Positions 1 to 64,000 of a DNA stretch of 64,000 nt are shown here, in pieces. The notes beneath the pieces were generated by a model. That model was not told where the DNA came from. It did no database searches and saw nothing but the letters and a program-made list of their open reading frames with translations. Position 1 is the first letter of the stretch. Every line of letters starts with the position of its first letter. The DNA lies in assembly GCF_032444005.1 (NCBI RefSeq), contig NC_091283.1, positions 372,062,001 to 372,126,000 of the forward strand, given 5' to 3'. Position numbers and translations under genes: made by a program. The DNA is from Ranitomeya imitator (Eukaryota).

Positions 1-98
1 GGCCCGGTGAGCAGATAAGACGGGGCCCGATGCGGGCCCCCTCTGCTCACCGGGCCCCATACGCCAGTCACGGCCGTCATGCCCTGATGGCGGCCCTA
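1..98. mobile_element. Terminus of a probable hAT-type MITE inserted in the Gypsy integrase remnant; other end lies outside the window
   Basis: Hairpin ggcccggtgagcaga (1-15) / tctgctcaccgggcc (42-56), then a GC-rich end whose reverse complement reads TAGGGCCGCCATCAGGG. Integrase-like coding sequence starts right after base 98. The TSD cannot be checked. Confidence 0.4.
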
Positions 99-677
99 CC
101 CATGCCTGTGTCTTCCACTGACTCCAGGGTGGCAGACTGTGCTGTGGAGGCACGGGACATTTGGGACCGCACTCAGGATGCCATTCGGGCCTCCAAGGAG
201 AGAATGAGGACCTCCGCCGATGCACATCAGCGCCCCGCTTCGACTTTTGCTCCTGGCGACTTGGTGTGGCTCTCCGCCCGTAACATCAGGCTGCGTGTTG
301 AGTCCACTAAGTTTGCACCTCGCTACTTGGGTCCCTTCAAGGTCCTCGAACAGGTTAATCCTGTGGTCTACCGTCTGGCCCTTCCTCCATGCCTGGGTAT
401 CACCGACACCTTTCATGTGTCCCTCGAAGCCCGTATACATGTCCTGGTTTTCCGAGTCATCTGCCGGGACATCGGGTTCGTCTACAGACGATTACGAGGT
501 GAACGCTATTTTGGGGTGCAAGGTGGTACGTGGCAAAAAATTCTATTTGGTGGATTGGAAGGGTTATGGCCCAGAGGACAGGTCCTGGGAGCCTGCTGAA
601 CACATTCGAGCTCCGCAGCTCATTGCGGCCTTTGAGCGTAGCGAGGTCCAAGTAGGAGGTTCCTGGGGGGGGGGTAA
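99..677 (+). pseudogene. 3' end of Ty3/Gypsy chromovirus pol (integrase C-terminus plus chromodomain), frameshifted
   Basis: ORF 30-599 has GDLVWLS...[26 protein letters not shown]...FHVSL (GPY/F motif). ORF 220-1008 continues in another frame with KPVY...[34 protein letters not shown] (chromodomain). The frame changes near 422-427. G-run PPT at 665-674. Confidence 0.9.
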
Positions 678-1531
678 TGTTAGGTGTCGAGTTCCCGCCT
701 CTGCACAGGGGAAATCTCGAACCATCTCCGCTGCAGTCTCCCATTCTTCTCCAGCTGCAGGGGAGTCTGCTCAGCGGAGACGTCGGTCCCAGCGTCTAGC
801 TCAGGCTAATACTGGACGACTGGTTACTACTGCCCTTCCAGGCTCTGTTCTTGTAGCCAGCAATGTTCAGCAGCGAGCAGGTCTTTCTGGGACTAAGTCC
901 AGATTTTCCCTTTCTGAGCATGCCCACGGGATGACCTCCCATTGGAGGTCGGGGGTCACATGCTTAGATACTCAAGCTAATCCCATTGGTCCTCTAGGAA
1001 GGTCCTAAAGGTGTTCTTCTGTGGCAGACTCCCATTGGTCCTTCTCGGAAGGTCTTGTACTTGCTGCAGCTATAAAAGGTTTGCATGGCCGCACGGCCAT
1101 GCGCTAGGATACAATTGTTATTGTGTGTGTGTTGATGAGTGCAAGTCGTTCCTTAAAAAAAACATCCCTTGTGTATGACTGTTCGCGTAAGGTGTATGGA
1201 TGCAATCTAGCGCCCGGCTGAACTCACAGCTTTAACACACAAAACTCTGACCGCCAGTGCAGCGCCGTGCACTATTAGAGGGCTTACCTTACCCAAGTCT
1301 GGGTGGTTAGTGGCATCTGCTAGTGTGGCACAGCATGTACTTCTGTGCATATTAGTTACCTGTGATACCCCAATTGTGGTGTCGATCGCAAGAGGTCATT
1401 GTACCGCCATATAGTCCGTCATTACTTAGCAGCAGGTTCCATCTCTGCACGGTGGATCCCGGGCTGCGAACGCACCTTATTATATCTATTATATCTATTT
1501 AATTATTTGGTGCGTTCCGCTAGCCCTAACA
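678..1531 (+). mobile_element. 3' LTR (854 bp) of the left-edge Gypsy element
   Basis: Starts TGTTAGG three bases after the poly-G PPT and ends CCTAACA (7-bp terminal inverted repeat). TATAAAA at about 1071. Confidence 0.85.
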
Positions 1532-3658
1532 TAGTGTACATGTAATACAGTGATCACTGGTGACATTGTACACAGGACCGCTGTATATAGTATGCAGTGT
1601 ATGGTGTCAGTGTACAGGTAACACACTGACTCTAGGTCTCTAGGTGAAGTCCTTCATCATTGCTTTTCATCTCCATCCATAGATGGAAGCATAGGAACTG
1701 AAGATTGCTGAGAAGGTCTTCCTGGTTCAACATGCAGTTGACAGGTATCTTCTCAGTGGCAGCTTTCCTGAAGGGAGCACAGCTTATCCTGGTAAAGTGC
1801 CAATTTTGACTCCCATTCGGAACTTGGAAAAAATATAATTTTTATTTTATAGCAAGGTTCTATCTGGCAGTTATCTCATAGTTATGCCTTTGCCTGATGC
1901 TAAAATATGATTGTCATCTCACAAGCTATTAAGCATACAGTTTGCCATTCTAACTAGCATTATTCAAGCCCCTGTTGGTTAATTTTCTGCACTCTGCTGC
2001 AAGGGATAGTAGTCATGGCCAACGTCATCATCTTCTATTTCACACTGACTGTTAGCCTCATCCCTATACAATGCCTGGCACAACTCAACATCCTCTCCAT
2101 TTCCAACTGCTTTCATCCTCCACATCCTAATTCATCTGACATTAACCTTGTGGGTCCCCAATAGTTCAGGTTGGTGAAACATTTGGATGCTTCTTTTTTT
2201 CCTCTATCCTTGTGTTTCTCCAATGTAAAGATAGATGGCATCATTAATACTACAGTTACCCTTATTGACAATTTAGTAGAGTCTTTGAGGAATTCAGTAG
2301 GTGACACACGTTAGCTGCCAATGGAGGATTTCAAAATAACCAAGTTTTATTTTGACTGCTGTATTTTATAACTGTATAACACTCTACACCACTCGTACAG
2401 ACCCTATTTTGTGATATTAGAAATCAGGCGGTGTTCAGGTAGATTGCTGTTTTTGCAAAGCCTGGAGGGTATTCTTCACCACATAAGGACAATATTGATA
2501 TGCCCAGACACTCTACTGTAAATGGCCACCACCTGTTTTAAACAGGTATACTTCTTTAGCTTACACAAAAAAATTCTAGATGTAGTTTTCCCAAATCTAG
2601 TGCAGCCAGAATGTTTTAGGCATTGTTGCGTAAGACAATGCCCAGTTGCAGTTGAAACCACCCTGCTTGAGATTTCTTCATAAATGCAAAGGAGCAACTT
2701 GTGAACTGTAAAACAGCTTGGTAGCACTTGGCTTGGCAGACTGAAGGCAGGTAGTGGATGCAATTAATTTGTGCAATGTTACTGCTTGGGATGTGGTTGT
2801 GTTAATTGAATAGGATGTGAGAAGTGCAAATGTGAGAAGTTGATAACCACCAACAAGTCCTAACGCTCAACGGTGGAGGCTTCACCATACATTCAGATTG
2901 AAACTGTACATCACTGTTGGAAAAAACATTCACCCAGTAGGCTGTGAAAGACATATACATATAGTTGCTGCTCCATGTCGTTAGTGCAGTGTAATTTTGA
3001 TGTCGATTCCAAGTTGACAGAGTGGTTCATATTCTCCTGCATGTGGAAGCACAAAGCCAGCAACCCTTCCTGCAAGATGTAATGGCGAGAGAAAAAGAGG
3101 TTCAGATACCAACTCACCTCCTTGGTCCTAGGCATGCAGTAGCAGGGAAACCGTGTGACCACACATGTGTAAATAGGAAAAAAATGGGAAAATTCCAGCT
3201 TGTAAAATTCTAGTGCTTATTTCAAATAATTAAAAACATATATATGTTGTATATATGACATTTTAGATTGGGTGGAGGTCCCAAATCACAGTGTCATGGC
3301 AGCCAGGTGATGGACACTAATTAGTTATGTCTAATATAGTCTGCACCAGATAGACTGAGATAACTAATTTTAAAACTGAGGTGATTCGATTTCCAATAAA
3401 AGCTATTTTGGGGCATTCTTGTAAGGAGTAATGAAAGATAACCCAAAGTTTTTCAAGAAAACATTTATTAATGATGGGTAAAAAAAAGAAAGAAAAATAC
3501 TTATATCTATGAATGCCAAAAAATCTACCGTATATTCAAAGCTGATAAATAGATGTTATCTGGTTTCTTTTTGCATTTTGTAATAAGCTTTTTATTGATG
3601 ATTGCAAATATTTTACTGCTCCAAATTGCGTTTTCTTTTTCTTGTATGACAAATGATT

Positions 3659-4974
3659 TTACTTGATTATATCAGGTGTATGTTCTGTTGTACTATTTGC
3701 CAATAACACAAATCTGTAGCAAAAAGAGAATGGCTCATCCTCTGTGTGATTTCTCTTATGTCTAATAAGATGTGATTTATCTGTAAAACATATCCCACAT
3801 TTTGAACATGGATATGGATTCTCCCTCGTGTGACTTCTCAGATGTGTAACAAGATGTGATTTCTCGATAAAACATTTCCCACATTCTGAACATAGAAATG
3901 GCTTCTCCCCTGTGTGAATTCGCTGATGTGTAGCAAGATGTGATTTCTGGTTAAAACATTTCCCACATTCTGAACATGAATATGGTCGCTCCCCTGTATG
4001 AATTCTCTGATGTCTAACAAGATGGGATTTTTCGGTAAAACATATACCACATTCTGAGCATGAAAATGGCCTCTCCCCTGTGTGAATCCTCTGATGTGTA
4101 ATAAGGTGTGATTTCTTGGTAAAATATCTGCCACATTCTAAACATGAAAATGGCTTCTCCCCTGTGTGAATTTGCTTATGAGCAATAAGATGTGATTTCT
4201 CTGTAAAGCATTTCCCACATTCTGAACATGAAAACGTTTTCTCCCCTGTGTGAAGTTTCTGATGTCTAACAAGATGTGATTTCTTTGTAAAATTCATTCC
4301 ACATTCTGAGCATGAAAATGGCCTTTCACCTGTGTGAATTCTCTGATGTTTAACAAGATATGATTTTAGGATAAAACATTTCCCACATTCTAAGCATGAA
4401 TATGGTTTCTCCCCTGTGTGAATTTTCTTATGTGTAACAAGATACGATCTATCTGTAAAACATTTCCCACATTCTAAACAAGAAAATGTCTTCTCACCTG
4501 TGTGAGTTCTCTGATGTCTAATAAGATGTGATTTCTTGGCAAAACATGTCCCACATTCCAAACATGAAAATGGTTTCTCCCCTACGTGAGTACTCTGATG
4601 TCTAACAAGATATGATTCTTTATTAAAACATTTCCCACAATCTGAGCATGTAAATGGCTTTGATTCTCTGTGAAGTTTCTCATGTTTAACAAGACTTGAT
4701 TTATCTGTAAAACATTTTCCACATTTTATACATGAAAATGGCTTCTCCACTGTGTGAAAATTTTCTTCTTTCTTTTTATCCTCCTTAACATTCTGTGATA
4801 AGTCATAAGATATGAGCTGTTGATAAGGATCAGATGATAAATCTTCACTGCGAAAAGCAGAGGGTATATCTAGGAGAATGTCATTTTCTTCATATATAAC
4901 CGGTATTATATCTTCATCATCTTCTTTAAAATCTGTAGACATCACATATCCCTCTGAGCGTCTGATATAGTCAC
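3659..4974 (-). CDS. Gene A last exon: acidic spacer plus 12 tandem C2H2 fingers
   Basis: ORF 3659-4945 has 12 CxxC-x12-HxxxH repeats at 28-aa period. Splice acceptor cttacttttaacAG ends at 4975. Confidence 0.97.
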
Positions 4975-7900
4975 CTGTTAAAAGTAAGACTGAGTTTAAC
5001 CTAATGATCTTAGATCTTTCAAAAAATATTACATCATTTTAACTGTAATGTAATTTTGATACTTAAACAAGAATGTAATAAAACATTCTATTGTATTCAG
5101 GGAAATATTGCTTATGTCTGCATAACATTATTGGTCAGTGATTGACAGCTCAGTTGTCCAGTCTGGTGCAGTGGCGTGCTGAGCTGTCTGTGCAGTGACT
5201 GATTGATGATGCAATATTATTACATCATTTGTATATTGCTAGTTGAAGAAAGAACCGTTTTATGTAAAAGGAAAATTTAATAAGGAAAGCCAATGTTGTC
5301 CAGCGTCCAAGAGAAAACAGAGAAGACAGAGAAGACTTGATTCCTAGGTGCCACTTCTGAATTCTGACATTAAAGAAACACTCCCATCAAAGTGTTTATC
5401 CTCTTACTATATTGCAATCATCATTATATAGCATTGTTGTAACGATTCTACCCCTCAGAGTGTCTTAGAACACATTGATTGATAGCTCAGTTGTCCAGTC
5501 TGGTGCAGGGGTGTGCTGAGCTGTCTGTATAGTGATTGACAGCTCAATTGTCCAGTCTGGTGCAGAGGCGTGCTGAGCCGTCTGTGTTTTTGACAGCTCG
5601 GCCGTCCAACCTGAGTCTGGGCGGTGCTGAGCTTTTGCCAGATGCTCCCAGATCCCTTGATTGCACAGCTATTTACCTGAGCTGGCAGTCCCATATAGCT
5701 GTCAGGTGTAGTTTCAGCTCTGTGTTTTGTTTTTCTCTGTGCCTAGTTTATTGATAAATCACTGCCTGACTTTGGACATCATTCTGACCACCCATTTGTC
5801 TAATCCTTTTGCTCCGATCAGCTATTTTCCCTGTATTTTGACCTCGGGCCGTTACCTGACTAGACCTTTTCTCTTCCCTCTCTTTATGATTTACCCTCCT
5901 GGTTTTGACCGCTGACTCCTTGACTATCCCGACTCACGATTTCTCTGTGAGACGTGACTCAGCTTTACAATGCATTTCAAAAACCTGACCTGCACATCCA
6001 AACATAGACTGAGTGTGAACAGGTGCTGAACCCAGAGTCGCCAACTCGTATATAGTTAAGTAAAAAGGGCAGCACACTGTAGCGCCAAAACATGCAAACT
6101 TGAAAACACGAAATTTGAACTGCATTACTGCACTAGAAATATGAAAAATGAGAGCTTTTAGCGCATAAAAATGGCCATATTTATGTGTACCTCGTAGCCA
6201 CTTTACGGCATCTCTCTTATACGAGGTCCTACGCTTGACCTACCTCACCGAGAATAAACGTCTCCATCTGAATGGGTACATGTGAAACCTCTTCTTGGAC
6301 TCAAATTCTCTCTTTCTGTGGAGGGGTATTGGACCTACTATAATTAAAACACCTGTGGCTAGGAGGCGGGGAGTGCACGATCAGAAGGCTAAAGAATACA
6401 TTTCAAAAACCTGACCTGCACATCCAAACATAGACTGAGTGTGAACAGGTGCTGAACCCAGAGTCGCCAACTCGTATATAGTTAAGTAAAAAGGGCAGCA
6501 CACTGTAGCGCCAAAACATGCAAACTTGAAAACACGAAATTTGAACTGCATTACTGCACTAGAAATATGAAAAATGAGAGCTTTTAGCGCATAAAAATGG
6601 CCATATTTATGTGTACCTCGTAGCCACTTTACGGCATCTCTCTTATACGAGGTCCTACGCTTGACCTACCTCACCGAGAATAAACGTCTCCATCTGAATG
6701 GGTACATGTGAAACCTCTTCTTGGACTCAAATTCTCTCTTTCTGTGGAGGGGTATTGGACCTACTATAATTAAAACACCTGTGGCTAGGAGGCGGGGAGT
6801 GCACGATCAGAAGGCTAAAGAATACATTTCAAAAACCTGACCTGCACATCCAAACATAGACTGAGTGTGAACAGGTGCTGAACCCAGAGTCGCCAACTCG
6901 TATATAGTTAAGTAAAAAGGGCAGCACACTGTAGCGCCAAAACATGCAAACTTGAAAACACGAAATTTGAACTGCATTACTGCACTAGAAATATGAAAAA
7001 TGAGAGCTTTTAGCGCATAAAAATGGCCATATTTATGTGTACCTCGTAGCCACTTTACGGCATCTCTCTTATACGAGGTCCTACGCTTGACCTACCTCAC
7101 CGAGAATAAACGTCTCCATCTGAATGGGTACATGTGAAACCTCTTCTTGGACTCAAATTCTCTCTTTCTGTGGAGGGGTATTGGACCTACTATAATTAAA
7201 ACACCTGTGGCTAGGAGGCGGGGAGTGCACGATCAGAAGGCTAAAGAATACATTTCAAAAACCTGACCTGCACATCCAAACATAGACTGAGTGTGAACAG
7301 GTGCTGAACCCAGAGTCGCCAACTCGTATATAGTTAAGTAAAAAGGGCAGCACACTGTAGCGCCAAAACATGCAAACTTGAAAACACGAAATTTGAACTG
7401 CATTACTGCACTAGAAATATGAAAAATGAGAGCTTTTAGCGCATAAAAATGGCCATATTTATGTGTACCTCGTAGCCACTTTACGGCATCTCTCTTATAC
7501 GAGGTCCTACGCTTGACCTACCTCACCGAGAATAAACGTCTCCATCTGAATGGGTACATGTGAAACCTCTTCTTGGACTCAAATTCTCTCTTTCTGTGGA
7601 GGGGTATTGGACCTACTATAATTAAAACACCTGTGGCTAGGAGGCGGGGAGTGCACGATCAGAAGGCTAAAGAATACATTTCAAAAACCTGACCTGCACA
7701 TCCAAACATAGACTGAGTGTGAACAGGTGCTGAACCCAGAGTCGCCAACTCGTATATAGTTAAGTAAAAAGGGCAGCACACTGTAGCGCCAAAACATGCA
7801 AACTTGAAAACACGAAATTTGAACTGCATTACTGCACTAGAAATATGAAAAATGAGAGCTTTTAGCGCATAAAAATGGCCATATTTATGTGTACCTCGTA

Positions 7901-10900
7901 GCCACTTTACGGCATCTCTCTTATACGAGGTCCTACGCTTGACCTACCTCACCGAGAATAAACGTCTCCATCTGAATGGGTACATGTGATGTGGTACAGC
8001 TTTACAATGGTCTTCTTACAATTGCTCATTTGCCTTTCAATCCAGTTACTCTCTTTTCTCTGCTCTATGTAGAAATAGGAAATCTATTGTCCCTGCATGA
8101 CCCATTCCCCTCTTCTACTACTGACCCTGCTTCTCTCCCCCTGCCACAGACTTGTGCAGTGACTCATGACTTGTGCAGAGAAAATTGACCTCCTGTTTCT
8201 ACATAGAGCTTAGAAGGATTCAGCTAGTCAGTTTTTAATCACGTGATAATTGGACTGCATTACTGCACTAAAAATATGAAAAAATGAGAGCGTTTAGCAC
8301 ATAAATTGGCCAATTCATGTGTACCTGGTAGCCACATTAAGGCATCTCTCGTATACCAGGTCCTAAACCTTCCTTTCCTCGCTGAGAATCATCTGAATGG
8401 GAATCTGTAAATCCTCTTACTTCCAAACATAGAATAAGTGTGAACAGGTGCTGAACCTAGAGTCCCCAACTCGTATACTGTCAAATAAATAAGGCAGTGT
8501 GCCGTAAATACCCTCAATGGACAATTAATCGGGCAAAAAAAATCGTAGAAAAAAAGGAACGCAAGGAGTTAATAACAGTAAACAAAAATAGTAACCGTAA
8601 TATGGAGAAAAAAACGTATATATGCTTCCAACATAGTCCTCAATTTATGAAAATTAAAGATATTATTTACAGATACTTACCCATTCTTTATGAGGACCAA
8701 CAGCTATATGATATACTAAATTCGGGTATTAATGTGGTGTCGAGAAGAGCACCAACCATCGGTAATCGAATAGCATCTAATACATTTCGCCCAGAGAAAG
8801 GTCCAAAAACATGGCTTAATTATCCGGGTTTTTTTAGATGCGGCACAAATAATTGTAGTACTTGCAAATATGCTTTGGTAGCTAAAACGTTTCAAAATGC
8901 GGAAGAAACAATGAAATTTAATATCAAGCAATATATTAATTGTAACCATACTAATATAGTATACAAAATTAATTGTAAAGACTGCAATTTATCGTATGTG
9001 GGGTGTACAACGAGGAAACTCAAGACACGCATTCGGGAACACTTACATGATATAAATAATAGGCAGGGCACTAATAGAAATATATCGGCAGCATCCAGAC
9101 ATTTTGTGACCCACCACGCTCGTAGTACTGCTAGCTTTCAGGTCCAGGGAGTAGAACAAGTTAATGTGCCTCTTTGTGGCGGAGACGCCAGAAGACGTCT
9201 CCTGACGCGAGAGGCATATTGGATATTTCATCTTAATACCCGATTCCCAATGGGACTTAATAAACGAAATGAAACTATGTTGCATTACTGCTAGATAGGA
9301 AGTGAATATTTTATTGCATTGCATGTTTGTATAATGATTTTATATTAGGACCTTACGAAGTGTCATGTGACCTACTCAGGTAATCTGATTGGAGGAGCTT
9401 CCTCATATAGGATAGCTCAACTAAATCAGGATATGGCTTTGAAAAAGATCGTTTGATCGAAACGCGTTGCCTTTTAGCCTCTCCAGCGCAGGGGCACCTA
9501 CCGGAGGGAGCTTGGTTGTCCTATTTCTATGGAATTTTATTTTTTTGATACCAATAAATATTACCTTTTAAGGAGCTGGATCTCAACTACTTTTTCTTCA
9601 GAGGATTTGTTCGTTTGTCTGCAACGGAGATCCGTGCACCTGTGATCGTCATTGGTGAGCTGGCTGCTTTTCTTTTTCTATGCTAATACTTTAATGCTTA
9701 TACAAAGTGATTACAAAAATAAATTACCTTCAGATACGGTCAGCTGTTCCACATCAGGATATGAACGGAAAGCTGGAGACTGAACTTGTGCAGTAGTTGG
9801 TGAAAAACCTTTACTTCTCATTTGCTCTTTTTCCTCTGACATCTTGTCTCGCAATTCTCTATCATGGCTGTATGAGTCCACAATTTCTGGAGCCAAAACA
9901 CAGAGCCCAAAAATGTCAGGAACAGAGGATAGTAAATAGAAGATTTACTTGTTCGGTGCTTCCGGAGGAAAGGGATGGTTAAAGATTAGATATTTTACTT
10001 GATATCGAATTTATTAGGACACTTTGCTAAGAACAAACAACGCGTTTCAGCCCGCAACGGCCTTCATCAGGTATAATATGCACTTATAAAAAAATTTAAA
10101 AGAAGAATGTCTTAATAGACTGGAGACTGCTAACGCGTCAACGGGGTGTGTTTTCATCAAATAGGATCAACACCACACCTCAATTAGATTAGTAGTTCAG
10201 AATAATATATTAGTACACAGAAGTATATGGAAATAGAGAATATAAAAAATTAGAGGCACGATCATCCCATCTGAATCCACACAAGTTGGAGATACACATT
10301 TCAATATTGACATTGATAATGATTAGTGATGAGCGAGTATACACGTTGCTCGGGTGGTCTCCTAGTATTTGTTAGTGCTCGGAAATTTAGTTTTCCTTGC
10401 CGCAGCTGCATGATTTACGGCTGCTAGACAGGCGGAATACATGTGAGGAATGCCTGTTTGTTAGGGAATTCCCACATGTGTTCAGACTGTCCAGCAGCTG
10501 TAAATCATGCAGCTGAGGCCACGAAAACTAAATCTCCGAGCACTAACAAATACTCAGAGATCACCCGAGCGTGCTCGGGAAAATCCAAGCAACGAGTATA
10601 CTTGCTCATCACTAATAATGATACTAAAGGAAAGATTTCCAGACTTTTTGCGAGTTTCGAGAAAAACATGAAAAATGAGATTAGACACCAGTTGGATGCT
10701 GACTTCTTAGATATCTGAAGTCAGCAAAACATCAAACTGGCTGGTCTCCGGATTCATTTCAATAGTACCTTTCCAGATAACGTTTTTTCGGATAACTGGT
10801 ATGATATTTTGGATACCTGTTCCTACGAAATAACGAAATTATTAATCATAAAAAAAAAATCTGGCTCACAAATTTGTCCAACTTTGTGAGGCAGATTTAA

Positions 10901-12542
10901 ATGAACTAACACAGTAGAATGAGTGTGCTCTATATAATGCCTTAAATAAATAGAGACACTAATAGAAATTTACAAACCTTTGAGAACAATCTCATTGAAA
11001 TAAAAACCAAAAAAGTGATTAAAGATTTTTTGGAGCTGAAAAACTCAAAGAATAAATTCGATATTGAGTAAAATATCTCATCTTTAACCATCCTTGTCCT
11101 CCGGAAGCGCCGAAAAAAGGAAATCTTCTATTTACTACCACATTCACATGCAGACCTTGCACCAAAGCTGGCATAGTTCCCGCAATCGTGCTGCTGATCA
11201 GAGTATTACAAAGAGCTTATCCACCACACGGATCATTTGAACGAATATACAAGACATCCAAAGGGTGAGTGCAAAAACCATAATCTGTTGCTGCGGATGA
11301 AAACATACACCTACACGTAGACTCTACGCCCTCCCATTTTATCTTCCCCTATATCCTTAGGAACATAGGATAGGAGACTGAACCTGTGTCACTTGTAACT
11401 GAGAAACCATTATTTCTTATTTTTCTCCCTTCACACTCAGTTCTGTGTCATAAATACAGCTTCTTGATTTTTTATGTCAAAACGCGGAGCTACCACTAAC
11501 CTGGGAGGTTATCTGTAGGAATCTTCTCTTTACACCACTCATCAGCCCTCTCTGTAGTATTAATATGGATCAGATCTTCACCCTGAAACACAGATTGTAA
11601 AAGTCACAGACAGATGGAGAAGTCACATCTATGATCCGCTCTAATCCTGCCATCTCCACCGTTCTCATTACACAAGTATATAATACTGGTGGATAAAACA
11701 AGACTGAGCACAAGACCTTCACAGCCGTCTACACATCATAGAGGAGATCTCATGACACCTTCTCTCCACCTACCTGATGATCCTGAGGAACATTGGGATC
11801 TTCTTTACAGTCCTGGTGAAGAAGAGGACGGGGACATCTCTCTGGTGTTGTCCTCTTACTGGATAGAACTAGAAGAAACACATACAGGGACTGAATTTAT
11901 TCTTTACAGACATATAATTATAGGCCATGTGTATTTAGTCCTCTCTATTACCTGGTGATGTGAGGGGCTGGGGAGCCTCCATCATGACGTCCTTGTACAG
12001 ATCTTTATGTCCTTCTAAATACTCCCACTCCTCCACTGAGAAATAGATGGCGACATCCTGACACCTTATAGGAACCTGACAAATACAATTATACCGTCAT
12101 CCCCTGATCCCTTCATAGTGCTACTATATAATGTCCCAACATTCCCAGCAGTGTCACCTCTCCAGTCAGCAGCTCAATCATCTTGTAGGTGAGTTCTAGG
12201 ATCTTCTGGTCATTGATGTCCTCATGTATCAGGGGGTGAGGTGGAGGCCCAGTGATTGGGCTCAGGGGTCTTCTCCATCCCTCAGACACAGGGTCCTGAC
12301 AGCGCTCACTAGAGGTCTTCTTCACTACTGTGTAATCCTGGTTATGGAGAGACATTAATAAATCTCACTACAGACATTTCCAGAGTCCTCACCTCTCCAG
12401 TTCTGTCCATCTGTTTTCCCCATAGATAAGAATGATGTAATGTGACGTCATCAGAATCTCTCACCTCTCCAGTAAGCCAGAAGAGGATCTCTAGGGTGAG
12501 GTGTAATATCCTCTCCGCCATCTTGTCCTTGTCCTTATCCAT
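3659..12542 (-). CDS. FAX/KRAB-like C2H2 zinc-finger protein, gene A (oocyte/gastrula zinc finger XlCOF/XlCGF-like family), 624 aa, 12 fingers
   Basis: Six GT-AG coding exons: 12542-12465, 12337-12158, 12075-11952, 11868-11774, 11582-11501, 4974-3659. They sum to 1875 nt (625 codons) with compatible phases 0,0,1,0,1. Exon peptides: [26 protein letters not shown] / [10 protein letters not shown]...MIELLTGE / [33 protein letters not shown] (KRAB-A-like) / [15 protein letters not shown] / [11 protein letters not shown] / finger array with TGEKP-type linkers. Confidence 0.92.
5438..5935 (+). mobile_element. Degenerate solo-LTR-like repeat in the last intron of gene A
   Basis: Starts TGTAACG and shares blocks (ccaacctgag.ctggg, cattctgacca, ttttgacctcgg, gactatcc) with 14154-14630. 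The ends and TSD are not clean. Confidence 0.35.
5973..7997. repeat. Tandem array of a 426-bp unit (about 4.7 near-identical copies) bounded by a 13-bp direct repeat
   Basis: Unit starts (catttcaaaaacctgacc) at 5973, 6399, 6825, 7251 and 7677. CAGCTTTACAATG flanks it at 5960-5972 and 7998-8010. Confidence 0.93.
8254..8496. repeat. Diverged, internally deleted copy of the 426-bp family
   Basis: actgcattactgcact...gtgtacctggtagccac...tctgaatggg joins directly to ccaaacataga..gtgtgaacaggtgctgaacc, missing about 130 bp of the unit. Confidence 0.8.
8497..9690 (+). mobile_element. 5'-truncated Penelope-like element: GIY-YIG endonuclease end plus 3' terminal repeat
   Basis: ORF 8497-9294 has CGTNNCSTC...[36 protein letters not shown]...SRHF...[22 protein letters not shown] hammerhead-like motif follows at 9435. 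The right boundary is approximate. Confidence 0.88.
9435..9471 (+). ncRNA. Minimal hammerhead-ribozyme-like motif, U3-A8 variant core
   Basis: ggc-t-TTGAAAA-A-gatc-gttt-gatc-GAAACGCGTT-gcc: 3-bp stem I, 4-bp stem II, palindromic stem III AACGCGTT. Confidence 0.6.
10039..10071 (-). ncRNA. Minimal hammerhead-ribozyme-like motif, canonical core with weak stems
   Basis: Minus strand reads cCTGATGA-A-ggccgttgcgggct-GAAACGCGTT. Stem II is imperfect and stem I is poor. Confidence 0.5.
10324..10614. mobile_element. hAT-type MITE (291 bp)
   Basis: TIRs TAGTGATGAGCGAGTATA / TATACTTGCTCATCACTA. Perfect 8-bp TSD ATAATGAT at 10316-10323 and 10615-10622. Confidence 0.92.
10640..11100 (+). pseudogene. Degenerate fragment resembling the N-terminal region of a Penelope-like ORF
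   Basis: Broken frames read [13 protein letters not shown]...[10 protein letters not shown]...[17 protein letters not shown], recalling the N-terminal H-x-D-x-x-F-L...GLR...W-x-x-I-L-x-x-C-S pattern of these ORFs. There are many disablements. Confidence 0.4.
11501..12542 (-). CDS. Gene A N-terminal exon cluster (FAX boxes and KRAB-A-like box)
   Basis: Five small exons with canonical splice sites. The first three have the same sizes (78, 180, 124 nt) as those of gene B. Confidence 0.9.
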
Positions 12543-13254
12543 CCCTGACTGGTCAGTCAGAAGATTTACAACTAGAGGATCCAATATTGTAGGACCTACA
12601 TGGGAAGATGATGATGAAACATCATAAGGAATCCAATGTAATACAATTACTGAAGTTATTAAATGAAAACATATGATGAGATAGAACGTGTAGATGTGAT
12701 ATTCATTCCTTTTCTATGGAATGGAGCATAAGTGTAATATCTTATTGAGGCAGCTCCTCCATGTCTGAAGTTAATGCTTCACAAGAACACTACAGTCTCT
12801 GGCCTCAGCACCAAAATAACCCAAATTCCTATGCAGTGGAACCTTTCCACCTTCTTCATTTATTAAGTTTTGGGATCTGGACAGACCATACAGCTTAATA
12901 AACATCTTCACATGCCATTCTGGGCAGTTTCCCTTTGGACCAATTTTATTCAGATATACTTTAATTGAATGAACCAAATCAGCTGATTTCTATATTGGAG
13001 TAAAACCCACAATCCTCCTATAATGTGAGGTCTCTGTGTTTTCTTCCATATTCTGCCCCACAGTCTCCTCCTCCAGGATCAGTGTCCTCAGTACAGGACC
13101 GACGCCACAGACATTTCATGGGAAATCCCTTTATTCTAAACTATTACAGCCAAAATTAGGGAAATTACAGTTTCTCCATTTCTCCAGATTTATATGGGAA
13201 GAAAAACCCGACATTTCCATTCCCTGTAATCTCCACCCCAGAAGGAAAGCGTCA

Positions 13255-13626
13255 TCTGACAAGATTTCTCTCGTGTATCACCCCTACTCTGGAACACTCT
13301 ACCCCAACATATCAGACTTTCGCCTACCATCGAAACCTTCAAAAAGAACCTGAAGACCTACCTCTTCCGACAAGCCTATAACCTGCAGTAACCACCGATC
13401 GACCAAACCACTGCACGACCAGCTCTACCCTCACCTGCTGTATCCTCACCCATCCCTTGTATATTGAGAGCCCTCGCGGGCAGGGTCCTCTCTCCTCCTG
13501 TACCAGTTATGACTTGTATTGTGTAAGATTATTGTACTTGTTTTTTTTATGTATACCCCTCCTCACATGTAAAGCACCATGGAATAAATGGCGCTACAAC
13601 AATAAATAAATAATAATAATAATAAT
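13255..13626 (+). mobile_element. L2/CR1-clade LINE 3' fragment
   Basis: Reads QDFSRVSPLLWNTLPQHIRLSPTIETFKKNLKTYLFRQAYNLQ* (LINE ORF2 C-terminus), then a 3' UTR and an aataaataaat(aat)n tail. Confidence 0.8.
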
Positions 13627-13785
13627 CTGTCCCCAAACCAGAGCGCCCTCCCCTGTATACATGAGCACAGCCAGCATTCTATTACTGTACATATACACAT
13701 GGCAGAGCTGGGGGCACTATCTCCGGGAATGGAGGGGTTACTGCCCCCTGCCCCCGCCCAGTAATGGGGAATCTCCAGCACCTAC

Positions 13786-13880
13786 CTCCACCTGCAGAGC
13801 CGCACACCACATATATGGCTGTTCTGTGCGCACAGGACCTGTGATGAGGTCACAATCACGTGATCAGTCACATGGACGGG
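13786..13880 (-). promoter_or_regulatory. Candidate non-coding first exon / promoter of gene A
   Basis: Minus-strand donor GGAG|GTAGGT at 13785, GC-rich flank (cccccgccc) and a CACGTG E-box nearby. The matching acceptor of the first coding exon is at 12596 (cccatgtAG). Confidence 0.4.
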
Positions 13881-14153
13881 AGGAGTTATATGTCGTAAAG
13901 CTGTCAGTTTATGATGAGTGTGTGTAAGTTGGAGCTGTCAGCCATGGGTGTACTTAGCTCTCCGTGACTCGTGTTCTGATATCATTAGTTTTTGATTGTT
14001 TCTGGTTCAGCCACCCACATTTTCCAGTTCCTTCCATCCTCTGTGGTGTGGAGTGCTAGTATTGTGTGTTCAGCTGGATTTACTAGTGAGCAGTTTGGAA
14101 AAACTTTATTTACATTGAAATTTTGGTCTCTCAAACTATTATCGTATGTAAAC

Positions 14154-14630
14154 TGTCGCGGTACCACCCCTCGGTGTGTCCTGGATGCAGTTACTGACAG
14201 TTCAGTTACCCAATGTGGTGCTGGGGAGTGCTGAGCTGTCAGGGTGTTGATAGCTTGGTCATCCAACCTGAGCCTGGGAGGTGTCGGCTGTCTCCAGGTA
14301 TTCATTATCCTAGGTGATTGCCAGGCTACTTAACTGGGCTGTTGCTCCTACACCTCTGCCTGGCATACATTCAGCTACTGTGTGGTTTCTCTCTCTGTGC
14401 CTTGTATTCTGTTTGTTGATCTTTCATTGCCTGACCTTGGACCTCATTCTGACCATCTGTTTGTTTAACTCCTTGTGCTCTGCTCTGCTATCCTCCTGGT
14501 ATTTTGACCTTGGAAAGTTACCTGTCTACGCCTTTGCCTTCTGTTTATGACATACCTTCCTGACTTTTGACCTCGGACTCCTGACTATCCTTTCTCAAGG
14601 CTTGGCCGTGAGAAGGGACTCCGTGTCACA
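14154..14630 (+). mobile_element. Solo-LTR-like repeat related to 5438-5935
   Basis: TGT...ACA ends and shared internal blocks. No matching TSD. Confidence 0.4.
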
Positions 14631-16662
14631 TAGAGTATAGAGATCAATATGCAAAGTGAGGTGTGAATAGCGTTCAGGCAGTTTCTGGAATCTTATGGCT
14701 GTGAGCATCACTCCTTTGTTAATATACAAAAAAAATCTTTACCAAATCTTGACTTATCAGGTTTTGATTTTGGCCGTGGGAACGTCTTGCAAGGATCATG
14801 AGGGCTGGCAGCTTTATTGAGTGATAAATCGGCTATTTTAATGGGTAATTGTTTAAAAACATATTACTTCTACAATGCTGAAGAAATTCTAGAAACTCTC
14901 ACACATCACAGCATAGCCCAAGTCAATTAGGGGATTTATCTTGATTCCCAGTTAGGTCACAGCCATACTCTGTGGCTCATAACATAGCCAAAGCTTCGAC
15001 TACACAGATTGTTAATGATTTTCACTGCTTTGGTGAAAATCAAAAGAACAACTCTGGCACTGTGTAGGCACTAAGACCAGAGCCAGGACAAGGTATTTTG
15101 GTGCCCTAAGCAGATGAAGCTGACGGCACCCCATACCCTGATAAACCCTCATTACCCAAATAAAGGAATGGATCAGAGACTAAGGTTAAAAGACCCCTAA
15201 AGTACCCCACTTTTTCACCCAAAAAAAACAGTAAAAGTAGAAAAAGTGATGTACTTTAGAGGTGAGGCTAACAAGGAGTGCATTTTCAAAGTTATATATA
15301 GAATCATTGTTTGTGGACCATTTACACAATACAAGGGATAAATAGCTATATTTATCCCTGATGTCCTATATTTTAAATATCCAACCCAAGGACAGTCATG
15401 GAAACTATTATGACTTAACTGTATGAGGACAGTTTGGTTTAAATTAAAGTGTCCATCATGTGGCAGATGCCCTATTTGGAAACTAAACAGACCCCATTAT
15501 AGATAAAGGGATACGGATACGTATAATTGTTTTTAAAGAAGCACTCCTCCTCCCACCAAAATGTTTGTTCTCTTAATACATTGCAGTCATCATATTATAC
15601 AGCACTGTGTACTTACAGTACAATTGCTCATTTTGCCTTTTCGACCCAGATAATTCTTCCCTTTTCCATTAGGTCTTTTACTAGCTGAATCCTTCTAAGT
15701 CAGTCCCATATGCATTCATATGTCATGAACCTACAACTCCCAGTATGCATTTTACATTGGTAAGGAGATGCTGGGAGTTGTTATCAGTCTTTTTCAGACT
15801 GCGGACCATGCAGGAACCACAATACTTATGAGACACAGAGACAGGATTAATAAGTAAACATTTACATCCAGGAACCTTACAGGTGACCTCTTCTCTGATT
15901 TAGTCCTTTCTTTGTGTCTCCATCTTGTTCAGACGCCATGATGACTTTTCATATCCTTAGCTTTGGGCTTCTGCAGCACATCCTGACACCGTGGCCTTTA
16001 AAAATAACAGTGTCATTAAAATGCCCTCAGCATAAAAAACATCTGCCCATATTATGACCTAAATAAGCCTCCTACAGTATATCGTCTTCACACTGATTGC
16101 CTTTATGAGCTACACCCACCCCACTGTCTGCCATTATCAGCTATAACTGCTGTACCGTCCGCCCTTATGAACTATGGCCTATATCATGGTTGGCCCATCT
16201 CTAGTTTTCCCTTACACTCTATATCTCCACACTGCCCCTTGCCATGCTAACCTCTCTCTATACTGTACCCTCATTTCATGCTGCCCTGTGTAAGGTGCGC
16301 AGGGCAGAAGTCATGGGCAAGGAGCTGCTGTAAGCCCAGACACCTGGCACCCTACGAATAAATGGTATCCCGATTCCCATGTTCTGTATGTGTGCTGTAC
16401 ATTCACAGTTTGTCCTCAGGCCTCTGCGGTCTCCTTGCTTGCTGACTCAAGCTCAAGACTTTGGGCATTCCAGGGAGTTCCATACGAACAAAAGGTTCTG
16501 CTCGTGCCTCCAGCCCACTGCCCTTGAACTTTGTTTCTTCTTACTAACACTGAACTCCCACACCATCTAATCTAATCTCATCTGACTAAAACCAGGAAGT
16601 GCTCCCCTTATTAACTGACCTTGGCTCCTCCCAAACTGTGCTGGCCCCAAACATTTAGTCTA

Positions 16663-19536
16663 CTAGATGGTGGCCCGATTCTAACGCATCGGGTATTCTA
16701 GAATATGCATGTCCACGTAGTATATTGCACAGCCCACGTAGTATATTGCCCACTCACGTAGTATATTGCCCAACTACGTAGTATATTGCCCAGCCACGTA
16801 GTATATTGCACAGCCCACGTAGTATATTGCCCAGTCACGTAGTATATTGCCCAGCTACGTAGTATATTGCCCAGCCATGTAGTATATTGCCCAGTCACGT
16901 AGTATATTGCCCAGTCACGTAGTATATTGCCCAGCCACATAGTATATTACCCAGTCACGTAGTATATTGCCCAGCCACGTAGTATATTGCCCAGTCACGT
17001 AGAATACTGCACAGCAACGTTGTATACAGCACAAACACGTAGTATATTGCACAGCCCATGTAGTATATTGCCCAGTCACGTAGTAGATTGGCCAGCTGAG
17101 TAGTATATTGCACAGCCCACGTAGTATATTGCCCAGTCACGTAGTATATTGCCAAGCTACATAGTATATTGCCCAGTCACGTAGTATATTGCCCAGCCAC
17201 GTAGTATATTGCCCAGCCACATAGTATATTGCCCAGCCACGTAGTATATTGCCCAGTCACATAGTATATTGCCCAGCCACGTAGTATATTGCCCAGTCAC
17301 GTAGTATATTGCCCAGCCACACAGTATATTGCCCAGTCACATAGTACATAGCCCAGTCACGTAGTATATTGCCCAGTCACGTAGTATATTGCACAGCGAC
17401 GTAGTATACAGCACAAACACGTAGTATATTGCACAGCCCACGTAGTATATTGCCCAGTCACGTAGTATATTGCCCAGCTACGTAGGATATTGCCCAGCCA
17501 TATAGTATATTGCCCAGTCACGTAGTATATTGCCCAGTCACTTAGTATATTGCCCAGCCACGTAGTATATTACCCAGTCACGTAGTATATTGCCCAGCCA
17601 CGTAGTATATTGCCCAGTAACGTAGTATACTGCACAGCAACGTTGTATACAGCACAAACACATAGTATATTGCACAGCCCATGTAGTATATTGCCCAGTC
17701 ACGTAGTAGATTGGCCAGCTGCGTAGTATATTGCACAGCCCACGTAGTATATTGCCCAGTCACGTAGTATATTGCCAAGCTACATAGTATATTGCCCAGT
17801 CACGTAGTATATTGCCCAGCCACGTAGTATATTGCCCAGCCACGTAGTATATTGCCCAGCCATGTAGTATATTGCCCAGTCACGTAGTATATTGCCCAGC
17901 CACGTAGTATATTGCCCAGTCACATAGTATATTGCCCAGCCACATAGTATATTGCCCAGTCACGTAGTATATAGCCCAGCCACGTAGTATATTGCCCAGC
18001 CACGTAGTATATTGCACAGCGACGTAGTATGTTGCCCAGGCACGTAGTATATTGCCCAGTCACGTAGTATATTGCCCAGTCACGTAGTATATTGCACAGC
18101 AACATAGTATACAGCACAAACACATAGTATATTGCCCAGTCACGTAGTATATTGCCCAGTCACGTAGTATATTGCCCAGCCACGTAGTATATTGCCCAGC
18201 CACGTAGTATATTGCCCAGCCATTTAGTATATTGCCCAGCCACTTAGTATATTGCCCAGTCACGTAGTATATTGCCCAGCCACGTAGTATATTGCCCAGT
18301 CACGTAGTATATTGCCCAGCCACGTAGTATATTGCCCAGCCACGTAGTATATTGCCCAGCCACGTAGTATATTGCCCAGTCATGTAGTATATTGCCCAGC
18401 CACGTAGTATATTGCCCAGTCACATAGTATATTGCCCAGCCACATAGTATATTGCCCAGTCACGTAGTATATAACCCAGCCACATAGTATATTGCCCAGC
18501 CACGTAGTATATTGCACAGCGACGTAGTATGTTGCCCAGGCACGTAGTATATTGCCCAGTCACGTAGTATATTGCCCAGTCACGTAGTATAATGCACAGC
18601 AACATAGTATACAGCACAAACACATAGTATATTGCCCAGTCACGTAGTATATTGCCCAGTCACGTAGTATATTGCCCAGCCACGTAGTATATTGCCCAGC
18701 CACGTAGTATATTGCCCAGCCATTTAGTATATTGCCCAGCCACTTAGTATATTGCCCAGTCACGTAGTATATTGCCCAGCCACGTAGTATATTGCCCAGT
18801 CACGTAGTATATTGCCCAGCCACGTAGTATATTGCCCAGCCACGTAGTATATTGCCCAGCCATTTAGTATATTGCCCAGCCACTTAGTATATTGCCCAGT
18901 CATGTAGTATATTGCCCAGCCACGTAGTATATTGCCCAGTCACGTAGTATATTGCCCAGCCACGTAGTATATTGCCCAGCCACGTAGTATATTGCCCAGC
19001 CACGTAGTATATTGCCCAGCCACGTAGTATATTGCCCAGCCATTTAGTATATTGCCCAGCCACTTAGTATATTGCCCAATCCCGTAGTATATTGCCCAGC
19101 CACGTAGTATATTGCCCAGCCACGTAGTATATTGCCCAGCCACGTAGTATATTGCCCAGCCACTTAGTATATTGCCCAGTCACGTAGTAGATTGGCCAGC
19201 TGCGTAGTATATTGCACAGCCCACGTAGTATATTGCCCAGTCACGTAGTATATTGCCAAGCTACATAGTATATTGCCCAGTCACGTAGTATATTGCCCAG
19301 CCACGTAGTATATTGCCCAGTCACGTAGTATATTGCCCAGCCACGTAGTATATTGCCCAGTCACGTAGTATATTGCCCAGCCACGCAGTATATTGCCCAG
19401 CCACGTAGTATATTGCCCAGCCACGTAGTATATTGCCCAGCCACATAGTATATTGCCCAGCCACGTAGTATATTGCCCAGCCACTTAGTATATTGCCCAG
19501 CCACTCGGTCAATCAGCTTAGATATAGAATTATAGA
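16663..19536 (-). mobile_element. Probable non-autonomous Helitron consisting mostly of a minisatellite
   Basis: Minus strand has a 5' A|TCTATAATTC start (19536) and a 3' hairpin CCCGAT-gcgttaga-ATCGGG 7 nt before CTAG|T (16663). No TSD. Confidence 0.6.
16714..19504. repeat. 20-bp minisatellite (cacgtagtatattgcccagc/t), about 140 copies
   Basis: Directly visible. It contains recurring variant blocks (e.g. gtatacagcacaaacac, gtagattggccagctg). The many small ORFs here are artefacts. Confidence 0.98.
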
Positions 19537-20099
19537 TGATGTTCCTGTGCTCAGACGTGGTGGGGATCGGGTTTCTCTCTTGAAAAAGAAAGAGTTAAAA
19601 TGGATATTTGAACTCGATACGTTATCTCCGAGGGGCATGAATATTGAGTACCAGCAGAGTATTTTTCTCTAGCATCCTTTGGGTTAATTGTGGTTCCTCA
19701 TTGGTGTATTGTTTTTAACCACTGTTTTTATTATTGTATGCGATATGTGATTCAATATTTCCCATAACTGCATTTCTCCATCTCCCTATACTATATGTGA
19801 TAGCTGAATGTGCCTGCCCTCGGCAGATTGCAAATGCTAAGCAACTTGAGGCTGGGCAATTACCAGCATGGGAGACGGGCTGGGAATCCCTGGTACTAAT
19901 TGTCCCCTGTTCAAATGTAAACTCTCTATGGGGTGAGTTAAGGTACCGTCACACAGTGCAATTTTCATCGCTACGACGGCACGATTTGTGACGTTGCATT
20001 ATCGTTAATTATCGACTCAGAGGGGGTGCTAAACAATATATCTAAATTATATAATCAATAAAATTAGGTTGGGAGCATCAAATAAAAGAAGGGTGGCGC

Positions 20100-20287
20100 A
20101 GGGTTGGAGCAGCACATATCAGAATGGAGCCGCAAAATGGTAGCAGCACATGTCAGAATGGAGGCGCAGGATCACAGCAGCACATGTCTGAATGGGGACG
20201 CAGGATGGGAGCAGCACATGATAGGATGTAGAACATATACCAATAGAAATGCGCGTAAACAGGGCGTAGAACGGGTTAAATAGCTAG
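20100..20287 (+). repeat. 34-bp tandem repeat (4 copies) ending in a Helitron-like CTAG|T terminus, inside the Harbinger
   Basis: gcagcacat units at 20109, 20143, 20177 and 20211, followed by ...gggcgtagaacgggttaaatagCTAGt. The hairpin is degenerate. Confidence 0.45.
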
Positions 20288-20333
20288 TATAATATATCGA
20301 CATAACACAGCAGCCAATAAAATATAGTAGTAC

Positions 20334-20777
20334 CTCCATATAATGCCTTAAGCTGCGCACAATGGCCTCGCATGTCTCCGGAATCACAACGCTCAGGAAA
20401 GGTCTGGAAACAGCAGCGGAAAACTGCAAATCCTGAAGAGACCTTCCTGTTGCCAGGAACCGCAGTGTCACCGCCAACCTTTCATCCACGGGCACGGCTG
20501 CACGCATCGGCGTATCACACCTTTGTATGAGTGGCGTAACAGCAGCAAGTATTATCTTGAATGATTCCTCTGACATCCTAAGGTAGTTTCGGAAATCATG
20601 AGGGTTATTATCACGTAACTCTCTTATGAGACCCATGTGTGACAATGTGGATCTTTTCTGCAGCCAGCTCCGGGTCCACATGCGACGTTTTCGTTTAGGA
20701 CGTCTCTCCTCTTGGAGACGTGCTGCCTCAAACACCAGGGCAGCAACAACAACAGAACTCTCATCGGAAGTGAGCAT
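20334..20777 (-). pseudogene. N-terminal exon of a Harbinger (HARBI1-like) transposase; catalytic exon(s) missing
   Basis: FRNYLRMSEESFKIILAAVTPLIQRCDTPMRAAVPVDERLAVTLRFLATGRSLQDLQF is typical of Harbinger transposase N-termini. It ends at donor GAG|GTACTA (20333). No DDE region remains inside the TIRs. Confidence 0.8.
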
Positions 20778-21696
20778 AGTTCCTAAAAAGAAATCAAACG
20801 TACAATAAATACACGTGCTTACAAAACAATGTTCTGACCATTGATCTAATAACTATATATTTTACTACTGGTATTAAATGGGGCAGTCAACCATCTCGAT
20901 CTGTAAAAGAATTAATTGGGCCACGCTACAGCTGTGTACCTGAGGTTCTCAGGCCTACCCTACTCTCCATAAAGGAACAATCGACCACGCTACAGCGTTT
21001 ATCCACGTTGAAGCGCAACATATGCTACGCTGAAGCGTTATACATACCTTTTGCGGTAAAAGTCTAGTAGTAGAAGAAAAGTCCAGGAAATCCAGCGAAT
21101 TTAGGAGTTCTGTTTACAGCACGTGCTACAGAGAGAAATGAATAGCGCGCTCGAGAGCTCCGGTTTTATCCGCTGGGAACAATAGTCCTTTGTCGAATGA
21201 GCGCACAGTATTGTACCGCCCAATCAGCACTTGGGAGGTGGAGAATTCAGCGCTCCTACGTAGCCAACTCCTCCGCCCTTTACATCGTATACAATATCGT
21301 GCACACCTTTGTTACACTATGCGATCATGCCGCCACAGCGGGACACTAGACGACGAAAGAAAGTTTCAAACGATGTGCTACGACGTACGATTCACAGCGG
21401 GGTCCCGGATCGCAGGAGCGTGTCACACACTGCGATATCGTACCTATATCGCTCGAACGTCACAAATCGTGCCGTCGTAGCGATCAAAATTGCACTGTGT
21501 GACGGTACCCTTAGTGTTGTTTGTTAGAATAGGAGTTTAATTAAATATTTTGTATGCACTATACCTATGGTCAATTGTAATAGGCTTCGCTGTGCATATG
21601 GTGACCCATAGCGCTGTATATGTGAGGACTATACCCATTATGCGATCGGAACAGGTCTCTCTTTTCTAATCTATTATTACAGGGTCCAAGGATTAA

Positions 21697-22421
21697 AGGT
21701 ACCGTCACACTTAGCGACGCTGCAGCGATACCGACAACGATCCGGATCGCTGCAGCGTCGCTGTTTGGTCGCTGGAGAGCTGTCACACAGACCGCTCTCC
21801 AGCGACCAACGATGCCAGTAACCAGGGTAAACATCGGGTAACTAAGCGCAGGGCCGCGCTTAGTAACCCGATGTTTATCCTGGTTACCATCCTAAAAGTA
21901 AAAAAAAACAAACGCTTCATACTTACCTACAGCCGTCTGTCCTCCAGCGCTGTGCTCTGCACTCCTCCTGTACTGTCTGTGTGAGCACAGCGGCCGGAAA
22001 GCAGAGCGGTGACGTCACCGCTCTGCTTTCCGGCTGACCGACGCTCACAGCCAGTACAGGAGGAGTGCAGAGCACAGGGCCGGGGACAGACAGCGGTAGG
22101 TAAGTATGTAGTGTTTGTTTTTTTTACTTTTAGGATGGTAACCAGGGTAAACATCGGGTTACTAAGCGCAGCCCTGCGCTTAGTTACCCGATGTTTACAC
22201 TGGTTACCAGCGAAGACATCGCTGAATCGGTGTCACACACGCCGATTCAGCGATGTCTGCAGGGAGTCCAGCGACCAAATAAAGTTCTGGACTTTCTTCC
22301 CCGACCAGCGACAGCACAGCAGGGGCCTGATCGCTGCTGCCTGTCACACTGGACGATATCGCTAGTGAGGACGCTGCAACGTCACGGATCGCTAGCGATA
22401 TCGTCTAGTGTGACGGTACCT
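21697..22421. mobile_element. Harbinger-type MITE (725 bp) with internal inverted repeats
   Basis: TIRs AGGTACCGTCACAC / GTGTGACGGTACCT. TAA TSD at 21694-21696 and 22422-22424. Confidence 0.92.
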
Positions 22422-22539
22422 TAAGAGGATGCCTTTGAGTACCTTGTTTATTAGTATATCCGGCAACATACCTACTCTATCCATTTGACATTTATGGTCG
22501 TCATTTACATATGGTCCTGGTGGCGTTACTCCTCTGCAA

Positions 22540-23430
22540 TTGCACATGGATTATGGACCTTACATGGACGCGCTATGATATGTGCACTACTATATCCTGA
22601 AGAGACATGGAGATGATTTTTTTTTTATATATATACAGCTGGACTATAGCGGTTACGCCGCGGACATGCGCACTGAAGTGCCTATTGGAGACTACGCTGT
22701 GCGGCTGCCATGTACGGTCATGCGCAGTGGGGGAGGTTACCCGGACCTGCGCAGTACTGGGCGTTGGGAATATAGCGCTCATAAGTGGACTCCGTTGATG
22801 CACACAGAAGCCCTGGAGTGGGATGTTGGTGGGCGGATCTGCCGTTAGGACATGCGCAATGGTGGTGGGGCCCGTGAGTCTGTACGGGGATGGGCGCTGC
22901 ATGTCAGGTACGGTGCGGTCACATGTGGCCGGCACTGTTTTCTGATTGAGCAGAGCTTACCCTGGGCACACCTATGGAGCCATGGCAACCACCGATGCAT
23001 GTCTTCTATTGGATGGGGTGGTATGTTTACATCTATGTAGCCGGGAGTGTTTATATGTGATCTATGGAGTGTTAATGATATGGAGAGCGATCAAGGGGGA
23101 TTTTCCTGTGTATGGGGAGGTTGGTTACGGGTTGTTTCGCATTTTATACTGTTTTTATTGTTTTGTATAATGTTTGTAATATTGTTGTTTTTTCTATGAT
23201 GTCAGGGCACTCCCATTGGTTGTGGGTTAACCATGTGGGTGTGTCTAATGGTATAAAATGGTGGTTGAATTGGGATTGTACTGTGCTTGAAAAAGGTCCA
23301 CGGACCGAAACGTCGCCGCAGGAGGCAGAATAAAGAAGGTTACTGTCTGTCACTTCCTGGTGTGGCGCTGTCCTTTTTATACTTCGATTGTGCACACGTA
23401 TGAACAGTGCTTCCATTTTCCTGTAAGACC
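22540..23430 (+). mobile_element. Solo 3' terminal repeat (pLTR)-like fragment of a Penelope-like element
   Basis: Non-coding, CpG-containing, then T-rich sequence with a hammerhead motif at 23281 followed by aataaa. Same layout as the PLE 3' ends elsewhere in the window. Boundaries are approximate. Confidence 0.5.
23281..23321 (+). ncRNA. Minimal hammerhead-ribozyme-like motif, U3-A8 variant core
   Basis: ctgtg-c-TTGAAAA-A-GGTCC-ac-GGACC-GAAACGT-cgc-cgcag: perfect 5-bp stem II and 5-bp stem I with one G-U pair. Confidence 0.65.
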
Positions 23431-24134
23431 TCATTCAAGTGACTATTTTTTTCCTTTAGTATGTGAAAGAATCGTACCAATTTTAATCAGTGTTTTAGAT
23501 TAGATTTTTATTCGAGTTTGGTCAGTGTTTCATCAGGAATTGTCTAGTAACCAAAAAAAAATAAAAAAAATGCAAAGCTGTGTTCTGGCCATGATTTTCA
23601 CAGACCAATACACTTATTTGGCTGGTGACACACAAGTTTTTTTTTCTCTCTCGTGAGTGAGATTTGGGCCAATTATGGTAATGACATTGTCAGTGTTTGA
23701 TCCAAGTGTCACCTTAGTGTGATCCGATTCTCTAAGAAGAGAATGTCACAGCACAGCATACGAGAAGATGGAGAACAAAATTTCTCCATTTATTTTGTGC
23801 GAGTTCATCGGACAGCACTCTGATGACATCTGAGTGCAGTCCCGATGTTTCACTCGCACCTAAACACTTGAATGGGCGAGTGTGATCCGATCATCAAATT
23901 CACTCGATCTGCCCTGCCCCACAGTATGACATTAGGTCGAGTGCAATCCGATTTAATCAGATTGCACTCGTCCAATTTATACGCTCGTGTTTTTCGCAAG
24001 CCCGATGGGTGATTTCGACCCATGAACTTAAAAAAAAGGTGGTCATTTCTCTATGATTTGTTTGCAACTCACAACAATAGAGATAGAGCAAATATGTGGA
24101 AAAACAGAGGTCTGAATGAGAGCTTAAACAGAAA

Positions 24135-26327
24135 TTGGTTTTCAAACTTATGTACCATCAGCCCTCGATTGTCGACTCTTTGCCACATGATGAGAGACAG
24201 GTTTTTAGTGATCTTATACAACTCCTGGAGGAAAACGAACTCCCAGTCACCCGAGATGGCCAGAAGTCTTGGCATTTGCCCTCGCAGATCACGCCATCAT
24301 TTGCAGTATCTCCCTCTATCCAAATCTTCTATAATATGGTAAGTCCGGATGTAGCTAGACTCCAGCTCAACAAACATCAAGGTGAAAACTTGGGAGTGGG
24401 AGATAGACAGATTCTGGCCAGGCTTAAAGAGAACTCGTCCTTCATTATAAAGGAGGCGGATAAGGGTGGGAACATTGTCCTTTGGCCTATTGATATGTAC
24501 CTGAAAGAGGCTAGGCGTCAACTAAGTGATGCCAAATGTTATCAAGTTCTGCCTTCTGATCCTACAGGTATTTTCAAGAAGAAGTTGGATCGCCTTCTTA
24601 CTTCCGCTAAGCATAACAATATCTTGGACAATAGGGAATTCAAGTTCCTGACCACGGAGTCCCCGATCGTTCCCACTTTGTATTTTCTACCGAAAATTCA
24701 TAAATCAATTCAGGAACCACCGGGTAGGCCAATTGTGGTGGGTATTGGCGGTCTGTATGAGAGGCCTTGCACCTATTTGGATCATTTTTTGCAACCGCTT
24801 GTTTTCCATCTAGGTTCCTACATCCAGGATACCTCTCATCTGATTCGGCAGCTGCAAGATTTAACGGTTCCAAACAACACCATTCTTGTCACGATGGATG
24901 TTACATCATTATACACCTGCATTGGACATACGTTGGGCATTGAGGCGGTTTCATTCTTTTTGAATCAGCAGATTACAGGTGATCGGAGACATCAGTCTTT
25001 CATTTTGGATCTTTTGTCCTTTGTTTTGTCCAACAGCTATTTTGTATTCGATAGGACATTTTATAAGCAGATCATTGGCACAGCTATGGGCGCCCGTTGT
25101 GCGCCCTCCTATGCCAACCTTTTCATGGGTTGGTGGGAGGAAACACAGGTGCGCCCCCTTCTGGATTTCAATAGCCACGTTTTACGTTGGTTTCGATATA
25201 TTGATGATCTGTTTTTCCTATGGACGGGCTCTGAAACTGATTGTAGGGATTTCATTACCAAATTGAACAGTAATGGACTGAATATCTCCCTAACAGCTTG
25301 TTTATCTACGACATCAGTTGATTTCTTGGACCTGAAGGTCATGAAGGTTGGCAACCAGATTCAAACAAAAATTTTTCGTAAGACTACGGCTACAAACAAC
25401 TTCCTTCATTTTTCAAGTTTTCACCCTCAACATTTACGTGACAATCTTCCAAAAGGACAATTCTTGAGGGTGAGACGTAACTGTAGTTCAGACTTAGATT
25501 TTCGTGAAGGGGCACATGACCTTACCAATCGTTTGTCTAAAAGGGGGTACCCGCGTAAGACCATAGCACGTGCCTTCGAACATTCACGAAATAGCAACAG
25601 ATTGAGTCTTCTAGAGCCTAAGGCCCCTAAAGATATGCCAACTATTAATCTTATCACGGCATATAATAATCAGTGGCGGGATGTTCACAATATTCTGGAC
25701 AAACATTGGGGGATATTATTGAATGAAGCCAAGTTGAGGCCCTTCCTTTCAGATAGACCAAGAGTTATTGCCAGGAGGGCCAAGAACTTCAAAGATTTTC
25801 TCACCACTAGCCATTTTAGAAGGCCCACTGTGTGTTTGGGATCAGGAAGCAGAATTAAGGGAACATTCCCATGTGGTAACTGTAACGTGTGTCCTTATAT
25901 GGTTGCCACTGATTCTCTGACTCTGTCAATTTTTCCAGGAGAACTGAAAACAAAGACATACTCCAACTGCAGATCGAGGAACTTGGTCTATGTACTGATT
26001 TGTTCCTGTCCAAAGCTGTATGTCGGACAGACAACCCAGGAGGTCAGACGGAGGGTCCAACAGCATATGTCCAACATTGCTAATGCTAAGGCGGACAGTG
26101 CAAAGGCAAAAACAATCTCATCTGTTGCTTCCCACTTTATGGAACATCATAATAGCAGGCATCATGGAATGCGGATTATGGTGGTGGACCAAGTCTTGGG
26201 TAATATCCGTGGAGGGGATCTTACTAAGGAACTCCTACGACGAGAGTCACGTTGGATCTACAACTTAAAAAGCATATCACCAAATGGACTAAATGAAGAA
26301 CTTTTGTTCACTGGCTTTTATGCCTAA
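24135..26327 (+). CDS. PLE-A reverse transcriptase plus GIY-YIG endonuclease (5'-truncated, otherwise open, about 730 aa)
   Basis: IIKEADKGG, YFLPKIHK...PPGRPIV, TMDVTSLYT, GTAMGARCAPSYANLF, WFRYIDD, then CGNCNVC...NCRSRNLVYVLICSCPKLYVGQT...LLRRESRWIYNL...GLN. Confidence 0.93.
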   Translation: MVFKLMYHQPSIVDSLPHDERQVFSDLIQLLEENELPVTRDGQKSWHLPSQITPSFAVSPSIQIFYNMVSPDVARLQLNKHQGENLGVGDRQILARLKENSSFIIKEADKGGNIVLWPIDMYLKEARRQLSDAKCYQVLPSDPTGIFKKKLDRLLTSAKHNNILDNREFKFLTTESPIVPTLYFLPKIHKSIQEPPGRPIVVGIGGLYERPCTYLDHFLQPLVFHLGSYIQDTSHLIRQLQDLTVPNNTILVTMDVTSLYTCIGHTLGIEAVSFFLNQQITGDRRHQSFILDLLSFVLSNSYFVFDRTFYKQIIGTAMGARCAPSYANLFMGWWEETQVRPLLDFNSHVLRWFRYIDDLFFLWTGSETDCRDFITKLNSNGLNISLTACLSTTSVDFLDLKVMKVGNQIQTKIFRKTTATNNFLHFSSFHPQHLRDNLPKGQFLRVRRNCSSDLDFREGAHDLTNRLSKRGYPRKTIARAFEHSRNSNRLSLLEPKAPKDMPTINLITAYNNQWRDVHNILDKHWGILLNEAKLRPFLSDRPRVIARRAKNFKDFLTTSHFRRPTVCLGSGSRIKGTFPCGNCNVCPYMVATDSLTLSIFPGELKTKTYSNCRSRNLVYVLICSCPKLYVGQTTQEVRRRVQQHMSNIANAKADSAKAKTISSVASHFMEHHNSRHHGMRIMVVDQVLGNIRGGDLTKELLRRESRWIYNLKSISPNGLNEELLFTGFYA

Positions 26328-27790
26328 CTCACATTTAGGAATGGCAAGTTACCTGGTGGTCTCTTTTGAGTCTGACATCCATCGTAATATAGAGGAATGT
26401 ATTGTCTTATGTGTACTTAGGCTAGCTGGCTTTTTTACCTAGTGGCTCACCCTATATCACAGTACCATGTGGCATTCAGTGGTGTCTCACCCATATTCAA
26501 AGAATGACAGGTTTTTTTGGTGGTCCTTTAGATTCGGCCTCCATCATAAAACAGTGGAATGTACTGTCTTCTGTATACTTAGGACAATTAGTATTTCTAC
26601 CTAGTGATTTATTTTATATCACAGTACCATATGGCATCTGGTGGCTTCAGAGTCTGTATTTTTTGCCTTTCATGTTATTGCTTTGTCTATCGGGCTCAAT
26701 TGACTTGGCTTCTGTCTTACATCTCTGATTGGGTTTTGGTGCTTTATGTGAATAGGAGATCTATCATGGTACCTTATAGTACTAAGTGCATCACCCCTTC
26801 GCATATGTTTATTTTATTTTATTTATTTTTTCATATGTTTTCATATATTTTTACATTGCCTACAGCTGTGGTCGTTTGGTGTTCTGTTTATATTCTTCTA
26901 GCTAAGATCGACGGGCATATATGTGGACGAATTTGCACTTTGGTCTTGTGTATAGTTATGTTCACACTATACCTACAATAAATATATATATATGCGTTAT
27001 TTAGGTTATTCTCGATCATTGCATATATCTTTTCATTTTATTATTCTTTAGGTCATTTTGCTTACTTTGTTTATTTTGCTAATCTCTTTATAGTTTATAT
27101 TTATAAAGTGTCTCATAGTGTGTTGGTAAATGCAGTGGTCTTGCTGTCACATTTTGGACTACGCCGCTCAAAATTATGTTTGTACTGTATCATTCTCTCC
27201 TTCTGGCTTATGCCTTAGTGTACCAGTGCCACTTTTTTCTCCATATACATGCGGGGCTGTGTCTATCAATGGGGTTGTAATCTAAATACAGCGTCTATCA
27301 ATGGGGGTGTGATCTAAGTGTAGCGTCTACCTGATTCCATTTGTGTGCTATTGGGTCCTGTGCAGCGGTACATCCTGGGACCGCCCTCTGGATGGCGTTG
27401 CGCTTTCTTGTACAGCATAGTCCTAGTACACAGGCGCACTTCAGTCCACCACTGGTCTGCTGAAGAGTAGCCGAGGTGCGCTTGCACAGATTTGCGGTAC
27501 CTAGTGCGCATGCCCGGGTCTGGTCACTACACAAGCCTCATCCGCTATGCGTTGTTACTCAGAGTGACCGGGGCGTGCCTACATGGTGCTCAGCACGCAT
27601 GCCCGGATTATCACGCAACTTTATTTGTTATGCGCCGGTATCTAGGACCAACAATAACAATATGGCCGCTACCATCTGGCTCCATGTGCCCCCCCTGCTG
27701 CCGCTCTCTCACAGGTGAACTCCATCTAATTGTTTCATGATTGTATATATAGCTTTACTGAGTACTTCACACAATATGCTGCTATTCTTT

Positions 27791-27829
27791 CCCTGAGGAA
27801 GCCGCCATAGTCGCGGCGATACGCGTGGG
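27791..27829 (+). ncRNA. Hammerhead-like motif in the PLE-A 3' UTR (A14 to U change)
   Basis: ccCTGAGGA-A-GCCGC-catagtc-GCGGC-GATACGCGT-ggg: perfect stem II, GATAC in place of GAAAC. Confidence 0.6.
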
Positions 27830-29112
27830 TTCGCACCCCACATCCCCTCCTCCCTCTCTCGTCTCTCTCCCCTTTACTCAGCTTGTCTTGGGGTCCTGAT
27901 TCATTGCATGTCAGCGGCTCCTTTTAGGCACAGGTATATGATGCTCTATTCAGGCATGTACAGGTCCTTCTCAAAAAATTAGCATATAGTGTTAAATTTC
28001 ATTATTTACCATAATGTAATGATTACAATTAGAGTTGAGCGACCTTGACCTTTTTAGAGTCGAGCCGGGTTTTGCGAAACCCGACTATGTCCAAAGTCGG
28101 GTCGAGTGAAATCGGCCGATTATGACGTAAAGTCGGGATCGACCGAAACACGAAACCCAATGCAAGTCAATGGGGCAGCATAGTCGGCAGTGAGTGGGGG
28201 CCAGGAAAACACCTAGAGTGGCCATTTTAATGTCAAAACCATCCATTCTTCTTAATGAAGCTTGTCAAGCGTAATTTACCTTATAATAATTGGAAGGCAT
28301 TTGAAATTGGGGGTCATTTGGCTAAAGTTGTGGGGGGTAGGGCTGGTTCAAGTAATTAGTGGGCCCAGGAAATCTGGACCACGTCACGGCAGTGGAGCAG
28401 GGAGAGGTAAGTATTTCAACTTTGCAAGTGCTGTGAACCTGAGCAAGCAGGGGGGGCCCACTCGTTGGCATTGGCACTGGCACAGGGCCCCTCAAAGTAC
28501 AGCGGTGTGTTTGCACGGCGGGGGCGCCTCCCACCGGCAGCAACACTTTTGCGTACTATGAGAGGCCCTGTGCCAGTGACGTCGCCAACTAGTATTCCTC
28601 CCCCCACCTGATGAAGGAACCTGCACTTTCATCTGCACCTTCCTCTTTGTCCCCGTGTAAGGTGGTATGGTATGCGGGAAGAGCAACCTGACTTTCAGCA
28701 GGGTCACAATGTTGTTGTGTAGCGTGCACGGGGAATGTTGCGTTATGGGTCAATGTACCAGCAGACTCATCTATCACTGGCTGGGCAATGGGCACGATGA
28801 AGTGGAAACACAGATATAGGCCCAAAGAAGAAAGTGGGCTAAATGCAGTTCAAAATTGGTAACACAGGAATAACCAGGGGGCATTGCAGTGGAGGACAAC
28901 TGGAATGAGAGGCTGACACAGAGAGTAGGGCCAAATCAGTAAGTAGTCGAAATGCAGTTCAAAATTGGCAACCGTAGTAAACAGGCGGCACAGCTTTGTT
29001 CAGTGGAGGAGAACAGCAAGGAGTGGCAGACACCGATAGTAGGCCCCAAACCAACTAGTACGCCAAATGCAGTTGTTCCATTTAACCACAATTTAATGAG
29101 AGCCTGAAGATA

Positions 29113-30326
29113 GAAGCTCAGGAAAGGCAACCTGGGGAACACCTTGGAGTGTAACACACCATCTCTCTCCACCCCATACCCATTTTGTATGGCCTAATGC
29201 AGTGTACTTTTCTACAACTACTAAACGAGAGTCGGAAGACCGAAGCAATGGCAAGGAAACCTGGGGAACACCTTAGAGTGTAACACACCCTCTCTCTACA
29301 CCCCATACCCAATTTGAAGGCCTAATGCAGTGTAGTTTCCAAGAACTACTAAACGAGAGCCGGAAGATCGAAGCTCAGGAAAGGCAACCTGGGGAACACC
29401 TTGGAGTGTAACACACCCTCTCGCTACACCCCATACCCAATTTGAAGGCCTAATGCAGCGTAGTTTCCAACAACTACTAAACGAGAGCCGGAAGATCGAA
29501 GCTCAGGAAAGGCAACCTGGGGAACACCTTGGAGTGTAACAAACCCTCTCTCTACACCCCATACCCAATTTGTAGGCCTAATGCAGCGTAGTTTCCGACA
29601 ACTACTAAACGAGAGCATGAAGATCGAAGCTCAGGAAAGGCAACCTGGGGAACACCTTGGAGTGTAACACACCCTCTCTCTACACCCCATACCCAATTTG
29701 TAGGCCTAATGCAGCGTAGTTTCCGACAACTACTAAACGAGAGCCGGAATATCGAAGCTCAGGAAAGGCAACCTGGGGAACACCTTGGAGTGTAACACAC
29801 CCTCTCTCTACGCCCCATACCCAATTTGTAGGCCTAATGCAGCGTAGTTTCCGACAACTACTAAACGAGAGCCGGAATATCGAAGCTCAGGAAAGGCAAC
29901 CTGGGGAACACCTTGGAGTGTAACACACCCTCTCTCTACACCCCATACCCAATTTGAAGGCCTAATGCAGTGCAGTTTCCAAGAACTACTAAACGAGAGC
30001 CGGAAGATCGAAGCTCAGGAAAGGCAACCTGGGGAACACCTTGGAGTGTAACACACCCTCTCGCTACACCCCATACCCAATTTGAAGGCCTAATGCAGCG
30101 TAGTTTCCAACAACTACTAAACGAGAGCCGGAAGATCGAAGCTCAGGAAAGGCAACCTGGGGAACACCTTGGAGTGGAACACACCATCTCTCTACACCCC
30201 ATACCCAATTTGAAGGCCTAATGCAGAGTAGTTTCCAAGAACTACTAAACGAGAGCCGGAAGATCGAAGCTCAGGAAAGGCAACCTGGGGAACACCTTGG
30301 AGTGTAACACAACGTCTCTCTACACG
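29113..30326. repeat. 128-bp tandem array (about 9.5 copies) inside the hAT
   Basis: gaagctcaggaaaggcaacctggggaacacc recurs at 29370, 29498, 29626, 29754, 29882, 30010, 30138 and 30266. Confidence 0.95.
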
Positions 30327-30774
30327 ACGGAAGGGCTGATTCTTAGGAAGGAAGGCTGTTGGAAATAAGCATTGCGCGTCCGAGGGTGATTATATTCTTA
30401 TTAGGTATATACTCACCCTCGGACGCGCCCTGCTTCTTTATTTGGAATGAATGTTTATTTGCAATGTGGTGTTGACTTTCTCTATTATTTTGGTAATTAA
30501 TGATTTTATTATTTTCATTATTTTGCATCTTCTCGGCAATAATATAAAGAAGACGCGACAGGACAACACTCGGTGGATGCCATATGTGTGTTTTCAATTT
30601 AAAAAAACTTTCAGTTAACTACTTGCAGGAGAAAGTAATTGTAGCTGGTGGCCATTTTTAGTACTGTACCAGATTAGAGTTGTGTGTTTGTTTTTAATGT
30701 TAAAATGTCTGCATTTGATATCTCACCAGTATTTTCTTTTTTATAAGCAAAATACTTATTTTTATATTTTCTGA

Positions 30775-33700
30775 TGTTGGTTCCAGGGGTACACGGCCAG
30801 CAGTGCCCTGGTCAGTGTAGTAGTAGTTGAAAGAATGGACCGCAGACAGGCATCGAAGGCCTAAAATAATAACACATGGCTGTAGGCAATTTTAAATTGG
30901 TTCCAGGGGTACACGGACAGCAGTGGTGTGGTCAGTGGAGGCCTAGTGGAAGGAGTGACCGCAGACAGGCATCGAAGGCCTAAAATAATAACACATGGCT
31001 GTAGGCAATTTTAAATTGGTTCCAGGGGTACACGGGCAGCAGTGACCTGGTCAGTGTAGTAGTAGTTGAAAGAATGGACCGCAGACAGGCATCGAAGGCC
31101 TAAAATAAAAAAATTGGGCTGGCTGTAGGCAATTTTAAATTGGTTCCAGGGGTACACGGGCAGCAGTGGTGTGGTCAGTGGAGGCCTAGTGGAAGGAGTG
31201 ACCGCAGACAGGCATCGAAGGCCTAAAATAATAACACATGGCTGTAGGCAATTTTAAATTGGTTCCAGGGGTACACGGGCAGCAGTGACCTGGTCAGTGT
31301 AGTAGTAGTTGAAAAAATGGACCGCAGACAGGCATCGAAGGCCTAAAATAAAAAAATTGGGCTGGCTGTAGGCAATTTTAAATTGGTTCCAGGGGTACAC
31401 GGACAGCAGTGGTGTGGTCAGTGGAGGCCTAGTGGAAGGAGTGACCGCAGACAGGCATCGAAGGCCTAAAATAATAACACATGGCTGTAGGCAATTTTAA
31501 ATTGGTTCCAGGGGTACACGGACAGCAGTGGTGTGGTCAGTGGAGGCCTAGTGGAAGGAGTGACCGCAGACAGGCATCGAAGGCCTAAAATAATAACACA
31601 TGGCTGTAGGCAATTTTAAATTGGTTCCAGGGGTACACGGACAGCAGTGGTGTGGTCAGTGGAGGCCTAGTGGAAGGAGTGACCGCAGACAGGCATCGAA
31701 GGCCTAAAATAATAACACATGGCTGTAGGCAATTTTAAATTGGTTCCAGGGGTACACGGACAGCAGTGACCTGGTCAGTGTAGTAGTAGTTGAAAGAATG
31801 GACCGCAGACAGGCATCGAAGGCCTAAAATAAAAAAATTGGGCTGGCTGTAGGCAATTTTAAATTGGTTCCAGGGGTACACGGGCAGCAGTGGTGTGGTC
31901 AGTGGAGGCCTAGTGGAAGGAGTGACCGCAGACAGGCATCGAAGGCCTAAAATAATAACACATGGCTGTAGGCAATTTTAAATTGGTTCCAGGGGTACAC
32001 GGACAGCAGTGGTGTGGTCAGTGGAGGCCTAGTGGAAGGAGTGACCGCAGACAGGCATCGAAGGCCTAAAATAATAACACATGGCTGTAGGCAATTTTAA
32101 ATTGGTTCCAGGGGTACACGGACAGCAGTGACCTGGTCAGTGTAGTAGTAGTTGAAAGAATGGACCGCAGACAGGCATCGAAGGCCTAAAATAAAAAAAT
32201 TGGGCTGGCTGTAGGCAATTTTAAATTGGTTCCAGGGGTACACGGACAGCAGTGGTGTGGTCAGTGGAGGCCTAGTGGAAGGAGTGACCGCAGACAGGCA
32301 TCGAAGGCCTAAAATAATAACACATGGCTGTAGGCAATTTTAAATTGGTTCCAGGGGTACACGGACAGCAGTGGTGTGGTCAGTGGAGGCCTAGTGGAAG
32401 GAGTGACCGCAGACAGGCATCGAAGGCCTAAAATAATAACACATGGCTGTAGGCAATTTTAAATTGGTTCCAGGGGTACACGGACAGCAGTGACCTGGTC
32501 AGTGTAGTAGTAGTTGAAAGAATGGACCGCAGACAGGCATCGAAGGCCTAAAATAAAAAAATTGGGCTGGCTGTAGGCAATTTTAAATTGGTTCCAGGGG
32601 TACACGGACAGCAGTGGTGTGGTCAGTGGAGGCCTAGTGGAAGGAGTGACCGCAGACAGGCATCGAAGGCCTAAAATAATAACACATGGCTGTAGGCAAT
32701 TTTAAATTGGTTCCAGGGGTACACGGACAGCAGTGGTGTGGTCAGTGGAGGCCTAGTGGAAGGAGTGACCGCAGACAGGCATCGAAGGCCTAAAATAATA
32801 ACACATGGCTGTAGGCAATTTTAAATTGGTTCCAGGGGTACACGGGCAGCAGTGACCTGGTCAGTGTAGTAGTAGTTGAAAAAATGGACCGCAGACAGGC
32901 ATCGAAGGCCTAAAATAAAAAAATTGGGCTGGCTGTAGGCAATTTTAAATTGGTTCCAGGGGTACACGGACAGCAGTGGTGTGGTCAGTGGAGGCCTAGT
33001 GGAAGGAGTGACCGCAGACAGGCATCGAAGGCCTAAAATAATAACACATGGCTGTAGGCAATTTTAAATTGGTTCCAGGGGTACACGGACAGCAGTGGTG
33101 TGGTCAGTGGAGGCCTAGTGGAAGGAGTGACCGCAGACAGGCATCGAAGGCCTAAAATAATAACACATGGCTGTAGGCAATTTTAAATTGGTTCCAGGGG
33201 TACACGGACAGCAGTGACCTGGTCAGTGTAGTAGTAGTTGAAAGAATGGACCGCAGACAGGCATCGAAGGCCTAAAATAAAAAAATTGGGCTGGCTGTAG
33301 GCAATTTTAAATTGGTTCCAGGGGTACACGGGCAGCAGTGGTGTGGTCAGTGGAGGCCTAGTGGAAGGAGTGACCGCAGACAGGCATCGAAGGCCTAAAA
33401 TAATAACACATGGCTGTAGGCAATTTTAAATTGGTTCCAGGGGTACACGGACAGCAGTGGTGTGGTCAGTGGAGGCCTAGTGGAAGGAGTGACCGCAGAC
33501 AGGCATCGAAGGCCTAAAATAATAACACATGGCTGTAGGCAATTTTAAATTGGTTCCAGGGGTACACGGACAGCAGTGACCTGGTCAGTGTAGTAGTAGT
33601 TGAAAGAATGGACCGCAGACAGGCATCGAAGGCCTAAAATAAAAAAATTGGGCTGGCTGTAGGCAATTTTAAATTGGTTCCAGGGGTACACGGACAGCAG

Positions 33701-35475
33701 TGGTGTGGTCAGTGGAGGCCTAGTGGAAGGAGTGACCGCAGACAGGCATCGAAGGCCTAAAATAATAACACATGGCTGTAGGCAATTTTAAATTGGTTCC
33801 AGGGGTACACGGACAGCAGTGGTGTGGTCAGTGGAGGCCTAGTGGAAGGAGTGACCGCAGACAGGCATCGAAGGCCTAAAATAATAACACATGGCTGTAG
33901 GCAATTTTAAATTGGTTCCAGGGGTACACGGACAGCAGTGACCTGGTCAGTGTAGTAGTAGTTGAAAGAATGGACCGCAGACAGGCATCGAAGGCCTAAA
34001 ATAAAAAAATTGGGCTGGCTGTAGGCAATTTTAAATTGGTTCCAGGGGTACACGGACAGCAGTGGTGTGGTCAGTGGAGGCCTAGTGGAAGGAGTGACCG
34101 CAGACAGGCATCGAAGGCCTAAAATAATAACACATGGCTGTAGGCAATTTTAAATTGGTTCCAGGGGTACACGGACAGCAGTGGTGTGGTCAGTGGAGGC
34201 CTAGTGGAAGGAGTGACCGCAGACAGGCATCGAAGGCCTAAAATAATAACACATGGCTGTAGGCAATTTTAAATTGGTTCCAGGGGTACACGGACAGCAG
34301 TGACCTGGTCAGTGTAGTAGTAGTTGAAAGAATGGACCGCAGACAGGCATCGAAGGCCTAAAATAAAAAAATTGGGCTGGCTGTAGGCAATTTTAAATTG
34401 GTTCCAGGGGTACACGGGCAGCAGTGACCTGGTCAGTGTAGTAGTAGTTGAAAGAATGGACCGCAGACAGGTTTAGAAGGCCTAACATAACAAACTTGGG
34501 CTGGCTGTAGGCACTTTTAAATTGGTTCCAGGGGTACACGGGCAGCAGTGGTCTGGTCAGTGGAAGTCTAGTGGAAGGAGTGACCGCAGACAGGCTTCCA
34601 AGGCCTAACATAACAAACTTGGGCTGGCTGTAGGCACTTTTAAATTGGTTCCAGGGGTACACGGGCAGCAGTGGTCTGGTCAGTGGAAGTCTAGTGGAAG
34701 GAGTGACCGCAGACAGGCTTCCAAGGCCTAACATAACAAACTTGGGCTGGCTGTAGGCACTTTTAAATTGGTTCCAGGGGTACACGGGCAGCAGTGGTCT
34801 GGTCAGTGGAAGTCTAGTGGAAGGAGTGACCGCAGACAGGCTTCCAAGGCCTAACATAACAAACTTGGGCTGGCTGTAGGCACTTTTAAATTGGTTCCAG
34901 GGGTACACGGGCAGCAGTGGTCTGGTCAGTGGAAGTCTAGTGGAAGGAGTGACCGCAGACAGGCTTCCAAGGCCTAACATAACAAACTTGGGCTGGCTGT
35001 AGGCACTTTTAAATTGGTTCCAGGGGTACACGGGCAGCAGTGGTCTGGTCAGTGGAAGTCTAGTGGAAGGAGTGACCGCAGACAGGCTTCCAAGGCCTAA
35101 CATAACAAACTTGGGCTGGCTGTAGGCACTTTTAAATTGGTTCCAGGGGTACATGGGCAGCAGTGGTCTGGTCAGTGGAAGTCTAGTGGAAGGAGTGACC
35201 GCAGACAGGCTTCGAAGGCCTAACATAACAAAATTGGGCTGGCTGTAGGCACTTTAAATTGGTTCCAGGGGTACATGGGCAGCAGTGTATGGTCAGTGGA
35301 AGTCTAGTGGAAGGAGTGACGGCAGACAGTCTTCGAAGGCCTAACATAACAAAATTGGGCTGACTGTAGGCACTTTTAAATTGGTTCCAGGGTAACACGG
35401 CCAGCAGTGGCCTGGTCAGTGTAGTAGTTGTAGAAAGAAGGGACCGCAGACAGGCTTCGAAGGCCTAACATAACA
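30775..35475. repeat. 119/124/123-bp satellite (about 39 monomers) with a 362-bp higher-order repeat, inside the hAT
   Basis: B monomers (cagcagtgacctgg) at 31761, 32123, 32485, 32847, 33209, 33571, 33933 and 34295, each separated by two 119-bp A monomers. 123-bp C monomers follow from about 34540. Confidence 0.97.
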
Positions 35476-35938
35476 AAAATGTCAAAACAATGGTATTGTC
35501 AGTGCCAGGCATTGAAGGATGTCAGCGGCTAGACTACACATTGGTGAAGCTGTGAGAGATAATTTTGCTAGTGGTAGAGCACTGTTTGAGCTGGGGGGGG
35601 GGAACTGTCTTGTGGCCGGCGGTACAGGCACAGGGCCCCTCATATTACAACGGTGTGTCTGACGTTGGGTGCGCACCACCACCGCCAGAGACACTTTATT
35701 GTACTATGAGGGACCCAGTGGCAGTGCCGTCGACCAAAAGCGGCCACACCCACCTCTTCAGACAAACAGCACTCTCAAGGGTCCAAGCGCAAAGTGGCGA
35801 TAGCACGGCCCCGTGTGGGGAGTTTGGCCATTTCGTGAGGTGGAAACATGTCGTATGCTGGACAATCAGGTGAAGAAAATTACGAGATTGGAAAAGTCAT
35901 TCAGAATAGTCCACAGGCAAGACCTTTTCATAGGAAAG

Positions 35939-38900
35939 CTAGGTGTCAGCCGGGCAGGGTGGGGCAAAAGATTTTGAAATCCAGTTGTGGTTCATTTTAA
36001 TGAAGGTTAGATCATCTACATTTTGGGTAGCCAGACGAGTCCTTTTTTCTGTTAGTATTGAACCTGCAGCACTGAATACTCTTTCTGATAGGACACTAGC
36101 TGCCGGGCAAGCAAGCTCCTGCAATGCATATTCTGCCAATTCTGGCCAGGTGTCTAATTTGGATGCCCAGTAATCAAATGGGAATGACGGTTGAGGGAGA
36201 ACGTCGATAAGGGATGAAAAATAGTTTGTAACCATACTGGACAAATGTTGTCTCCTGTCACTTTGAATTGATGCTGCAGTACCTGTCCTGTCTGCGGTCA
36301 TAGAAAAATCACTCCACAACCTGGTCAGAAAACCCCTCTGTCCAACGCCACTTCTGATTTCTGCCCCTCTAACACCTCTGGTCTGCTGGCCCCTGGAGCT
36401 CGTGTGAGAACGATCACGGGCGCTGTGTGCAGGGAATGCCAGAAGCAAACGGTCAACAAGAGTTGATTGTTTTGTTGCTAATATTAGTTCCAAGTTCTCA
36501 TGTGGCATAATATTTTGCAATTTGCCTTTATAGCGAGGATCAAGGAGGCAGGCCAACCAGTAATCGTCATCGTTCATCATTTTTGTAATGCGTGTGTCCC
36601 TTTTGAGGATACGCAAGGCATAATCCGCCATGTGGGCCAAAGTTCCCGTTGTCAAATCTGCGGTTGTGCTTGGTTGAGGGGCAGTTGCAGGCAAATCTAC
36701 GTCACTTGTGTCCCTCAAAAAACCAGAACCCGGCCTTGCCACGCCACCAATTTCCCGTGCCCCCGGGAAAGCTTCCTCATTAAAAATATACTCATCCCCA
36801 TCATCCTCCTCATCCTCCACCTCCTCTTCGCCCGGTACCTCGTCATGTACACTGCCCTGACCAGACAATCGCTGACTGTCATCAAGGCTTTCCTCTTCCT
36901 CTGGTGCAGACGCCTGATCCTTTATGTGCGTCAAACTTTGCATCAGCAGACGCATTAGGGGGATGCTCATGCTTATTATGGCGTTGTCTGCACTAACCAG
37001 CCGTGTGCATTCCTCAAAACACTGAAGGACTTGACACATGTCTTGAATCTTCGACCACTGCACACCTGACAACTCCATGTCTGCCATCCTACTGCCTGCC
37101 CGTGTATGTGTATCCTCCCACAAAAACATAACAGCCCGCCTCTGTTCGCACAGTCTCTGAAGCATGTGCAGTGTTGAGTTCCACCTTGTTGCAACGTCTA
37201 TGATTAGGCGATGCTGGGGAAGGTTCAAAGAACGCTGATAGGTCTGCATACGGCTGGAGTGTACAGGCGAACGGCGGATATGTGCGCAAAGTCCACGCAC
37301 TTTGAGGAGCAGGTCGGATAACCCCGGATAACTTTTCAGGAAGCACTGCACCACCAGGTTTAAGGTGTGAGCCAGGCAAGGAATGTGTTTCAGTTGGGAA
37401 AGGGAGATGGCAGCCATGAAATTCCTTCCGTTATCACTCACTACCTTGCCTGCCTCAAGATCTACAGTGCCCAGCCACGACTGCGTTTCTTGCTGCAAGA
37501 ACTCGGACAGAACTTCCGCGGTGTGTCTATTGTCGCCCAAACACTTCATAGCCAATACAGCCTGCTGACGTATGCCAGTAGCTGCCCCATAATGGGAGAC
37601 CTGGTGTGCAACAGTGGCAGGTGCGGATGGAGTGTTTGTGCGACTGCGGTCTGTGGACGAGCTCTTGCTTCTGCAGGAGGACGAGGAGGAGGAGGAGGAG
37701 GGGGTGCGAACGGCTACAGACAACTGTTTACTAGACCGTGGGCTAGGCAGAACTGTCCCAAACTTGCTGTCCCCTGTGGACCCTGAATCCACCACATTTA
37801 CCCAGTGTGCCGTGATGGACACGTAACGTCCCTGGCCATGCCTACTGGTCCATGCATCTGTTGTCAGGTGCACCTTTGTGCTCACAGATTGCCTGAGTGC
37901 ATGGACGATGCGCTCTTTAACATGCTGGTGGAGGGCTGGGATGGCTTTTCTGGAAAAAAAGTGTCGACTGGGTAGCTCGTAGCGTGGTACAGCGTAGTCC
38001 ATCAGGTCTTTGAAAGCTTCGCTTTCAACTAACCGGTAGGGCATCATCTCTAACGAGATTAGTCTAGCTATGTGGGCGTTCAAACCCTGTGTACGCGGAT
38101 GCGAGGCTAAGTATTTCCTTTTTCTAACCATAGTCTCATGTAGGGTGAGCTGGACTGGAGAGCTGGAGATCGTGGAACTAGCGGGGGTGCCGGTGGACAT
38201 GGCAGACTGAGAGACGGTGGGAGATGGTATTGTTGCCGCCGGTGCCCTAGATGCAGTGTTTCCTACTACGAAACTGGTGATTCCCTGACCCTGACTGCTT
38301 TGGCCTGGCAAAGATACCTGCACAGATACAGCAGGTGGTGCGCTAAATGGTGGTCCTACACTGCCGGAAGGGATGTTGCGTTGATGACTAGCTTCATTGG
38401 CCGAGGGTGCAACAACCTTAAGGGACGTTTGGTAGTTAGTCCAAGCTTTCAAATGCATGGTGGTTAAATGTCTATGCATGCAACTAGTATTGAGACTTTT
38501 CAGATTCTGACCTCTGCTTAAGGAAGTAGAACATTTTTGACAGATGACTTTGCGCTGATCAATTGGATGTTGTTTAAAAAAATGCCAGACTGCACTCTTT
38601 CTAGCATCGGATACCTTTTCAGGCATTGCAGACTGAGCTTTAACCGGATGGCCACGCTGTCCTCCACCAGGTTTTGGCTTTGCCACGCGTTTTGGGCAAG
38701 ATACGGGCCCGGCAGATGGAACCTGTGGCGATGTTGATGCCTGCTGCGGCCCCTCCTCCTCCTCTGCTTCAGAACTGCTGCCGCCTGCACCCTGTTCCCC
38801 CAATGGCTGCCAATCGGGGTCAAGAACTGGGTCATCTAATAACTCTTCTTGTACCTCCTGCGCAACTTCGTCTGTGTCACCGTGTCGTTCGGTGGTATAG

Positions 38901-39514
38901 CGTTCGTGATGGGGCAACATAGTCTCATCAGGGTCTGATTCTTGATCAGCACCCTGCGAGGGCAATGTTGTGGTCTGAGTCAAAGGACCAGCATAGTAGT
39001 CTGGCTGTGGCTGTGCGTCAGTGCACTCCATGTCAGATTCAATTTGTAATGGGCATGGACTGTTAACTGCTTCACTTTCTAAGCCAGGGACGGTATGTGT
39101 AAAGAGCTCCATGGAGTAACCCGTTGTGTCGCCTGCTGCATTCTTCTCTGTTGTTGTTTTTGCTGAAGAGGACAAGGAAGTGACTTGTCCCTGACCGTGA
39201 ACATCCACTAACGACGCGCTGCTTTTACTTTTACCAGTTTCACGAGATGAGGCAAAAGAGCTAGAGGCTGAGTCAGCAAGATAAGCCAAAACTTGCTCTT
39301 GCTGCTCCGGCTTTAAAAGCGGTTTTCCTAATCCCAGAAAAGGGAGCGTTCGAGGCCTTGTGTAGCCGGACGACGAACCTGGCTCCACAGCTCCAGACTT
39401 AGGTGCAATATTTTTTCCCCCACGACCACCTGATGCTCCACCACTACCACTACCCTCATTACCAGCTGACAATGAACGCCCCCGGCCACGACCTCTTCCA
39501 CTAGACTTCCTCAT
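35939..39514 (-). CDS. hAT transposase with BED zinc finger (ZBED-like), 1191 aa, intronless
   Basis: BED finger SAVWHFF...VICQKC...MHRHLTTMH. Catalytic motifs HLTTDAWTS, VVSDNGRN, CLAHTLNL (CxxH), TRWNST, and C-terminal dimerization region CPAASVLSERVFSAAG...RL. Confidence 0.95.
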   Translation of the reverse strand: MRKSSGRGRGRGRSLSAGNEGSGSGGASGGRGGKNIAPKSGAVEPGSSSGYTRPRTLPFLGLGKPLLKPEQQEQVLAYLADSASSSFASSRETGKSKSSASLVDVHGQGQVTSLSSSAKTTTEKNAAGDTTGYSMELFTHTVPGLESEAVNSPCPLQIESDMECTDAQPQPDYYAGPLTQTTTLPSQGADQESDPDETMLPHHERYTTERHGDTDEVAQEVQEELLDDPVLDPDWQPLGEQGAGGSSSEAEEEEGPQQASTSPQVPSAGPVSCPKRVAKPKPGGGQRGHPVKAQSAMPEKVSDARKSAVWHFFKQHPIDQRKVICQKCSTSLSRGQNLKSLNTSCMHRHLTTMHLKAWTNYQTSLKVVAPSANEASHQRNIPSGSVGPPFSAPPAVSVQVSLPGQSSQGQGITSFVVGNTASRAPAATIPSPTVSQSAMSTGTPASSTISSSPVQLTLHETMVRKRKYLASHPRTQGLNAHIARLISLEMMPYRLVESEAFKDLMDYAVPRYELPSRHFFSRKAIPALHQHVKERIVHALRQSVSTKVHLTTDAWTSRHGQGRYVSITAHWVNVVDSGSTGDSKFGTVLPSPRSSKQLSVAVRTPSSSSSSSSCRSKSSSTDRSRTNTPSAPATVAHQVSHYGAATGIRQQAVLAMKCLGDNRHTAEVLSEFLQQETQSWLGTVDLEAGKVVSDNGRNFMAAISLSQLKHIPCLAHTLNLVVQCFLKSYPGLSDLLLKVRGLCAHIRRSPVHSSRMQTYQRSLNLPQHRLIIDVATRWNSTLHMLQRLCEQRRAVMFLWEDTHTRAGSRMADMELSGVQWSKIQDMCQVLQCFEECTRLVSADNAIISMSIPLMRLLMQSLTHIKDQASAPEEEESLDDSQRLSGQGSVHDEVPGEEEVEDEEDDGDEYIFNEEAFPGAREIGGVARPGSGFLRDTSDVDLPATAPQPSTTADLTTGTLAHMADYALRILKRDTRITKMMNDDDYWLACLLDPRYKGKLQNIMPHENLELILATKQSTLVDRLLLAFPAHSARDRSHTSSRGQQTRGVRGAEIRSGVGQRGFLTRLWSDFSMTADRTGTAASIQSDRRQHLSSMVTNYFSSLIDVLPQPSFPFDYWASKLDTWPELAEYALQELACPAASVLSERVFSAAGSILTEKRTRLATQNVDDLTFIKMNHNWISKSFAPPCPADT

Positions 39515-39779
39515 TGTTTTAAAAACGTAACCAAACTAACGTTATTTGTTGCAGTCACACAACTTACACGGTGAGCTATAACTTCAGTATGATTTAGCTA
39601 CCCCTTTACAGGTTGGTGAGACCACAGCGAAAATCAGGCCCAATGTTACACACTCTTTTTTTGGTGGCTGCAAATTAGAGAGATGCCCCACACGCAGGAC
39701 TGTCACTGAAGCACAAATGTTAATATTAATGTCACACTATTATTTTTTTTTAATTTTTATTTTTTTCAGGAACACTTTA

Positions 39780-40098
39780 GAAACCCCCCAAAAAAAAAAA
39801 AATAGATTTTTGCAGGGAGAATTTAGAAAACAAATGTAACAAACTATATGCTTTCTATGGGCCACTGAGTGAGAGATGACGCACACAGGAATCAGGAGTG
39901 GCACACAAGCCCAGAGGCCAATATTTTTCTACCAATGATTGATGGAGTTATTTTCTCTGGTAGATTTTGGAACCCAAATCAAGGAAAAAAAATGTAGGCT
40001 TTCTATGGACCACAATTGGAGAGAGAGAGAGAGAGAGATGGCACACCCAGGAGTCAAGACTGGCACACAAGCAGAAAGGCCAATATTAATCTCCCACT

Positions 40099-40130
<32 letters not shown>

Positions 40131-40421
40131 CAGGGAGACTTTAGAAAAAAAAATAATAAAAAAAATATGATTTTATCAGGAAGAATTTAGAAACCAAATA
40201 AAATAAAATGATTTTTTCAGGGAGAATTTATAAAACAAATAAAAACAAAAATAGGCGTTCTATGGCCCACTGACTGAGAGATGACGCACACAGGAGTCAG
40301 GAGTGGCACACAAACCCAGAGGCCAATATTTTTCTACCAATGATTGATGTAGTTATTTTCTCTGGTAGATTTTAGAACCCAAATCAAGGAAAAAAAATAT
40401 AGGCTTTCTATGGACCACAAT

Positions 40422-40470
<49 letters not shown>

Positions 40471-41321
40471 CACCCAGGAGTCAAGACTGGCACACAAGCA
40501 GAAAGGCCAATATTAATCTCCCACTGTTTTTTTTGGTTGTTTTTTTTTTTTTTTTTTTCAGGGAGACTTTAGAAAAAAAAATAATAAAAAAAATATGATT
40601 TTATCAGGAAGAATTTAGAAACCAAATAAAATAAAATGATTTTTTCAGGGAGAATTTATAAAACAAATAAAACCAAAAATAGGCGTTCTATGGCCCACTG
40701 ACTGAGAGATGACGCACCCAGGAGTCAAGACTGGCACACAAGCAGAAAGGCCAATATTAATCTCCCACTGTTTTTTTTGGTTGTTTTTTTTTTTTTTTTT
40801 TCAGGGAGACTTTAGAAAAAAAAATAATAAAAAAAATATGATTTTATCAGGAAGAATTTAGAAACCAAATAAAATAAAATGATTTTTTCAGGGAGAATTT
40901 ATAAAACAAATAAAACCAAAAATAGGCGTTCTATGGCCCACTGACTGAGAGATGACGCACCCAGGAGTCAAGACTGGCACACAAGCAGAAAGGCCAATAT
41001 TAATCTCCCACTGTTTTTTTTTTTTTTTTTCAGGGAGACTTTAGAAAAAAAAATAATAAAAAAAATATGATTTTATCAGGAAGAATTTAGAAACCAAATA
41101 AAATAAAATGATTTTTTCAGGGAGAATTTAGAAAACAAATAAAACCAAAAATAGGCGTTCTATGGCCCACTGACTGAGAGATGACGCACACAGGAGTCAG
41201 GAGTGGCACACAAACCCAGAGGCCAATATTTTTCTACCAATGATTGATGTAGTTATTTTCTCTGGTAGATTTTAGAACCCAAATCAAGGAAAAAAAATAT
41301 AGGCTTTCTATGGACCACAAT

Positions 41322-41372
<51 letters not shown>

Positions 41373-43330
41373 CACCCAGGAGTCAAGACTGGCACACAAG
41401 CAGAAAGGCCAATATTAATCTCCCACTGTTTTTTTGGTTGTTTTTTTTTTTTTTTTTTCAGGGAGACTTTAGAAATAAAAATAATAAAAAAAATATGATT
41501 TTATCAGGAAGAATTTAGAAACCAAATAAAATAAAATGATTTTTTCAGGGAGAATTTAGAAAACAAATAAAACCAAAAATATGCGTTCTATGGCCCACTG
41601 ACTGAGAGAGAGAGAGAGATGGAACGCTTAGTACTGGCACACAAGCCCAAAGGGCAATATTAATCTCCCTTTTTTTTTCCAGGGAGAATTTCTGAAACCC
41701 AAAAAAAAAATAAAATAGGCTTTCTATGGCCCACTATTTGTGAGAGAGATGGGACGCTCAGGACTGGCACAGATGGCACGCTCAGGACTGGCACAGAAGC
41801 CCAGAGGCCAATATTAATCTCCCTTTTTTTCTGGGAGAATTTATAAAACCAAAAAAATATTTAAATAGGCTTTCTATGGCCCACTATTTGTGAGAGAGAT
41901 GGCACGCTCAGGACTGGCACAGATGGCACGCTCACAACTGGCACACAAGCCCAGAGGCCAATATTAATCTCCCTTTTTTCAGGGAGAATTTCTAAAACCC
42001 AAAAAAAAAATAAAATAGGCTTTCTATGGCCCACTATTTGTGAGAGAGATGGGACGCTCAGGACTGGCACAGATGGCACGCTCAGGACTGGCACAGAAGC
42101 CCAGAGGCCAATATTAATCTCCCTTTTTTTCTGGGAGAATTTATAAAACCAAAAAAATATTTAAATAGGCTTTCTATGGCCCACTATTTGTGAGAGAGAT
42201 GGCACGCTCAGGACTGGCACAGATGGCACGCTCACAACTGGCACACAAGCCCAGAGGCCAATATTAATCTCCCTTTTTTCAGGGAAAATTGATAAAACAA
42301 AAAAAAAAATTAAATAGGCTTTCTATGGCCCACTATTTGTGAGAGAGATGGCACGCTCAGGGCTGGCTGGCACAGATGGCACGCTCAGGACTGGCACACA
42401 AGCCCAGAGGCCAATATTAATCTCCCTTTTTTTCTGGGAGAATTTATAAAACCAAAAAAATATTTAAATAGGCTTTCTATGGCCCACTATTTGTGAGAGA
42501 GATGGCACGCTCAGGACTGGCACAGATGGCACGCTCACAACTGGCACACAAGCCCAGAGGCCAATATTAATCTCCCTTTTTTCAGGGAAAATTGATAAAA
42601 CAAAAAAAAAAATTAAATAGGCTTTCTATGGCCCACTATTTGTGAGAGAGATGGCACGCTCAGGGCTGGCTGGCACAGATGGCACGCTCAGGACTGGCAC
42701 ACAAGCCCAGAGGCCAATATTAATCTCCCTTTTTTTCTGGGAGAATTTATAAAACCAAAAAAATATTTAAATAGGCTTTCTATGGCCCACTATTTGTGAG
42801 AGAGATGGCACGCTCAGGACTGGCACAGATGGCACGCTCACAACTGGCACACAAGCCCAGAGGCCAATATTAATCTCCCTTTTTTCAGGGAAAATTTATA
42901 AAACAAAAAAAAAAATTAAATAGGCTTTCTATGGCCCACTATTTGTGAGAGAGATGGCACGCTCAGGGCTGGCACAGATGGCACGCTCAGGACTGGCACA
43001 CAAGCCCAGAGGCCAATATTAATCTCCCTTTTTTTCAGGGAGAATTTATAAAACCAAAAAAAAAAATAAATAGGCTTTCTATGGCCCACTATTTGTGAGA
43101 GAGATGGCACACTCAGGACTGGCACACAAGCCCAAAGGCCAATATTAATCTCCCACTGTATTTTTATCAGGGAGAATTTATACACCCCACAAAAAAAAAT
43201 ACAGAAAAATGAAAAGGCTTTCTATGGCCCACTATGTGAGAGAGATGGCACACACAGGGATGGCACTCTAGCAGAAATGCCAAATTGCCAATCTTAATCT
43301 CCCACCAAAAAAAAAAAAAAAAAAAAAACA
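39780..43330. repeat. Composite A/T-tract-rich tandem repeats in the hAT right arm (about 150-bp units distally; larger units with (GA)n and poly-T proximally)
   Basis: ctatggcccact recurs at 41724, 41874, 42024, 42174, 42323, 42477, 42626, 42780, 42929 and 43079. (GA)n runs at about 40425 and 41325. Confidence 0.9.
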
Positions 43331-45043
43331 GGGAATGTCCTACAATTACTATCTCCCTGCCTGCAGTAATCTCAGCCAGGTATGGCAGGCAGCTACTATC
43401 TCCCTGCCTGCAGTAATCTCAGCCAGGTATGGCAGGCAGCAATAAGGAGTGGACTGATGCACAAATGAAATAAAAAGTGTGGACAAACAAAAAAGATAGC
43501 TGTGCAGAAAGGAAGGAACAAGAGGATTTGTGCTTTGAAAAAAGCAGTTGGTTTGCACAGCGGCGTACACACAGCAATGCAGCTATCAGGGAGCCTTCTA
43601 GGGCAGCCCAATGAGCTACAGCGCTGAGGGGAAAAAAAAAAAAAAAAAAACTTCCACTGTCCCTGCACACCGAGGGTGGTGTTGGACAGTGCAAATCGCT
43701 GCAGCACAAGCGGTTTTGTGGTTAATGGACCCTGCCTAACGCTATCCCTGCTTCTGACAAAGCGGCAGCAACCTCTCCCTAAGCTCAGATCAGCAGCAGT
43801 AAGATGGCGGTCGGCGGGAACGCCTCTTTATAGCCCCTGTGACGTCGCAGACAGCAAGCCAATCACTGCAATGCCCTTCTCTAAGATGGTGGGGACCAGG
43901 ACCTATGTCATCACGCTGCCCACACTCTGCGTTTACCTTCATTGGCTGAGAAATGGCGCTTTTCGCGTCATTGAAACGCGACTTTGGCGCGAAAGTCGCG
44001 TACCGCATGGCCGACCCCGCACAGGGGTCGGATCGGGTTTCATGAAACCCCGACTTAGCCAAAAGTCGGCGACTTTTGAAAATGTTCGACCCGTTTCGCT
44101 CAACCCTAATTACAATTAAACTTTCATATAATATAGATTCATTATCCACCAACTGAAATTTGTCAGGTCTTTTATTGTTTTAATACTGATGATTTTGGCA
44201 TACAACTCCTGATAACCCAAAAAACCTGTCTCAATAAATTAGCATATTTCACCCATCCAATCAAATCAAAGTGTTTTTTAATAACAAACAAAAAAACCAA
44301 CAAATAATAATGTTCAGTTATGCACTCAATACTTGGTCGGGAATCCTTTGGCAGAAATGACTGCTTCAATGCGGCGTGGCATGGAGGCAATCAACCTGTG
44401 ACACTGCTGAGATGTTATGGAGGCCCAGGATGCTTCAATAGCGGCCTTAAGCTCATCCAGAGTGTTGGGTCTTGCGTCTCTCAACTTTCTCTTCACAATA
44501 TCCCACAGATTCTCTATGGGGTTCAGGTCAGGAGAGTTGGCAGGCCAATTGAGCACAGTAATACCATGGTCAGTAAACCATTTACCAGTGGTTTTGGCAC
44601 TGTGAGCAGGTGCCAGGTCGTGCTGAAAAATGAAATCTTCATCTCCATAAAGCATTTCAGCCGATGGAAGCATGAAGTGCTCCAAAATCTCCTGATAGCT
44701 AGCTGCATTGACCCTGCCCTTGATGAAACACAGTGGACCAACACCAGCAGCTGACATGGCACCCCACACCATCACTGACTGTGGGTACTTGACACTGGAC
44801 TTCAGGCATTTTGGCATTTCCTTCTCCCCAGTCTTCCTCCAGACTCTGGCACCTTGATTTCCGAATGACATGCAAAATTTGCTTTCATCAGAAAAAAGTA
44901 CTTGGGACCACTTAGCAACAGTCCAGTGCTGCTTCTCTGTAGCCCAGATATAAATTTCACCGCACTCTCAAAGGGAATATAATGCCAAATTTTTAACAAA
45001 TTTATTAAATGTGTTCAGGGAGCATAACAGAATATTTCAAAAA

Positions 45044-45091
45044 AGCGATAAGAGACGTTTCGGCTCCACCAGAGCCTTCATCATAATCGCT
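45044..45091 (-). ncRNA. Hammerhead-like motif in the PLE-B 3' terminal repeat (C3 to A)
   Basis: agcga-tt-ATGATGA-A-GGCTC-tggtg-GAGCC-GAAACGT-ctctta-tcgct on the minus strand. Confidence 0.55.
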
Positions 45092-46155
45092 GTAGACGAT
45101 AAAGAAAATAACCAAAATAAGAAAGAAACAAAATGTAACACAAAACAATCAATGCATGGTAGATCCTTATATCCATAAGAGTCCCCAGAGGTCCAGGTCA
45201 TCCTAATTGGAAATAGATCAATGAGCATATGTACAACTATTTACAAATATATACAAATATATGCACACATCGAGGGACTCCCTATACAGTACATTAGGGA
45301 CTGGTATAATTAAAATAATAACAACATATTGTTACCTTGTTTGGAGAGTTTAGTGCGTATAGGGAGAATAGGGATAGGGATCCCAGTGATGCTGCAGAGA
45401 ATAGGAGAAGTACATTAGTACGTATGTACTGAAGAGAGGAGCCAGGGAAGAGAAGAGGTTAAGTAGGGGGTAGATACCTATATTTACGTAATGCCCAGGC
45501 GTATCTGCGCAATGTAGGGACAACTTTGGATCTGTAATGGCAGACATGTTTAATGTAAGTGAATATATAAAAAGAAGAAAGTGCTGGGTTGGTGGAAGTA
45601 TAAAGTCGCCATGGTATTTACCTTAATGGAGGAAGGAGGTAGCGGCGCTCCCGTGCCTAGCTGCAGTGTTAGCTGTCAGTATGGCTGTTGTACAGCATTT
45701 TTAAAGCACTGCAGAGCGCGAAACCGGAAGTGGCTGGTCCGAAACCGGAAGTGGCTGGTCCGAAACCAGAAGTGGCTGGTCCGAAACCAGAAGTGACGTT
45801 TCTCTGAGTGTGGGGACTGACTGAGCATGTGCTGGCTGTAGCCATGGAGATAGGAACGCCATACAGGAGCTAGGAGAGGCCGTAGAGGCAACGGTGTGGA
45901 GTGAAAGGCATAGGAATGGACTGAACATAGAGCGGAAGTCCCGCCCTGTTAAACTGTGTGTATATGTATATTGGCTATGGCAGAGCAAGCAGGAAATGTT
46001 AGTGAGGGCTGTAAGGAGGGCTGTATGGTATACAGTGGGTGATAGAGTGCTGTAGACTGGGCAGAGATTATGAGGATAATCAAAAATAGAGATAGGGAAA
46101 AAAATAATATACACATATTGTAGTGGTCGATCTTACAGAGGAAAAAAAAATAAAA

Positions 46156-46202
<47 letters not shown>

Positions 46203-46303
46203 CCCAAAGGTCATGGAACAAGAGTAAAAAGAGTACAAACTCACCTAGGATCGTGGTATGCTAGCGAGTCTGGAAAAAATGGAAAAAATATTAGTAAAGA
46301 TGT

Positions 46304-47871
46304 TCATAGGAGCCAGTCCACTTCTCTATTAAGGCCCTTTGGTGTCATTGTATCCAACTTGTGGATCCAATATGTTTCCCGTGATTTGAGTAGCCTAATG
46401 TGGTCCCCACCTCTTCTGGGGCGAGGAACATGTTCGATGATTTGAAATTTTAACTGGGCCACTGTGTGTCTGGATTTGATGAAGTGGTCTGGCAGGGGTA
46501 GCCAGGTCTTGCCACACCTAATTGTCGATTTGTGGCTAGCGATTCGATCTTTAATCCGTTGTGTGGTTTCCCCCACATATAGGAGGCCACAAGGACACTT
46601 CACTAGGTATACCACAAAGTTTGAATTGCAAGTAAAAAAATCTTTGATTGGGTAGGACCGTCCAGTCCTCGGGTGGGTGATGTTTTCTGACCTAATCACA
46701 TTCGAACAGGCAGCGCAACTGAGGCAGGGGAATGTACCGTTACGGCGGGAAGACAGAAGTTTGTGTGTGGTATTGGGGCGTGTACTCCCTATATCGGCTC
46801 TCACTAATTTGTCTTTGATATTGGGTGGTCTTTTTGTACACATTAGTACTGGTTCCCCAAAGGTCTTGATGTCAGGATAGGCCTTGGACAGGAGCGGCCA
46901 GTGTTTTCTGATGATGGAATGTACTTTGGGTATGAGCGGGTGATAGGTATGTACGAACAGAACTCTCTCAACTGTGTGTCTTGGTGGAGAGGGAGACTGT
47001 GGTGTTAAGGCATGTGTTTTCTCTTCCTGTAGCAACCGATTGGGGTAGTGTCTTTGTTGGAACTTCTGAGCCACTGTGCTTAATCTGTCCTTGCGAATTA
47101 TTGGATCAGAGACAATACGTGACACCCTGTTAAACTGCGAACGCGGTAGACTGTTTTTCATAGATCTTGGGTGGCAGCTGGTATAGTGGAGTAGGCTGTT
47201 GCAGTCCGTTGGTTTGCAATATAGGTCTGTAGTGAGATGTCCCTGAAAATCCAGAAGAACTCTAGTGTCTAAGAATGGTACAGATTTTTTGTCATGGTGG
47301 ATGGTAAATTGGAGCTCAGGGAGGATGGAATTGAGTTGGGAATGAAAAGACATCAGTAGTTCAGTTGTGCCTGTCCAAATGAAAAATATATCATCAATGT
47401 ACCAGTGATAGCTTAGAATATGTTGCCGAAAGAGGTCATTGGTGTACATATGCGTGATTTCGAAGAAATTCATGAAGGCATTGGCATACGCGGGCGCAAC
47501 GTTCGAGCCCATTGCTGTGCCGCATCTCTGGACATAGAATGTGTCTCCCGAAAGAAAGTAGTTCTCGTAAAGTACTATGTGTAGAAGGTCAAGACAGAAC
47601 TGGATGGCGTTACTGGACATGTTAGATAGTTGCAATAGGTACTTAGTGGCTTCCATGCCCTTACTGTGTTGGATTGAAGTGTAGAGGCTGTTGACGTCTA
47701 GTGTAACTAGGGTACTGCCAGGGGGTACTGAGTCTAGTTGTCTAATGGTACTAAGAAAATGTCCGGTGTCCAAAAGGAAGGATTGAGTATTTTTGATGAG
47801 TGGCGTCAGGATTTTCTCAAGGAAAGTGGAGAGGGGAGATAATATGGAATCAGTTGAAGCTACAATAGGCC
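46304..47871 (-). CDS. PLE-B RT plus GIY-YIG ORF, truncated at the RT RPIV motif
   Basis: Open from RPIVASTDSILSP through TLDVNSLYT, GTAMGSNVAPAYANAF, YIDD, CLSCAAC, VVYLVKCPCGLLYVGET, to GLNREVDWLL*. Confidence 0.9.
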
Positions 47872-47894
47872 TGGTTATTTTCTTTATCGTCTAC

Positions 47895-47942
47895 AGCGAG
47901 TATGATGAAGGCTCTGGTGGAGCCGAAACGTCTCTTATCGCT
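47895..47942 (+). ncRNA. Inverted duplicate of the PLE-B hammerhead-like motif
   Basis: Same motif on the plus strand within the inverted terminal copy, with one base difference. Confidence 0.55.
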
Positions 47943-50174
47943 TTTTTGAAATATTCTGTTATGCTCCCTGAACACATTTAATAAATTTGTTAAAAATTTG
48001 GCATTATATTCCCTTTGAGAGTGCGGTGAAATTTATATTTGGCTATTTACGGGACCATTCGGTCCGTTGCACCTGCACCCCAATTCTCTGACAGAGTGCA
48101 CGCTATATCTATCACTCTCTGTAGCCCAGGTCAGGCGCCTCTGCCGCTGTTTATGGTTCAAAAGTGGCTTTACCTGGGGAATGCGGCACCTGTAGCCCAT
48201 TTCCTGCACACGCCTGTGCACGGTGGCTCTGGATGTTTCCACACCAGACTCAGTCCACTGCTTCCTCAGGTTCCCCAAGGTCTGGAATCGGTCCTTCTCC
48301 ACAATCTTCCTCAGGGTCCGGTCTCCTCTTCTCGTTGTACAGCGTTTTCTGCCACATTGTTTCCTTCCAACAGACTTACCATTGAGGTGCCTTGATACAG
48401 CACTCTGGGAACAGCCTATTTGTTGAGAAATTTCTTTCTGGGTCTTACCCTCTTGCTTGAGGGTGTCAATGATGGCCTTCTTGACATCTGTCAGGTCGCT
48501 AGTCTTACCCATGATGGGGGTTTTGAGTAATGAACCAGGCAGGGAGTTTATAAAAGCCTCAGGTATCTTTTGCATGTGTTTACAGTTAATTAGTTGATTC
48601 AGAAGATTAGGGTAATAGGTCGTTTAGAGAACCTTTTCTTGATATGCTAATTTATTGAGACAGGTTTTTTGGGTTATCAGGAGTTGTATGCCAAAATCAT
48701 CAGTATTAAAACAATAAAAGACCTGACAAATTTCAGTTGGTGGATAATGAATCTATAATATATGAAAGTTTAATTGTAATCATTACATTATGGTAAATAA
48801 TGAAATTTAACACTATATGCTAATTTTTTGAGAAGGACCTGTATAAGACCACTATGTTGATTGCCTTGTGCATTTGCATCTGCACTAGTGTGGCATTAGC
48901 TTTTTCTCAGTAGCCATTGAGGCATTGATTGTTGTATGTCTGTTATTATCATTTGTTCCTTGGCTTTGATTTTCCTTAGGACCATATGGTACTGTGATAT
49001 CAGCGGGTTTATATATAGGCATGCACTGTATTTTTGATAGTGGGGATATGAGAGCACTTTACAGAGACTATTAGTATTTTATAGAGACTATTTGTATTAC
49101 ATGTATTGCTATACGGCTAAATTATAGGCCATCACGTTGTATATATCTATCTCTATTTTTGGGAGGGGAAGGGGATGTGGTTAGTCATTTTCCTTATATT
49201 AGGAAATGTCTGTTGTGCACGTTTGTTTTGTGCATTTGCATTTTTAAATGCTTTTAGTCTTGTTTTTTTTGTGTGATGTATTATGATTATTATTGTTATA
49301 TTTCTTCAATAAAAACTTTGTACTTTTTGGGAATTGTTTGAGGTGCTCCCATTTTTGTGGACATGATCTTTTCTTTCCTTGGTTACCTTTGTAGTTTTTC
49401 AGTCCATGGTGAGCCCCAACATCATTATTACATTCAGTGGTGCCCTCCGCTTTCTCTATTCTATTAAACAGAAATTAGACCACAGTGTAGATTTGGTGGA
49501 CCCTAGATGAAACCCTAAATGTTCTGCACAAGGATCTCAAGGCCTTTACTGATCATGGCACATCACGTAGAGGTTTTCACCACCTAATAGTTGGTTTACC
49601 ATGCCCCAATCTTTTCAGATTTTAATTTTCTGCTCAACCCCTTCAACCCCCTGCTCAACTCCTTTGTTACCTAGAAACTTGATTCTCATGGATAGAACAA
49701 TAGTTTTAGATTTTAACCCCGCTAGAGGGACTTGAACTTGCAATTATTTGACTTCTTACAGTAAAATAATAAAATGAATCATCTCTTATGAAGCCCGGCA
49801 TAGGTCTTGTGGGAGTGGGGGACTTCTGAGGGCCTTTGGCTGTCATGGAAAGCCATCCGCACTCTACAATCGTGTCCCATTGGGTCTTTTAGTGCTGGTT
49901 CAGATGTTCTGAATTGTGCTACTCATCTTAAACTTGAAGTTTGTATTTTTGTTATTTCCTCTCGTTGCTCTAAGAGCCATAACTTTTTTATTGTTCTGTC
50001 ACCATGGCCATTTGAGGGCTTTTTTTTTTTTTTTTTTTTAATGGAATGAGTTGTAGTTGGGACATGCAGCTTTACTAGCCAATGTACTGAAAAACGGTAA
50101 AAAAAAAATCCAAGTGTGGTGAAATTGAGAAAAATAAAAATTCCAACAATGTTTTTTGGGTTTTGCTAAGTCCA

Positions 50175-50290
50175 CTTAAATAGATATAGCGCAGCTGTGA
50201 GCCGAGAGTGGCCGGGTCCTGATGCGGTGTCCACCGCTGTCGGCGTGAAAGCCCCACTCTCAGCTCACAGCTGCGCTATATCTATTTAAG
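50175..50290. other. 37-bp-stem hairpin (1 mismatch, 42-nt loop)
   Basis: cttaaatagatatagcgcagctgtgagccgagagtgg (50175-50211) versus ccactctcagctcacagctgcgctatatctatttaag (50254-50290). Confidence 0.9.
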
Positions 50291-50347
50291 CGGACCACCA
50301 TTAAGTGATAACCCACGGATCTATCACACATACTGAGGTCATCCTTC

Positions 50348-50396
50348 AGTACGTAACTGACGAAGGCCACACTAGGCCGAAACGTTTTTTCGTACT
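50348..50396 (+). ncRNA. Minimal type-I hammerhead ribozyme motif with canonical core
   Basis: AGTACG-taa-CTGACGA-A-GGCC-acacta-GGCC-GAAACGTT-tttt-CGTACT: 6-bp stem I, 4-bp stem II, palindromic AACGTT stem III. Confidence 0.75.
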
Positions 50397-50509
50397 ACGG
50401 AATAAAAAACCTCAAGTTTAATTCAAGTTGAGTGCCGGGTTCTTGTAACAACTCTGCTGGCATCACGTCATGGCCTCACATCTCTCACACTATCTTACCC
50501 ACTGCTCCA

Positions 50510-51730
50510 GGTCATGATGTGGTTTCTGTTTCATGCCAGCTCCATGTTCTGTGTCTCTGCTCTGTGCATGCTTCATGGCTATGTGTATAGGGGGCCGGCG
50601 CCTGAACTCTCTGGTTCTTATAGGAATCAGGTGCATCTGTCTAATCAGTTCCTGACCAATTATCAAGAGGCCTCCTGTATATAGTGCAGCTCCACCCTGT
50701 GGTCTGGGCCTGTGCAACTTACTCCCTCAGTCAGTTCTTAGCTGCTGAGGTGCCAGGTCCTGTCTCGGTTACTCTTTCTTGTCTGCCACCCAGGGAGGCG
50801 TTGTACCCTGGTCTTGTCCTGTGTAGCCACCCAGAGGGGCATCATACCCTGGCTTGTGTCTGTCTCTGTGTCTTGTCTTGTTCCTGACTCTGTCTTAGTC
50901 TAGTCCTATTCCTCTGTCTGTTTATATCTGTCTTGGTTTGCCTTTTCTGCTCTGTTCGTCACTGTCTGTGGCTCTGCTTCTCTTTGCTCTGCACTCTGAC
51001 CTTGCTTTACACTCTGTGGCTTTGCTCTGTGGCTCCGCTCTTTGCGGTTCTACCTGGCTCCGCTCTTTGCGGTTCTACCTGGCTCCGCTCTTTGCGGTTC
51101 TACCTGGCTCCGCTCTTTGCGGTTCTACCTGGCTTCGCTCTTTGCGGTTCTACCTGGCTTCGCTCTTTGCGGTTCTACCTGGCTCCGCTTCCAGCGGCTC
51201 CGCTCTTGGCTCCGCCTCCAGCGGCTCCGCTCTTGGCTCCGCCTCTTGCGGCTCCGTCCTTGGCTTTGCCTTCTCCTTCTCTTAGTTCCACCTTCTACTC
51301 GTACTCAGCCTCCTGCATTTCTGTTCTTGGTTGTAGCTCTTGTGCTTTCTCTCTGCATCCGCTCTTGCGGTCTTTCTCTACTTGTTACTTAGTCCTCCTG
51401 TCTGAACAGGTTCCTACCTGTTTTACATACCTGCCTGCAGACCGGTCCCTACCGGTTCTTCCTATGTTCCAGCCATACCTGCCTGCCTACCAGAGAGCCA
51501 GTCGTGTCCGCCTGCCCGCCAGTGTTTGTTGTACCCGTCTGCCTGCCTGTGTCCCAGCCGTGCCCGCCTGTCAGCCAGTGTGCCAGCCGTGCCCGCTCCA
51601 TTCTTTAGTGGGATCAGCAGCCACAGCCAGACATCACCCTGGAGTGGCACCTGGTAGCTTCCTATTGCACAAGTCTGACCTCACCATCAGAGGCTCCAGC
51701 GAACACCTAGGAAGCTACTTAGTTACGCCT
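50510..51730 (+). mobile_element. Probable degenerate LTR-like repeat with a 25-bp minisatellite (about 6 copies, 51031-51185)
   Basis: Pyrimidine-rich, with tandem ggctccgctctttgcggttctacct units. Termini and TSD are not resolved. Confidence 0.35.
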
Positions 51731-51947
51731 AGTAAGTTTCCCTTACAACTACACCAACTCTTGAGGGACTACAGGTCCTAGAACAACATTACATCAGACT
51801 TACCACGCAGACTCCCTCTGCGACACATATCGGCCATTCACAATTCTGCCAGTCACTGTTTCACCACCATTATAACAACAGATATGCATCCATGCACATC
51901 CCAAGGAGCACACACAGCGCCCCCTAGCTGCCACAGGGGTCACTGCA

Positions 51948-52765
51948 TCACAACTGGTATATGTTTTGTTTTTCTACCTGTGAAGAACATAAATCTGTAT
52001 CAAAAAGAAAATACTTTTCCCCTGTGTGATTACTCTTATGTCTTACAAGATGGGGTCTCTGGTTAAAAGATTTACCACATTCTGAACATGAAAATGGCTT
52101 CTCCCCTGTGTGAATTTTATGATGTCTAAGAAGATGTGTTTTTGTCGTGAAACATTTGCCACATTCTGAACATGTAAATGGTTTCACGCCTGTGTGAATT
52201 CTCTGATGTATAACAAGATGTGATTTCACGATAAAACATTTCCCACATTCTGAACATGAAAATGGCTTCACCCCCGTGTGAATTCTCTGATGTCTAACAA
52301 GATGTGTTTTTGTCATGAAACATTTACCACATTCTGAACATGGAAATGGTTTCACCCCTGTGTGATGACTTTGATGTGAAACAAGATGTGACTTCTGGAT
52401 AAAACCTTTCCCACATTCTAAACATAAAAATGTCTTCTGTTCTGTGTGAATTCTCTGATGTCTGACAAGATGTGATTTCTTGGTAAAACATTTCCCACAA
52501 TATGAGCATGAGAATGGCTTCACCTCTTTGTGATGCTTCTCATGTTTAGCAAGATTTGATTTATGTGTAAACCTTTTGCCACATTTTATACATGAAAATG
52601 GCTTCTCCACTATATGAACTTTTTGGTGGTCAAATTTCTTCCTTTTATTTTTCTTAATATTGTGTGATGCGTCAAAAGATAGACGTTCTTGAAAAGGATC
52701 AGATGATAGATCTTTCATGTGTACTGAAGACATCACATGTCCCTCTGAGCTTCTGAAATAGTCAC
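51948..52765 (-). CDS. Gene B last exon: spacer plus 7 C2H2 fingers
   Basis: Within ORF 51948-52931. Acceptor ttttatttttggcAG ends at 52766. Confidence 0.96.
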
Positions 52766-54630
52766 CTGCCAAAAATAAAACCGAGTTGAAGCTAATAATG
52801 TTAGGATGAGGGTGTCTGTCAGTAAAATCAACCCTAGTAAAGCATCTGTATGGGTATACAGGATATAAAAAGTTTAGTAAAATTATACCTTTGATATCTG
52901 CGATCTGATGTTTTACTCCAGAGAAATGCACATTTTTCTCAATATGAAAATGAGCTGTTAAAATCTCTGAGACTCCGCTTCCAGAGCTTATTTTAAATTA
53001 AAGGGGTGTTAACAGTGTGAGCCATGTAATGACTGACAGTCTGCTCTCCTGATCTACATGTCTCACACTGGTAATGTGGATATCTATGTCCAACCCATAT
53101 ATCTTAACAGCTCATTTACAATTTTAAGAATAACTGGGAAAAAAAGACATCAGATCACATGTATTAAAGCATTGTCTTTCAGCCCTGGAGTGTTGCTTTA
53201 AATGTAATCCCCCTACCCCCATTCTTGTACTCACCTCCTGGAGGCTTCACCTTTTACTCATGCTGCTCAGGTCCTGATATGCTATCTTGTGCCTGTAACT
53301 TCTGAGTGGTTGTAAGTCAGAAGTTACGTCACAAGAGCTCAATGCAAGTCTATCGGAGACAGAAAGAGGCTTTCAGATGTACTGAAAAGTGACCTCCGGC
53401 TTGCTCCATGATACACGGGAGCGACGCTGGAACAGGATGAAGACAGCAGCAGGTAATTGTGAGACGGGGCAGGGGAATTACGTTTAAAGCACCACTCCAG
53501 GGGTGCAATAAAATAAAAATGATGGAGTGGTGCTTTAACAACTTCTCTGCATTTAGTGGTTCCTACTCACCTGGGTAGTCATCCGTAGGAATCTCCTCTT
53601 TACACCGCTCATCACCCCTCACATATGTCTCTGTAGTATTAATATGGGTCAGATCTTCACCCTGAAACAAATATTGTACAAGTCACAGACAGATGGAGAA
53701 GTCACATCTATGATCAGCTCTAATCCTGCCATCTCCACCGTTCTCATTACACAAGTATAAAACATATAATACTGGTGGATAAAACAAGACTGAGCACAAG
53801 ACCTTCACAGCTGTCTACACATCATAGGGGAGATCTCATGACACCTTTCCACCTACCTGACGATATTGAGGAATATTGGAATTTTCTTCTTTACAGTCCT
53901 GTGAAAGAAGAGGACGAGGACATCTCTCTGGTGTTGTCCTCTTACTGGATACAACTGAAGGAAACAGATACAGGGCCTGAATTCATTCTTTACATACAGA
54001 TAATTATAGGCCATATGTATTAAGTCCTGTCTATTACCTGGTGATGTGAGGGGCTGGGGAACCTCCATCATGACATCCTTGTACAGATCTTTGTGTCCTT
54101 CTAAATACTCCCACTCCTCCATGGAGAAATAGATGGTGATGTCCTGACACCTTATAGGAACCTAGCACATACAATGATACCGTCATCCCCCTATCCCTTC
54201 ATAGCATTACTGTATAATGTCCCAGAATTCCCAGCAGCATCACCTCTCCAGTCAGCAGCTCAATCATCTTGTAGGTGAGTTCTAGGATCTTCTGGTCATC
54301 AATCTCCTCATGTATCAGGGGGTGAGGTGGAGGCCCCGTGATTGGACTCAGGGGTCTTCCCCATCCCTCACACACAGGGTCCTGACAGCTCTCACTAGAG
54401 GTCTTCTTCACCACTGTGTAATCCTGGTTATGGAGAGACACATTAATAAATCTCACTACAGACATTTCCAGAGTCCTCACCTTTCCAGTTCTGTCCATCT
54501 GTTATTCCCATAGATAAGAATGATGTAATGTGACGTCATCAGAACCCCTCACCTCTCCAGTAAGCCGGAAGAGGATCTCTAGAGTGAGGTTCAATATCTT
54601 CTCCACCATCTTTTCTCTGTCCCTATCCAT
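51948..54630 (-). CDS. FAX/KRAB-like C2H2 zinc-finger protein, gene B (paralog of gene A), 462 aa, 7 fingers
   Basis: Six GT-AG coding exons: 54630-54553, 54423-54244, 54161-54038, 53954-53857, 53661-53571, 52765-51948. They sum to 1389 nt (463 codons) with phases 0,0,1,0,1. [26 protein letters not shown] / DYTVVKK / [33 protein letters not shown] / [15 protein letters not shown] / [25 protein letters not shown] / fingers. Confidence 0.92.
53168..53534. mobile_element. TTAA-flanked MITE (Kolobok/T2-like) in the last intron of gene B
   Basis: TTAA at 53164-67 and 53535-38. Inverted repeats ccctggagtgttgctttaaa / tttaaagcaccactccaggg near both ends. Confidence 0.5.
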
Positions 54631-55067
54631 CCTTGAAGGGTATATCAGGAAAATTCTCTTATATAGAAGATCTCCACTGAGAGAATCCAATATTGTAGGG
54701 ACCTGAATGTAGAGAAGATGATGATGTAACATCATAAATATCCCATGTAATAATACAATTACTGAAGATATTGAGGAGACAAAATGTGTAGATGTGATAT
54801 TCTTTCTTTTTTTTATGGAATGGAGCATGAGTGTAATATATTATTAAGGCAGCTCCTCTATGTCTGAAGTTAATGAATGTTGTACCTTCACAAGATGATA
54901 TTGAGGGCAGTTTCTATTTGGACCAATTTTTATCAGACATAAATCGAAGAAATTGAGTCAGCTGAATTGATCTCGAGATTTTAAGACATTGGCTTATCTG
55001 TATTAATAATCATTACCAGACAGCAAAACTAAAATCATGGTAGTACAAAAGCTATTAAAGGAAGTGG

Positions 55068-55740
55068 TGTCATGGGGTTACCGGGACAGTGTGGTGCCAG
55101 AAGACCGCAGTATCTGATTGCTCCTACTTCGGCACTGAGAAAAAGCACTTTTCTTTCATTTTAAATGTGTTTATTGCTTCTGGCAGAACAGGGGTTAATT
55201 GGCCATGTTGGAAATCCCTGTGCTCTCAGCTGAGCTCAGTTAGCCACTCCTTTCCCCTTTATAATCTGGGCAGTTACAAATCCTTGTCAGAGCTAGCTTT
55301 TGCTGCAGGGCTAATGGAGGGAGAGGAGTTCTTATGAGAAGCAGAGGTAGAGGAGTTATCTGTGACTGTTGCTTGGTTTGTATGTGTGGTGATTCCCTAT
55401 CCTTCTCTATTTTGGTTTATTCCCCTACCTCCACGCCCAGGTGCAGTCCTCTGTTATATGTGAGTGAATATTTTATATGCCTGGAGTTTTCTGTTAACCT
55501 TGTTTGTGTTGCCTTGTTTGTTGGTTTGGTGTACTACGGTGCACAGTAGCGCCCCTTGTCCCTGTTGTGGGGGAAGAGAACAGACAGAGGGCTAGCTCAG
55601 GGAATAAGGCAAGGGTGGAGACCCCAGCATCTTCACCTTCAGAAGTATCCCGGGGAGTAGGACAAGCTAAGGCACCCAGTAGTGTTAGAAACAGTAAAGG
55701 AGTACCTGGTCCCAGGTCACCTTACAGCTGTGTCATGACA
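55068..55740 (+). mobile_element. Solo LTR (673 bp) upstream of gene B's first coding exon
   Basis: TGTCATG...CATGACA perfect 7-bp terminal inverted repeat. Flanks AGTGG / GGTGG (4 of 5 match). Confidence 0.7.
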
Positions 55741-56692
55741 GGTGGTTTATAGTGCAAAATCCAACTGCAACAAAAACAGTTTATCCTTTAGACAGTTTCA
55801 GAAATCTTCCAAAACAGTTTTTGGATTTAGATTTTTAGCCATAAGTTTCTGTTTCAGAGGAAAATCCACAATCCAGTCCTATAATCTGCCGTATCTTTTG
55901 TTTTTTTCCCATATTTTGCTCCACAATTTTCACCTCTAGAATAAATTTCCTCATTACAGGACCAACGCTACAGCCATTTCATGGGAAATCCCTTTATTCT
56001 AAACCTAGGGAGCACAACCTTCTTTGGTCCAAGTGTTATTTTGGGTGATGGTGAACTGACCAGCAAGAGCACTGTGTTGGTCTCACTTGGTGCTAGCCTT
56101 CGCACTGCCGCGCACCCTTGAGGGCCAAGTTTACTCTTTAACTGCCTCCTGGTCCTAGCAAGGGGGAACTTTAGCAGAGACCTTCCCAGAGGGCGAGCAG
56201 CACATCAGCTGGTGACCGGACACAGAAACAGCTATTTTTTTTACAGTGGTAGTTACATTAATACATTACAGAACCAAATTTTGAGTATTTGAGAAGGATT
56301 TGGAGAGTTTCCGCTCAGTTTCTACTCCAAGAAAACAGTGTGTAAAAAAGCAGAAAGCAGGTAAATCCTCCTCAATCTCAAATCTCTATGTTTTGAAACT
56401 TTTTAAAGTGTGGCATAGCCAAGAAAAACGTTATGGATTGTGTGAGACAGTGAGCATATGTGAGGGACGTTGTGTATCCCCTAGGATGCGCATAGAGGCA
56501 CATTAAGACTACTGGAGGGCAGCTGTGTTTACAATAATAAATAAAAGTGTGGACTTGGTCATGCTATTTGACCAGGTCAGATTTAGGAAAACATGGGCTT
56601 TTATTTTAGGAAAGACCTATAGGATTGGTAGTGTGTTTTGGGAGTGGAACATGTCCCCACGATTCCCATTTACACTTTCAATTTAGGTCTGG

Positions 56693-57410
56693 TTTTGTCA
56701 GTTTTTGAAAATTCAGCAGAAAAAAAGGCAGCAAAACTTACCTGCCCAGGCCTTAGAACAAATGCACTACAGAATACAGCCAGCCCATATAGCAAGATGT
56801 TTGCAACACAGGTGCAAAATACTAAATGAACAGCCACTCACCACATACCCATTCATGGAGGGGGTGACTGCTTAGTATACATTTGCGCACTAAAGGCCAG
56901 TATAGGGCGCTGTTCACATGAAGAACATGCATAGTGACTTGGTACTCAGCCTATTTGTCATGCCCTTACTATTCGATTAGGCGGGCTGGCCAGCACTCTC
57001 TCAATGCATCCCAATGTGAATACACCCGTACACAAGATCAAACGTACTGGGTTTGGCTGCACCCTGAAAAATATAGTGCACAAAATACATATAAATAGTG
57101 AGGCATTGGTCGATATTTTGGCCAAAATATGGAAGCTCGCAACCCGCGCCAAAGGTCCTCACGCTTGCGAGTCCTATCACTAAACTAAAAGCACAGCCAC
57201 AAAGAGAATTAAAATCCTCCTAGGCTGAGAACCAGTCACCCCCTCCATGAATGGGTACGTGGTGAGTGGCTGTCCATTTAGTATTTTGCACTCGTGTTGC
57301 CAACATCTTGCTGTATGGGCTGGCTGCACCCTGTAGTGCATTTGTTCTAATACCTGGGTAGGTAAGTTTTGCTGTCTTTTTTTCTGCTGGATTTTTGAAT
57401 TTTTGGAGGA
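56693..57410. repeat. Diverged inverted repeat (about 175-bp arms, about 360-bp spacer)
   Basis: 56693-56870 is the approximate reverse complement of 57234-57410 (e.g. cattcatggagggggtgactg / cagtcaccccctccatgaatg). Confidence 0.75.
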
Positions 57411-58399
57411 TTTTAATTCTCTTTGTGGCTTTGCTTTTAGTTTTGTGTCAGTTTTTGGTTTGCAAGCAGCAGAGTAGAAAGCTCTATGCAAAACAGTTCT
57501 GTAGGAGTCTGAACACAGGCCAAAGCCACTGACACACACACGACTGATATGGTGGTGCAGTCGCCCACGGCAACAGAGTGTTAATGACTGTGATGGAGAA
57601 TCTGGTAAGTTGCCAAAGTAAAATTTTTTGCGCCAACGGCCGCCATCTTCTCTGTTGTGAATTCTGTGGCTGAGTTCACTTCTGTGGTCACAAGTGGTAT
57701 TGCAGTCTCTGGGCTTCCTCCCTCAGGTGTTTTGGTGAGCTCGTTGGCTGCCTTGCTATTTAGCTCCACCTGAGTCTGTCTTCCTTGCTCCTTGTCAATG
57801 TTCCAGTGTTGGATCTGAGCTACTGCATCTTTCCTTGGGCCTGCTGCTCTGCTAGATAAGTGCTTCTAGTTTGATTTCTGTTTTTTCTGTCCAGCTTGCT
57901 ATTAACTTTTGCTGGAAGCTCTGAGAAGCAAAGGGGTGCACCGCCGTGCTGTTAGTTCGGCACGGTGGGTCTTTTGCCCCTTTGCGTGGTTTTCGTTTTA
58001 GGGTTTTTTGTAGACTGCATAGTTCTCTTTGCTATCCTCGCTCTGTCTAGAATATCGGGCCTCACTTTGCTGAATCTATTTCATTCCTACGTTTGTCTTT
58101 TCATCTTGCTAACAGTCATTATATGTGGGGGGCTGCCTATTCCTTTGGGGTATTTCTCTGAGGTAAGTCAGGCTTGTATTTCTATCTTCAGGCTAGTCAG
58201 CTCCTCAGGCAGTGCCGAGTTGCATAGGTAGTGATAGGCGCAATCCACTGCTGCTTCCAGTTGTGTGAGGATAGATCAGGTACTGCAGTCTACAGAGATT
58301 CCACGTCTCAGAGCTCGTCCTATTGTTTTGGGTTATTGCCAGATCTCTGTATGTGCGCTGATTACTGCACGCTGTGTTGCCTGATTGCCAGCCATAACA

Positions 58400-58411
58400 G
58401 TACAAGGAGCC
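58400..58411 (+). promoter_or_regulatory. Non-tRNA primer-binding site (candidate self-priming site)
   Basis: GTACAAGGAGCC has no TGG. ACAAGGAGC (58402-58410) is the exact complement of GCTCCTTGT (57787-57795), 30 nt after TATTTA (57757). Confidence 0.6.
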
Positions 58412-58531
58412 TCACCAATGATTTCCAATAGAGGGAAAAAAGAAATCCTGACATCATTTTTTTTTCTTAGCTCTGTCTTCAGTCTTTTTTTTCCCCTAGA
58501 CATTAGAGTGCTTCAGGACACAGCTGTGGAC

Positions 58532-61500
58532 ATGGATATTCAGGCTCTGTGCTCCTCAATGGATAATCTCGTTGTAAATGTACAAAAGATTCAAGATACT
58601 ATTGATCAGAAATCGATGCTAGAACCAAGAATTCCGATTCCTGATTTGTTTTTTGGTGACAGAACTAAGTTCCTGAGCTTCAGAAATAATTGTAAGCTAT
58701 TTTTGGCCTTGAAACCTCATTCTTCTGGTAATCCTATTCAACAGGTTTTGATTATTATTTCTTTTTTGCGCGGCGACCCACAGGACTGGGCGTTTTCTCT
58801 TGCACCAGGAGATTCTGCATTGAGTAATGTTGATGCATTTTTCCAGGCGCTGGGATTGCTTTACGATGAGCCTAATTCAGTGGATCAAGCTGAGAAAAAT
58901 CTGCTGGCTTTATGCCAGGGTCAGGATGATGTAGAAGTATATTGTCAGAAATTTAGAAAATGGTCAGTACTCACTCTGTGGAATGAATCTGCACTAGCGG
59001 CTTTGTTCAGAAAGGGTCTCTCTGAAGCTCTTAAGGATGTAATGGTGGGATTTCCTATGCCTGCTGGTTTGAATGAGTCTATGTCCTTGGCCATTCAGAT
59101 CGGTCGTCGCTTGCGCGAGCGTAAATCTGTGCACCATCTGGCGGTATTGTCTGAGAGTAAGCCTGAGCCTATGCAGTGCGACAGGACTATGACTAAAGTA
59201 GAACGGCACGAACACAGACGTCTGAACAGACTGTGTTTCTATTGTGGTGATTCTACTCATGCTATTTCTAATTGTCCTAAACGCACTAGGCGGTTCGATA
59301 GCTCTGCCGTTATTGGTACTGTACAGTCCAAATTCCTTTTGTCCATTACCTTAATGTGCTCTTTGTCATCATATTCTGTCATGGCGTTTGTGGATTCAGG
59401 CGCTGCCCTGAATCTGATGGATTTGGATTATGCTAAACGTTGTGGATTTTTCTTGGAGCCCTTGCGGTGTCCTATTCCGTTGAGAGGAATTGATGCTACA
59501 CCTCTGGCCAAGAATAAGCCTCAGTACTGGGCCCAGCTGACCATGTGCATGGCTCCTGCACATCAGGAAGTTATTCGCTTTTTGGTACTGCATAATTTGC
59601 ATGATGTGGTCGTGTTGGGGTTGCCATGGCTACAAACCCATAATCCAGTATTGGATTGGAACTCTATGTCGGTAACCAGCTGGGGTTGTCAGGGAGTACA
59701 TGGTGATGTTCCATTTTTGTCTATTTCGTCATCCATTCCTTCTGACATCCCAGAGTTCTTGTCGGACTTTCAGGATGTATTTGAAGAGTCCAAGTCTGAT
59801 GCCCTTCCTCCGCATAGGAATTGTGATTGTGCTATCGATTTGATTCCTGGTAGTAAATTCCCTAAGGGTCGTTTATTTAATTTGTCCGTACCTGAACACA
59901 CCGCTATGCGCAGTTATGTGAAGGAGTCCCTGGAGAAGGGACATATTCGCCCATCGTCGTCACCATTGGGAGCAGGGTTCTTTTTTGTAGCCAAGAAGGA
60001 TGGTTCGCTAAGACCGTGTATTGATTACCGCCTTCTTAATAAGATCACTGTTAAGTTTCAGTATCCCTTGCCATTGATTTCTGACTTGTTTGCTCGGATT
60101 AAGGGGGCTAGTTGGTTTACTAAGATTGATCTTCGTGGTGCGTATAATCTGGTGAGAATCAGGCAGGGAGATGAATGGAAAACGGCATTTAATACGCCCG
60201 AGGGTCATTTTGAGTATCTGGTGATGCCGTTCGGACTTGCCAATGCTCCATCTGTTTTTCAGTCTTTTATGCATGACATTTTCCGTGAGTATCTGGATAA
60301 ATTCTTGATTGTTTACTTGGATGACATTTTGATCTTCTCAGATGATTGGGAGTCTCATGTGAAGCAAGTCAGAATGGTTTTCCAGGTACTGCGTGCTAAT
60401 TCCTTGTTCGTGAAGGGATCAAAGTGTCTCTTCGGTGTGCAGAAAGTTTCATTTTTGGGGTTCATCTTTTCCCCTTCTACTATCGAGATGGATCCGGTTA
60501 AGGTTCAGGCCATCCAGGATTGGACTCAGCCGACATCTCTAAAAAGTTTGCAGAAATTCCTGGGCTTTGCTAATTTTTATCGTCGCTTCATCTGTAATTT
60601 TTCTAGCATTGCCAGACCATTGACCGATTTGACCAAGAAGGGTGCTGATTTGGTTAATTGGTCTTCTGCTGCCGTGGAAGCTTTTCAGGAGTTGAAGCGT
60701 CGTTTTTGCTGTGCCCCTGTGTTGTGTCAACCTGATGTTTCTCTTCCGTTCCAGGTCGAGGTTGATGCTTCTGAGATTGGTGCAGGGGCGGTTTTGTCAC
60801 AGAGAGGTTCTGGTTGCTCAGTGTTCAAACCATGTGCTTTCTTTTCCAGGAAATTTTCTGCTGCTGAGCGTAATTATGATGTGGGCAACCGAGAGTTGCT
60901 GGCCATGAAGTGGGCATTCGAGGAGTGGCGTCATTGGCTTGAGGGTGCTAAGCATCGCGTGGTGGTTTTGACTGATCATAAGAACCTTACTTATCTTGAG
61001 TCTGCCAAGCGCTTGAATCCTAGACAGGCCCGTTGGTCGTTATTTTTTGCTCGTTTTGATTTTGTGGTTTCATACCTTCCGGGCTCTAAAAATGTGAAGG
61101 CGGATGCTCTGTCTAGGAGTTTTGTGCCCGACTCTCCGGGGTTATCTGAGCCGGCGAGTATCCTCAAGGAAGGAGTCATTGTGTCTGCCATCTCCCCTGA
61201 TTTGCGGAGAGTGTTGCAGAAATTTCAGGCTAATAAACCTGATCGTTGTCCGGCCGAGAAATTGTTCGTCCCTGATAGGTGGACTAGTAAAGTTATCTCT
61301 GAACTTCATTGTTCGGTGCTGGCCGGTCATCCAGGAATCTTTGGTACCAGGGAGTTGGTTGCTAGATCCTTCTGGTGGCCATCTCTGTCACGGGATGTGC
61401 GTGCTTTTGTGCAGTCCTGTGGAATTTGTGCTAGGGCTAAGCCCTGCTGTTCACGTGCCAGTGGGTTGCTTTTGCCCTTGCCGGTCCCGAAGAGGCCTTG

Positions 61501-62713
61501 GACACATATTTCGATGGATTTCATTTCTGACCTTCCCGTTTCTCAAAAGATGTCTGTCATTTGGGTGGTCTGTGATCGCTTTTCTAAAATGGTCCATCTG
61601 GTGCCCTTGGTTAAATTGCCTTCCTCCTCTGATTTGGTGCCTTTGTTCTTCCAGCATGTGGTTCGTTTACATGGCATTCCTGAGAATATTGTTTCTGACA
61701 GAGGTTCCCAGTTTGTCTCGAGGTTCTGGCGAGCCTTTTGTGGTAGGATGGGCATTGACCTATCTTTTTCCTCGGCCTTCCATCCTCAGACTAATGGCCA
61801 GACCGAACGAACCAATCAGACCTTGGAAACATATCTGAGATGTTTTGTTTCCGCTGACCAGGATGATTGGGTGTCATTTTTGCCGTTGGCTGAGTTCGCC
61901 CTTAATAATCGGGCCAGCTCGGCTACCTTGGTCTCTCCATTTTTCTGCAATTCTGGGTTCCATCCTCGTTTCTCTTCAGGACAGGTTGAGTCTTCGGACT
62001 GTCCTGGTGTGGATTATGTGGTGGACAGGTTGCAGCAGATCTGGACTCAGGTAGTGGACAATTTGACCTTGTCCCAGGAGAAGGCTCAGCTTTTCGCTAA
62101 TCGCAGACGCCGTGTGGGACCCCGACTTCGTGTTGGGGATCTGGTTTGGTTATCTTCTCGTCATATACCTATGAAGGTTTCCTCTCCTAAATTTAAACCT
62201 CGTTTTATTGGTCCGTATAGGATTTCTGAGATTCTCAATCCGGTGTCTTTTCGTCTGACCCTCCCAGACTCCTTTTCCATACATAATGTATTCCATAGGT
62301 CGTTGTTGAGGAGATACGTGGCACCTATGGTTCCATCTGTGGAGCCTCCTGCCCCTGTTTTGGTGGAGGGGGAATTGGAGTATATTGTGGAGAAGATTTT
62401 GGATTCTCGTGTCTCTAGACGGAAACTCCAGTATCTGGTCAAATGGAAGGGTTATGCTCAGGAAGATAATTCCTGGGTTTTTGCCTCTGATGTCCATGCC
62501 CCAGATCTTGTTCGTGCCTTTCATGTGGCTCATCCTGGTCGGCCTGGGGGTTCTGGTGAGGGTTCGGTGACCCCTCCTCAAGGGGGGGGTACTGTTGTGA
62601 ATTCTGTGGCTGAGTTCACTTCTGTGGTCACAAGTGGTATTGCAGTCTCTGGGCTTCCTCCCTCAGGTGTTTTGGTGAGCTCGTTGGCTGCCTTGCTATT
62701 TAGCTCCACCTGA
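58532..62713 (+). CDS. Single gag-pol polyprotein: Gag, CCHC knuckle, protease, RT, RNase H, integrase, chromodomain
   Basis: Open frame 58385-62713, with likely start MDIQAL at 58532. Motifs CFYCGDSTHAISNC, FVDSGA, YLDD, HHCC and DDE integrase, GPY, EYIVEKILDSR...YLVKWKGY...SW. The stop lies about 120 nt inside the 3' LTR. Confidence 0.95.
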   Translation: MDIQALCSSMDNLVVNVQKIQDTIDQKSMLEPRIPIPDLFFGDRTKFLSFRNNCKLFLALKPHSSGNPIQQVLIIISFLRGDPQDWAFSLAPGDSALSNVDAFFQALGLLYDEPNSVDQAEKNLLALCQGQDDVEVYCQKFRKWSVLTLWNESALAALFRKGLSEALKDVMVGFPMPAGLNESMSLAIQIGRRLRERKSVHHLAVLSESKPEPMQCDRTMTKVERHEHRRLNRLCFYCGDSTHAISNCPKRTRRFDSSAVIGTVQSKFLLSITLMCSLSSYSVMAFVDSGAALNLMDLDYAKRCGFFLEPLRCPIPLRGIDATPLAKNKPQYWAQLTMCMAPAHQEVIRFLVLHNLHDVVVLGLPWLQTHNPVLDWNSMSVTSWGCQGVHGDVPFLSISSSIPSDIPEFLSDFQDVFEESKSDALPPHRNCDCAIDLIPGSKFPKGRLFNLSVPEHTAMRSYVKESLEKGHIRPSSSPLGAGFFFVAKKDGSLRPCIDYRLLNKITVKFQYPLPLISDLFARIKGASWFTKIDLRGAYNLVRIRQGDEWKTAFNTPEGHFEYLVMPFGLANAPSVFQSFMHDIFREYLDKFLIVYLDDILIFSDDWESHVKQVRMVFQVLRANSLFVKGSKCLFGVQKVSFLGFIFSPSTIEMDPVKVQAIQDWTQPTSLKSLQKFLGFANFYRRFICNFSSIARPLTDLTKKGADLVNWSSAAVEAFQELKRRFCCAPVLCQPDVSLPFQVEVDASEIGAGAVLSQRGSGCSVFKPCAFFSRKFSAAERNYDVGNRELLAMKWAFEEWRHWLEGAKHRVVVLTDHKNLTYLESAKRLNPRQARWSLFFARFDFVVSYLPGSKNVKADALSRSFVPDSPGLSEPASILKEGVIVSAISPDLRRVLQKFQANKPDRCPAEKLFVPDRWTSKVISELHCSVLAGHPGIFGTRELVARSFWWPSLSRDVRAFVQSCGICARAKPCCSRASGLLLPLPVPKRPWTHISMDFISDLPVSQKMSVIWVVCDRFSKMVHLVPLVKLPSSSDLVPLFFQHVVRLHGIPENIVSDRGSQFVSRFWRAFCGRMGIDLSFSSAFHPQTNGQTERTNQTLETYLRCFVSADQDDWVSFLPLAEFALNNRASSATLVSPFFCNSGFHPRFSSGQVESSDCPGVDYVVDRLQQIWTQVVDNLTLSQEKAQLFANRRRRVGPRLRVGDLVWLSSRHIPMKVSSPKFKPRFIGPYRISEILNPVSFRLTLPDSFSIHNVFHRSLLRRYVAPMVPSVEPPAPVLVEGELEYIVEKILDSRVSRRKLQYLVKWKGYAQEDNSWVFASDVHAPDLVRAFHVAHPGRPGGSGEGSVTPPQGGGTVVNSVAEFTSVVTSGIAVSGLPPSGVLVSSLAALLFSST

Positions 62714-64000
62714 GTCTGTCTTCCTTGCTCCTTGTCAATGTTCCAGTGTTGGATCTGAGCTACTGCATCTTTCCTTGGGCCTGCTGCTCTGCTAGATAAG
62801 TGCTTCTAGTTTGATTTCTGTTTTTTCTGTCCAGCTTGCAATTAACTTTTGCTGGAAGCTCTGAGAAGCAAAGGGGTGCACCGCCGTGCTGTTAGTTCGG
62901 CACGGTGGGTCTTTTGCCCCTTTGCGTGGTTTTCGTTTTAGGGTTTTTTGTAGACTGCATAGTTCTCTTTGCTATCCTCGCTCTGTCTAGAATATCGGGC
63001 CTCACTTTGCTGAATCTATTTCATTCCTACGTTTGTCTTTTCATCTTGCTAACAGTCATTATATGTGGGGGGCTGCCTATTCCTTTGGGGTATTTCTCTG
63101 AGGTAAGTCAGGCTTGTATTTCTATCTTCAGGCTAGTCAGCTCCTCAGGCAGTGCCGAGTTGCATAGGTAGTGATAGGCGCAATCCACTGCTGCTTCCAG
63201 TTGTGTGAGGATAGATCAGGTACTGCAGTCTACAGAGATTCCACGTCTCAGAGCTCGTCCTATTGTTTTGGGTTATTGCCAGATCTCTGTATGTGCGCTG
63301 ATTACTGCACGCTGTGTTGCCTGATTGCCAGCCATAACACTTCTCCAAAGCGGTCGGCGCCATTTGTAAATCAGCAACATCCGCCATCTTTACTTCTTTT
63401 GCAGTGGTCCACTGCTCTGTCTCTGTCATCCGCATGCAATGCTGTAACGGCGGGCAACAAAGCACAAGTCCCAAATTCACACTCATCAATCTTCAAATTG
63501 CTGTCAGCTGACAGCTCCATTTCTTCCAGCTCAGGCAGCATATCACACATTTCAGATTCATAGTCCAGGTCAGCTGCCATCTCTAATTCTTCTATGGCGG
63601 TCACTTCAAATCACAAGTCCTTAGGCTGCGGGGGTCCATCCTGCCAACTAGGCCAAGTGTAACAAGGGGCACCAGGGTGGTAGGTCCGGACCAAGCTCAC
63701 CCACTAAACACAGTCTGTAGACATCCCCGCCCCTTGTACATGCAATCTGGGATGGATTCAGCCTTTCCCCCAAAAAGAGTTACCTTCTCTGTTCTGGTTG
63801 CAGCAGTCCAAGCGATTAATACTCCAGAAAGACAGCTGTTCTCCAACAGGGAAAAGAACGTAACTTTTAATAAACAGGAATAGAGTAGAATAACAGAAGA
63901 ATACAGCACTGAGATTCCTGATCTCTCCCTGACACGCTTCACAGCTGCACCCACAGAAGCTGAAGCAGCCACAGATAGACAGTAGTCCACACGCAGGGAT

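Follow-up and report, generated by a model that had tools for sequence, protein, structure and literature searches.

A chromovirus of the frog Ranitomeya imitator, lying within the 64,000-nt stretch of genomic DNA analysed here (the window), very probably primes its reverse transcription in the manner of Tf1, using the predicted 9-nt capped 5' end of its own RNA. The preliminary description had put this reading forward from a single copy, and it is supported by two kinds of evidence: PBS (primer-binding site) and LTR (long terminal repeat) covary among related families, and the genomic copies carry behind the PBS a C and a variable patch, a footprint that the description had not seen. The patch marks the end of the primer copy, and the covariation identifies which RNA primes. 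With less confidence, we lean towards the view that these chromoviruses write their own cap into the genome, the C representing m7G and the variable bases representing additions by reverse transcriptase (RT), so that the copies would record the transcription start together with a scar of each insertion; the clade would be distinct in its 9-nt primer, its lack of a three-helix scaffold and its 6-bp stagger.

The whole element spans positions 57653-63339 and is composed of the following features.

57647..57652, + strand: left copy of the target-site duplication, CTTCTC, 6 bp, missed in the preliminary description
57653..58399, + strand: 5' LTR, TG...CA, 747 bp
57757..57762, + strand: TATA-like box TATTTA, lying 30 nt upstream of the predicted start
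57787..57795, + strand: predicted RNA nucleotides 1-9 and predicted self-primer, GCTCCTTGT, an exact complement of the PBS, placed by the predicted start site
58371..58401, + strand: predicted hairpin at the U5 end, adjoining the primer-PBS helix
58400..58401, + strand: 2-nt spacer GT from LTR end to PBS, mirrored by AC between polypurine tract and 3' LTR and presumably removed by integrase
58402..58410, + strand: PBS core ACAAGGAGC, without variation in 58 of 58 copies selected by gag alone
58411..58411, + strand: C that follows the PBS without being encoded in the LTR, likely a copy of the m7G cap
58412..58414, + strand: hypervariable patch, which probably consists of untemplated bases that became fixed when the second strand transfer took place
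58418..58531, + strand: upstream in-frame ATG with a putative 38-codon Gag extension, a basic patch followed by a hydrophobic run
58532..62713, + strand: single frame for gag-protease-RT-RNase H-integrase-SH3-chromodomain, its last 40 codons inside the 3' LTR
62580..62589, + strand: polypurine tract (PPT), AA then eight G, followed by TAC and the 3' LTR
62593..63339, + strand: 3' LTR, 747 bp, with a second copy of the 9-mer at 62727-62735
63340..63345, + strand: right copy of the target-site duplication, 6 bp

The element had been described as an intact and very young chromovirus, and it is one. An open frame of 1393 codons is preserved, and the two LTRs differ at 1 of 747 positions, the sole difference lying at 57900. 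The frame opens at ATG 58532 and contains gag, RT, RNase H, integrase, SH3 and chromo domains, the chromodomain standing at the integrase end (PF00385, E 3.4e-13, residues 1284-1331), and a protease (DSG) and a CCHC knuckle can be read from the translation. Ty3 Gag-Pol is the best solved relative of the product. The LTRs with TG...CA ends, the PPT, the target duplication and the order protease-RT-RNase H-integrase are those of a chromovirus. Frame lengths vary among copies, with 1442, 1483 and 1493 codons from stop to stop, and in 51 of 53 copies, as in three of five close sister copies, intervening T-runs leave the upstream ATG at 58418 in frame with gag. The 38-residue extension that it would add is possibly a membrane-binding N-terminus of Gag.

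The match on which the earlier proposal rested was located correctly: the sequence after the LTR, GTACAAGGAGCC, contains no TGG, TATTTA starts at 57757, 30 nt upstream of 57787, and 58402-58410 (ACAAGGAGC) is the exact reverse complement of LTR bases 57787-57795 (GCTCCTTGT). The pairing begins at +3 from the LTR end and not directly at it, and it extends no further on either side. Its probability by chance had been put at 0.3%, which is about sevenfold too low; a match arose in 2.1% of 5000 dinucleotide-shuffled LTRs, because the LTR strand is rich in T and C, and in 4.3% when any start from +1 to +5 was allowed. With a chance of 2-4%, the single copy alone is only suggestive. A further point counted against self-priming is that neither AATAAA nor ATTAAA occurs on the sense strand of the LTR (57653-58399), so that R and U5 cannot be placed.

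Comparison among families was more informative, and covariation between PBS and LTR had been named in the preliminary description as a check. To this end, 140 stretches were fetched around gag and SH3 matches, and element ends were set by the LTR pair and target duplication only. Including the element in the window, 53 of 141 loci passed, the other 88 having no LTR pair bounded by a target-site duplication. Among these 53 elements, PBS and LTR pair perfectly in 40, show one mismatch at the same site in ten and have a displaced PBS in three. When one representative was taken for each of 16 PBS cores, all 16 paired 9/9 at their own TATA+30/31 and none of 240 swapped pairs did so; these representatives were picked as perfect matches, the unselected figure being the 40, ten and three given above. 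The full PBS complement occurred anywhere in the foreign LTR in only 1 of the 240 swapped pairs. A 17th core, found in L277 and L284, also pairs with its own LTR. In all 16 families the pairing starts at +3 and the LTR site begins with G, and a TATA-like motif lies at -30 in 15 families and at -31 in one, a count of 16/16 that is somewhat generous since the motif list was widened after the sequences had been seen. The site itself moves within the LTR from about base 120 to about base 470. Judged by this comparison, the pairing lies far beyond chance, and the complementarity expected of Tf1/sushi elements, between the PBS and an LTR stretch at the transcript start, is found together with covariation at TATA+30/31, where the start is predicted.

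One exception counts against the reading. The young sister copy L276, with LTRs 99.7% alike, pairs at only 8/9 positions, and the mismatch falls at the predicted 3' end of the primer. The three elements with a displaced PBS (L172, L173 and L193), copies of one family, were considered as a different priming type and rejected, as their LTR is of the L188 family and has its U5 end in duplicate. This duplicated U5 end sits between the 5' LTR and the PBS, and it perhaps arose from aberrant strand transfer.

The second line of evidence comes from the junction behind the PBS. For this purpose, 60 copies were chosen on the gag protein match only, of which 58 were scored for junctions and 52 for haplotypes (8 of 60 dropped); 30 loci selected on the PBS region itself were left out of the variability counts. 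None of the 58 copies has a TGG after the LTR, which argues against a primer with a CCA end. Positions +1 to +11 are invariant in 58/58, and the primer stretch 57787-57795 has one variant base in a single copy of the 58. Position +12 is C in 57/58, and this C is not encoded by the LTR, because the LTR base before the primer is T. The three positions that follow (58412-58414) are the top three entropy columns of 942 among the 58 copies. Across the 52 copies, the five-column patch window holds 14 haplotypes, compared with seven in the next window and a median of one over the whole element. There are 11 singleton patch forms where 0.44 would be expected from a background of private substitutions only. 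A nearest-neighbour test (9 of 52 copies share a form) and parsimony (25 changes, against at most eight in windows away from the patch) are both weak and were not used as support, because the family tree is star-like.

Similar junctions are seen in other families. A C follows the PBS core in 15 of 16 families and at 78 of 80 junctions of the families with a 10-nt primer, while the LTR base at -1 is a pyrimidine in 14 families and G in two. A second family shows seven forms behind the PBS in ten copies. In the survey of sister-family junctions, seven of 20 loci had no scorable junction. Two observations count against the reading: the sister copy L096 has T in place of C, and the largest sampled 10-nt family has only six forms in 25. 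In the families L161, L163, L169, L178, L188, L190 and L195, the gag ATG stands directly after the PBS and its C and is kept at 17/17 junctions, so that the PBS end and the start-codon context overlap. In these families the C may be kept as translation-start context, which is also counted against the reading.

Errors of Ty1 reverse transcription are known to cluster at template ends. In the accessible parts of the relevant reports, the first base that MMLV RT adds on capped RNA is dC (PMC6885630), untemplated additions are made by Tf1 RT (PMC11042837; PMC3185545), and a single-stranded PBS that has been copied is present on about half of the Tf1 cDNA (PMC11042837). The C and the hypervariable patch provide support, independent of the LTR match, for placing the 5' end of the primer at G57787.

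Taken together, a plausible course of events can be outlined. RNA polymerase II would start at G57787, 30 nt after TATTTA, and RNA bases 1-9, whose complementarity to 58402-58410 is observed in the DNA, would pair with them in the RNA. Cleavage after base 9, by RNase H if the analogy with Tf1 holds, would free a 3' end from which RT could copy the GT spacer, U5 and R. Either the RNA molecule itself or a second, co-packaged one would supply the primer. During plus-strand synthesis the primer would be copied to its end, and the C found behind the PBS would have been placed opposite the cap; one to three untemplated bases would then be added, some of which would be fixed after the second strand transfer. 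Integrase would trim 2-nt ends, which would stem from the GT spacer and from the AC at the PPT end. If the primer is copied into the PBS, the joint change of PBS and LTR would be accounted for as well. Contigs from four runs guessed to be RNA cover the element; being assembled, they show no starts.

The alternative that survives best, itself very unlikely, is that the primer is element RNA cut from the 3' copy of R (62727-62735) or from another internal position and not from the capped front. The 9-mer is indeed present in the 3' LTR too, and the PBS of two copies, L086 and L092, fits the 3' LTR better than the 5' LTR. Such an internal primer, however, would have to be cut twice, and its position at TATA+30 in 16 families would be left without a reason. 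It also predicts an A behind the PBS, since the LTR base at -1 is T, whereas C is seen in 57/58. As to the two better-fitting copies, single changes of the 5' LTR after insertion are common (L191, L156, L170), and the LTRs of L092 are only 91% alike.

It is even less probable that a host tRNA fragment or another small RNA primes the element and that the LTR match is chance or secondary. The modest odds of the single-copy match would allow this, and half-tRNA primers that leave no TGG are known in plant copia elements, as the available portion of PMC6317226 describes. Against it, each of the 17 cores would require a host RNA of its own and, by coincidence, a match at a single fixed place in the promoter. 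An Rfam scan of 57653-58600 gave no match at E<=1, although a 9-nt match is below its sensitivity. An Rfam tRNA search returned 63 genes, and the eight loci scanned, out of 30, held only tRNA-Lys.

Equally improbable is a conserved structural helix that serves packaging, translation control or PBS protection, with a different primer and with a patch produced by slippage in C/A-rich sequence: covariation as such shows pairing and not priming, and some variants behind the PBS are length changes, but many are substitutions, which slippage does not produce, the helix in every case stops two bases away from the LTR end, the position that the end of a minus-strand primer has to occupy, and no other primer site is present.

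Self-priming by the capped RNA end is the reading that accommodates these observations, and RNA folding lends it only mild support. In the predicted minimum-energy fold the primer-PBS helix is compatible, and enforcing it costs no energy. The duplex is short (-13.9 kcal/mol), which counts against the reading. Its predicted probability is 0.56 in the RNA of the element, above 0.8 in seven of 16 families and at most 0.02 in six, and global folding did not consistently favour the helix across the 16 families. With the primer helix enforced, the hairpin at the U5 end (58371-58401) has pair probabilities of 0.86-0.98; on its own it is weak, 19 of 200 shuffles being as stable.

Priming of Tf1 requires two further helices, as far as the available text of PMC10085805 describes. 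In the element of the window, the helix between leader and U5 has 6 bp, a length reached by 102 of 200 shuffles, and the flanking helices of Tf1 are not evident. A leader-U5 helix beyond chance (at most 2/200 shuffles) is predicted in four of nine families with a 10-nt primer and in none of the seven with a 9-nt primer. L067, L088, L062 and L161 have perfect U5-leader helices of 9-15 bp behind the PBS, beyond chance, and these are candidates for the third helix of the 'pretzel'.

The family is large, young and recently multiplied. All 150 scored gag matches are 100% identical over 150 residues, and all lie in the first 250 Mb of one contig of a 5.96-Gb genome; assuming an even spread, this extrapolates to a few thousand copies genome-wide. 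Between the two LTRs of a copy, 0-6 substitutions (median 1) were counted in 53 full copies. Proteins labelled Ranitomeya imitator (P0011, P0012) match the RT-RNase H region at 100% identity, in keeping with a frog element. Sister families in the flanks have gag proteins 50-81% identical and 9-mers of their own, each of them paired, and RT-RNase H identity among the paired families goes down to 55%.

By its RT-RNase H sequence, the element groups with chromodomain elements of fish, Xenopus and Ascaphus at about 60-64% identity. A tree of this region joins it, with 100/100 support, to elements of fish and amphibians and to two fungal ones, while two algal rows and the outgroup stand outside this branch; this tree included no named Tf1 or sushi-ichi sequence, and the analysis warned of long-branch joins. 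Membership in the Tf1/sushi group is likely. A target duplication of 6 bp was found for 51 of 55 scored family copies and for six of eight sister loci with both ends called, as opposed to 5 bp in 36 other elements bounded by such duplications, which implies a changed integrase stagger. The 6-bp clade forms a single branch with 100/100 support (the loci concerned being the window element, L141-L160, L231-L270, L272, L273, L276, L278, L287 and L290).

Several other repeats and frames are found in the window. Positions 1-1008 hold the 3' end of a second chromovirus, with SH3 and chromodomain in two frames. An open frame of 1198 residues lies on the minus strand at 35939-39535 and presumably resembles hAT transposase. 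The segment 44109-48780 has 139-nt inverted ends and is interrupted by a frame at 46304-47890, which has inverted arms of 171 nt at its borders; we take the former to be a Tc1-like element and the latter to be an RT/GIY-YIG (Penelope-like) frame. Similar frames to the latter occur at 8461-9294 and 24120-26327. A 20-bp tandem array extends from 16.7 kb onward, and a higher-order tandem array of 119/124 bp occupies 30758-34434, with copies up to 100% alike. Frames at 3659-5038 and 51948-52997, both on the minus strand, were labelled from their translations as C2H2 zinc-finger arrays.

To our knowledge, self-priming has been shown in fission yeast and has only been proposed for vertebrate relatives, since about 1997-2001. 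The mechanism itself is thus known and has already been proposed for vertebrate Tf1/sushi elements. What is added here comes from one frog genome: changes that compensate each other, seen for 17 PBS cores, and a footprint from which the base at the primer's 5' end can be named. These observations sharpen the proposal into a prediction, namely that strong-stop DNA should carry a capped RNA of 9 nt that starts at 57787. If the primer is indeed free of tRNA, a very active family would stand outside control by tRNA fragments, and LTR finders based on the PBS would misjudge such elements. The C and its variable patch could also act as a sequence-only test of self-priming in other genomes. The literature available in part contained no experimental test of a vertebrate Tf1/sushi member, no clade that combines a 9-nt primer with a 6-bp target duplication and no cap or run-off footprint in genomic copies; the primary Tf1 papers and Butler 2001 may cover some of this, possibly including the copying of the cap in Tf1.

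Fungal and vertebrate members of the Tf1/sushi group are described, in the portions available, as having self-priming in common (PMC6317226, PMC4600332, PMC10085805); for Tf1 it has been shown, RNase H cutting off a primer of 11 nt (PMC7175516). A start site for Tf2 (PMC5341516) and a model of the Sushi LTR (PMC3601003) are also given in these partial texts. The plant Tcn1 chromoviruses and TAR copia elements resemble the frog element in that their PBS complements their own LTR, likewise a prediction from sequence; they belong to other hosts and lineages, and the accessible part of the source describes no cap or run-off footprint for them (PMC6317226). The frog LTR ends in TGT...ACA as in the Sushi LTR model, whereas that model has an AATAAA that the frog LTR lacks (PMC3601003, as available). 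For Sushi-type vertebrate chromoviruses, self-priming has already been proposed for the group, as it is here for the frog element. Most members of the Tf1/sushi group outside fission yeast use a -1 frameshift, unlike the frog element with its single frame, and the frog Gag has a CCHC knuckle that the fission-yeast elements lack (both from the available text of PMC10085805).

The closest self-primers, as far as the partial sources go, are Tf1 and Tf2 of Schizosaccharomyces pombe, for which the mechanism was shown, and Tj1 and Tosmo, for which it was proposed (PMC7175516, PMC10085805, PMC4600332). The primer is 9 nt in the frog element, 10 nt in most other sampled frog families and 11 nt in Tf1. 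A 2-nt spacer precedes the PBS of the frog element, while that of Tf1 appears to follow the LTR directly (suggested by the available part of PMC11042837). As for the three-helix 'pretzel' of Tf1, its central duplex is predicted in the frog family and the rest is not evident. Ultimately, despite these differences, the frog element shares its single frame with Tf1 and Tf2, and like all four it is a chromodomain Ty3/gypsy element; it probably also shares with them the lack of a tRNA site, and likewise it carries a PBS complementary to the 5' end of its RNA, as predicted here from the start site.
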